Of a stretch of DNA of 64,000 nucleotides, positions 1 to 64,000 are shown piece by piece. The DNA lies in contig NIVC01001463.1 of the NCBI GenBank assembly GCA_002269645.1, forward strand, positions 62,001 through 126,000. The letters run 5' to 3'. The notes under the pieces were generated by a model. That model was given only the letters and a program-made list of their open reading frames with translations, had not been told where the DNA came from and made no database searches. Every line of letters begins with the position of its first letter. The first letter of the stretch is position 1. The stretch comes from Macrostomum lignano (taxonomy: Eukaryota). The translations under genes were made by a program, and so were the position numbers.

Positions 1-1145
1 TATCGTTCAGCTCATTATACTATCGATTCATATACTTGCACTGCACTGTAACTAACTGCTTTGAAATAGCTTGATTTAGAAACCACAATAAATTTGTTTA
101 CGAAAATTAGACACCAAGAAGAAGCTATAGCTTTTGACTATACATCAAAGGGGGGAGCTGGGGGCGGGGGGCGCGGTCGGTTCAAGTTTTGGGCGCCAAC
201 ATGAGTATGAGGGGCGCTAATTTATTTTAAGCTAGGGGTGCAAAAATGCGTGTAGGAGGCGAAAAATCTAGTTTAAATGGTGCTCAATAAGTTTTTGGGT
301 TAATAAGTTTTTAGGTTTTAGGGGGCTCAATAAGTTCTATCAAGCTCTATCCGCGGGTCCGCCCCTATTGGCGCCCCTTGCCTTTAGTCCCTGAATTAGC
401 ACATAACATATATTACAGTCATAAGCTACGCTATAGGTATACAGTTGTTTTCTAAACTCGTTCAATGGCTTTTAAGACGTACATGTACATGTACATCTAC
501 AATACATGTACATGTAGTAGATGTAGTACAAAAAATCGAATCATCAATTGGATCGTTGACAGTTGATTTGAGTTGAAAAATTAAAAGTATGGATAAAATT
601 AAGTGCGCGCTATAAGTGATTATGCCTCGAAACGCACTCAAACAAAATGATAATTGATAGCATACGAACCATCAATACTTTAATAAGAGTTTATAGTGAC
701 AGCTATATTTTAATATTTAACAACGAAAAATAGTCAAATCAAGTCTAAAAAGCTTGTCACCGAATTGACCACTGGTGTCACCGAAACGTCCCAAGTTGTC
801 ACCGAAGTTGTTGTCACCGAAATGTCTTGTCACCGAATTGACCTGGGACCGATGCCATAGACACATCATGGAAAGAAACTTGGAGATTCAGAACACCCAT
901 AGATAGATTTAGCCTTGCATATATACTTCTGTACTTTTGCAATGAACAGAAACAAAAGTTTTTTCCAACTATTGAAGTTAGATAGGGCCATGACTCAATG
1001 CCATAGATATATCATGAAAAAAAATTTTGAAATTTAAGTATAGGTACCATTTCATTTGACAGAATGAAGCATACATATAGGAGCTACTGTAGCCTTTTGA
1101 ATCAAATTGTATTGTACAGAAGAAGACCTCAAGAATATGCTCATA

Positions 1146-1550
1146 ATGCCAAATGCAAAAGTGAGTAACAACAATTGGTAGAGGCTCATTGATGCACACA
1201 TAAATAGAGACGATTTTGTGCATCTTGCTTTAGCAATGGGCATCAAGCAAACAACTATGTATACAATTGTGAAAAGTGGAAGGCCAGCTAAAATGCCAAA
1301 AAAGGTCCTAAGCATGTTAGCATGTGAGAGTGGATCAAGAGATGTTGGATTTTCTTGAAGAGTTGATTCAAGTTAACCCCTATATTACTCTAGCCGAACT
1401 GAAGACTGGCCTTCATGCTTGCTTTTCTGAAAAACCCAAAGTAGCAATGTAGTATGTACTCCAATAGCTTGTCTAAATAGATTGAAATTTGTTGGAATTG
1501 ATTAGAAATTTTGCAGTATGAGCCATAGATAGGAAGACAGAAAAAGCCAA
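1146..1550 (+). mobile_element. Degenerate Tc1/IS630-type transposase N-terminal (HTH) fragment
   Basis: Manual translation across a stop and a frameshift: MPNAKVSNNNW*RLIDAHINRDDFVHLALAMGIKQTTMYTIVKSGRPAKMPK / RVDQEMLDFLEELIQVNPYITLAELKTGLHACFSEKPKV. This resembles the paired-like HTH plus 'ITLxEL' second HTH of IS630-Tc1 transposases. No DDE domain seen. Confidence 0.55.
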
Positions 1551-3529
1551 TTCATAGCCAACTGTTGGAATTGATTGTAAATTGTTTGAATTGATTACAA
1601 AGTGTCAGTTTCTTGTGGTAGCTTGTTTGCTTTGTTTGAAAATTGTTGCTTTTGAAAGCACATTTGTCGGAATTGAATGCACATTTAGCTAAGAACTACC
1701 ATAAACTGTCTGAATTGAATGAAAAGATTTTGACTTTGATTGCACGTTTGCCAAAATAGAATGGAAAAAGGTATATACACTTTGTTATAGGCCTACTCCA
1801 TAGGCCTATCAGTTATACGCTATACAACACAGTTGACAAATAAAAAGTTGACAAGTTTACCTAGATCTGTTCAAGTGGGGGCCTCTTGAGACAGAGAAAT
1901 AGGCCTATAGTGCTATAGGCCTAGTTTCAGAATGTGGTTAATTTTTGGGGCAATTTTTGTTTAAATGATTGTCTTCTGAAACTGAAATAGGCCTAGTATA
2001 TGAGCATGAGGTGCTCATTTATAAAAAAATATTTATGGTTCCATGATGGCATGATTGCTTGAAAGCTATATTGACAAAGAAGTGCTATAATTTTGGAACA
2101 CAATCATTTTAAGGAGTTTTTGTATTTAAATAGGCTTTTATCGCTAGAAATAAATTGTTAAATATCACTCCAACAACTTCTAAGCTTTATTTATTTAAAA
2201 CAATTTTTGGCAATGTCCTAGATTCCTATGTTAAATTATTATTTTGATATAAAATTTGAAATGAACAAACAAAAGCAAGTTTATTCAAGATTTAAAATGA
2301 GTCTTAGGTATTAAAAAGAGTAGTACATGGTGTAGTAATGTGTCAGCCAGTACAGAAAGTTGCCGAAGCTCTTTTTGGGTAGGCCCCTAGAGTCAGTGCC
2401 AGAGAAACTTTCTAAGATGGGAGTCAAAAAGGTCATCATTGGTGCCATGCTGACTACAAAACTTTGCCTTCATGTGGGCCCAGGTGCCTTCAATAGTATT
2501 CTCAATGACTGATTCCAAGGTCATAGAGGTCAGCCAATAGCCGCAAATTGGCAGGAGGTAGGATATTTATAGGCGCTCAAGGTTGTCTAGCCATGATTTA
2601 CACTGAAAATAACAAAAATTGGGTCAAAATAATTTAATGTGGGAAAGTAGGACATTGCCCAATTTTTAAAGAAATTGTCACTTCACTCAATCATTCTATG
2701 AATGAAGAGAGGTGCTGTGAATAAAGGGAGGCGCTGTGAATGAAGAGAGGCATATCATTTGCTCAAAGATTGCCATAGACAGTTTGTCTATTATTGTAGG
2801 CTATTTAATAGTAACAATAGCTAGCAATAAAGCAATATAAAAATTAAGCATAAAAAGCAGCCTTTTTAGAAGTAAGCAGTATCTTTTTCAATTTTTTCTC
2901 TTTTTATCTATTGTTTTTATAACAAGTTTTGGTAAGATAATTAATAAATGTAGATAATAAGTAGTTGAAAATTTTAATGTATATTTTGGTAGAAATTTTC
3001 AGATATACATTTACATATAAACTTTTTTATGTTAGGCTAACATTATATAGCTAACATTTTTTGCTTTTTTATTATAAATCTTGAGTTTATACATTAATAT
3101 TCTAATTAACTTTTTAATTATATTAGACTGCTATCTACAAAAGTGCCCATTTGATATAAAATGATAGGCCTATCCATACATGCGCATCAGTCGGCCAATC
3201 TGGCTGACCAATTTGGTGGCCAACCAAGGTAAGTCACAAAAATGCCCATCCCAATAAATATCCAAGTACTAAGTAGGCCCCTAGATAATAAGGCATTTTG
3301 CCTTAATAAGACAATCATATGATGAGTATTTCAAAAGTAATGAGAATTTTGTTACAACTTTTGATTGAATAAACACATGAACCTGAAATTTTCACCCAAC
3401 AATTTTTAAAGATGGAACAATTATCAGATTTTACCAAATCCGAATACTGAATATTTGGATACAAACTAGCCAAATAATGAATACCAAATATCAAATATCA
3501 CAATAGCAGATATTAAAACAAGCATTTGA

Positions 3530-3970
3530 CAAATTTGCTTATATTTAAATTGATTTTTATTAGAATCTTTGGAGTGGCAAAAGTGGCTGGCAATCTTCTT
3601 GCAGAGAATCACCAGCCGAGAGACAAACCGCTAGGCACCATCCTTTGCACCATCAGGCAAATAATCGCAAATGCAATTTTGCAACCAATGGATGACACAC
3701 GAGACTCACTGCAGATCAAGTCCTCTGAAGGCCACAACCATTATGGAATCATCATCAATAGTGTAGCCACTTAGCTTGGGCATCAGTCCCCACTCTTGCA
3801 AGACCTCCATCAGAGTGTTAGAAACATTGGCCGCAGTTGCAGCTCCAGTGATTGGTGCTGCACAGATTGTTACCATCTTCTGCCTGAAGTCTGCAGTCAG
3901 CTAATGGACAGTCAGTGAAAGCAGCGCAAACTTGTCATTCTTACTTGTCCACTCGTCACTTGTTGCTTGT
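3530..3970 (-). mobile_element. Degenerate hAT-superfamily transposase fragment (catalytic core)
   Basis: Minus-strand translation ATSDEWTSKNDKFALLSLTVH*LTADFRQK...LMEVLQEWGL...GYTIDDDSIMVVAF...*VSCVIHWLQNCI. It shows the hAT TxDxWTS motif, SLTVH(W), a TDNxxNM-like motif and CxxH, with two in-frame stops. Confidence 0.8.
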
Positions 3971-5326
3971 ATAAAATGATTGGGCGAAAATTTCAGGTTC
4001 ATGCGTTCATCCAATCAAAAGTTATAACAAAATTCTCGTTACTTTTGAAAAACCCGTTGTAGTCAGTCCTGCTGTTTACCCAAAGTTGCATTAATTTTGC
4101 TTTAGGGTTTCTTTTATATGTAAGTCACATTTTTGGCCAAAAACTGCATCACATTTTTTGTTAAAACTAAGTTGCACAGCTGACTGAATTTTGAAGGTTG
4201 TGCATGTATGGGCCTATCTATCAATTATCTATAAAAAGTTAAAAAGAAGCTGGCATTAAATTTATATAACAAAAATGTATATTAGACCAAATTTCCTATT
4301 ATAATTAATATAATTGTCTATATGGCAATGCTAAATATATTTTTAATTGTTTGTCTAAAAAGTTTTTACGTCAAAAAGTCAATTAAGTTATTTAAATTTT
4401 TTGCTTTGTTTTGTTTGCTATTAGTTATTGGCAATGATTTCTATTAGCAATTATTATATATAAGTATCAATTATTCTTTATTAATCAATTAATTTTAAAA
4501 CAAGGCTATTTTTATATCAATTTTAACTTTAAAAATCATAAAATAATATAGCATGTTTGAAATTTTACTTTTTATAGTTTGTATTTTTGTTCAATAATCT
4601 TAGACCAAGTCAAATACTATTAATATTATTTGAATTTCTTTTTTGAAATATCAATCTTTTATAGTATAAAATACTCAAATAATAAATAATTATTGCATCA
4701 TGAGTAATATTATTTTTGTTGCTTAAGAAATTTTTCTATGTCCTAATGGAAAATAATTGGTTTAAAAAAGTATATAATTCAACCAACTACATTGTAATAA
4801 CTATGCTATTTGGCATATTTATCATTGTTCTTAACTATCCTTTTGGCATAGTCATAGCACATTGATGACATAAATATGCTAATCAACATATTACTGCACC
4901 AAACAAAACAAACAATAAACAAATGCCAAGCCATAACTCTCAGTTGTGCCCATTTTTGTAACTAATTTCTTTTTATCTGGTTTTATGTGCCATTTGACAC
5001 AGTTAAGTGACAATTATTTCCTAATGGGACATCTAGTTTTTTATCATCTTTACTTGCATATTTGAATAGGTTCTTTAGGAAAAAATTAAAATTTAGTATA
5101 TTTTGTTTGCTGGATACTACTTATTAACTATATTTAGTAGTATATATTTGTTTTATTTTAGCATTGTTTGTACATATCTATAAAATTGTATCTATTGAAT
5201 TCAGACTGCGCACTTGCTGTGGCGCAGATGTAGAGCAGAAATAAACATCTAGACAGACAAACAAACAAATAACACAGCATTAGACAAGAAGAAATTGTTT
5301 ATCTGGCTCCTGTGTGCAGCAGCAAA

Positions 5327-5845
5327 ATGGAGGTTAACGAGAGTCTGGTCAGCACCCTGCTGTCCATGGGCTTCCCCGATGAGGGCGACATTCGCGAGGC
5401 TCTGCGCATCGCTAAAAATGACGTCTCCGAGGCCATCTCAGTGCTGGTGAATGACACTCGGCCAGCTGAAAATGTTAATAATTCAACTGGATTCCCATGC
5501 GATCTATCCTCGCCATCTATGGCCGTCGTTCCCATGGTAACGTCGACAACGGCTGTGGATGGCGGAGACCCCGGCGCGTCGCCATGCGTCGGCGAAGAGA
5601 TGCACATTGACGAGCCGGCCGCAGCAGCCGCCGGGTTCCCATTGGCCGCCCTATTAGAGCTGGAGGGCCGAACTTTCACAGAGAAATGGAGCATACCGTT
5701 CAAGCAGCACGAATCGCTTTGCGTGTGCATGCAGGCCTGCACCAGATTGGCTAGGGATCAGCTGCTTGAGGCCGAGGAGAATGCTACTCGGTTTATTAAT
5801 CGCGCATTGCCAGAGTGTTTTCAAAAACTGCTCAATAGTTCTCAG
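5327..5845 (+). CDS. USP24: USP24 exon 1 (UBA domain)
   Basis: ATG at 5327; [40 protein letters not shown]; donor CAG|GTAAAC at 5845/5846. Confidence 0.9.
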
Positions 5846-7027
5846 GTAAACGAGACTCAGATGTGAGATTCGTTTTGATACGTAGTGTATCTTGCTGGTA
5901 GGAGGTCCTTGAAAAGTCGATAATCTAGATGCTATTTTGCTAGATGCTATCCGGATGGCATCCGGAAATTAGTGTTACTATTATTCGGTGTGGACGTATA
6001 GAAAGTTGCACTTGCATGAGTTTGGTGTCATTTGAAAGCGGCAAGTCTCTTCTTTAAAATGACACCAATTGCAAGAGATTTGAATATGTGCTTCAAGAGA
6101 TATGGATAATTAAGTAGAGAAAGGTCGGTCATAGACTTACACAAGCTGTGTCTGCAGAAAACTTTATTAATCACTCCAAGAAAATCCAAACAACACAACA
6201 AAAGTACAGTAAAAAACAGGTGATAACAGGTGATAACAAGCAAAATTGTTATACAAGCGAACAACGTTAAAATCACTCATCGGTTGGCAGAGTTGTCTTC
6301 TAAACGTAGTCAACACCAGACATGACGCACTTCTCCCATCGGTCTCGCATCTTGTCAATGGCGTCTGCGTACAGAGTTCTCGGAATCTGGTGCAGCAGGA
6401 CCCTCCTAACCTCGCTCTCCAATTGATCGCGACTGTTATGGACTCAGCACAGCAACTGCAGTCTTAGTTTTCTGAGGCAGCCCCTCTTATTTAATGCATC
6501 AAATTTGGCCATAGACAGTTTATGCATGCGAGAAAAATCGATAAAAATTCAAGCTGAATGCTATTTTTAGCTCAAATTTTAGCTTGTGTAAGTCTATGAC
6601 CGACCTTTCTCTTCTTAATTATCCATATCTCTTGAAGCACATATTCAAATCTCTTGCAATTGGTGTCATTTTAAAGAAGAGACTTGCCGCTTTCAAATGA
6701 CACCAAACTCATGCAAGTGCAACTTTCCATACGTCCACAACGAGTAATAGTAACAATACTTTCCGGACGCCCCTCGTACAGTCAAATCGCTAGTGAATCC
6801 GCAGCCAGCGAAGAAGCAGGTTAATAGTAAGACAAAACTCAATATTATTTGCGACGCGTTTCGGCTAAAACTAGCCATCTTCAGGCACTATCGAACAGAA
6901 TTTATTTCAACTTATTAAATACTGTGTAGACGACAAAATCAGGTATTGAAAAGATAAAAGGACTAAAGGATCAATGTACAGTATAGCAATGTTCATAATA
7001 TTTTTTTGTGGAATGACAGGACAGAGA

Positions 7028-7113
<86 letters not shown>

Positions 7114-10100
7114 GCGTATGCGCCCCAAATGTACTCTAGCTTAGAACACCAACAGCCGTTCACTCGCACCTCCTCCAGATAGTTGGACATTGAGAATGGG
7201 TTTGTGTAACTTAATGTGCAGAGCTTCAAGAATGTTAAGTTTATGCTCATTTTTGCTGTTGTCTATGACCTTGAAATGAGAGGTTATGTCTGGCTCATCA
7301 CAACAACCATGGCATTGCAGCAAATGTTCCTGAATCGGAGAGTTTCGTTGTCTATGTTCCTTGGCTCTCGTGAGTAGGTGTCGCTTGGTTTTACCAATGT
7401 AGGTAATGCTCTGGTCAACAGAGCAACGAAAACGATAGATGACACCTGCCTTGAGAGCACATGGAACACGAGACTTTAAACTGCCAACGAATTGACTGAC
7501 TTTATGAGTACGGAACACTACATGAATCTTAGTCTTAAAGAATTTTTGGCAAGTTTTGCGAATTTGCCTCTTAAACACAATCGAAGAGTTGCCCAAAAAC
7601 GGAAGAGTCAAGATTGGTTCTCCTGGTTCTCTATCTGGCCGTTTAGGTTTAAGCTTTTTTTCAATTTTTTCATCTAAGAAATTACCAATAACCTTCATGA
7701 TGTAGTTAATAGGGTATCCATTGGCAGTGAGAATATTGATAATGTTGGTAAACTCGTTGTGCAGCAACGACCAAGAGCAACATACTGTATAGGCCCGATG
7801 AAGCAGACAACGAATGACTCCCGTCTTCCATTCCCTGGGGCACAACGCCTGGAAATTAAGCATCAAGTTAGTGAATGTGGGCTTGCGATACACTTCGGTC
7901 TCAATAGCGCAGTCCTTCAGATGGATCTCGATGTCAAGAAACGGAAGTTTCTTTCCACCATATTCCACGGTGAATTTAATGTTAGGATGGGTGGCGTTTA
8001 TTGTGTTGAGAAATTGCAGAAAGTCTTCCTCGTTATCAAAAATAGCGCAAGTGTCATCGACATACCGTTTGTAAAATTTCGGAGCACAGCTTTTTTCCAT
8101 CCAGGTTTTCTCCCAATGCGAAGCAGGTTAAGCCTCAGGTATTATAATACACAACATACATGCTCAAATTCGAAATTTTACCCGGCCGTGCGACTTACCT
8201 ACGAGAGAACCCCTAAAGCAAAAATTAACATTTTGGGTAAACAGGAGGAGTAACTATAACTATACTATTAAGACTAAATGCCTCGGCATCTAATTAGTAC
8301 TACCTCTGCATTTTGGGTCTGCGGTATTGCGACTACCCAGCCGAGTCGGCGGGGTGTTGGACACGTATGATACACAAGATAGACCCACTCACAATGTCAC
8401 AAGCGGGCAAGCGGAAGGCCAAACTGCTTATCGATCTTGCTGGAGGCTGTTGCGCCACCTTTTTTCTATCTTGCTCGATACACAGGCACACTGGATTTGA
8501 GTCTGTTGGTAGACAGGCAGAGACGATTGTTGCAGATGAAAAAATAAAAATCTTTTTGTATACCTTACTGTTTTGTTCAGGCAAAAGACAAATTTTGCTA
8601 CTGAATAAAAGTAGATGCGCGCAGGTTTTTTTTCGAGTGACGTATTTAGTTATTCTAGTATTTTATTTATCTTCTAATCCTTGCATTCTCAGGTAAATAC
8701 TTGGATGCACGACATTCAGGAGGGCATATTCGATATGCTCAACTTTCTAATCGAGCTCATAGCCGAGCGCTTAGGCTACACGCCAATGTGCTGCCAGCTG
8801 ATGGAACTGCTAGCCCTGGCGCTGAATCCCCAGACTGAATACCACAAACGGCACAAAGCCAAGAAGACCGATAAGAACTTCTGGAAGGATAAACTAAGAG
8901 AGAGTCTCAATTCTGAGCGGCTGTTCTCGTCTAGCTCAAACTTGAACTTGCACCGGGATCCCTACGGCTATTTGTGCCATCTCATTAACAAATTTGCCAG
9001 CTGTAAAGGCTTTGAAAGATTGCGCAATCTGTGCTCAGCTCCGGATGCCACTGTTAACGATCTGGCCTATGCACTGTTCCCGTTTGGCCTGTGCGCCGAG
9101 CAGGTTAGCACGGATACATTTCAAGATTATTTGAAAGCCGCCTGCGAACGCGCGTTGACTATGTGCACCAACCTGGGCAAGGACGATTTGAAACGGCGAG
9201 ATTTGCGCGTATTTCAGTTATTGTCCGGCGTGCGACTATTGTACCTGCGCTTCCGGGATAAGGAGGTGTCCGCGTGTGATCAGGTGGGGACTGCTTTCTG
9301 GTGGTACTCTTCAGTATTAGTTTGAAGCCTTGGAATCCAAAATCTCACCCCTCAGTGGTAGTTTGAAACCTTGCAATATCAAAATCTCACCCTTAATCGT
9401 ATTTTAAAGCCTTGCTATATCAAAATCTCACCCTCAGTGGTAGTTTGAAGCCTTGCAATATCAAAATCTCACCCTTAATCGTATTTTAAAGCCTTGCTAT
9501 ATCAAAATCTCACCCTCAGTGGTAGTTTGAAGCCTTGCAATATCAAAATCTCACCCTTATCGTATTTTAAAGCCTTGCTATATCAAAATCTCACCCTCAG
9601 TGGTAGTTTGAAGCCTTGCAATATCAAAATCTCACCCCTCAGTGGTAGTTTGAAGCCTTGCAATATCAAAATCTCACCCCTCAGTGGTAGTTTGAAGCCT
9701 TGCAATATCAAAATCTCACCCTCAGTGGTAGTTTGAAGCCTTGCAATATCAAAATCTCACCCCTTAATCGTATTTTAAAGCCTTGCTATATCAAAATCTC
9801 ACCCTCAGTGGTAGTTTGAAGCCTTGCAATATCAAAATCTCACCCTTAATCGTATTTTAAAGCCTTGCTATATCAAAATCTCACCCTCAGTGGTAGTTTG
9901 AAGCCTTGCAATATCAAAATCTCACCCTTATCGTATTTTAAAGCCTTGCTATATCAAAATCTCACCCTCAGTGGTAGTTTGAAGCCTTGCAATATCAAAA
10001 TCTCACCCCTCAGTGGTAGTTTGAAGCCTTGCAATATCAAAATCTCACCCCTCAGTGGTAGTTTGAAGCCTTGCAATATCAAAATCTCACCCCTCAGTGG

Positions 10101-13100
10101 TAGTTTGAAGCCTTGCAATATCAAAATCTCACCCTCAGTGGTAGTTTGAAGCCTTGCAATATCAAAATCTCACCCTCAGTGGTAGTTTGAAGCCTTGCAA
10201 TATCAAAATCTCACCCTTAATCGTATTTTAAAGCCTTGCTATATCAAAATCTCACCCTCAGTGGTAGTTTGAAGCCTTGCAATATCAAAATCTCACCCTC
10301 AGTGGTAGTTTAAAGCCTTGCAATATCAAAATCTCACCCTTCAGTGGTAGTTTGAAGCCTTTCCATATCAAAATCTCACCCCTCAGTGGCAGCTTGAAGC
10401 CTTGCAATATCAAAATCTCACCCTCAGTGATAGTTTGAAGCCTTGCAATATCAAAATCTCACCCTCAGTGGTAGTTTGAAGCCTTGCAATATCAAAATCT
10501 CACCCTCAGTGGTAGTTTGAAGCCTTGCAATATCAAAATCTCACCCCTTAATCGTATTTTAAAGCCTTGCAATATCAAAATCTCACCCTCAGTGGTAGTT
10601 TGAAGCCTTGCAATATCAAAATCTCACCCTCAGTGGTAGTTTAAAGCCTTGCAATATCAAAATCTCACCCTTCAGTGGTAGTTTGAAGCCTTGCAATATC
10701 AAAATCTCACCCCTTAATCGTAGTTTAAAGCCTTTCCATATCAAAATCCCACCCTCAGTGGTAGTTTAAAGCCTTTCCATATCAAAATCTCACCCTTTGT
10801 GTTATTTTGAGCCCTTCCATTCCCAAAATGTCAGTCCCATTTTTAATCTCAATCCTAATCCTGATAATGGCCTTATCAGTTCATGTTCCAAATCTGTAAT
10901 CTCCGGCGATTCTGTTATAACAAAGCAAGCCTTCGCTCCCACCCATCCAGGCCCGCACAAACCTGGTGCAAGCTATGCTAGGCAGCGGCCGGTTCAATAG
11001 TCGAATGAACGGCCTAAAGGAGCTTGGCTGCATGATGGCCACGGCTAAGGACCCCAGCTCGGCTAAGAAGCGTCAGAGCATCGGCCTGGAGCCGCTGCTC
11101 CAATGGATGCAAGAGAAAGAAGTTCTCAGCCTGGCTCTGGGCGACGGTCACTCACTAGACAATATGCAAATGTGCGACGGAGTGAAAGAGATTGTAGAAT
11201 TCATCGGGGCCAAGCTGTCAATGAGTGACGTCACCAAGCTGTGGCACATGGCGCACTCGTCGCCGGCTCTGTTCCCAGTGCTGGCCGCTGCCGCATCGCG
11301 CCTACCCGAGGACACCCTTGGCCACCTGTTGCAACTGGTTCAAGCCGATTGGAAAGCCGCCAAAGGCCGATCGGATAATTGGTCCAAACTAGTGGAATTA
11401 GTTGGCTTAGCAGCTAAAGAGAAGGCGCTGCAGATTCTGTGGGAGATGGCGCACGAGTCTGGCCTAGGTAGGCAGCAGATTGATTGCGTGTTGCAGCAAC
11501 ACCTGGCACTGTTGAAAGACTACGCAAAGGATAACCTGCGTCGGCAGTATCTCACCAAGTGTGTGGCTAATATCAAAGCTAAGCAGCTGGTCTATCCGTC
11601 TGTTAACTATCTGTACCAGCTCTGCTCTTCCTTGTCTAACGGCTATAAGAACGATGCTAAAAATACATTGAACGAATGGAACCAAGGCCACGAACTGGTA
11701 CTAGTGCTGGTTACGTCTATTAAAGATCATCAGCGCGATTGTTATAAACAATTTGGTCAGCATCTGTGCGCCATCTCGTCTCTAGATGGTAATTATACTC
11801 ACGAAGAGTATCTGCGACTACATTTGGATCTCATACACTACATTCTGAGGAATGCCGACCTGTATTTGACTAAAATTCGAGTGTTAGAGATGTGGACAGC
11901 GCTAATCTCGGGCGACAGTTCCACTGAGACCGATCGGGATGCCTTCTTTAATTGGTTGGTTCGATCGTTCGATGACTTGGAGGATAAGACTAGGAAGGAA
12001 CTGTTTGAGAACCATTTTCTGCAGTTGGATATTGCCAAGGTAAGTGTTAGCAGAGCCGTTCGTTAATTAACCGATTAGAAATCCTTAAATTAATGGATTA
12101 ACAGGTGTAAATTAAAGGAGTAACGATCCCTAAATTAACGGAGTAACAATCATGTTAATTAATGGATTTACAATCCCTAAATTAGCGGATTAACAATCCT
12201 GAAATTAACGGATTAAAAATCCTTTTAATTAACAGATCAACAATAATTTTTAATTACTGGATTAACAATCCCAAAATTAACGGATTAACAATCCCTAAAT
12301 TAACGGGTTAACAATTCCTAAATTAACGGATTAACAATCCCTAAATTAACGGATTAACAATCCCTAAATTAACGGATTAACAATCCCTAAATTAACGGAT
12401 TAACAATCCCTAAATTAACGGATTAACAATCCCTAAATTAACGGATTAACAATCCTTAAATTAACGGATGAACAGTCCTTAAATTAACGGGTTAACAATC
12501 CCTAAATTAACGGATGAACAGTCCTTAAATTAACGGGTTAACAATCCCTAAATTAACGGATGAACAGTCCTTAAATTAATGGGTTAAAAATCCCTAAATT
12601 AACGGATGAACAGTCCTTAAATTAACGGATTAACAATCCTTAAATTAACGGATGAACAGTCCTTAAATTAACGGGTTAACAATCCCTAAATTAACGGATG
12701 AACAGTCCTTAAATTAACGGGTTAACAATCCCTAAATTAACGGATTAACAATCCTTAAATTAATGGTGTCTCCGTTATCAGATCTTTCATGAAATTTTGG
12801 ATATGCTACTTACTATACTTCATCAGTAGTCTAATAAGCTCACATCAATTTCAATAAACTCTCCGCCCAGGTGACGCCAAATGGATTTTCCTGCTTCAAA
12901 TACTTCTTCGAGCGGATCAACCAAGCCGCCGGCAATCTGACCATTGTCCAGCCAACCTCGTTTAACTCGGAGCGCAAATTGACAGTTGAAAAACTCGAAC
13001 TATTCGGCTCGTCCTATCTGTGGTCATTGTACCTGCGCTCGGATCGGCCGGCCGTGTTCCGCGCGGCACTCGACTGCTTAATGGATTGTTATTATCGGTG

Positions 13101-16100
13101 CGTCAGCATTCGGCTTAAAGCGGGCTCGGCGGCTAACGAGTTGCACAAACGATTCTTAAACGACTGTTTCGGTCATTTGAACGATTCCGGCTCTAAAGGC
13201 ACTAGCGGCGTGCTTCGCCTATTAGAATTCTATTTGCAAACTGCCGAATCTGACTATCAGCACAAACGATTGAGGCCGTTGCACTGCGCCACCTATCCCG
13301 GCGAGGAGATGCAGCTCAGAGTCGACTGCGACAGGCCTAAACGGGCCGCTTTTCAATTGGCTGTGCACAGTCATCTAACGTTTGGCAAACTGCGCGAGGA
13401 ACTGGCTATTGCGCTTAATTGCGATTCCGCTTCTAGGTGAGGTGCTATGATATCTCTCTGTTGGATTCATGAACTCCAACCTGTCGGCTTTATCCCAATA
13501 TCACTTCCCTTTGATCTTGACCTGCCAATTCCGTGATCCCAAACCTGTCAGTCCCGTGATCCCAAACCTGTCAGTCCCGTGATCCGAAACCTGTCAGTCC
13601 CGTGATCCCAAACCTGTCAGTCCCGTGATCCCAAACCTGTCAGTCCCGTGATCCCAAACCTGTCAGTCCCGTGATCCCAAACCTGTCAGTCCCGTGATCC
13701 CAAATTTGTCAGTCCCGTGATCCCAAACCTGTCAGTCCCGTGATCCCAAACCTGTCAGTCCCGTGATCCCAAACCTGTCAGTCCCGTGATCCCAAACCTG
13801 TAAGTCCCGTGATCCCAAACCTGTCAGTCCCGTGATCCCAAACCTGTCAGTCCCGTGATCCCAAATTTGTCAGTCCCGTGATCCCAAATTTGTCAGTCCC
13901 GTGATCCCAAACCTGTCAGTCCCGTGATCCCAAACCTGTCAGTCCCATGATCCCAAACCTGTCAATCCCGTGTTCCCAAACCTGCCAAGTCCGATCCCAA
14001 ACCTGTAAATCCTGGTTAACATTCCCCATCTTGATACAGAGTCGGCCTAGCCGTAACAGTCGACGGCACCGAACGCCTACTAGGCGCTGTGCACGAATGG
14101 CGGCCTCTGTTCCTGCTCGGCCTGCGCCCAGACCCGACCCAGCCAGACAAGCCGATTGACGCCCACGCCAGACTGGCCGATGTCAAGTCTCCGTCTAGCG
14201 ACGCCTGTTCCGCTCTCGAACGGGCGCTGCCCAGCAATCTGCTGGCCGACGATTCGCGCACCTATCCGCTGTTGAAGCGCTGCCTACGACAGGTAAGTTA
14301 TTTTTAATTATATTATTATTATATAATTATTGTTATTACCTTAATTAATAAGATATTATTAGGTGTCTGGAACTCCCGTATGTCGGGGAATCCCTGATAA
14401 ATGTGCCGGGAAATCCCTGATAGTGTGTTGGGGAATCCCTGATAATGTGCCGGGGAATCTCTGATAATGTGTAAGGGAATCCCTGATGATAGGCCGAGGA
14501 ACCCCTGATGTGTAGGGGAATCCCGATAATGTGTCGGGGAATCCCGGATATTAAAAAACGCCTTTTAATAATTTCCAGGGCGTCTACGAAGCCGCTGCAG
14601 TGCTGGACCTGCTGCCCACCTGCCCCGATCCGGTGCTTGCAGACGATCTGTCCGCGGATTCGCCGCTGCTAACCTACTCTCTGCAGTGCCTGTTCTCCAT
14701 GCCCGAGTGCGCCGAGCAGCACGCGACCAGGCTGGTCCAATTGGCTCCGGAGCGGCTGACCCCGCGCCAGCTGTACCTGGTTGGCCACCTGGTATCCAAG
14801 TCTGTTAGCGCTTGCGATCCTCAGCAGCAGCGCCTTCCAGACGGATTGGCTGCCCATCTGTTGGCCTGCGCCGCGTCTCTGAGGTTTGACAGATTCATGT
14901 TTCATGATTTTTAATGGAATTTAGATCTTAAAGATCAGTAGCAATGCTTATTATGAGCATACCATCATGAGCAATCTAGGATATTAGTGTCAGCAACCCA
15001 TGAGTTTAGTGTGTCAGCAATCCCTGAGTTTTGTGTGTCAGCAATCCCTGAGTTTTGTGTGTCAGCAATCCCTGATGTTAGTGTATCAGCAATCCCTGAT
15101 GTTAGTGTATCAGCAATCCCTGAGTTTAGTGTATCAGCAATCCATGAGTTTAGTGTATCAGCAATCCCTGATGTTAGTGTGTCAGCAATCCCTGAGTTTA
15201 GTGTATCAGCAATCCCTGATGTTAGTGTGTCAGCAATCCCTGAGTTTAGTGTGTCAGCAATCCCTGAGTTTAGTGTATCAGCAATCCATGAGTTTAGTGT
15301 ATCAGCAATCCCTGATGTTAGTGTGTCAGCAATCCCTGAGTTTAGTGTATCAGCAATCCCTGATGTTAGTGTGTCAGCAATCCCTGAGTTTAGTGTGTCA
15401 GCAATCCCTGAATTTAGTGTGTCAGCAATCCCTGAGTTTAGTGTATCAGAAATCCATGAGTTTAGTGTATCAGCAATCCATGAGTTTAGTGTGTCAGCAA
15501 TCCCTGAGTTTATTGTGTCAGCAATCCCTGAGTTTAGTGTGTCAGCAATCCCTGAGTTTAGTGTATCAGCAATCCCTGATGTTAGTGTGTCAGCAATCCC
15601 TGAGTTTAGTGTATCAGCAATCCCTGATGTTAGTGTGTCAGCAATCCCTGAGTTTAGTGTGTCAGCAATCCCTGAGTTTAGTGTGTCAGCAATCCCTGAA
15701 TTTAGTGTGTCAGCAATCCCTGAGTTTAGTGTATCAGAAATCCATGAGTTTAGTGTATCAGCAATCCATGAGTTTAGTGTGTCAGCAATCCCTGAGTTTA
15801 TTGTGTCAGCAATCCCTGAGTTTAGTGTGTCAGCAATCCATGAGTTTAGTAAAGTGTCATCAATCCAGAATTTTAGTTTTCGTATTCCTTGATTGTTATT
15901 CCAATATTACTCTTCGATCGCACCCCCCGTAGAGACACCCGCGAGCCCGTCGGCCAGGCCGCCTGCGCCATCCTTCTCAACACCCTGTTCGGCTTGCCCG
16001 GCTTCCGTCCAGCTGACGTCGTTTCTCTGTCGGGCTTCCAATCCGCCCTGCTGGACCTGCTGGTTGCCTGTCCCAGTCAGCGGGTTCGCCAGACGCTCAG

Positions 16101-19100
16101 CCAGCTGCTGCTGCAGCGAGTCGCTACGCCCGACTGTCCGGAACTGGTGCCGACTCTGCACAGTCTGCTGGAGGGCCTGCCGCTGCCCTATTGGCATTCC
16201 AGCGTAACCGGGGTGCGGCAGGCCAGTCTGCATCTGCTCTGCAATTGCGCTGAGTATTTCGACTTGAGAGCGGCCCTGCTGTTGAGATCCGCTCCGCCTG
16301 CACAGGCTGAACTGGCTAAGTGAGTTAGTTATAGTGGCTGTCTGTCTGTGTGTCTGTCTATGTCTGTCTGTCTGTGTGTCTGTCTATGTCTGTCTGTCTG
16401 TCTGTCTTAGTGTCTATCTGTCTGTCTGTGTGTCTGTCTATGTCTGTCTGTCTGTGTGTCTGTCTATGTCTGTCTGTCTTTCTGTCTGTCTGCTGTCTGT
16501 CTGTCTGTCTTTTAGTGTATGTGTGTCTGTGTGTCTGTCTGTCTGTCTGTAGTCTGTCTGTCTGTCTTTCTGTCTGTCTGCTGTCTGTCTGTTTGTCTTA
16601 GTGTATGTGTGTCCATCTGTCTGTCTGTCTGTCTTTTAGTGTATGTGTGTCTGTCTGTCTGTCTGTCTGTCGCTGTCTGTCTGTCTTTCTGTCTGTCTGC
16701 TGTCTGTCTGTCTTTATGTCTGTCTGCTGTCTGTCTGTCTGTCTTTTAGTGTATGTGTGTCTGTCTGTCTGTCGTCTGTCTGTCTGTCTGTCTTTCTGTC
16801 TGTCTGTCTGTCTGCTGTCTGTCTGTCTGTCTTAGTGTATGTGTGTCTGTCTGTCTGTCTTGTCTGTGTGTCTCTTTTTTCTTTAGACGCAGGGGTTGTG
16901 TGCACCCTGGCGCAATTTAGGCGACATTGTCACACAACCGGCGAGAGGCATTACTTACTGCCCATTCCACAGACTCGTACGCAGTCTTAAGCACAGGCAC
17001 ACACTCACACAGGAGTGTACAGCGGCCCCAACTTTATTTACCAGGTATCGTTATTCATGTACACTTCACTGTGCTTTGGGGATTTGGCCTCAAGGCCGTT
17101 AATTTTACGAGAAAAACCCAAGTCGAGATTCCAATTCAGCCCCAAATTTATTTGACTGCACTTGGAATCGAGCCTGGGCCGCTGGCATGTCAGAGCGCCG
17201 CGCTAGACCACTGGGCTCCCCTTAAACTGTGTGTCTGTCCTCCTGTTTGTCTGTCGGACTGTTTATTTCATTTTGCTTTTTATTTTTTCTTTCTGATTAT
17301 CTAAACTCGCGCGCCAACTGCACTACTCACTCAGGCGAGTAGCCAGCGTGGAGCAGGACTGGCTAACCGGTTTTCAGCTAAGCCAGACAGCGGCCTGCCA
17401 GTGCCAGCAGGAGGAGGACGCCCTGCTAGCCGGTCACCTGCGCCTGCTGGCAGCGGCCTGGCAGGCGGATCCGCCCGACCCTTCGGCCGGCGAGCGGCTG
17501 CTGCCTCAGCTGATTGGCGCCTTCCTGATGCCGGCCGACTCGCACTGCCGTGCCGGGCCGCTGTCCCGGCCAGCCATCTACGACCTGCTATTGCAGCTGT
17601 GCGCCAACAATTGCCGATGCCTTCGAGCGCTTAGCTTGGCCCTGCGGCCGCTGCACCGAATTCACGGCTGGGAGGTGCCGGCGCCGCCCGAACCGCGCGG
17701 TCAATGCGGTTTAGTTGGCCTAAAAAATGGCGGCGCCACCTGCTATATGAATTCGGTGCTGCAACAGCTGTTTATGGTGCCAGGCCTGGCAGCTGCTGTA
17801 CTGTCAACGCCGGATCCTACTGCGACTGCTGGCGACGAGCAGAACACTGCGACGGCGGCAACGACTGTCGCTACCGCCGCCTCTGGCAGCTCCGTTGACG
17901 GCGGAGGCAGCAGCGAATCGGGCGACGGTGCCCTCTACCAGCTGCAGCTGGTGCTGGCGCACCTGTTGGAGCTGCAGCAGCAGTACTACGTGCCAGATCA
18001 ATTGTGGGCCAATTTCTCACTGTGGGGCGAGAAAGTCAATCCGAGAGAGCAGCAGGACGCGTTCGCGTTCTTTCAGGTACATCCTTGCGAATCGCCTTTA
18101 AATATGCTGCACCTACATAGCCCCACAAGAATTGCCCTGCATAGCCCCACAAGAATTGCCCTGCATAGCCCCACAAGAATTGCCCTGCATAGCCCCACAA
18201 GAATTGCCCTGCATAGCCCCACAAGAATTGCCCTGCATAGCCCCACAAGAATTGCCCTGCATAGCCCCACAAGAATCGCCTCCATAGCCCCACAAGAATC
18301 GCCTCCATAGCCCCCCACAAGAATCGCCTCCATAGCCCCCCACAAGAATCGCCTCCATAGCCCCCCACAAGAATCGCCTCCATAGCCCCACAAGAATCGC
18401 TCCTATCTTCGCTAATCGTCCCGAACCCCCAACAACCCAACAGGCGCTGATTGACCAAACAGACGAGCAGGCTAAGCGCCCCCTACTAAGCGCCTTCTTT
18501 CGCGGCCGATTCAAGCACCTGATCGAGAGCGAACAGTGCGAGCATCGCTGCGAACTTGAAGAAGATTTCTACGGCCTGCATCTGCCAGTTCAATCCGGCA
18601 GTCTGGAAGCCGCTCTGCACGCTTTTGTACGCGGAGAAACGATGCAAGCTGATAACGCCTATTCGTGCGAACGCTGCGGCAATCGGAAGGTCACAGCGCT
18701 CAGGCGAACTAGAATAGCCAGCCTGCCTCCGGTGCTGTGCTTTCATTTGAAACGATTCGACTACGATTGGCTGCGCGGCCAGCCGCTGAAATCCGATTTA
18801 TATTTTAGCTTTCCTAGGCAAGTGGAATTGGGGCCTTTTATGGCTAGCGCTGCTGGCGCGTCGAGCGGCGACAGCGCCTCAGACGGGCCGCAACAGCAGC
18901 AGCAGAAAGAGCAGGAGATGCAGGAGCAGCAGCAGCCGTCTAACTACAATTTAGTTGGTGTTGTTATTCATTCTGGCAAGGCCAGCGCTGGGCATTATTA
19001 TAGCCTAGTTCGGGAGCGTCGGCCCGGTGAGTTGGGCTAATTTTTTCAATGAGATTATCGATAAATATAGTTAATCCAATTGTGTTAACCATAAGTAGTA

Positions 19101-22100
19101 ATTTGTCCACCCAGAAAACTGGTAAATTAGTTAATCCATCTGGATTATCGATGAGTAGTTAATCCATCTGGGTTACCGATAAGTAGTTAATCCATCTGGA
19201 TTATTTATCAGTAGTTATTCCATCTGGATTATCGATGAGTAGTTAATCCTTCTGGATTATCGATAAGTAGTTAATCCTTCTGGATTATCGAGTTGTAGTT
19301 AATACATCTAGATTATCGATAAATAGTTAATCCATCTGGATTATCGACTAGTAGTTAATACATCTAGATTATCGATAAGTAGTTAATCCATCTGGATTAT
19401 CGATGAGTAGTTATTCCATCTGGATTATCGATGAGTATTTAATCCTTCTGGATTATCGATGAGTAGTTATTCTATCTGGATTATCGATGAGTAGTTAATC
19501 CTTCTGGATTATCGATAAGTAGTTAATCCTTCTGGATTATCGAGTTGTAGTTAATACATCTAGATTATCGATGAGTAGTTAATCCATCTGGATTATCGAG
19601 TTGTAGTTAATACATCTAGATTATCGATGAGTAGTTAATCCATCTGGATTATCGAGTTGTAGTTAATACATCTAGATTATCGATGAGTAGTTAATCCATC
19701 TGGATTATCGACTAGTAGTTAATGCATCTGGATTATCGAAGAGTAGTTAATCCATCTGGATTATTGATGAGTAGTTAATCCTTCTGTATTGTAGGAGTAG
19801 TTAATAATCCGTCTGATTATCATCAGTAACTGATTTATTTGGATTATTGATATGTAGTTTCCATTATGGATGTCTAAATCGTTCACTCATGAGGATTACT
19901 GATGTTTAGTGATAAACCTATAAGTAATTAATTCCCCTAGATAATCCATTTCGTTTCAATCCCGCCTGCAGGCAAGCCGGACGCCTGGTTCAAGATGAAC
20001 GACCAGACCATTGAGCAGATCGACCTCACCGACCAGCTGCTGGAATCCGAAGCCTTCGGCGGCACCTTCCAGAGCACGGAGAACTTTCTGCCGGAGGAGC
20101 GCAAGCGGTACTGGAGCGCCTATATGCTGTTTTACGAACGGGACAGCCCGTCGCAGTCGTCTCAACAGCAGTCCAGCGGTGGCACTCAGCCGCTTCTACT
20201 AGAAGATCCGGCGTCGCCGCCGCCGCCGCCACCGACGCCGAAGCAGCAGCAGAAGACGCCGATGAACAGGCGCAGCGGCGGCGGCAGCAGCTTTCGTCAT
20301 CAGCGGGACAGCATCGCCGAGTTGAGCGCCCTGGTGCAGCGAGGCGAACAGCGCGGCCTGTTCTCCGACGCTATGCCAGCGCACATTGCCGCCGCAGTGA
20401 GAGAGTCCAATCTCACCTTCTATCGGCAGACTGACCTGCTTAATGAGGCTCATTTTACCTTCATCCACCGGCTGTGCGAGTCCGTGCTGGATCGAGCAGC
20501 TCCGCCCAGCTCAGAGCAGCAGCAGGTTCAATCGGCCGCCTCATCGTCTGTTGCTTCAGCTGCCGTTGCCGCCTCGTCTCCGTCCGCTTCGGCGTCGGGC
20601 GGAGCCGGAGTTTTCACTCTGTCAGCGTCGCCGGCCACGTCGGCTCCCTTGGCTGCCGCGGCGGCGTCTTCGTCGAACTCGGAGCTGGCCGAGCAAGCCG
20701 CCGGCCTGCTGATGATGTTCCTATTCGAGGTGTTCCTGCGCACCGAGAAGCGCTTGCGCCAGCCACCGCAACTGAACGCCGCCTGGGACCGGCTGTTGAT
20801 GCGCCTGCTCACTGCCAGCCCGGCCCAGGCTAATGCCGCTTTCTTGGATTTCTTTTGCCAGGCCGGACACCTGGCTGAGCATCTCATCGTGTGCCCGATG
20901 CCTGAGCAGAGGAAAACTGTAGCCAGGCTTCTAGGTGGGACAGACTGTTATTGAACTGATTTGCAATTGCTCCTAACATGCCCTTTGAATAGCCCAATAT
21001 CATCCTCAGAGTCGCCCCTAAAATATCACTAAAAATCGTCCTTAAACTTCACTAAATATCGCCCCTAAGCCTCACTAAACATCACCCATAAGTAAGCGCC
21101 CACTAAAAATCGCTCCAAACCTCACTAAAAATCGTCCTTAAACTTCACTAAATATCGCCCCTAAGCCTCACTAAACATCACCCATAAGTAAGCGCCCACT
21201 AAAAATCGCTCCAAACCTCACTAAAAATCGCCTATAGATGTAACTAACGATCGCCCTTAAGCCTCACTTAAAATCGCCTATAGATGTAACTAACAATCGC
21301 CCCTAAGCCTCACTAAAAATCGCCTATAGATGTAACTACAGATCGCCCCTAAACCTTACTAAAATCGCCCCTAAAACCTCAAAAATTACCCCTAAAACCT
21401 AAAAACCGCCCCTAAACCTCCCTCCGCTCCGCAGGCGAGTCGCTTGACCTTCAAGTTCGCGCCAATCAAATCGGCGCTCCTCAGCTGCAGCAGTTCGTGG
21501 ATCACCTGCTCCATCAGTTGGGCACCGCGGCCAGCCATCTGGGCCAGTGCGGCGCCTTCTTTCAACTGCTCTGCGGCTTCGTTGACGAGCACCGACTGCG
21601 CGCCTGCTCAGTGCTGTACAGCCGGGATGCATTCGGCCGTCTGGCCGAGTTTCTGTTTCCAGAACAGCCGGACAGTCTCAAGCCGTTGAGCGCGCCCAGC
21701 TATCGAGAATTGGCTCCGCTGTATCGCCTGCTGTGCGCCCTGCCAACTTATTGCAGTTTCGCCCAGCAGCAACAGCAGCAGACTCTGCTACGCCTGTCGC
21801 CTAGTATGGAACGCTGGTTGCTAAGCGACTCGGAACGGAGCGCCGCCCTACTTGGCCAGCTGTGCGCCGCCGTGTGCGCCGATTCTGCCGGCCTCCTGCC
21901 AGCGATGAGCGGCCTGCTGCGGCACGCCTGCAATGCTAATATAATAGCCTCGCGCAATATGACTACCGCACTGCTAGCCCAGCTGGCTCACACGGCTGTT
22001 AACGAGCTGAGACCGCTGCTAGACCTGATGAAGGAGCTGTTCCTGATTCGCGACCAGCTGCAGTCCGACCGGCTCCGTCTGCTGCTCTACGGCGTTGAAA

Positions 22101-22722
22101 ATGTCGACGACACCGTCGTGTCCGACGGCGGCCTGCTCGGCTTGATCAGCTCCGGTGCTCACCTCGACCCCAGGCGGGCCTATCGCTGCGTTAAACTGCT
22201 AGTAGAGGCCAGCTCTCAGTGTCCGGACGTCCGAGAACGGATGCTAGACTGTCCGGACAGGTGGGCAGAGGGCTTAACGGTAGACTCGTAGGACCCTGGT
22301 TCGATTCCGAGCGCGGCCACATTCATTTGGGGCCATGAGGGTCAACTGTACACCCTGTGTGAGCAGTGGAATGGGCAGAATCGCCTATTATTATTGTTGT
22401 AATAGTTTATTATTATTATTACTACAGGTGGGCGGAAGCGGTGGCCGGACTGCAGGGCAAGCTGGACGCTGCGGCGGCTCCCACAGCCAAATCTACTAGC
22501 AACGAGACGGCGCTTAGCGGCCGCGGATTCCAGCGGACAACGTCGGCCCAGGCCACTCTGCAGATGGCGGCCGGCCTAGTTGGCACCGAGCGGGCCGCCG
22601 CTATTGCTGCCGCCTGTCAGGAGGACCAGATCATGGCCGACAGAGACGAGGCGGACGAGGCCGAGCCGCAGCGGCGGGTCGGAGAGTCGACCAGCCCAGG
22701 CAATTCGTCGCAGACGTTTTGA
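5327..22722 (+). CDS. USP24: Ubiquitin carboxyl-terminal hydrolase 24 (USP24/USP9X/FAF family, peptidase C19), 12 exons, 2372 aa
   Basis: Exons 5327-5845, 8693-9283, 10951-12039, 12871-13436, 14040-14292, 14579-14883, 15933-16319, 17335-18076, 18444-19026, 19972-20934, 21435-22260, 22428-22722. All introns are GT-AG, phases are consistent, total 7119 nt. N-terminal UBA (LLSMGF...[14 protein letters not shown]), WSIPFK motif, Cys box [17 protein letters not shown], His box [19 protein letters not shown]-terminal SNET...[14 protein letters not shown] plus NGGATC favours USP24 over USP9X. Confidence 0.93.
5952..6776 (-). mobile_element. Non-autonomous mariner derivative with ~190-bp terminal inverted repeats, in USP24 intron 1
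   Basis: 5958-6147 and 6581-6770 are near-identical inverted copies. The right end reads TA-CGAGGGGCGTCCGGAAAG on the minus strand (TA at 6777-6778), like irritans-type (Hsmar2-like) mariner ends. Interior 6440-6300 (-) encodes [46 protein letters not shown], a mariner transposase C-terminus. Confidence 0.72.
6825..8119 (-). mobile_element. 5'-truncated Penelope-like retroelement (RT C-terminal part + GIY-YIG endonuclease), in USP24 intron 1
   Basis: ORF 8100-7141: YKRYVDD RT motif, thumb ([15 protein letters not shown]), GIY-YIG (GVIYRFRC...[16 protein letters not shown]...LNILEALHI...LNVQ). Flanked by the 12-bp direct repeat GAAGCAGGTTAA at 6813-6824 and 8120-8131. (TC)n tract in the 3' UTR. 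Confidence 0.92.
6851..6888 (-). ncRNA. Minimal type I hammerhead ribozyme in the PLE 3' UTR/pLTR
   Basis: Minus strand UGC-CUGAAGA-U-GGCUA-GUUU-UAGCC-GAAA-CGCGUC-GCA: conserved core, 5-bp stem II, palindromic stem III (ACGCGU), GUC cleavage triplet, 3-bp stem I. Confidence 0.82.
9316..10800. repeat. 41-42-bp minisatellite, two variants (USP24 intron 2)
   Basis: Units CAGTGGTAGTTTGAAGCCTTGCAATATCAAAATCTCACCC and TTAATCGTATTTTAAAGCCTTGCTATATCAAAATCTCACCC, interspersed. Confidence 0.95.
12090..12765. repeat. 23-bp minisatellite (USP24 intron 3)
   Basis: Unit AATTAACGGATTAACAATCCCTA. Confidence 0.95.
13545..13990. repeat. 23-bp minisatellite (USP24 intron 4)
   Basis: Unit GTGATCCCAAACCTGTCAGTCCC. 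Confidence 0.95.
14375..14550. repeat. Degenerate ~22-bp minisatellite (USP24 intron 5)
   Basis: Unit approx GGGGAATCCCTGATAATGTGTC. Confidence 0.85.
14985..15850. repeat. 24-bp minisatellite (USP24 intron 6)
   Basis: Unit TCAGCAATCCCTGAGTTTAGTGTG; produces the spurious 301 and 310 aa ORFs. Confidence 0.95.
16335..16870. repeat. Degenerate (TCTG)n microsatellite (USP24 intron 7)
   Basis: TCTG/TGTC repeats with TTAGTGTATG interruptions. Confidence 0.95.
16895..17220 (-). mobile_element. tRNA-derived SINE copy A
   Basis: Minus strand begins GGGAGCCCAGTGGTCTAGCGCGG...GGCTCGATTCC (A/B-box-like), then AAATAAATTTGGGGC. Body GGGGCCGCTGTACACTCCTGTGTGAG...GTGGAATGGGCAG...GCGCCAGGGTGCA is shared with copies at 22.3, 27.0 and 62.3-62.8 kb. 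Confidence 0.7.
17335..18076 (+). CDS. USP24: USP24 exon 8 (catalytic Cys box)
   Basis: [23 protein letters not shown] ... [11 protein letters not shown]; acceptor tcag|g at 17334/17335, donor cag|gtac at 18076/18077. Confidence 0.93.
18113..18400. repeat. 23-24-bp minisatellite (USP24 intron 8)
   Basis: Unit CATAGCCCCACAAGAATTGCCCTG grading into CATAGCCCC(CC)ACAAGAATCGCCTC. Confidence 0.95.
18444..19026 (+). CDS. USP24: USP24 exon 9 (finger CxxC and His box)
   Basis: NAYSCERC...[16 protein letters not shown]...[25 protein letters not shown]. Confidence 0.93.
19125..19830. repeat. 28-bp minisatellite (USP24 intron 9)
   Basis: Unit GATTATCGATGAGTAGTTAATCCATCTG. Confidence 0.95.
21000..21425. 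repeat. Degenerate tandem repeat (USP24 intron 10)
   Basis: CCTCACTAAAAATCGCCCCTAA-like units with larger internal duplications. Confidence 0.85.
22267..22376 (+). mobile_element. tRNA-derived SINE copy B (internally deleted), filling USP24 intron 11
   Basis: GGCTTAACGGTAGAC...GGACCCTGGTTCGATTCC (B box), CACATTCATTTGGGGC, CTGTACACCCTGTGTGAG, GTGGAATGGGCAG; followed by an (ATT)n tract. Confidence 0.65.
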
Positions 22723-22857
22723 ACCCGAGCACAATGTACTTTTTTAACTGATAGCCCGCGCCATCTTGTTTTAAGCATACATAGATTACAGTTGGAAGTG
22801 CACTTTCCTGCTCTGGAGCGAGGCCTAACTTAATACTCTATTATCAAAATAACTATA

Positions 22858-22863
22858 AATAAA
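22858..22863 (+). promoter_or_regulatory. Putative USP24 polyadenylation signal
   Basis: AATAAA about 135 nt after the stop codon. Confidence 0.4.
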
Positions 22864-24304
22864 TTCGTTGATTCACAGGCAATTACGATTGTTGTTGGCC
22901 CCCAGGAAAGTCAGGTAAGTGTAGGATTAAGCACAAAATCCCACTCACTCTTTTTCAAGCCATAAGTCTGGGTGCTTCACTAAACATACATCCCCTATTT
23001 TTTTCCTAAACTCTGCTTTGTTAAGCTAATTTATCAATAAAATCAATTTAATCAATCAGGTCTTACTTGTTTTTCTGCACTCGAGAATATAATCATACTA
23101 ATGCACACTCGAATTCGCGAGCTGCGGAGCGGTTCATTAGAAAATGTTGAATAAAAATTGTTGCCTAATATATATATATATACATAAACTGCCTCCCCTG
23201 TTACCCTTGTGTTTCCATGCCCCGCATAAATTTGCATGCTGATAATACGCCGTTTGAATGCGGCTCTATTTTAAATGATCAAAAACAATATACACATGCA
23301 TACATATACATATTTTAGCCTAACATCCTTTGAAAAAAACTGTCGTTTTAATTGTGCCTTGAGATAATTACATCGTGTTAGACAGTTAAAATGCTTGTTC
23401 CTCTTTCTCTCGCCCCAAAATTGTCAGGTTACAAAGCAGTACTACTTGCATGTATCTATAGGGATGCTAATTGTGTGTTAGAATTTGTTCTTACCACTTA
23501 ATCATGTTCTGCTAAACTACTTCAGTAGTAGTGTATATACGATCAAGAAGTAGTGCTGCCATTTGCCAAAACAAGCCAATCCATATTTCCTAAACCCTAT
23601 CCATATTTCGGAAACAAAATAATTTATACCGTTCATGTCCGCTTTTTTCTACTAACTAAGTAATATAATCCAGCACATGCTGGAATGTTTTGCGTCTCCA
23701 GCTAATTTTTAAATCAAATTAACGAGTGCAGGTTGCAGTCGAAATTTTTGCCTTTTGCCTACTGTTCCCCGTGTCCCTCTCTGTCCCTTATGAAATTTCA
23801 GACAAGAAATCTAATAGTTATTTCCCCTGTTGCTTTATAGATAAATTTAAATTATTTTGCTAGCACGCCTACTTAATACTAGTAATATAAACAGCATAAA
23901 ACATTGGTTTTCCATTTTCTATTTTATTTTCTCTTCGGAAAATAAGAGAAGAAACTGCATCAAACTTGATCTTGTCAAAGCAAACAGTAATTGCCTTTGT
24001 GTCTTATTTATTTTGAAATTAATTAAAATGAAAATTTGCCTAAATTAATACTGTTGCATCCATGTGCTCTTGTTAAGCTGCTTGCTGTTTCGGACTCAAA
24101 AATTCGAGCTCGTCCGCTGTTGCTGCACTTTTTGAACGACTTGACAACAGCTGTTTCTGTCGTTGTTGACAGCCGGAATACATGCTGCCAGATAAGGATC
24201 TGTCGGAGCGGTTGGTTGGTGGCTGTTTAAGATGAAAGTCTAAGAATTAAGTTAAGAATTTAAATGCAGTAGCCAAGTTCTGATATTGATTCTGCAGCGG
24301 CTCT

Positions 24305-25690
24305 AACCATCACCATAGACTGTCCTGATGACAATCCCCCCAGACGATAGACTGTCCTGATGACAATCCCCCCAGACGATAGACTGTCCTGATGACAATC
24401 CCCGCCCAGACCATAGACTGTCCTGATGACAATCCTCCCAGACCATAGACTGTCCTGATGACAATCCCCCAGACCATAGACTGTCCTGATGACAATCCCC
24501 CAGACCATAGACTGTCCTGATGACAATCCGCCCACACCATATCCGCCCACACCATACTGTCCTGATGACAATCCCCCCAGACCATAGACTGTCCTGATGA
24601 CAATCCCCGCCCAGACCATAGACTGTCCTGATGACAATCCCCCCAGACCATAGACTGTCCTGATGACAATCCCCCCAGACCATAGACTGTCCTGATGACA
24701 ATCCCCCCAGACCATAGACTGTCCTGATGACAATCCGCCCACACCATACTGTCCTGATGACAATCCGCCCACACCATACTGTCCTGATGACAATCCCCCC
24801 AGACCATAGACTGTCCTGATGACAATCCCGTCAGACCATAGACTGTTTTGATGACAATCCGGTCAGACCATAGACTGTCCTGATGACAATCCGCCCAGAC
24901 CATAGACTGTCCTGATGACAATCACGTCAGACCATAGACTGTCCTGATGACAATCACGTCAGACCATAGACTGTCCTGATGACAATCACGTCAGACCATA
25001 GACTGTCCTGATGACAATCCGCCCAGACCATACTGTCCTGATGACAATCCGCCCAGACCATAGACTGTCCTGATGACAATCCGCCCAGACCATAGACTGT
25101 CCTGATGACAATCCGCCCAGACCATAGACTGTCCTGATGACAATCACGTCAGACCATAGACTGTCCTGATGACAATCCGCACAGACCATACTGTCCTGAT
25201 GACAATCCGCCCAGACCATAGACTGTCCTGATGACAATCCGCCCAGACCATAGACTGTCCTGATGACAATCCGCCCAGACCATACTGTCCTGATGACAAT
25301 CCGCCCAGACCATAGACTGTCCTGATGACAATCACGTCAGACCATAGACTGTACTGATGACAATCCCGTCAGACCATAGACTGTGTCCTGATGACAATCC
25401 CCCAGACCATAGACTGTCCTGATGACAATCCCCCAGACCATAGACTGTGTCCCAATGACAATCCCGTCAGACCATAGACTGTCCTGATGACAATCCCCCC
25501 AGACCATAGACTGTGTCCTGATGACAATCCCCCAGACCATAGACTGTCCTGATGACAATCCCCCAGACCATAGACTGTCCTGATGGCAATCCCCCAGACC
25601 ATAGACTGTCCTGATGACAATCCCCCCAGACCATAGACTGTCCTGATGACAATCCCCCTAAACCATAGACTGTCCTGATGACAATCCGCT
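24305..25690. repeat. 31-33-bp minisatellite between the convergent USP24 and GPCR genes
   Basis: Unit CAGACCATAGACTGTCCTGATGACAATCC(C/G)CC. Confidence 0.95.
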
Positions 25691-25756
25691 CCAAAGGCCA
25701 CAGACTTTCCGGATGGATAGGTTTAAGACCATCCCAAGTTTTCGAAAGAGGATTCG

Positions 25757-27450
25757 TTAAGAATGCATCGTCAATTGACCGTACCCTCTCGACTGTGACG
25801 CTGTCTGCTGCTGCTGATGCCTCAGACTTTCTGCCGCGGTCTGGCTCGAATCTGAACGCGGTCTTGCTCTCGCGTTGGTCACCGCGGTGGCCCGCAGGCC
25901 GGACGTCGGCCGGCTTGGATCCAGCAGTTGGCGGGCGAGGCGCATCTGCTGCAGCCGGCAGGTGACCAGCAGCCGGGCCGCGCGCCGGAACTTCCGCCCA
26001 GCCAAGCAGTAGAGCGGGCAGGTAGACGCGAAATTCGCTGTAAACGGCAGAAAGCTGATCAGCCAGAAGGTGTCGCGAAGGAGATTCCGCTCCGTTTGGC
26101 TGTCAGGCTCAATCAGCTCAGCGACTGTCGTCCACACGGTGCACACGGTCAGCAGCGAGGTGTTCACCAAGAAAGCGAAGGAGACGGCTACCAGACGGTA
26201 GGTGACGCCACGCTGGTGCCTGCGGTGCCGTTGACGATGTGGCTGGAGAGTGCGCATCAGCACAGCCTCCTCGCTGCTGCCCGGAGAAGCCGCGGTGGCG
26301 GTAGTGGTGACTGCGGCGTCGGCAGCGGTGGCAGCCGAGGCGGCCGCCCGCCCTCTGCGCAGAGTGCAGACGATGAGGCAGTTGCTGACGAGCACCAGAA
26401 GCCAGGGCGCCAGCGACTGCATCAGCAAGGAGACGTTGCGGCCAATGCGGAACAGCCGGTTGGCTCGGCAGAGGCCGGCGTCGTTGGGCTGGAGACCCGG
26501 GATGACGTAAGAGTTGACGGCCGCTGCAGTGGCCACCAGGCCGAGTAGCACCAGGCCGGAGCGCCAGCCTACCGCGGCGCCTTCGAAGCGCATTGGGCGC
26601 CAGACGGCCAGGCAGCGCTCCCAGGAGAACACGGCCACCGTCCAGGTGCTGACAGTCCGACAGACGAAGGTGGCGTAGAGGCGGGCGCGGCACAGGCTGA
26701 TCTGGCGGGTTCCGGCCTGCAGCCAGTCGACCTGCCAGCCCATCTGATGCAAATGACCCTCGAGCACTGCTCCAACCCAGATGGAGCTCAGCATGCTGAG
26801 CAGGGTGAGTGAGTCGCACACGGTCAGGGCGCACAGGTAGAAATGAGCAGTGCTGCGCAGTGCCGAGTTTTTGAGCAACACGAATGCTACGAAGTTGCCT
26901 AAGAGAAAATTAGTCGGTAAAATGTCCGGTGGACAATTTAATTGCAAATTCATCAAGTAACTTCAATTTACTTTAGGTTGTAAACAACCTGGCGCAACGC
27001 CTTCGGCGACATCGTCCCACACTACCAGCGCTGAGGCAACTCTGCCCATACTGTACGCAGGCGCGCACTCATGCACACGCTCACACAGGGTGTACAGCGG
27101 CCCTGACTGTCTAATCGTCAGGCATCAAATTACTTTACGAAATCAAAATTGCTTTTTTTACAAAAAGGATTTGCACTAACTTTTTTATCTAGCGTCGATG
27201 ACGAAACATTATAGACTTTAGTAGCAATAGTGTGAAAAAAACAAGTTAACGAACGCTACTGATAGTAGGTGGGAAGCAAATTATGTTGCAATTTTCACTC
27301 ACCAAAGAGGCCGAGTAGGACCACAATTGGCATACTGTAGGCGAGGAACGCTTGCAAAATTGGATAGGTCAACGTGCCCATGTACTTTTGCTGGACGTCC
27401 TCCATGGATACCGACGCATTGCTGCCATTAACGCTGAGATTGGTTGTCAT
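25757..27450 (-). CDS. Rhodopsin-class (class A) GPCR, neuropeptide-receptor-like (FMRFamide/myosuppressin-receptor-like), 2 exons, 429 aa
   Basis: Exon 1 27450-27303 is not in the ORF track (MTTNLSVNGSNASVS...YSMPIVVLLGLFG|, three N-glycosylation sequons, donor G|GTGAGT). Exon 2 is 26898-25757. TM1 GN, TM2 YLCALTVCD, TM3 C...WTVAVFSWERCLAV, TM7 NFASTCPLYCLAGRKFR; seven hydrophobic segments. Confidence 0.88.
26985..27118 (-). mobile_element. SINE body copy C (in GPCR intron)
   Basis: Reverse complement TAGACAGTCAGGGCCGCTGTACACCCTGTGTGAGCGTG...CAGCGCTGGT...ATGTCGCCGAAGGCGTTGCGCCAGG matches 62680-62823. Confidence 0.7.
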
Positions 27451-27529
27451 GGTGATTTACTTCGGTTGCTGGGGTGTTAGGAGCAGGCATTATGGCAGTT
27501 AAGATGAAATGCACTGTTATTACTGCCAC

Positions 27530-27770
27530 TAGCTGACACAAACACTCACTGACATATGCACTAGCTGACACAGATACTGACACAAACAGTCACTGAAATA
27601 TGCACTAGCTGACACAGATACTGGCACAAACACTCACTGACATATGCACTAGCTGACACAGATACTGACACAAACACTCACTGACATATGCACTAGCTGA
27701 CACAGATACTGACACAAACACTCACTGACATAGACAATAGCTGACACAGACACTGGCTGACACACTTACT
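27530..27770. repeat. 44-bp minisatellite
   Basis: Unit CACTAGCTGACACAGATACTGACACAAACACTCACTGACATATG. Confidence 0.85.
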
Positions 27771-28054
27771 GGCAAGACATTAACGGATAGGGACTGAAAT
27801 GTTAAACTGCTTTCTTGGTTGGTCTACAACTATATCTTTCGTTTCCATAATGCCTGAAAACAAGATTATTGCTTCTAAATGTTATGTCGACTGGAAAATG
27901 CTCGCTGATTCGGTGTTTTAATTACAGTTTTTTATCATGTTTTACGAGCATTATATGTACCTTGCAGGACTCAGGTAGCACCTGGACTGGAAGCAGGATG
28001 AGTTTTTGCGGATCAATCTGGACTATGCATTCATTCTTAGTAAGTGTTCTATAG

Positions 28055-28272
28055 TGTCTGTCTTAGTGTGTCTGAGTGTCTGTCTTGTGGGTCTGAGTGT
28101 CTGTCTTAGTGTGTCTGAGTGTCTGTCTTGTGGGTCTGAGTGTCTGTCTTGTTTGTCTGAGTGTCTGTCTTGTGGGTCTTAGTGTCTGTCTTAGTGTGTC
28201 TGAGTGTCTGTCTCAGTGTGTCTGTCTGTCTTAGTGTGTCTTAGCGTCTGTCTTGTGGGTCTGAGTGTCTGT
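28055..28272. repeat. ~22-bp TGTCT-rich minisatellite interrupted by a LINE (resumes at 29939-29964)
   Basis: TGTCTGTCTTAGTGTGTCTGAG-like units on both sides of the element. Confidence 0.8.
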
Positions 28273-29938
28273 CGCGCCGCCACCCCCGCTGCCAGACAGT
28301 CTGACACTGCCGCCGGAGACGCCGTTGCCGGCAGAGGAGAGTTTCAGCGTAGCCCCAGTCAACGCAGCCGACGTTGTCAAGCTCGCCCAGCAGTCACCGG
28401 GCGGGAAAGCGCTGGGTCCGGACGAGGTGCCCATCGAGGCGCTGCGCATCCCCTGTGTGGCCGCTGAGGTCGCCAGAGTGATGAACCGCGTGCTCTTCGG
28501 TGAGGCGGCGCCCAACGAATGGACCACGACGCACATCGTCGCTGTTCCAAAGAAGCCGGACACCACTAGGCTTGAAGACCATCGAGGCATCTGCCTTCAG
28601 TCCTGTGCAGCGAAGCTGTTCAACCGGATGCTGCTTTCGCGGTTGCAGCCCGTGCTGGATCCGTACCTGCGCCCAGAGCAGAACGGGTTCCGGCCCCATC
28701 GCTGCACAGTGGCTCAGATCCTGGCTCTTCGCCGAGTCATCGAGGAGGCGCGGATTCGCCAGTCGATCCTGATTCTAATCTTTATTGATTTCAAGAAGGC
28801 ATTCGACTCGGTTGTCAGAGCCGTGCTTCCAATGGTGCTCCGCGCGTACAACGTGCCTGAGCATGCAGCTGATCTCCGCCATCATGGCGATGTACCGTGA
28901 TACGACAGCTGCTGTGACAACACCGGACGGTCTATCGGAGTCCTTTGAGACATCCTCCGGAGTGCTTCAGGGAGATACGCTGGCGCCGTTCCTCTTCGTC
29001 CTGGTGCTTGACTGGGTGCTGCGGACTGCTCTTCCTACCTAGCGGAATGTGCGACGCTCGCCTCCCCGCTGCGTTTTCGGACCGCCCTGCAGCTAAGCTC
29101 TTCCTACCAACGACGACGGCTTTCTGCTGCGGCGACGCGTGGGTCGACGTCAACCGGAGAAGCGGCTCAGCGTGCTTGGCTACGCCGACGACCTCGCCCT
29201 GCTGTCCTCGACCGTCGAGGGCGCCCAACGGCAGCTGGACAGGCTAGTTGCCGTTGCGGCGAGCGTCGGCCTGGTGGTCAACACGCAGAAGACCGTTGTG
29301 CTCTGCGTGCCGGACGACATCGAGGCTGCAATATTCTGCCGAGGCGCTGACGGGCAGGCGACCGAGCTCCCGCAATGTCAGCAGTTCGTCTACCTCGGCG
29401 GTCTGGTTCCAGACGCTCGCGAGGACCTGCGACGCCGCCGCGGGCTTGCCTCGGCTGCCTTTCGTTCTGTGAGGGCAGTCCTGCAGTCCGAGGCCCTACC
29501 GGACCGCCAGAGGGCTCTACAACGCCGAGACCTGGACGCTGACGGACTCACTCGAACAGCAAGTCGATGCGGCGCACGCTGGCCTGCGCCTTCAACATCG
29601 GCGTCGAGCGAGTCAACAACGCGGCACTCTATCGCCGCGCTGGCCTGCCACGTCCAAGCGATCTACTGCGCCGTCGGCGACTCCAGCTCGCAGGCCATCT
29701 CATCCGCGCCGAGTCGTACTGCCCACAGCCGGTGCAGGAGGTGCTGCTGCTCACGCTGCAGGCACCCTACCGGTGAGGTCAAGCGCGAACTCGGCGTTAC
29801 GTCGACTGTCTTGTGGCTGACGCCGGCGCCCCGGACACTGCCGGTGGTGCGGCCTTTGTTCGCGCCCAAGCCATGAAGCGCGCCCTGTGACGCTGACTTT
29901 TGCCATCCTGACAGCGTATTTTGTTGTTGTTGTTGTTG
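28273..29938 (+). mobile_element. 5'-truncated, inactivated non-LTR retrotransposon (RTE-group reverse transcriptase)
   Basis: Across frames: KALGPDEVP...IVAVPKK...HRGICL...EQNGFR...FIDFKKAFDSV...GVLQGDTLAPFLFVLVLD...YADDLALL...FVYLG...LYNAETWTL. Frameshifts, a stop and a small deletion; (TTG)n tail at 29922-29938. Confidence 0.9.
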
Positions 29939-30374
29939 TGTGTCTGTCTTAGTGTGTCTGAGTGGAAAGTCACTTCTGCATTTTCATTGTTTACCAGTGT
30001 TTAAATACTGAAATTTTATCTGTCAGTCTTTATTCAGACCCCTCAAGGGAGCGAGTGTACTAGTCCAACTTTTCCAAACGTCTAAAATTCGTGTCCTTTT
30101 CACACTCGAAACATATCGCTGTATCGTGCAGCTGCTATCGCCTACATGTAAGGCATTTTAAAGACGGTTAGCAAAGTCGCTGTGTTGCAGGATTCTTTCT
30201 TGAATATTCGATATTTGGAAGGAGCTGAAAATTCAATAATTTTATTGTTCAGCACGACGAACACGAACTACTTTGAGGCTTGAAACATCAAAGGGCCGAC
30301 TAGAAGTTATAATACCCTTATTCATGCATTGTCTAGACTGTTACGGCTCCCATTCTGCTGCCATACGAGGTCTG

Positions 30375-31260
30375 TTAAGCCCAGTTTAGTGTGTAAATAA
30401 TCCTATTCTGTAGTATATAAGCCCAATTTAGCGTGTACATAATCCTATTTTGTAGTATATAAGCCCAATTTAGCGTGTACATACTATTTTGTAGTATATA
30501 AGCCCAATTTAGCGTGTACATACTATTTTGTAGTATATAAGCCCAATTTAGCGTGTACATAATCCTATTTTGTAGTATATAAGCCCAATTAAGCGTGTAC
30601 ATAATCCTGTTTTGTAGTATATAAGCCCAATTTAGCGTGTACATAATCCTATTTTGTAGTATATAAGCCCAATTTAGCGTGTACATAATCCTGTTTTGTA
30701 GTATATAAGCCCAATTTAGCGTGTGCATAATCCTATTTTGTAGTATATAAGCCCAATTTAGCGTGTACATAATCCTATTTTGTAGTATATAAGCCCAATT
30801 TAGCGTGTACATAATCCTGTTTTGTAGTATATAAGCCCAATTTAGCGTGTACATAATCCTATTTTGTAGTATATAAGCCCAATTTAGCGTGTACATAATC
30901 CTGTTTTGTAGTATATAAGCCCAATTTAGCGTGTGCATAATCCTGTTTTGTAGTATATAAGCCCAATTTAGCGTGTGCATAATCCTGTTTTGTAGTATAT
31001 AAGCCCAATTTAGCGTGTGCATAATCCTATTTTGTAGTATATAAGCCCAATTTAGCGTGTACATAATCCTGTTTTGTAGTATATAAGCCCAATTTAGCGT
31101 GTACATAATCCTATTTTGTAGTATATAAGCCCAATTTAGCGTGTACATAATCCTATTTTGTAGTATATAAGCCCAATTTAGCGTGTACTTAATTCTATTT
31201 TGTAGTCTATAAGCCCAATTTAGCGTGTAAATTATCCTATTTTGTAGTCTATAAGCCCAT
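30375..31260. repeat. 42-bp minisatellite
   Basis: Unit AAGCCCAATTTAGCGTGTACATAATCCTATTTTGTAGTATAT; gives a 14-aa periodic ORF. Confidence 0.95.
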
Positions 31261-31945
31261 TTTAATCGCCAATATAAGCTCTTATTGAGTGACGTCCAAT
31301 GAAACCCATTTTGGTGCTTGTTAAAAAAAATTATCTTTGCAAAATCAAGCAAACAACGAAATTTGAGTATCTGTAACTTCTACGCCAAAAAAACTTTTTG
31401 GTTAATTAGTGACTAATCAAATATAGCATTTCTTTCCAAAACAGAGAACAAAGCACATCCAGTCGTGACAATTCCAACTAGCATATCCTTATCTCAATCC
31501 TGCAACCCCCAAATTTGTGACGATCGGCAAACTTTTCTTGGGCGCTGTTTTTAGCTGATCGAAATTATCGTGTCACGTGACACTACCTGGCCTGGCTGCA
31601 GGTGTCAGCTGATCATGCAGGCACTAAATCTCTGTTTAAGCCGTATTTCACCTCAACTATTTCCATGTGTTATAATTGCTGCACAATAGCGCAATTTCAT
31701 CTCAACTATGTTAGCAGAAAAGTTTTAAAAGAATTTATGGTTATGTTCTGCTCCTACTTTCGGTGAGACAAAATTATTTTGCCATGTACTTCCCATTTGC
31801 CATTATGATAATAACGGATTCTAGACTAAAAATAATAGCTATACTACTTCCTTCCGTTTCAAAGCCAGCAAGTCTTCACCAGCCCTCCTAACATCCGGGA
31901 CGGAACAGGCCTCATCCCAGTAATAGAACAAGGCCCCTGCAGACA

Positions 31946-32495
<550 letters not shown>

Positions 32496-33286
32496 AATCC
32501 ATCTACTTTTATCTCATCAGTTCGGAGTCCGGACGTGCAAAGCCGCACAGTCCAAAGTTTAGAGTGCATCCAACAACAGTCGCACCCCATATTTCCTGGC
32601 CGGCACGGGCGCCCGTCCCACCAATATATAATCGCTGCACTTCATTTCCAGCCCATGGGGGCAGCAGACAGCAACTGCTTCGACCTCGGCTCACGCAAAC
32701 ACATCTGATTTTTTTCAGTTCCTGCCGAAGCGGCTCAATCAGCAGCTGGCAGTCAGCGATTAGGCCGGGCAGCTCAGAGAGGATGGAGAGCAGCGGCGGC
32801 CGCCTGCAGTCGGAAAGTCGCCGCAAGAAATTGGGCTTTCTGTTCGGCCCTTCTCCTGATCGAATGATTGATTTGTTGATCCGCGCGCGAAGGGTTGGGA
32901 TATTTGTTCCCTCGCTTCTACTCCCCCTTATTTCTCTATCCTTCTGCCCTTCCTGGTCTCGAGATAAAAATCTGACTGACTCGCCTTAACTGCCTAGGAG
33001 AGACCCACGGAATATAAATCAGATCGGTACTGTTGGCGAATGGTCAAGGATGTGCTCTTACCTGCTTTGTATTTCTCTGAGCTCTACTTTACCGTCACCG
33101 CAGTCTATACTCTACCTTCCTCAGACTCTACTCTACCCTTAAACTTTTGACGGTGGCACAAAAGGTAGAATTGTCTATATTATAATATTTTATATTATAA
33201 TATATTTTATAACTATATTATATTTATGTTATAAAAAGTGTCTATATTATGGCTTTTATTAAGATCCCAGATGGAATTTTATTAGT

Positions 33287-33535
<249 letters not shown>

Positions 33536-34174
33536 CTCCCTCGAGTTGATTATAATTAGATTCTTTATGTAGACAAGAGCTTGTGAGTTTTCAAAAAGTT
33601 CCCGTTGACATAAAATTTTGAACAGATGTTAAGCAGCACCCTTGGACAGTAGAAAAGAAGTTAAAGGTCAATTTTGCCCACATGTAGTGCTAAAAGTGCA
33701 CACTCAATATGTCCACCCACGTCCCCATTAGCAACACAAGCCAGAAAGCTGTTGGCATAAAATATCAGCCTTCAATGGACCCCAAAAGCTCTAAAAGGAT
33801 TTTCGGCCTCTAATACACAGAATATACAGCTGGCGAAACTGTGAAGATAGAAGTCGAAGGTCGAATAGGCGAGAGAGAGAAAAACTGTGAAATTTTTCAG
33901 ACACAAAAAGAACTGAAGGCTACAGCAGCTGCCGCCTGACCCGGGCTTGCCATGGCCCGAATTGCACTGGGGAGCCTCTCTGGGAATTGAGGCAAAGCAT
34001 ACAGCAAGTCAGCAAGTATCAGCAAGGTTGCAAATTGGATTCTGCTACTTTGGCGAAACTTTCACTACATCTTAGCTTCACTTCTATTTGCCTTCATAAC
34101 GGTATTTGCTGGGCTGAAATGTATCATAAATATCCCATCTAAGGCTGTGCGAAATTAATCCCCATTTATCAAAT

Positions 34175-34850
34175 CCCATCTATTGAATCCCATCTATTGA
34201 ATCCCATCTATTGAATCCCATCTATTGAATCCCATCTATTGAATCCCATCTATTGAATCCCATCTATTGAATCCCATCTATTGAATCCCATCTATTGAAT
34301 CCCATCTATTGAATCCCATCTATTGAATCCCATCTGTTGAATCCCATCTATTGAATCCCATCTGTTGAATCCCATCTATTGAATCCCATCTGTTGAATTC
34401 CATCTATTGAATCCCATCTATTGAATCCCATCTATTGAATCCCATCTATTGAATCCCATCTATTGAATCCCATCTATTGAATCCCATCTATTGAATCCCA
34501 TCTATTGAATCCCATCTATTGAATCCCATCTATTGAATCCCATCTATTGAATCCCATCTATTGAATCCCATCTATTGAATCCCATCTATTGAATCCCATC
34601 TATTGAATCCCATCTATTGAATCCCATCTATTGAATCCCATCTATTGAATCCCATCTATTGAATCCCATCTGTTGAATCCCATCTATTGAATCCCATCTA
34701 TTGAATCCCATCTATTGAATCCCATCTATTGAATCCCATCTATTGAATCCCATCTATTGAATCCCATCTATTGAATCCCATCTATTGAATCCCATCTATT
34801 GAATCCCATCTGTTGAATCCCATCTATTGAATCCCATCTATTGAATCCCA
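34175..34850. repeat. 14-bp minisatellite
   Basis: Unit GAATCCCATCTATT, highly homogeneous. Confidence 0.97.
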
Positions 34851-35379
34851 TTCACGAGATCCCTCTTGTTGAATCCAATCCATCAAATGCCGTCTATCAA
34901 ATCCCATCTATCAAACCCCATGTATAGAATTCCCCTTAACTGTTCTGAGAGTTTCGAATACCAAAGCAATTTATAGTGCTCAAAGGTCTCATAACTCACC
35001 TCTGAGTCAGTTGCGATCAGAGTTTCTGTCCCGGCCTGTTCATTAAAAATATTATTGACAACTGCTGATGCAGAAGAATTACTGGCGGGAAGTTTCGCTA
35101 GCAGAATTGGGACAAAAATGCGACCGATTGAGGCCTTGGGTAGGGGTCATGTTCAAGTACAGAGTCTCGCCTGAAAGGGATATTAATAACCTCGGATGAG
35201 AGGAAGGCTCTAAGGGAGGAATAGGCCAGGGGTTGGTATTGGCTCACTGCCCAATAAGGATTGGTAGGGACGGAGGACATTGAGGATTAAGGCTCTGTGG
35301 GGTAGAAGTGGGGTGAGTGAGGGGTAGAGGGACATCGGAGGTTATGGAGTGGGTTGGGAGTGGGGGTAGATGATTTGGT

Positions 35380-35845
35380 AGATAGGTAGAGGCATTAGAG
35401 GCCATGAAAAACAAGTAGGCTTGCGGTGGAGGGGCAGCAAAGGCCATATGAAGTGGGTTTGCATTGGAGGCCATTAAAATAAGTTGGTGGGGGTGGGGGG
35501 CAGTGGAGGCCATAAAAATATCTAAGTTGGTGCGGGTATGTGGGTGGGATGTGGGTGGGATGTGGGTGGGATGGAGGTTGGAGGGTAGTGGAGGCCATAA
35601 AAATGTGGGTGGGGGTTGAGGGGCATTGGAAGCCATGAAATAATTGTGGGTGGGGGCGTTAAGGGACAGTAAAGGCCATTAAAATAAGTGGGTGGGGGGT
35701 TGAGAGGCAGTAGAGGCCATAAAAATAAGTGGGTGGGGGGCTGAGGGGCATTGGTAGCCATAAAAATAAGTGGGTGGGTGGGGGTTGAAGGGCAGTGGAG
35801 ACCATAAAAATAAGTGGGTTGGGGTTGAAGCGCAGTGGAGGCCCT
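35380..35845. repeat. Degenerate ~41-bp G-rich tandem repeat
   Basis: GGCCATAAAAATAAGTGGGTGGGGG..GAGGGGCAGTGGA-like units. Confidence 0.8.
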
Positions 35846-36354
35846 AATGGAGTACTCACTAATGATGTTTCAGCTACCTGCTAATTTCTCTGCGGCTCAT
35901 CCAATCATAAAATTTACTAACTCGAGACTACTATCGGTAATTTCTTTGAGTAGGTACTCAAATATTGAAAAGTTAAATAATGCATATCAGAGTGTTTTTT
36001 GAGTCCGTGAAATGTACGCGAGTCTTCTGCTGCCGCATTATGGGGGAGAGCAGTGCGGGATAATGGATCTACGATTATAATTACCCGTGCACTCTTTCAC
36101 GTATATCTTTCGCTATAAATTAGCCCAGCGAAAGCTTATGCGAAAGCGCAACGCCATCCATATTAGATTAATGCATGCATGCAACCAGTCTGAGTGCTCG
36201 CTGATGCTTGGCTGTGGAGCTTAATGTACGCATGAGCATGGGGTAACAGCCTCGGTTGTCAAGGACGGCGGGTCTGAAATGTGATTAATTTGCATGAACT
36301 GGAGTAGAGAGAGGAGTCTGTGTAGCCAACTGGACTTGGCTATGGATATTGTGA

Positions 36355-38315
36355 TGGATGCTGGAATCTGAAGCTGTGTAACGCTGGAACCTGAAGCTGT
36401 GTAATTATAGAATCTGAAGCTGTGTAACGCTGGAACCTGAAGCTGTGTAATTATAGAATCTGAAGCTGTGTAATGCTGGAATCTGAAGCTGTGTAATGCT
36501 GGAATCTGAAGCTGTGTAATTATAGAATCTGAAGCTGTGTAACGCTGGAATCTGAAGCTGTGTAATGATGGAATCTGAAGCTGTGTAATGCTGGAATCTG
36601 AAGCTGTGTAATGCTGGAATCTGAAGCTGTGTAATTATGGAATCTGAAGCTGTGTTACGCTGGAATCTGAAGCTGTGTAATGCTGGAATCTGAAGCTGTG
36701 TAATGCTGGAATCTGAAGCTGTGTAATGCTGGAATCTGAAGCTGTGTAATGATGGAATCTGAAGCTGTGTAATTATGGAATCTGAAGCTGTGTAATTATA
36801 GAATCTGAAGCTGTGTTACGCTGGAATCTGAAGCTGTGTAATGATGGAATCTGAAGCTGTGTAATGATGGAATCTGAAGCTGTGTAATTATAGAATCTGA
36901 AGCTGTGTAATTATAGAATCTGAAGCTGTGTAACGCTGGAATCTGAAGCTGTGTAATGATGGAATCTGAAGCTGTGTAATGCTGGAATCTGAAGCTGTGT
37001 AATTATAGAATCTGAAGCTGTGTAACGCTGGAATCTGAAGCTGTGTAATGATGGAATCTGAAGCTGTGTAATGCTGGAATCTGAAGCTGTGTAATTATAG
37101 AATCTGAAGCTGTGTAACGCTGGAATCTGAAGCTGTGTAATGATGGAATCTGAAGCTGTGTAATGCTGGAATCTGAAGCTGTGTAATGCTGGAATCTGAA
37201 GCTGTGTAATTATGGAATCTGAAGCTGTGTAATGCTGGAATCTGAAGCTGTGTAATGCTTCAATCTAAGGCTGTGTAATGCTGGAATCTAAAGCTGTGTA
37301 ATGCTGGAATCTGAAGCTGTGTAATGCTGGAATCTGAAGCTGTGTAATGCTGGAATCTGAAGCTGTGTAATGCTGGAATCTGAAGCTGTGTAATTATGGA
37401 ATCTGAAGCTGTGTAATGCTGGAATCTGAAGCTGTGTAATGCTTCAATCTAAGGCTGTGTAATGCTGGAATCTGAAGCTGTGTAATGCTGGAATCTGAAG
37501 CTGTGTAATGCTGGAATCTAAAGCTGTGTAATGCTGGAATCTGAAGCTGTGTAATGCTGGAATCTGAAGCTGTGTAATGCTGGAATCTGAAGCTGTGTAA
37601 TGCTTCAATCTAAGGCTGTGTAATGCTGGAATCTGAAGCTGTGTAATTATGGAATCTGAAGCTGTGTAATGCTGGAATCTGAAGCTGTGTAATGCTTCAA
37701 TCTAAGGCTGTGTAATGCTGGAATCTGAAGCTGTGTAATGCTGGAATCTGAAGCTGTGTAATGCTGGAATCTAAAGCTGTGTAATGCTGGAATCTGAAGC
37801 TGTGTAATGCTGGAATCTGAAGCTGTGTAATGCTGGAATCTGAAGCTGTGTAATGCTTCAATCTAAGGCTGTGTAATGCTGGAATCTGAAGCTGTGTAAT
37901 TATGGAATCTGAAGCTGTGTAATGCTGGAATCTGAAGCTGTGTAATGCTTCAATCTAAGGCTGTGTAATGCTGGAATCTAAAGCTGTGTAATGCTGGAAT
38001 CTGAAGCTGTGTAATGCTGGAATCTGAAGCTGTGTAATGCTGGAATCTGAAGCTGTGTAATGCTTCAATCTAAGGCTGTGTAATGCTGGAATCTGAAGCT
38101 GTGTAATGCTTCAATCTAAGGCTGTGTAATGCTGGAATCTGAAGCTGTGTAATGCTTCAATCTAAGGCTGTGTAATGCTGGAATCTGAAGCTGTGTAATG
38201 CTTCAATCTAAGGCTGTAATGCTGGAATCTGAAGCTGTGTAATGCTGGAATCTGAAGCTGTGTAATGATGAAACCTGAAGCTGTGTAATGCTGGAATCTG
38301 AAGCTGTGTAATGCC
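36355..38315. repeat. 23-bp minisatellite, ~2 kb
   Basis: Unit AATGCTGGAATCTGAAGCTGTGT with variant units in blocks. Confidence 0.97.
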
Positions 38316-38799
38316 GGAAGAATCAGGATCTGTGCATTTGGGGTGAGGTTGTGTAATCCTGAAGCCTACACCGGTTGTTTTGTTCGCTTCTTTTCGCATC
38401 CAAATACGCTACTGCATAAGTAGTTGTGAGCGCAGAATAATAATAAAAATAATAAACCTTGTTTTGTTCTCAAATCTCAAAGTTTTGGAGTTATAAAATT
38501 TGACAACAATTTGCAGGACAATGAGTAAACTCACTCTTGTACAGTAATAACTCTGTTCGAAAAAATAGTGTTTTGTAGACGAACATATTAGAGATACATT
38601 GAAAACATACATTTCACATATTTTACTTTGTTTACACGAATAATTTAAGCAATTCAATGAATGACAAGGACACTTATAATACTATGCCTTAGTCAGCTAG
38701 TGCAATAGATAGTTAAGGCCTGATAGTTATCTCCAGGTGGCAGAGTCTCTTCGATTAGATTGATTTTTTCAACTTTTTTTCTATGGGTATGGAAACTAT

Positions 38800-38985
38800 G
38801 GCAATGGGGACCTCTAATCCAAGAGGTATCTTAGTTGCTATGGCAATGGGATCTCTAATCCAAGAGGTATCTTAGTTACTATGGCAATGGGGATCTCTAA
38901 TCCAAGAGGTATCTTAGTTGCTATGGCAATGGGATCTCTAATCCAAGAGGTATCTTAGTTGCTATGGCAATAGGTACCTCGAATC
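38800..38985. repeat. 41-bp minisatellite containing an X-box-like motif
   Basis: Unit CTATGGCAATGGGATCTCTAATCCAAGAGGTATCTTAGTTG, 4-5 copies. Confidence 0.9.
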
Positions 38986-39106
38986 TAATTCAATCCCGGT
39001 TGCTATTGGAACTAATTAACGAATCGTCAATCTAGTCGCTATTCGGGTTCAGTGATTAGGCACCAGCAATTGGAATTCGACTCAACATCCAGCAATAATT
39101 GCCTGA

Positions 39107-42100
39107 TTAAACGTTCACGCGAAACAGTCGGACGCAGAACCGGGATCGAGTCTCGGACCAACCGACCACAGCCAGGCGGTCCAGCTCCGGGTCCCACATG
39201 ACGCACTGCGGCCCGCAACAGAGCGAGTCTGCGGGCATGCGGCTGGCCGCCATGTAGTCGCCAAGTCGATGCAAAATCGGCGCCGTCGACGAGTCGACGA
39301 ATTCGAATCGGTAGCAGCGGAGCAGCCGGTCGCAGGAGCTCGAGACGAATAGGAGGCAGCGGGTTGGATCGTAGGCGAGGTACTTGGCGCCGGGCGACAG
39401 GTCGTCACCTGCGGGGAATGGGGAAAAAAGGCGTTGCTATAGAAACCGATAATGCAAAAAAACGCTATCGCTATAGCTACTTGTCTCCATTGAAACTAAA
39501 CGATAAAGCTGGTCACCATGGCAACTAAAAGATCACCCAGAAACTGGTTTCGCAATAGCAACCAACCAACCCTAAGCTGTTGATAACATAGCAGCTAAAA
39601 AACACACCGAGGCTACTGTCGCCATAGCAACTGACCAAGCCAAAGCTACTGTCGCCATAGGAACAGACCAAGCCAAAGCTACTGTCGCCATAGCAACCGA
39701 CCAAGCCAAAGCTACAGTCACCATAGCAACCAACCAAACCAAAGCTACTGTCACCATAGCCACTAAAACATCTTGCTAAAACTACTGTCGCCAGTGAAGC
39801 TAATCTAAGTAAGCCGGTTTTTATACTTTTTTCAAAAGACGGGTTCCCATAGCAACCATTTCTTTTCAGTTATAAATTGGTAACCGACCGCATTCGGCCA
39901 CGATTTTCATTGTGGACAATTCGAACACGCAGATGCCGGCGTCGAGGTTGGACACGAACAGGTACTGCACCGCGCCGTCATTGAAGGCCTGGCTGGTACA
40001 GCAGTCGAACGGCCGCCACAGTGCGCCGAAGCGTTGAGGATTGTCCAGGAAGGGATCGCGAGTCTGAGCGGCGGGCGTGGAGTCGGGTGAGCGGGTCGGG
40101 AGTATCAGAGTGCAGCTGTAGAGTTACTTGCTTTACATGCTTTTGAGATGGAACTTTTATGATTTATATGGAGCTTACATGCTGTAAGATGGAGCTTACA
40201 TGCTATAATTTGAGCGTACACGCTATAATTTGAGCTTACATGCTATAATTTGAGCTTACATGCTATAATTTGAGCTTACATGCTATAATTTGATGGATGC
40301 TGTAAGATGGAGCCTACATGCTGTAAGATGGAGCCTACATGCTGTAAGATGGAGCCTACATGCTGTAAGATGGAGCCTACATGCTGTAAGATGGAGCTTA
40401 CATGCTGTAAAATGGAGCTTACATGCTGTAAGATGGAGCTTACATGCTGTAAGATGGACCTTACATGCTGTAAGATGGAGCTTACATGCTGTAAGATGGA
40501 GCCTACATGCTGTAAGATGGACCTTACATGCTGTAAGATGGAGCTTACATGCTGTAAGATGGAGCTTACATGCTGTAAGATGGACCTTACATGCTGTAAG
40601 ATGGAGCCTACATGCTGTAAGATGGAGCCTACATGCTGTAAGATGGAGCCTACATGCTGTAAGATGGAGCTTACATGCTGTAAGATGGAGCTTACATGCT
40701 GTAAGATGGAGCTTACATGCTGTAAGATGGAGCTTACATGCTGTAAGATGGAGCCTACATGCTGTAAGATGGACCTTACATGCTGTAAGATGGAGCCTAC
40801 ATGTTGTAAGATGGAGCCTACATGTAAGATGGAGCCTACATGCTGTAAGATGGACCTTACATGCTGTAAGATGGAGCTTACATGCTGTAAGATGGAGCTT
40901 AAATGCCGTAAGATGGCGCTTACATGCTCTAAGACGGATCTTGCATGATTTAGTGGGAGCTTACCTGCTACGATGGAGTTTATATGCTCTAAGATGAAAC
41001 TGAATGCTTTAAGGTGGATCTTACATTATTTAGATAGATTTTACATGCTATCAGATGGAGCATATTCGTGTACATGCTTTTAATCCTTCCATTCTTTTAC
41101 TTGCATGGTTTTTTCGTTCAAATACAAGCCAAGCACGCTAAGCTGTCGCCTGTGAATCAGAATCAGCTCGAAAGGTCAAAGCGTCTCACCGAAAACCTGA
41201 GTACGCAGTTCATCTCCTGGTTGGTGCCGTACAGGTACTGGCAGGCTCTGTCGGCTGTCACAGACGACAGACAGCCCTGCGGGTAGGAGACTTCGGCCAT
41301 CTCGCGGACGAACATGAACTCGTCGTAGACGGCCAGGACAGACGACGTGTGACAGCGGGCGATCACGTAGAAATTTAAATCCTTGGTCTGGACACAGTCG
41401 CAGCCCAGGGTCTCCCAGGAGATCTCCTGGTGTGTGGGATTAGACTGCTGAATGACCCACTGCTGAATGACTCACTGCTGAGTGACCCACTGCTGAATGA
41501 CTCACTGCTAAGTGACCCACTGCTGAATGACTCACTGCTGAATGACCCACTGCTGAATGACCCACTGCTGAATGAATCACTGCTAAGTGACCCACTGCTG
41601 AATGACTCACTGCTGAGTGACCCACTGCTGAATGACCCACTGCTGAATGACCCACTGCTGAATGACCCACTGCTGAATGACCCACTGCTGAATGACTCAC
41701 TGCTAAGTGACCCACTGCTGCATGACTCACTGCTGAATGACCCACTGCTGAATGACCCACTGCTGAATGACCCACTGCTGAATGACCCACTGCTGAGTGA
41801 CCCACTGATGAATGACTCACTGCTAAGTGACCCACTGCTGAATGACCCACTGCTGAATGACTCACTGCTGAATGACCCACTGCTGAATGACCCACTGCTG
41901 AATGACCCACTGCTGAATGACCCACTGCTGAATGACCCACTGCTGAATGACCCACTGCTGAATGACCCACTGCTGAATGACCCACTGCTGAATGACCCAC
42001 TGCTGAATGACTCACTGCTGAATGACCCACTGCTGAATGACTCACTGCTGAATGGCCCACTGCTGAATGACCCACTGCTGAATGACCCACTGCTTATTGA

Positions 42101-42586
42101 GTAGATGGGGATGCTGACCCACTAGCTGACTACATCACAGTACGGTAAGTAGTCTGCATAGGTCATAGGTCAAACGTTGACATTAGAATCTACATGTAAA
42201 GCGCAAAACAGTCAGCATATCCCCACCTGCAGACTGTACAGCTCAGAATCCTGGCAGACTGTCATCTCCTGGAAGCCGTTCTTGCCGTACAGCAGATACC
42301 GCAGCCCCGAATAGGGCAGGTGCCGCATCCTCACCGGATGGTACGGCAGGTCCAGCTTGCCGATGTACAGCAGATCGAATCCGTGGTTCGCAATGTGCCG
42401 GGGCAGACACTGATTTGCAGCCTGACCGAGGCTCTCCTCACGGTCTGTCGCCGCTGTCGTGGACGATATCGCCGACTGTGGAGGCGGCGAAGATGACGCG
42501 GATAGCCGCGATGCCTCATCAGCATCCGCTACTGATGACTTCGCCGATGTGATGCTGGGCTCGCCAGCTGTGCCCGGCTCGGTCAT
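39107..42586 (-). CDS. Uncharacterised Cys-rich putative beta-propeller (NHL/YVTN-like) protein, 4 exons, 357 aa
   Basis: Exons 42586-42227, 41426-41190, 40063-39889, 39408-39107; GT-AG, phases 0,0,1, total 1074 nt ending in TAA. Blade-like segments YLYGTNQEMNCVLRF, YLFVSNLDAGICVFEL, YLAYDPTRCLLFVSSSCDRLLRCY, VMWDPELDRLAVV. GC-rich codon usage like the USP24 exons. Confidence 0.75.
39540..39800. repeat. 33-bp minisatellite of X-box motifs (intron 3 of the beta-propeller gene)
   Basis: Unit GCTACTGTCGCCATAGCAACCGACCAAGCCAAA. Confidence 0.9.
40165..40990. repeat. 21-bp minisatellite (intron 2 of the beta-propeller gene)
   Basis: Unit CATGCTGTAAGATGGAGC(C/T)TA. Confidence 0.96.
41445..42095. 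repeat. 15-bp minisatellite (intron 1 of the beta-propeller gene)
   Basis: Unit CCACTGCTGAATGAC. Confidence 0.96.
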
Positions 42587-42839
42587 GTCCTGTTTAACAG
42601 CCCGGTTACCTATTGTTGAGCGTGTCAGTCTGCCCTGGCTTTTTTATCCTTCTGTTGTGCTTGCTGGATATTTGACGTCTGTTAATTTGCACTACATGTA
42701 TTATAATTAATTCGCTAAAATGCTGTGTGTGGCAGTTCGGACCATAGACAGGCGCAATCTCTGGGCAAGTTAGTGCTTGCTAACTAATCTTACCAAATCA
42801 GGTATGCCTAGGGTCGGCAAGATTCTTTATCTCGAGGGC

Positions 42840-43525
<686 letters not shown>

Positions 43526-44520
43526 ACACTGTAGGATCGAAGTCGTAATTCGTTAAAAGATTAATTAAAGTGGAAAACCAGGCTAATTGATTGAATTTTG
43601 CACAGACAGGCAATAATTTCAATTGAAATCCTCATACAGTATATTAAATATGTACATAAGCAGGCTGAAGGCAAATTTCACATATTGACAAGCTACAGAT
43701 TGCTATGGAAACCTTAAGACACGCCAGCACATATAAAACAATGGCTGTTTGGCAGTGAAATTCGGGGCACCAAGAGTAATATAAAAAGTTAAAAGTTGAT
43801 TAAAATCGCAGCAAACACGTGGAACCATCGGAAGTTCGAAAAAATGGTTGGGACTGGCAATATTTGAGACATACTTAGTAAATTGAGCAGCTTGATTTAA
43901 GAAACAAATTTACCTTTTAATAATTAATGACGGCAGAAATGTTTGGGAGAGCTTAAGATGCAGATTCAATAAATGCCCAATAAAATTTCAAAAAAAATTG
44001 GCTTAGAAAATAAACAGCTTAGAAAATAAACAACTGCATGACAGTGGACAGTTATTTGGTTTCATTGCCAACCTCAGCACCAACTGAAAGAGATGGCATA
44101 CAGCTATTGATAGTTAAAGTTAGGAGAATGTACACAGACAGACTGGCAAATCGTTGATTTAATGCGTAGCATTATGAACAGGATTAGACACGCATTCAGA
44201 TGCAACTAATGAATCAATGATGATTAATTACTAATAACAAAGCATTGCTACACATATATATCGTAAATATGCTTATATGGGAGTATCGTTGCTACAAACA
44301 AACCGCGCCTGACAGCAAAACCGGAAAAGTGTACATGCTGTGCAGGCCAGCGGGATCGTGGGAGATGTGAGAAAAATAGAGACTGCTATGACTATTCCAT
44401 TCATCAAATCCAAAGCGTTGATTTTGTGTTTAACGAGACGGGCTTTTTGTTTTGTTAATTTGCTAGGACTAGCTGCAGGATCTGTGGAGTCTCTGCGTCT
44501 CTGTCAAGAAGTGTGCACTC

Positions 44521-44846
44521 TTAGATCACGGCGTAGCGAAATTCTTGCTTCACAGATCGCCGAATATCCGTGAGATCCGGGAAGTCGAAGGCCTGCTGCT
44601 GACTTGACAGCGGAGCCGGCTCTGTCACCAGACCGCCCGAGCAGCCCTCCGGCGACAGGTAGGCCTCCAGATCTGGCAGGGTGCCAAAGTCGGTGAAGTA
44701 ATCGCATGGCAGCAGGTCCGGCAGGCAGGGCAGCTCGCCGGCCGCAGTTGACAGCGCAGTGGAAGGCGCCGATGATGAAGCCAGGATGCTGCGCAATGCC
44801 GGGTCTTTTATAGCTAGTTGATGCTGCTGCTGTTGCTGCTGTTGCA

Positions 44847-44893
<47 letters not shown>

Positions 44894-47328
44894 AGCGGCG
44901 GAGACAGAGCTGGCAGACCAGTCGAAGACGGAGCTGCAGAATACGAAGCAGCTTCCGATAGTGACACTGGAATCTGCTGCCGCTGCTGCTGCTGCGGGGT
45001 GGTCCACACCGAGCCAAACGGCAAGCAATTGGCGCTCATGGAGACTGCCGCTGCCGCTGCCGCAGCCTGCGGCGAAGTCTCTACGCTAAGCGGCAGCTGC
45101 AGGCCATCAATGTTGTCAACGTCGGGTGACTCGGCGCTGAGATACGGCGACACCGACTGTGGCATCGGGTGATGAAGCTGCTGATATGGCTGAAGCTGCT
45201 GCTGCTGCTGCTGCTGCTGATTAAACTGCCGCTGACGGGCTGCATACCGGTTGTTATTGTTGCTGCTGCTGCTGTCATGGTGACATTCGCGCTAAAGTGA
45301 AGGGGGTTGCAAGAAAGTAACTATTAGGCTAAGGCCCTGTTGAGCGCTGAAACCCCTGAGCACGCACGCAGAATGAGTAAGCCGGAACCAGACTCAAAGT
45401 TTTGGGTGTACAGTACATCTTTACTCAAATTATCTCTCAAGTATTCTTCTTAGGTAGTTGATTAATACGGGACAAGGAGAACTTTGGTGCGAGGGTCCAA
45501 GCCTTAGCAACTAACCTTAGCCACTGGCGCCTCGTCGGGTTCCTCGACTTCCAGATCCTCTTCCTGGCGTTGCTGCTGCTGTTGACTGGCTCGCTTCTTC
45601 TGTCGCGGCTTGTACTTCCACTCGGGAAACTGCAGCTTGTGGAACTCTTTTAATCGTTCGCTTTCCTCGCGCACCAGATCCTTCTCCTCCGGGGTGATGA
45701 CGCTCTGCCAGATCGGCGCCAGCACTGAGGTCAGGGCCGCCTGGTTCACCTCCGGGAAGTCCTCCATAACAACTGAGGCCGCGTGCATGCGGAATATCTG
45801 CCGGAGTAAAGCGATATTCTTTTTTTAATGAATTGTTAATTAAGTTTATACTATGCGCGTAGTCTACTCAAAGTAGAAATATGGACATTTTAAAACTCCG
45901 CTTCAAAATAAACTATTCAATTTTGAATTAGTCGATCTTAGAAATCAAGAAATAAATAAATAATTTTATTAGAAATTCTGTCAGCTGTGTCTGGTCTCCC
46001 AGATTCTTCATCAATAATTCAGCCTCTGTATGGCACGCTGGGAGGCTGTGTAAGTACCGAACAGACAGGGAATGTGATAAGGGGGGGGGGGGTATTGCGT
46101 CTCCCTCCTCGCTCTGGTATGGAGGAATTTCAAGTAGCGTTGAGTGGCTCTAGATTTTAAAATAGGGCCCATATAGCAAGTAATAATAATATAAGTATAA
46201 GATTTATATATATGACTTAGTTTGTTAGCAGAGTGATTCACTGATTGCACGATGGATGCGCAGTATAGCAAGTATGAACATAAAATATGTGTATGGAGTA
46301 TTTTGTAGACCGCTGTGCTGGCGCGAGACTCTCATTGAAATGGTTAAATAGAAAGAATTTTAGATAGCCTGCCTGGGCAAGTCTCGAACCTTTTCATTTG
46401 CACTTTTACTTTAACTTGTTTCCACTGGTCACAGTTAACATTGTTTAAATGATACTAGATCGATAAAATGTTTCATTAAAAAAAAACAAGAAAGAATAGA
46501 AAATTACGAGCGTATAATTCTAGATATTCTCATGGACCTAATTGTTTATCGACTGTTATTACTTATTTTTTATAAATGTAATCGCAAGCTTCGTTCTTTG
46601 ATTTGTTTAAACAAATTTGAAGGCATTTTAATTACTTTATGTTAACCATAAGATTTATTTATTCAATTCTAATTAATGTTGAGCATTATAAAACTACAAA
46701 AGGTGATACTGCCACAAATCGCCACAAATAATCAGTAGCCACCAACATTGTGTAGACTTTAGTTTTCGTAAACAATAAATGTCTTTTTGTTATACTTTTA
46801 CATTGTTTCTTGGAAATGAAACACGAGCATCAGGACTATGATAATGATAGCTAAACTGTTTCGTGAGCAAAAGCTAATTTTTTTTCAGAAATTATCTACC
46901 ATTGCCAGTGGGTAAAAACGAATGGTTTCATTTTTAACAAAAATTAATGGCGCAAATTAAAAAAATTTATGCGTGAACTAATCTAATTGTAAGTAAAAGT
47001 TCCAAAGACTTACCATCCACATATTCGGCGGCCGTTTAGTGAGGCCAGGCCTTTTCTTACTATTCGGGTCTCGGCCGCCGAACTTCATAGCGGCCGTGTA
47101 CGGCTCCGGGTGCTTCAGCGGCTCGGCGACGCCGTCAGATGGCCATCGGCCTTCGGGGAACAGGTGCCGACGATTGTCGAGAATCTCGCGTTGAACAATG
47201 CGCTTGATCTTCTCTATCTGGGCCAGATCGTTGGTAGGCTTATTCGTGTTGTTGTTGTTGGCACCTCCGCTGTTGTTGCGCTTCTGCTGGTGCTGATGGC
47301 CGGACACCTGGCTATTGCTGCTGCTCAT
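44521..47328 (-). CDS. Divergent sequence-specific HMG-box (Sox/TCF/MATA-type) transcription factor, 3 exons, 455 aa
   Basis: Exons 47328-47014, 45797-45516, 45291-44521 (phase 0,0; 1368 nt). Spliced HMG box KRPPNMWM|IFRMHAASVVMEDFPEVNQAALTSVLAPIWQSVITPEEKDLVREESERLKEFHKLQFPEWKYKPRQKKR; polyQ and an acidic-hydrophobic C-terminus. Confidence 0.85.
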
Positions 47329-47700
47329 AGTTGTTTAGCTGTGTTGGAAGTTGATGTTTAAGTTTTTCAGAGTCTACTGGATCAAAGGGAGTCAGTCGCG
47401 TTATTGTAGCTAAATAATAATTACGACGTTTAAGTACGGGCCATAAATGACTGACTGACTTGTACGGACTGGATCTCAGTTTCGCTGCTTTCTATTATAT
47501 CTCTCTGGCTGGCTGAAGAAGGTGAGGGCCTCTCCTCTGTCTTAGTCGGACTGGGGGCCTATGTTATAAAGCTGGAATAAGGGAATGGGGGTTGCTCTCG
47601 CCACCCACCCCGTCCGTCCCCTCTCTGGAGTGACCCACCTCCCCTTCCCGTCCATCGAGAAAGGGAAGGAACCAGGGGTGGACGGGTGGGGGGTAAAAGT

Positions 47701-47716
47701 GGGCGGACCAATGAGC
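47701..47716. promoter_or_regulatory. GC box + CCAAT box upstream of the HMG gene
   Basis: GGGCGGACCAATGAGC about 375 bp upstream of the ATG, in a GC-rich island. Confidence 0.35.
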
Positions 47717-48959
47717 GTGGCCCGGAACCAACTTGAAGTGACGAATACTCAGCTCTTCGTTCGCGTTACCTAAAACTAAAACCTGTGTAATTCTTACCGA
47801 GCCGAAAAACCATTTTAATACAAAATTCGCCCCTTCCTTGCATGGGGTAAATTAAACTGCAAAATAACTAATTTAAAAATTTGACCGACTTGAACAATTT
47901 ATATATTACACTGACGGATTCAGGGGGAGAGGGGTTAAGGGGTTGGCTGACCCTCCTCCGAGAAAACTCAGCTATTCATGACCCCGGTTCCGAGGACACC
48001 ATGATAGGTACCAGTGCCCCTCTCCCCTCCTCTCAAAAAATTCCCCCTTCCCTTGGCCTTCCCCTAAGCTGCCCTTGGTTCCCTCGGGAATAAACCCGAA
48101 TCCACGGGGGTCAAGGGGTCGATTGAACCTCCCCCTAGAGAAAATTAGGGGAGTCATGACCCCCCGGGAAAGGTCTTGGATCCAAGAGAAGGTCGCTTGA
48201 CCCACTGAGAAAAATCCCCGGAAAAAAATCCGGGGAACGCCACAGTATATACATATTTAAATTATCTGACCTCATTCTTCTTACTTTCTTAGAAATAGTA
48301 CACACAATATATAGGAAGCGCAATGGTTTGGTTTCTCTGTTTATTTCCAAATAAATTTGCCTAGAACAAACAACATTAGGCACTGGCGGAACAGGCGAGC
48401 TATAATAATGATGAAGGCATCGAGTTTCCATCCATAATTATTTTTGATTGAAAAACCGTTCTGTTATATAATAGTGTAATGGAAATGTCAACATCCATAG
48501 CCAGACTAGCGTAAAAATGGGATTGACCGAGACTGATGCTTAAAATAAACCAAAGGTGTTACCCCCAGTTAAATAGATCGACTTCTTTTCAATTATAAAA
48601 AAGGCCTTAGGTATTGTTGTTGTTGCGTGTACAGTAAAAAAGATACTCGTATGATGCCATTGCAGTATAACATTTTTCGATAATTAGCACCTCATTTTAA
48701 ATCTGTCATATTGTCGAATAGATTATATGAAGCATATTGTTGGGCAACTCTTTATTGAATTAACTTGCCACAAATGTATATTTTGTAACTGCTATTCAAT
48801 TGGCTGGATATAAGGATTGCTTAGGCGTAACTTTGTCAGGTAAATTTTCTCATTTGACTTATTTTTATAAAACTATTACTATATAACTACGAGTGCATAA
48901 TACAACCTAATTACTAGCAACAAAGCACTCTTTCACTCGTATAACTGTAGCAGTGGGAG

Positions 48960-49565
48960 AGCAGAGTGGAAGAAAGGGAGAGTAGAGAGAGAAGATAAGA
49001 AGAGGAGAGAGAGGAGAGAAGGAGAGTAGAGATGAGATAAGAAGAGTAGAGAGAGAGAAGGTAAGAAGAGTAGAGAGAGAATAAGGAGAGGAGAGAGAGA
49101 GGAGATAAGAAGAGTAGAGAGAGAAGATAAGGAGAGGAGAGAGAGAGGAGATAAGAAGAGTAGAGAGAGAAAATAAGGAGAGGAGAGAGAGAGGAGATAA
49201 GAAGAGTAGAGAGAGAAAATAAGGAGAGGAGAGAGAGAGGAGATAAGATGAGTAGAGAGAGAAGATAAGGAGAGAAGAGAGAGGAGAGAAGGAGAGTAGA
49301 GAGAGGAGAGAAGGAGAGTAGAGATGAGATAAGAAGAGTAGAGAGAGAAGATAAGGAGAGAAGAGAGAGGAGAGAAGGAGAGGAAAGAAGGAGAGTAGAG
49401 AGAGAAGATAAGGAGAGTAGAGAGAGAAGATAAGGAGAGGAGAGAGGAGATAAGGAGAGGAGAGAGAGGAGAGAAGGAAAGTAGAGATGAGAGAAGGAGA
49501 TTAGAGATGAGAGAAGGAGATTAGAGATGAGATAAGGAGATTAGAGATGAGATAAGATGGGAGGG
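48960..49565. repeat. Polypurine GA-rich low-complexity repeat
   Basis: Almost pure A/G with units such as GGAGATAAGAAGAGTAGAGAGAGA. Confidence 0.9.
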
Positions 49566-50694
49566 TGGACTACAAGCTGATCAGTATAGAACAGCTAGGG
49601 CTGCAGAGAGACACAGTAGTACAACGAACAGAATGACCCAGCAAAGCCATATAACAAATAACGCATTGCAATAGCAAGCAGAAGTTCTGTAATCAATCGG
49701 GTTCCCTGTCGGACAGAGATTTTATCACTGTGAGGAAGCAATCAGCACTGTAGCACAAACAACTGGCTCAAATTATAAATATTTATCGGAGATATGCTTT
49801 CGCATTGGTATGATGAAAACTGAAAAAAAGGAATGCTATTTTCTAACTGCGAGTTTACATCTAACAGCACCTTGAACTTCGACCAACAACCAAGAGAGAG
49901 AGAATGAAGTGCGAGCTGATTTCCACTCGAATATTGGAATTCTGTGTGCAAAGTTAATGGCTTGGGGTTAGCGAGTATTGGGAGAGGTACAAATGGTTCG
50001 GGTGTAATGGGAAGCGAAATATAAATTGGAGTTTTTACATCTTCTATATGACTATTGCTGGGGCAGAATTCGCCACTTCAGTTGTGCCGCGTCAGTTAAG
50101 AACTGATAAGAGGAGATGAAGAGGAGGCTGGAAGATGGCGATCTTGGCGTAAACAGACAGCAATTTGGGAAATCTTTTATTACATATAGTTTTCGTCTAA
50201 GCTGGAATGATGGAAACTGCACAGGATAAAGTTCGTTGGGCAATTCCATCATTAACAACCTCATCGAACTCTTTATGGTTGGGTGTAGAGAGGTGAACGG
50301 CCGGAGTAACTTTGACAGTGTTTATATGGCGGATTGCCTCGCAATCTACGATAATTAGGCGTAAAGCAAAAGTCGCAATATCTGCTTTTATCAGTCAGGT
50401 CTGACACCTTCCTCCTATCCTGCCCTTCAGATTTCCGATTGATGATGAATGAATGAATCAGAGGTGACGCTGCGTCTGTTAAAGTTAACAGTTGTTGATG
50501 AACTCATTTGAGTCACGCCTGCAAATACAGGTCCGTGTGTGCTTAGTGATAAGAGAAGTTCTTAAGCAATCCGTGCGATCGGAACCAATTCTGGTTGCTG
50601 TAACTGTTTGCTTAACTTGTAGGCGGTGGAAGAAGATTAGGCAGGAAAAGATAGAGGAAAAGCTTGATGCTCAAGGACACAAATCGTTCCAGTG

Positions 50695-50765
50695 GGATTG
50701 GGAATCGAACCCCCGACCTTTGAGCCGTGAACCCCGACGCTCTTCCGATCATCAAACAGGTTGTC
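50695..50765 (-). other. tRNA-like (SINE-head or tRNA pseudogene) fragment
   Basis: Minus strand GATCGGAAGAGCGTCGG...AAGGTCGGGGGTTCGATTCCC: D-arm-like and T-loop (B box) motifs; no clean acceptor stem. Confidence 0.45.
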
Positions 50766-50900
50766 ATGAGTAATCAACTGTCAAAATTAGCTCGGCAATT
50801 TATACTTTTTCTAGAATTCATTCCCTCTCGAAATAAATTGGTCCCCGAATTGAAAAACCCGACCTGCTGGAAACCCCCAGGGACTTCGACAGGCGGAGTC

Positions 50901-50942
<42 letters not shown>

Positions 50943-51774
50943 CCACTAAATCATGGGCACGGGAAACCCATAGGACACCATAGCCCATTACTGTATAGGA
51001 AAAGGCCTTTAATTAAAAGAATTGGAATTGGTGGGTTTGGCGGCAGGGTCGGCGGTCTCGAAAAGCTTGCTTATTGTTGAGCCTTATATCGAGAGGCTGC
51101 TGCGCTGCATGCAGCTTCCTTTTGCGATGTCGCCAGCCCTTCCTGCCTGCCTCACCCCCTCCTCCCACAGGCCAGTAGAGGCGGGCCATCTGCGGGGGAC
51201 CTCATCCCTGCTGTCAGGATCTGCTGGGTGGTCATAGTCAGAGAGAGAAATCTCCTGGGGATCCCAGTTTCCCAGTCTGACAGCACTCCTTCAAATCACT
51301 CCCCCCATATCCCGATGGCGGCATTGAAAGCAAGCAATTATGGCCTGCAACGGGGTAAAAGCCCAGCCATTCCAGTTTCCAGATCTCTGCCCCAATCTCC
51401 GCTTGGCGCCGAGCGCCTCGATTCTGTCTTATCGCATCCTGAAATCGGCACCGTCATCTATATAATAAGATGGAGTTGAAAAATGGCGGCTAAACCCCTA
51501 ATTCGTGGGCCCAACCGGTTCAACCCGGACCCCAACCCCTTCCCTCACTGTCGCAACTCTCTGTCGCTGCTGCTGCCGCTGCCACTGGCAGATCCTCACG
51601 CGCCTCCAAAATGCAGCTTATGCTTATCAGGGAGAGAGGGGAATTAGGATAATATAGGGAAGGAATAGCTCTTCTGAGCAGGTTAGGATGGGGCAAGCAT
51701 TAAAATTTTTGGGCATTAATTTCTGTTCGACCCCTGACCGGAGCTGATAAGAATTTTAGGTTGGGATCGAATTA

Positions 51775-51925
51775 GATGGGCTGGGCTGTAATAGGCTGTA
51801 ATGGGCTGTAATAGGCTGTAATGGGCTGTAATAGGCTGTAATGGGCTGTAATAGGCTGTAATGGGCTGTAATAGGCTGTAATGGGCTGTAATAGGCTGTA
51901 ATGGGCTGTAATAGGCTGTAATGGG
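51775..51925. repeat. 20-bp (10+10) minisatellite
   Basis: Unit AATGGGCTGTAATAGGCTGT. Confidence 0.93.
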
Positions 51926-52034
51926 CACTTGTAAAGCTACCGTAGGTTGTAATCAGACGGAAGGCTGGAGAATGGAGTCACGTGCCGTCTCATCCGGCTC
52001 AAGAAGTATATGGCCAGTCCTTATCTCGTCTTCT

Positions 52035-52545
52035 AGCTCGTATCTCTCGTGTCTCTCCTTCTATCTCTCGTGTCTCTCCTTCTATCTCTCGTGTCTCTCC
52101 TTCTATCTCTCGTGTCTCTCCTTCTATCTCTCGTGTCTCTCCTTCTATCTCTCGTGTCTCTCCTTCTATCTCTCGTGTCTCTCCTATCTCTCGTGTCTCT
52201 CCTTCTATCTCTCGTGTCTCTCCTTCTATCTCTCATGTCTCTCCTTCTATCTCTCGTGTCTCTTCTATCTCTCGTGTCTCTCCTTCTATCTCTCGTGTCT
52301 CTTCTATCTCTCGTGTCTCTCCTTCTATCTCTCGTGTCTCTCCTATCTCTCGTGTCTCTCCTTCTATCTCTCGTGTCTCTCCTTCTATCTCTCGTGTCTC
52401 TCCTTCTATCTCTCATGTCTCTCCTTCTATCTCTCGTGTCTCTCCTTCTATCTCTCATGTCTATCCCTCTATCTCTCGTGTCTCTCCTTCTATCTCTCGT
52501 GTCTCTGTATCTCTCATGTCTATCCCTCTATCTCTCGTGTCTCTC
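52035..52545. repeat. 21-bp pyrimidine-rich minisatellite
   Basis: Unit TCTATCTCTCGTGTCTCTCCT. Confidence 0.95.
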
Positions 52546-53469
52546 CTTCCATTTCTTGTATTTCTTGGGTCTTACTCTATAAGATTGGGTCTGCCTTTAT
52601 AAGATTGGGTCTGCCTTTATAAGATAGGGTCTGCCTCTGTCTCATAAAAGCAAAAAAGCAGCGAACTACCTGCATAGCAGATCCCGGTTCCTGCCTATAC
52701 TTTCACCTTCACATTTTCCCTCCTGACTAACCTGAAACCGAATACTCGAGCCCTGTGCCTATAGCAACCATTTCAGATTGGAATCTCAGGCCAATAATGA
52801 GCCTATAGAAAACTTGTTGACAGCGGTGGGGGGGCTGTTTTTCGGCTCAATTAGAGCGTGAAATCGAATTGAATTCGTGCAACGAAGAAAAAAGTTACCG
52901 ATCAGGCAAGAAGTGAACCTGATTCTAGCTGTGTGTTGCGAGACCGCTATACAGATCCCAAATCCCAAGCGGCACGCACCTGGTTGTCAAGGCGGGTCGA
53001 GTCGCTCCCCTTCTCTCCGATCATGAGATTTTTTCCGCCTCCAGATTCCCAATCCCCTTCTTACTTTTCCCCGCAACTCAAGCCAAACAGAGGGTCTCCC
53101 TCCCAATCTCCCGAATTGGAACAGCCTCGACCTTGCCGGTCCCCGAGCTCGACCCCGATAACATCACTTTCCCTCACCAACCTGACACGTGGCCCCAGGG
53201 GGGAAGGGGAAGAAGCATAATTCGAGGAGTCTGGGCCAGAGCACTCTCCATCCTTCATCTCAGGGACCCACTCTGCGAGCACTTGGCCAGGCCAGTTGCT
53301 ATGACAGATGCGAGCAGCAGTTTCCTCAATTTACTCACCTACATCATACACTCAGCCTTGATAATGAACGGAAGTGCGAGCGCAGAGGCTAAATAGAACT
53401 CTGGCACCTCTTCTCCTAAGTTAACTTCCGGCGCAATGCATCACTTCCGGTGGGCAACCGAAAGTTCGA

Positions 53470-53505
<36 letters not shown>

Positions 53506-53804
53506 TGATGACGCGTTGACTGACCTCCCGGAAGCTGAAAATATATTTGGAGTTTTTTGAATAGAATTCTTATCGTTGGCAAGATTACTACAGGAGTTAG
53601 ATTTTGGCATTTGTCAGCTAGTTGCTAACTGGCTGCTGCTTCCGGTATACTCTGGGCGTGTTGTGAGTCATCGTGAGTTATTTAATACTTCAGGCCATTT
53701 TTATGCTTTGGGATTTGATGTAGACCGGCTTGTCTAAATTACAGTAGTAAATTACAGTATTACCTGTAGCATGAGTAACTCGTCAGTCATAGACTCATTC
53801 AGTA

Positions 53805-54515
53805 TGACCCCTCCACCCCTGTGTTGGTGGTAAAGCGTGACTGTGTGACCCCCTCTACACCTGTGTTGGTGGTAAAGCGTGACTGTGTGACCCCCTCTAC
53901 ACCTGTGTTGGTGGTAAAGCGTGACTGTGTGACCCCCTCTACACCTGTGTTGGTGGTAAAGCGTGACTGTGTGACCCCTCTACCCCTGTGTCACCTTCAC
54001 CTTCACACGGTAAAGTCTGATCCCCTCCACCCCTGTGTTTGTGGAAAGGTGTGACCCCCTCTCTACCCCTGTGTTGGTGGAAAAGTGTGACCCCCTCTCT
54101 ACCCCTGTGTTGGTGGAAAAGTGTGACCCCCTCTCTACCCCTGTGTTGGTGGAAAAGTGTGACCCCCTCTACCCCTGTGTTTGTGGAATATTGTGACCCC
54201 TTTACCCCTGTGTTGGTGGAAAAGTGTGACCCCCTCTCTACCCCTGTGTTTGTGGAAAAGTGTGACCCCCTCTACCCCTGTGTTTGTGGAAAAGTGTGAC
54301 CCCCTCTACCCCTGTGTTTGTGGAAAAGTTTGACCCCCTCTTCCCCTGTGTTGGTGGTAAAGTGTAACCCCCTCTACCCCTGTGTTGCGGTAAAGTGTGA
54401 CCCCCTCTACCCCTGTGTTGGCGGTAAAGTGTGACCCCCTCTTCCCCTGTGTTGGTGGTAAAGAGTGATCCCCTCTACCCCTGTGTTGCGGTAAAGTGTG
54501 ACCCCCTCTACACCT
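53805..54515. repeat. ~33-39-bp minisatellite
   Basis: Unit approx GTGTGACCCCCTCTACCCCTGTGTTGGTGGAAAA. Confidence 0.92.
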
Positions 54516-55564
54516 CGCTGTGCTTAACGATTAATTTTCTATTTTGTTTCAAACTTTTTCCTTCTCCGAGACAGGCTGACAGGATATTCCACTTTTTACA
54601 GCCTATCTATCTATCTATCGGTTCTAAAAGAAGACAGGAAACAGGTCAGGCTCGGTTCGAAATGGGCTCCCTGCACCCAACAACCAGCCCCTTGAATCTC
54701 AGCCCTTGGCAGGGGGTCCGGCCCAGCCAGTGACCGGACAGATGAGGGGCGGCAGAATCCCAGGAAGGCTGCTGGGACCGGTGCAGCCATGGCGGGTGTC
54801 ACTTTCTATACTTCCCACAGCTCCCCCCAGCTTCCCAGATTCCTCATCATCAATCAATCCCGATCCGAGCCGCTGATATTCGACAAATTCCTCCCCCTTG
54901 TGCCACCCCCATCCCTCCTTCGCTACTTCCCTCAACCTCGGCCAGGCCAGAGAGTGAAAAAAATAAGTGGCATCGCACGGCCTGTTCGGGGGTGCCGCTT
55001 GGAGACACGCGACTGAAGGAAGGAAAGAAGCGAGGCGGACTTGAACAAACACTCGAGGCGCTCACTATGGTCCGCTGGAATTGGAACCCGGGGGGGGGGG
55101 GGCAATGCAAGGATGGAGCAAACACATATTAGTGCCCGGAACTGTCCGCGCATACACATTTCCTATGCATCCAGAATTTTGGCTGCAGTTATGGTACAGC
55201 GTAACAGCGTCACTCGAACTGCTGCCATGGCTCCCGCATGGTCCCTCGGGGGGAGGGGGTGCTGGCGGTGGGACTTCTTCCTTCCACCTTGGCACTTGGG
55301 TCTCTGCACTGCAGGGAGATCGGCCAGGGCCTTAGCAACAAGAAATTTTTGCGCCGCTAAGCCAGGTACTATAGCCTCGTGCAGTATAAGCACCCCCTCC
55401 CCCCTGATTGCTGCTGTTGCTTCTTCTGCCTTTCCTGATGACTTCTGGCCCACCTCTTTTAGGGCTTTCATGGCCCAGAAATTGGAAACTTGCTCTTAGC
55501 TTATCAGTTTGGTCACTGAAAAGTTGTAGTGATCGAAATTATCCCTAATTAAAATCTCCGCGGT

Positions 55565-56115
55565 TTTCGAATTCTCCAATCTTCACATTCACCCGCCTTC
55601 ACATTCACCAATCTTCATTCAACAATCTTCACATTCACATTCACCAATATTCACATTCCCCTAATCCCACACTTCCCCACTCTTCACATTCAACAATCTT
55701 CACATTCACATTCACCAATCTTCACATTCCCCTAATCCCACACTTCCCCACTCTTCACATTCATCAATCTTCACATTCACCCGCCTTCACATTCACCCGC
55801 CTTCACATTCACCAATCTTCACATTCATCAATCTTCTCATTTACCCAATCTTCACATTCACAAAATCTTCACATTCACCAGTCTTCACATTCTCCCAATC
55901 TCAGACTTCCCCACTCTTCACATTCAATAATCTTCACATTCACCTATCTTCACATTCACCCTATCTTCACATTCACCCAATCTTCCCATCAACCCAATCT
56001 TCACATCTCCCCAATCTTCACATCTCCCCAATCTTCACATCTCCCGAATCTTCACATCTCCCCAATCTTCACATCTCCCCAATCTTCACATTCACCCAAT
56101 CTTCACATTCCCAAA
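55565..56115 (+). repeat. 15-16-bp CTTCACATTC-family array (copy 1)
   Basis: Unit CCAATCTTCACATTC(A/C). Confidence 0.9.
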
Positions 56116-57389
56116 TGTTTGTTCAGAATCCAAATATATTTAAATTAAAACCATTGAACAGGTGGCCACTACCTATTATAAACATCAACATGCATAGCTA
56201 TTTTCTTGTGGAAAATGGATTGAAAAACATGTTGTTAACGAAAGGCCGGGTGCGTTGAAAAAGAATTTCAAATGCCGAGACTGAAAATTGAGCTCAAGCC
56301 CACACAAACCCGATGCCCACTCGGACAACAAGAATGTCGAACTCCAACCCTTCAAGCCTTAATGATGGATGATCTCGGGGTAGGGCGTGAGGGGTTAGAC
56401 AGGCAGGCAGACAGGCGGACAGACAGACAAGTTTCCATTTGTGAAAGCTCTGCTATTATCGAGCCGGCATCAGCCGGCGGCCCCGTGCGGACCCCCTGGA
56501 GGCTTTCCCTTCAGGACAGGAAGCAGACACTGGGTGCAGCCCTGACAGGTTACAAGACACGAAGACGTGAGAGGACCCGACAAGCCCATTCTCGCTTCAG
56601 CTCATGATTACGTTAGAGAACTGGGAGGGCAGGATAAATAACTACCGAGATTGGGATCTGTCTTATCCGCCGAGAGAAGGGGAAAATGACCGGGTCTCAA
56701 AAAGGCGGGGATAGGAAATCTTGAAGATCGGATTAACTATGCTTATTAAATTATCAATTCCACTATTGACCCCATCTGTTCAAATCCTTTCTCCCCAATC
56801 CGTGCAACGAAATTTTGATACAACCAAATTCAATGTAGCGCCTGAGCCGCTGATACTGATAGGGAAAATGTCCCAAGTCGGTCGCTTTTGTATCGACCTG
56901 TCTGCAGTTCGGTCATTAGATGAGAAAATCCCCGCTGTTGTTTTTATCCCACAGATCGATTCCGCATCCCTTAATCCGCTTCGAAGCCCTCATTTCAGCT
57001 TCTCACGCTTCATCTGTTTAGCGCAGGGGGGGGGGAGGCGGCTAAATAAGGGACAGGTGCAGGAGCGGTGGGCCCCTTGCACACTTTTTCCATTATTATG
57101 AATCCCAAATTTGCGGATACCCTATCAGGCTGTGGATTTGGGGAGATTCTATAGCCTGGGGAATAGAAAAAAACTCCCCTTGGGATCTAAACAGACCCAT
57201 TGGCCTTCTATATTATTTAGGTCAGAAAAAATCTCCCAGCGCAGCAAGTGTGGGGGAGAATTCCCAAGGAGGTCTGGAAGGATGGATCTGGAGTGACGAT
57301 GATTTTCTTAGCAGCAACTGCGGTCTGCTGAGAGGGAAATGCTGCTAATCAAGTTGGGATTGTGAATTTTTGAGTAAGATTGGAAACTT

Positions 57390-58195
57390 GAAGAATGTGA
57401 AAAATGAGGAATTTAAAGATTGGAGAATGTGAAGCTTGGAGAATGTGAAGCTTGGGGAATGTGAAGCTTGGAGAATGTGAAGCTTGGAGAATGTGAAGCT
57501 TGGAGAATGTGAAGCTTGGGGAATGTGAAGCTTGGAGAATGTGAAGCTTGGGGAATGTGAGGCTTGGAGAATGTGAAGCTTGGAGAATGTGAAGCTTGGA
57601 GAATGTGAAGCTTGGAGAATGTGAAGCTTGGGGAATGTGAAGCTTGGAGAATGTGAAGCTTGGGGAATGTGAAGCTTGGGGAATGTGAAGCTTGGGGAAT
57701 GTGAAGCTTGGAGAATGTGATGCTTGGGGAATGTGAAGCTTGGGGAATGTGAAGCTTGGGGAATGTGAAGCTTGGGGAATGTGAAGCTTGGGGAATGTGA
57801 TGCTTGAGGAATGTGAAGCTTGAGGAATGTGTAGCTTGGAGAATGTGAAGCTTGGAGAATGTGAAGCTTGGAGAATGTGATGCTTGGGGAATGTGAATAT
57901 TAAAGAATGTAAAGATTGGGGAATGTGAAGATTGGGGAATGTGAAGCTTGGGGAATGTGAAGCTTGGGGAATGTGAAGCTTGGGGAATGTGAAGCTTGGG
58001 GAATGTGAAGCTTGGGGAATGTGAAGCTTGGGGAATGTGAAGCTTGGAGGAATGTGAAGCTTGGGGAATGTGAAGCTTGGGGAATGTGAAGCTTGGGGAA
58101 TGTGAAGCTTGAGGAATGTGAAGCTTGGAGGAATGTGAAGCTTGGGGAATGTGGAGCTTGGAGAATGTGAAGCTTGGAGAATGTGATGCTTTAGG
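57390..58195 (-). repeat. 16-bp CTTCACATTC-family array (copy 2, inverted)
   Basis: Plus-strand unit GAATGTGAAGCTTGG(G/A); reverse complement CCAAGCTTCACATTC. Confidence 0.93.
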
Positions 58196-59039
58196 GAACA
58201 TGAAATTTCGGAGGACGGCAACTAAGGCATGTTAAACTTTGAGATTGTGAATCACTTCCGGTTGCTAGTATTTTCTGCTATGAATTGCTTCCATCGAAAG
58301 TTTTGATTTGTGAAAGAGATGCTAATTCCAGATTCTCCGTACAAAGCCTCCTTGGACTTCTCCATCCCTTCGGCTGAGTCAATGCTTCTCCTTCCCTCCC
58401 CAGCAGTCAAAACAACCCCATCCAGCCTCATCGAGGCTGGCGCCCGCCTCCCACTAAGCTCATTTCCGGTCTAGCAGAGCGTCCTGAAAATTTGAGAACG
58501 AATTTGAAAAAAAAACTGCCCACAGCAGGACCCCCGCTCGCTTCATCAGCACTCAGCCCTTGAGACCTTCACGCCCGACTGACCCAGCCGCCCTCGGGTC
58601 GCTGCTTCCAGGGGAGGCGGAAGGAGAATTATCCCATCAAGAGCTACTAATAGCAGCTGCCGAAAAAATTTCTCAACACCTGCTTTTCCTCTCATCGTTT
58701 CCCAGGACTCGCTCATTCAGTCTGAGACTGGAGCAGCGGTGGAGGAGGGTGCTCATCGCACATTTTTAACAATGACAATTGTGCTGCAGACAGGCTCATT
58801 GAGGCCAAGTTGCCAGAATTCTCGTTTTAAGAGAGATGGTTGTTAGCCTAGTCTGATGCCAACATTTTCTAGAATCTATTAGAAATTCCCCCTTGGACAG
58901 AATAAGCTGTAAAATAGTTCAATCAATTCCCCAGGGAATTAGCAAATTTCCTTAGGATTTCAGTTACACGAATACGTCTCTGAAACTAAGGAAATATAAC
59001 CAATAAAATTCATTATTTTATTGATTTATTAAGTAAGAG

Positions 59040-59250
59040 AATTTCCAGGAGAGAATTTTGCCAGAAAGAATTCCCCAGGAAAGAATTGCCCAGGAAAATG
59101 TTCCCCTGAAAGGAATTGTCTAGGAAAAATTTCCCAGCGTAGAATTGCCATAGGAAAGAATTCCCAGAAGGCCAGAAAAGAGTTCCCCAGAAAATAATTC
59201 CCCTGAATAGAATTCTCCAGGTAGGAATTCCCCAGGAAAGAATTTCATGC
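59040..59250. repeat. Degenerate GAATTCCCCAGGA-type short tandem repeat
   Basis: Repeated (A/G)AATT(C/T)CC(C)AG motifs. Confidence 0.7.
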
Positions 59251-59969
59251 ACGAATTCCAAAATGGCTAACCCGCCTCACTGGGGACTTAACTTAGTCAA
59301 GAAAGCCTTAATGACTTGGCACAGTTCGTAATTGCAACAAAATGAGATCATAAATTGGGCACAAATCCGACACAAGCTTACTCGTAAGTGTCCGCCTTTT
59401 CTCTACTGAAGAATGCCGTCCAAGATCTGTTTTTATTGGTGCCGTTTGACTATTTTTTGTGTTTATAAGCGCGACCTGCACAGTATTTTAGGATCATAGA
59501 GATTAGCTGCCTATTTTACGCGTGCGCTCTAGAAATTTGCATTTCGAACACTGCCCGTGCCTGTGGCACCTCTGTGGCACCCTTTTCAAGTTGTCCCAGT
59601 TTCCAAGATGATGTCGGATTACTGCGCACAAATTGCACGAATATTCGAGGTTCAGTCTGTTTCTCTTTCGATAATGTATCAAAGTTTCTGTTGTTTTTCT
59701 GCCCGCACCGAGATAAACAAACTATTTTACAGTCTAAACACAAAAAATGTAATCTTAGTTTAAAATTGAAGTATCTATTGAGCGGAGAGGAAATAGTTTA
59801 AGGAGGCTGGCGTGACTCGCTTTCAGAGTGATGTTGAAATCCCCAATTCACAATTTCTTGTTCAGAGATTCGCCAAAATTCATATCGGGTCGCTTCACTA
59901 AAGTTCACTGACCAGAAACTTCACAGAATTGAAATGCTCAAAGCATCGGTAGGTACGAGTATTTGTTTG

Positions 59970-60490
59970 GAGAATGTGAAGCTTGAGGAATGTGAAGATT
60001 GGGGAACGTGAAGATTGGGGAATATGAAGCTTGGGAGTGTGAAGATTGGGGAATGTGAAGATTGGGGAATGTGAAGATTGGGGAATGTGGAGATTGGGGA
60101 ATGTGAACATTGAGGAATGTTAAGATTGGGGAATGTGAAGATTGGGGAACGTGAGGGTTTGGGGAATGTGAAGACTGGGGAATGTGAAGACTGGGGAATG
60201 TGAAGCTTGGGGAATGTAAAGCTTGGGGAACGTGAAGATTGGGGAACGTGAGGGTTTGGGGAATGTGAAGACTGGGGAATGTGAAGACTGGGGAATGTGA
60301 AGCTTGGGGAATGTAAAGCTTGGGGAACGTGAAGATTGGGGAATGTGAAGCTTGGGGAATGGGAAGATTGGGAAATGTAAACATTAGGGAATGTATTAAC
60401 ATTAGGGTTGAAGAATTTGAAGGTTGGGGAATGTAAAGGTTGAGAAATGTGAAGATTTAAGAATGTGAAGATCGAGGAACGTGAAGGCTG
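59970..60490 (-). repeat. 16-17-bp CTTCACATTC-family array (copy 3, inverted)
   Basis: Plus-strand units GAATGTGAAGATTGGG / GAATGTGAAGCTTGGG. Confidence 0.9.
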
Positions 60491-62274
60491 GAGAATCTGA
60501 AGCTCGGAGATTTTAATGTTTTTTTTCCAAACGTTAATTTCGGGGCTTGTAAATTAGGGGCTATTCGAGATTGTGAATTCACGAATCACCTCCAGCATTG
60601 TTGGATAAGGAAGCACGGCATTCAGGCCAGCGCAAGACGGCTTTTAATGTCGATTAGGGCTATCCTAGAGATCCTGGCCCAGCCAGTGTTCCACAGCAAT
60701 AAAATCGAGCGAGTTTCAGGGTGCAGAGATGGGAGGATTTGGGGCCCTCCGTGGCTCCCCCCTCATTAGCAATTCAATCGGAAGTGATTAATGTGTGCGC
60801 GTGCCGTGCCTTGGGATAAAGACTGAACTGAAATCAGCCTGCTCGCTTTCGGGTGCCCACCCCCCACTCCCCGAAGCAGAAGATTAAAAAGGAAATGCGG
60901 AAGCGAACGACGAGCGGAGAGATTAGAGGAGACCAGACGAGACGAGAGAAGGCCAGTGGAGGGGCGCAGGGCAGGGGCAGACAGACAGACAAGCACAGAG
61001 GAGAAACATGGTTTCCAAATTCTGAGCACAGACCGGTCATGCGGTGACCCAGATAGTGGAGAGGAAGCAGCAGCAGCAGCAGCAGCTGTGACAGAAACTT
61101 TACTGTCTAAGAATCGACACACACTCAGTGGGGCATGGGTGTCTGCTTTTTCTGTCAAGAAGCACCTGGCAGTGTGAGAATGTAATTTACTTTCAAGGTT
61201 CTAAGGTGTTTTACAACTAAAAGCAGACAAGCAAGCAATAATTCTTCCAAGCAAGTCTGCTACTAGATTTTTTTCCTTTTCTCCAATATTATTTTGAAGC
61301 TTTAGAAATCTGCGTACCCGAAGTTATTGAAGTGTCAGCTTTTCGATGGGGGGGGGCAGACATGGGAGAAATCCCAGCTGCTGCCGGCGTCAATGGTAAT
61401 CGGACTCCAAGCTCTCAGTCCTCCTCCTCCTCCGCACGGGCTTAAAATGCTCTCTGATAATTAATTGCATGCAAGACCTGGGCGGAACTTTGGCCGCCTT
61501 TGGGCTTGCGCAAACCTTATGCGAATGTATGCCTATAGTCGTATGTGTGTGTATATACTGTTAAGTCTCTTGATTGCGCAATCATTTACAGTCAAACGCC
61601 TGCGGGTTAAACGCGCCGGTCACGGTTGAACCCCCCCCCGCCCGAGTGCCTGACTGCGCTGCAGACGCTCATTAAAGCCAGGTACAATGCGTTAAACAAT
61701 GGAACTTATACACTCGAAGCTTCAAAAACCCGCCAAACCAGAATTGTATAAGAGGCTTCTGTATGCTTAAACTGCTTTTGCTGCTTCTGCTATTAGAAGA
61801 GTGACCCTTTAGTCCGAGCGAAAGCAGGAGGCAAACATGGCGCGGGCGGGCCTTAGCGCTGAGTGGCCGGTTTGAGTGGCCGGCAAAAGCACTTCGGTGC
61901 CTGTCGTAGCGGGACAAAATCAGACCAATTGGTGGCTGTGGCCCTCTTCTAAAAGCAGAGAGCAGAACAAGAGAGGAAGGAGAAAGGCGTCGCGGATAAT
62001 GGCGGACCCGAAGGGTTGGTCAAAGAGAATTGGGAGCTGTTAAACAGGATTTTCATTTTAATTTCTCTATTTGCTCTGCTCAACCTGAGCACCTCACTAT
62101 TGCGAGGTGGCTGCCCTCTCGAACAGTAAACGAATGGGCTCAATTGCTTTGACTAGGAGCAAATCTAATTGCTGTCAAACAGAAGACCTGTTTGCTCGAT
62201 TGTTCTCCGTCCCTAATGTTTTACTTTTAACATAATTATGAAATATGATTAATAGGGCTGAATATTTCTTGAAA

Positions 62275-62398
62275 AAACTCGACGAGCGGTAAAAGCGTGA
62301 CTCTCGCGCCGCCACCCCAGGTTCGATTCCGTTCGCGGTCACATTTATTTGGGGCTTGTGTGCATGAACATTGGCCTATAGGTTGGCGTGCGATTTGA

Positions 62399-62447
<49 letters not shown>

Positions 62448-62494
62448 GGCAGACAGACAGGCAGACAGACAGACAGACAGACAGACAGACAGGC

Positions 62495-62569
<75 letters not shown>

Positions 62570-62574
62570 TAGGC

Positions 62575-62643
<69 letters not shown>

Positions 62644-62825
62644 TACAGACAGACAGACAGACTCCCAAGGCACAGAGACTAGACAGTCAGGGCCGCTGTA
62701 CACCCTGTGTGAGCGTGTACACGAGTGCATGCCTGTGTACAGTATTCAGGAGGCAGCGGAACGGGCAGGATTGCCGTCAGCGCTGGTTGTGGAACCATGT
62801 CGCCGAAGGCGTAGCGCCAGGGTGC
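62275..62825 (+). mobile_element. tRNA-derived SINE copy D with an internal (GACA)n expansion
   Basis: CCCCAGGTTCGATTCCGTTCGCGGTCACATTTATTTGGGGC head; (GACA)n at 62400-62660; body TAGACAGTCAGGGCCGCTGTACACCCTGTGTGAGCG...ATGTCGCCGAAGGCGTAGCGCCAGGGTG. Confidence 0.72.
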
Positions 62826-63344
62826 CTGCAGCCCTGCTGCAAATCTTTATTTATTTATTTTATGGTAAGCTGATATTGCAAAAACGAATAAATTTCTGCA
62901 TATTTGTTTTTTAACTTAACTCCACCTACAATGTCAATCAATGCACAAATTTGAATTTCTACAAACTGCTCTGCGCTATCTGATTACACCAAATCTGCAG
63001 CCAGTCGTGCATGAAAATACTGCTTAGCTAATTTGTTCGGGCTAGAACTGATGCAGATCTTATCCCTAAAAATGTTATAGTGCTCAGCAGCTGGTGGTGT
63101 ATCAAATTCTGCAACTCTGCATTTGTCACGTCCTCAATACATTTCGACTTTTTTATGTGTATTGCTATTAATAGAAATTTGATACTTTCAATGGAGAAGC
63201 GCTTCGTCCGGTCTGGGTGAAACTTGCTGGTTTCCCCTGCAGTCCACAGAATTAGTGCTTGTAGTTAGCGCGTTGGACTTGGATCCGTGACTTGAGAAGG
63301 ATTTTCTAATCTTTATTGTCTCGCACCATCTCTTGTGTCTTCTA

Positions 63345-64000
63345 CCTGACACATTCTATCGCGTCATGTAGAACTTCCTGACACAATATTACCTGACACA
63401 TTCTATCGCGTCATGTAGAACTTCCTGACACAATATTACCTGACACATTCTATCGCGTCATGTAGAACTTCCTGACAAAATATTACCTGACACATTCTAT
63501 TGCGTCATGTAGAACTTCCTGACACAATATTACCTGACACATTCTATTGCGTCATGTAGAACTTCCTGACACAATATTACCTGACACATTCTATCGCGTC
63601 ATGTAGAACTTCCTGACACAATAGCATCTGACACATTCTATTGCGTCATGTAGAACTTCCTGACACGATATTACCTGACACATTCTATTGCATCGTGTAG
63701 AACTTCCTGACACAATATTACCTGACACATTCTATTGCGTCATGTAGAACTTCCTGACGCAATATTAACTGACAAATTTTATTGTGGCATCTAGAACTTC
63801 CTGACACAGTAGCATCTGACACATTTTATTGCGTCGCCTATAACTTCCTGACACAGTAGCATCTGACACATTTTATTGCGTCACCTATAACTTCCTGACA
63901 CAGTAGCATCTGACACATTTTATTGCGTCACCTATAACTTCCTGACACAGTAGCATCTGACACATTTTATTGCGTCACCCATAACTTCCTGACACAGTAG
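63345..64000. repeat. 47-bp minisatellite running off the window end
   Basis: Unit CCTGACACATTCTATCGCGTCATGTAGAACTTCCTGACACAATATTA. Confidence 0.95.

Follow-up and report, generated by a model that had tools for sequence, protein, structure and literature searches.

How new spliceosomal introns originate in animals is still argued mainly from indirect cases, and the last intron of the USP24 gene of the flatworm Macrostomum lignano raises the question of whether such an intron can be traced to a single mobile element that entered coding sequence. The gene lies in a stretch of 64,000 nucleotides (contig NIVC01001463.1, positions 62,001 to 126,000, of assembly GCA_002269645.1), all of which was analysed and is referred to here as the window. 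A first-pass annotation made from the letters of this DNA had proposed that a SINE created the intron and that the duplicated target site supplied both splice sites.

The USP24 gene and its last intron

The rebuilt USP24 gene has 12 exons and 11 GT-AG introns (CDS 5327-22722) and encodes an uninterrupted protein of 2372 residues with an N-terminal UBA domain (Pfam, 2.9e-8) and a UCH catalytic domain (5e-48). The product is colinear over its whole length, the C-terminal region included, with its best relatives of ~2450-2580 residues, and a fish relative carries the NCBI name USP24. Neither the C-terminal region nor a 366-residue exon, used as queries in protein word-index searches, detected a second gene copy or an orthologue from a flatworm. 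An orthologue profile retrieved nine proteins, of which most were fragments from vertebrates and none came from flatworms. The sole database protein that matches the 366-residue exon is UniRef A0A1I8FIP6, itself from M. lignano. Exact matches of at least 8 residues to the plus strand of the window account for 311 of its 411 residues; since these matches are colinear (9002-14881) yet switch from frame to frame, the entry is a frame-shifted model of this same USP24 locus.

The flagged intron agrees with intron 11, the last, of the 12-exon, 11-intron model. Exon 11 (21435-22260, plus strand) ends CCG GAC AG (Pro-Asp-Ar), and exon 12, the last exon (22428-22722, plus strand), encodes WAEAVAGL...SNE... 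and the stop codon; tblastn with the orthologue P0002 ends at 22264 and resumes at 22426, with the HSPs abutting at the junction. Intron 11 itself (22261-22427, plus strand) is a GT-AG intron of 167 bp in phase 2 (AG/G), which as a candidate insertion-born intron would comprise 157 inserted bp and a 10-bp duplication. Its predicted removal brings GTCCGGACAG directly before GTGGGCGGAAGC at 22260/22428, joining CCG GAC AG to G TGG GCG GAA (CPDR/WAEAV) in a frame that is open to the TGA at 22720-22722. Retention of the intron adds nine codons and then a stop, TAG, at 22289-22291. Exon 11/12 coding sequence running uninterrupted across the insertion site would read GGACAGGTGGGCGG.

The repeat at the splice junctions

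That an exact 10-bp repeat brackets the 167-bp intron, with the donor in the first copy and the acceptor in the second, is confirmed in the sequence. The 5' copy of ACAGGTGGGC (22257-22266, plus strand) consists of ACAG, the end of exon 11, and GTGGGC, the donor, and the 3' copy (22424-22433, plus strand) consists of ACAG, the acceptor, and GTGGGC, the start of exon 12, which completes the Arg codon and provides the Trp codon and the start of the Ala codon. Identity is 10/10 and extends to 12/13 as ACAGGTGGGC[A/G]GA.

Junction identity for USP24 introns 1 to 11 is 12, 4, 4, 2, 4, 2, 1, 4, 2, 3 and 10 bp, respectively. The chance level was estimated from 1.25 million GT...AG pairs lying 60-3000 bp apart within the window, among which 10-13 bp of junction identity is seen at a frequency of 4e-5 and at least 10 bp at a frequency, inflated by tandem arrays, of 2.6e-4. 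Real introns have a higher baseline of identity (2-4 bp) because of the splice-site consensus; conditioned on at least 4 bp, the expected number of long junction repeats among the eleven introns is well below 0.1, and two are observed. The junction repeat of intron 11 is far beyond chance. Beyond introns 1 and 11, no AGGT-containing repeat of at least 9 bp with coding flanks was found in the window.

The second of the long repeats belongs to intron 1 (5846-8692), 2847 bp long and in phase 0 (...NSSQ/VNTWMH...), which is flanked by long open frames of 191 and 210 codons. Here an exact 12-bp repeat, TTCTCAGGTAAA, spans AG/GT in the same design as that of intron 11, with its 5' copy (5839-5850, plus strand) at the donor and its 3' copy (8686-8697, plus strand) at the acceptor. 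The interior of intron 1 is composite and contains a 191-nt inverted repeat as well as a Penelope-like element, truncated at its 5' end, that has a GIY-YIG domain and is flanked by a 12-bp repeat of its own, GAAGCAGGTTAA. The intron 1 repeat adds weight to an origin of intron 11 by insertion and hints at a recurrent process.

The interior of intron 11

A repeat family of the window accounts for about 80 of the 157 inserted bases, in three colinear pieces on the same strand. Two of the pieces are separate BLAST matches between the intron and the window, one at E=2e-7 and the other at E=2e-4 to each of two copies, and the third piece is visible in a single alignment (A3) only.

Following the 5' repeat copy is an unmatched stretch of 27 nt (22267-22293, plus strand), the putative 5' end of the element, with an A-box-like GGGCTTAACGG that is a weak match (8/11 including Ns, by eye). 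In semi-global alignment against shuffles these 27 nt show no significant similarity to copy A (p=0.13) or copy B (p=0.65) of the family; the 5' parts of copies A and B are likewise dissimilar to each other (p=0.8), so that the 5' boundary of the intron 11 element is unanchored but not contradicted. The head segment comes next (22294-22333, plus strand), 87.5% identical to 62316-62355 in copy A (E=2e-7) and 77.5% identical to 17178-17139 in copy B; it contains the conserved ATTTGGGGC and a perfect B box, GGTTCGATTCC (22298-22308, plus strand). The core segment CTGTACACCCTGTGTGAGC (22346-22368, plus strand) is 95.7% identical to 62696-62717 in copy A and to 27097-27076 in copy C, and the segment GGAATGGGCAGAATCGCC (22368-22385, plus strand) follows in family order, across an internal gap of ~40 nt. 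The last part of the interior is an AT-rich (ATT)n tail of 38 nt (22386-22423, plus strand), which occupies the place of the ~80 nt at the 3' end of the family and adjoins the second repeat copy. Together with the preceding AATCGCC the tail forms two units of ~22 nt with 80% identity, and it likely serves as the pyrimidine/branch region of the intron. Weak snoRNA-like Rfam matches to the tail were judged to be noise.

The first-pass description of the intron thus proved accurate as to the (ATT)n-rich tract, and also as to an internally deleted copy that lacks the 3' segment of the family, given the gap of ~40 nt and the missing ~80 nt. It had named, as an observation that would speak against an insertional origin, SINE homology that starts well inside the intron and has its own separate target-site duplication. 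Homology to the family does begin 33 nt inside the intron (28 nt past the repeat), and it ends 42 nt before the intron end, but no separate internal duplication was found around the homologous part. An 8-mer present at 22262 and 22372, TGGGCAGA, was considered for this role and rejected: its second copy is conserved family sequence, and ~0.08 such occurrences are expected by chance. Nor were terminal inverted repeats found in intron 11.

The repeat family

The three further copies of the family that had been noted in the window were all located. Copy A (about 62277-62860, plus strand) has a head, an internal (GACA)n array, the core, the 3' part and a (TTTA)n tail, with flank repeats of 11/13. 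Copy B (16885-17222, minus strand) has the most complete head and is located, in antisense orientation, in USP24 intron 7. In copy C (26985-27124, minus strand), found within an intron of a GPCR-like gene on the minus strand, the 5' end is truncated; the core and 3' part are retained, and TAAAGTAA(T/A)TTGA flanks the copy (12/13). The traits of a retroposon are found in the family: four dispersed copies in 64 kb, flank repeats of 10/10, 12/13 and 11/13, and the 5' truncation of copy C. For the B-box motif GGYTCGATTCC, 0.03 occurrences are expected in the window and 4 are present, the fourth belonging to a different repeat.

A tRNA-like head with a B box had been ascribed to the intron 11 copy. 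The B box is indeed perfect, but the likeness to tRNA is unsupported, as ARAGORN reports 0 tRNA genes in the heads and the Rfam tRNA model matches none of the three heads, neither at the gathering threshold nor even at E<=10. With the heads not recognised by tRNA models, the label "SINE" rests on the B box, the dispersal and the flank repeats. The head pattern gave 0 hits in collections of metagenomes and of GTDB genomes. Larger introns enclose copies B and C, and the junction-repeat scan of the window finds no intron delimited at copy A; the hallmark of introners, many introns that are copies of one element, was not seen within the window.

Comparison with USP24 of other animals

Alignment of the spliced protein with 16 USP24 relatives shows no gap at the R/W junction, which lies directly before the near-invariant Trp of a W-x-W-A-V-x-W-L motif, and downstream the S-N-E and F-Q-R-T-x-S-A-Q-x-T-L residues, in columns invariant across 17 relatives, are retained in the spliced frame. 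The position of the intron was compared with the 3' regions of two fish USP24 genes, those of Goodea and Albula. One exon in each encodes (K)CPPAKDYFKxLSxHWSWAVQWLQKK with no intron at H/W; in both fish this position is preceded by an intron at a distance of 13 codons and followed by one at 11 codons. An intron shared in position and phase with distant orthologues had been named as evidence that would tell against the proposal, and none is present at this position in these fish, which represent one distant outgroup. The 826 bp of M. lignano exon 11 cover about seven fish exons, so that ancestral introns were lost here and intron 11 occupies a new position. However, fish also lack an intron where intron 10 lies, although intron 10 is without a junction repeat, and the absence of intron 11 from fish is therefore a weak discriminator, consistent with gain but not discriminating.

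Origin of intron 11

The best explanation of these features, though an unproven one, is that intron 11 was probably born by insertion of a SINE-like retroposon into coding sequence. The earlier claim of a SINE-created intron is thus upheld in part: the repeat, the colinear homology, the restored frame and the absence from fish speak for it, whereas the unanchored 27 nt at the 5' end, the missing ~80 nt at the 3' end and a head that tRNA models fail to recognise speak against it. A short non-autonomous SINE-like retroposon with a pol III B box would have entered the last USP24 coding exon in sense orientation at ACAG^GTGGGC, presumably by target-primed reverse transcription, and fill-in of the staggered cut would have duplicated 10 bp, possibly 13. 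Because the duplicated stretch contains AG/GT, the upstream copy could act as a donor (ACAG/GTGGGC) and the downstream copy as an acceptor (ACAG/G), with the AT-rich tail of the element becoming the pyrimidine/branch region. The spliceosome would then take out exactly the insert and one copy of the repeat, and the coding sequence would thus be left unchanged. The internal deletions and the loss of the 3' module may have arisen either in the source element or after insertion.

Retroposition is favoured by the duplication of 10-13 bp, by the AT-rich tail in sense orientation at the downstream copy and by the retroposon-like character of the other family copies. The absence of the 3' ~80 nt is unusual for target-primed insertion because such insertion starts at the 3' end. 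Other routes fit less well: a tandem duplication of exon sequence was rejected with an interior that is not exon-like, a DNA transposon with the lack of terminal inverted repeats, and transposition of an intron by reverse splicing on the ground that this route leaves no target duplication.

An origin of the same AGGT-duplication intron without retrotransposition has also to be weighed, in which end joining closed a staggered double-strand break within the exon, capturing SINE-like filler copied in patches, and fill-in of the overhang left the 10-bp repeat. The insert is indeed a mosaic of three non-contiguous family pieces with unmatched or deleted stretches between them and no 3' module, and PMC3443670 describes short direct repeats around new introns as the signature found in Daphnia. 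Such a repair event is nevertheless unlikely: the pieces keep the native order and orientation of the family, a stagger of 10-13 bp and an AT-rich 3' tail adjoining the repeat are typical of endonuclease-initiated retroposition, and other copies of the family show comparable flank repeats. If instead an older, ordinary short intron had later received a SINE fragment, the 10-bp identity would be a coincidence helped by the splice-site consensus. The family homology does start 33 nt inside the intron and end 42 nt before the intron end, and copies B and C do lie within ordinary introns, but the ~4e-5 chance level of the junction identity, the want of a separate duplication around the homologous part, the same architecture in a second USP24 intron (intron 1) and fish genes without an intron here together make this history quite improbable.

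A third history would dispense with splicing altogether and make the insertion a recent, unspliced and disabling one in a single allele or homeologue, within a genome of polyploid origin and partial redundancy, the AGGT being a matter of luck. A random 10-mer does hold AGGT ~3% of the time by our own estimate. Yet the intron 11 copy of the element has diverged from the other copies and lost internal sequence, while the 97 codons downstream of it keep every residue that is invariant among orthologues, and the eleven other exons are all intact, and we regard this history as very unlikely indeed.

Relation to known routes of intron gain

The proposed insertion of a retroposon at AG/GT corresponds to a known mechanism, the AGGT proto-splice-site transposon model as drawn by Yenerall & Zhou 2012 (PMC3443670, Fig. 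1b), where cases from Oryza, Drosophila, Oikopleura and Zea are cited and 35 indirect cases of AGGT duplication are given as of 2012. The model shares with intron 11 a duplication with AGGT on both sides, a donor and an acceptor provided one by each copy, and an unchanged coding sequence; intron 11 differs from its cases in that the element is a SINE-like retroposon, the host is a flatworm, the copy has internal deletions and the ends assigned to it are putative. The first-pass annotation had called this route proposed but rarely documented, which is fair to the extent that retroposon-born introns in animals are uncommon. The model itself, on the other hand, stands in the standard reviews, and transposon-born introns are now put at tens of thousands in hundreds of species in PMC9860276 and PMC12130899.

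Introners are described from Micromonas, Aureococcus, dinoflagellates, fungi and tunicates (Gozashti et al. 2022, PMC9860276, and 2025, PMC12130899; review PMC11282704). In the figures given in PMC9860276 and PMC12130899 ~82% are DNA transposons with terminal inverted repeats and ~5% are non-LTR retroelements, and they usually carry one splice site. As in the case proposed for intron 11, the mobile element is an intron upon insertion and the target-site duplication gives splice-site bases; introners, however, are families that make many introns, whereas in intron 11 both sites would come from the duplication and one such copy is seen in the window. Flatworms are not mentioned in the main texts of PMC9860276 and PMC12130899, as judged by a term search. 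Introns of the Daphnia type, attributed to repair in PMC3443670, resemble intron 11 in having a short direct repeat at both ends and in being, as intron 11 may be, lineage-specific, but the interior of intron 11 has recognisable mobile-element sequence in its native order and its repeat is longer, at 10-13 bp. The family itself is like tRNA-derived SINEs in its perfect B box, its dispersed and diverged copies, its 5' truncation and its flank repeats of variable length, and unlike them in that its heads fail tRNA models, its 5' parts are mutually unalignable and its 3' tails are heterogeneous.

Significance

With the mechanism already known, intron 11 stands as a clean animal case, though an unproven one, of a proposed route of intron gain. 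Its value lies in a retroposon, a target duplication and both splice sites being legible within one intron of 167 bp, which would make it an example of textbook grade. Laboratory culture and transgenesis are both possible in M. lignano, and the step from insertion to intron is therefore open to direct testing.

With long repeats of 12 and 10 bp at 2 of the 11 USP24 introns and nearly all ancestral introns lost, it may be asked whether insertion of elements at AG/GT is a recurrent and possibly ongoing source of introns in M. lignano, a generalisation that at this point is speculative and rather doubtful. If it were true, a repeat-rich flatworm would become an animal system in which retroelements drive introner-like intron gain, and if the intron 1 repeat reflects a genome-wide pattern, transposon-driven intron gain would extend to flatworms and to retroelements whose target duplication alone gives both splice sites.

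Junction repeats and nested elements in USP24 introns

Both splice junctions of intron 1 of USP24 (5846-8692) are covered by an exact 12-bp direct repeat, TTCTCAGGTAAA, at 5839-5850 and 8686-8697, and the AG|GT junction-repeat architecture is common to this intron and to intron 11, the candidate retroposon-born intron. Nested within intron 1 is a 5'-truncated Penelope-like retroelement whose ORF (7141-8100, minus strand) matches Pfam GIY-YIG, and an exact 12-bp repeat, GAAGCAGGTTAA, lies either side of the element at 6813-6824 and 8120-8131. CAGGT is also present in GAAGCAGGTTAA. The same intron contains a 191-nt inverted repeat with 96% complementary arms (5957-6147 and 6581-6771) separated by a 433-nt spacer; a foldback or a MITE-like element is a possible identity for it.

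Within intron 11 the 8-mer TGGGCAGA occurs twice, at the 5' end (22262-22269) and in the SINE-derived part (22372-22379). The AT-rich tail (22379-22420) consists of two ~22-nt units of 80% identity, and this two-copy unit suggests a small tandem duplication.

Exon-intron structure of USP24 and its public protein record

The 2372 codons of USP24 (5327-22722) are interrupted by only 11 introns, and the longest exons reach 1089 bp; fish USP24 (Goodea, Albula), in contrast, has about a dozen exons across its last ~440 codons alone, and 0 of 2 C-terminal flatworm introns lie at fish intron positions. Most of the flatworm introns are filled by tandem arrays, e.g. at 13510-13990, 14987-15892, 18100-18400 and 21026-21420. 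Different USP24 exons share two 14-bp exact matches, TGCTGGACCTGCTG (14601-14614 and 16049-16062, with LLDLL..CP encoded at both sites) and ATTGTACCTGCGCT (9238-9251 and 13026-13039), which could reflect chance or an internal protein repeat.

The M. lignano protein UniRef A0A1I8FIP6, when compared with 9002-14881, is a mosaic that hops between frames, made up of USP24 exons together with parts of this locus read out of frame, and is a mis-annotation derived from an error-prone assembly. Its public name is "Alba domain-containing".

A B-box-sharing repeat, (GACA)n arrays and a possible mobiliser of the SINE-like family

A second tRNA-SINE-like repeat at ~50640-50790 (minus strand) carries a B box, GGTTCGATTCC at 50701-50711, that is identical to that of the SINE-like family represented in intron 11; the two are otherwise unrelated in sequence. 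Long (GACA)n arrays occur in the window at 16330-16880, 33285-33530 and 62394-62660, and because two of them adjoin or sit in family copies B and A, the family appears to carry or attract this microsatellite. Family copy C sits within an intron of a GPCR-like gene. Reverse-transcriptase ORFs of non-LTR type (Pfam RVT_1) are found, with the GPCR-like gene, at 28265-29876 (plus strand) and 25757-27460 (minus strand), and it is possible that these ORFs mobilise the SINE-like family.
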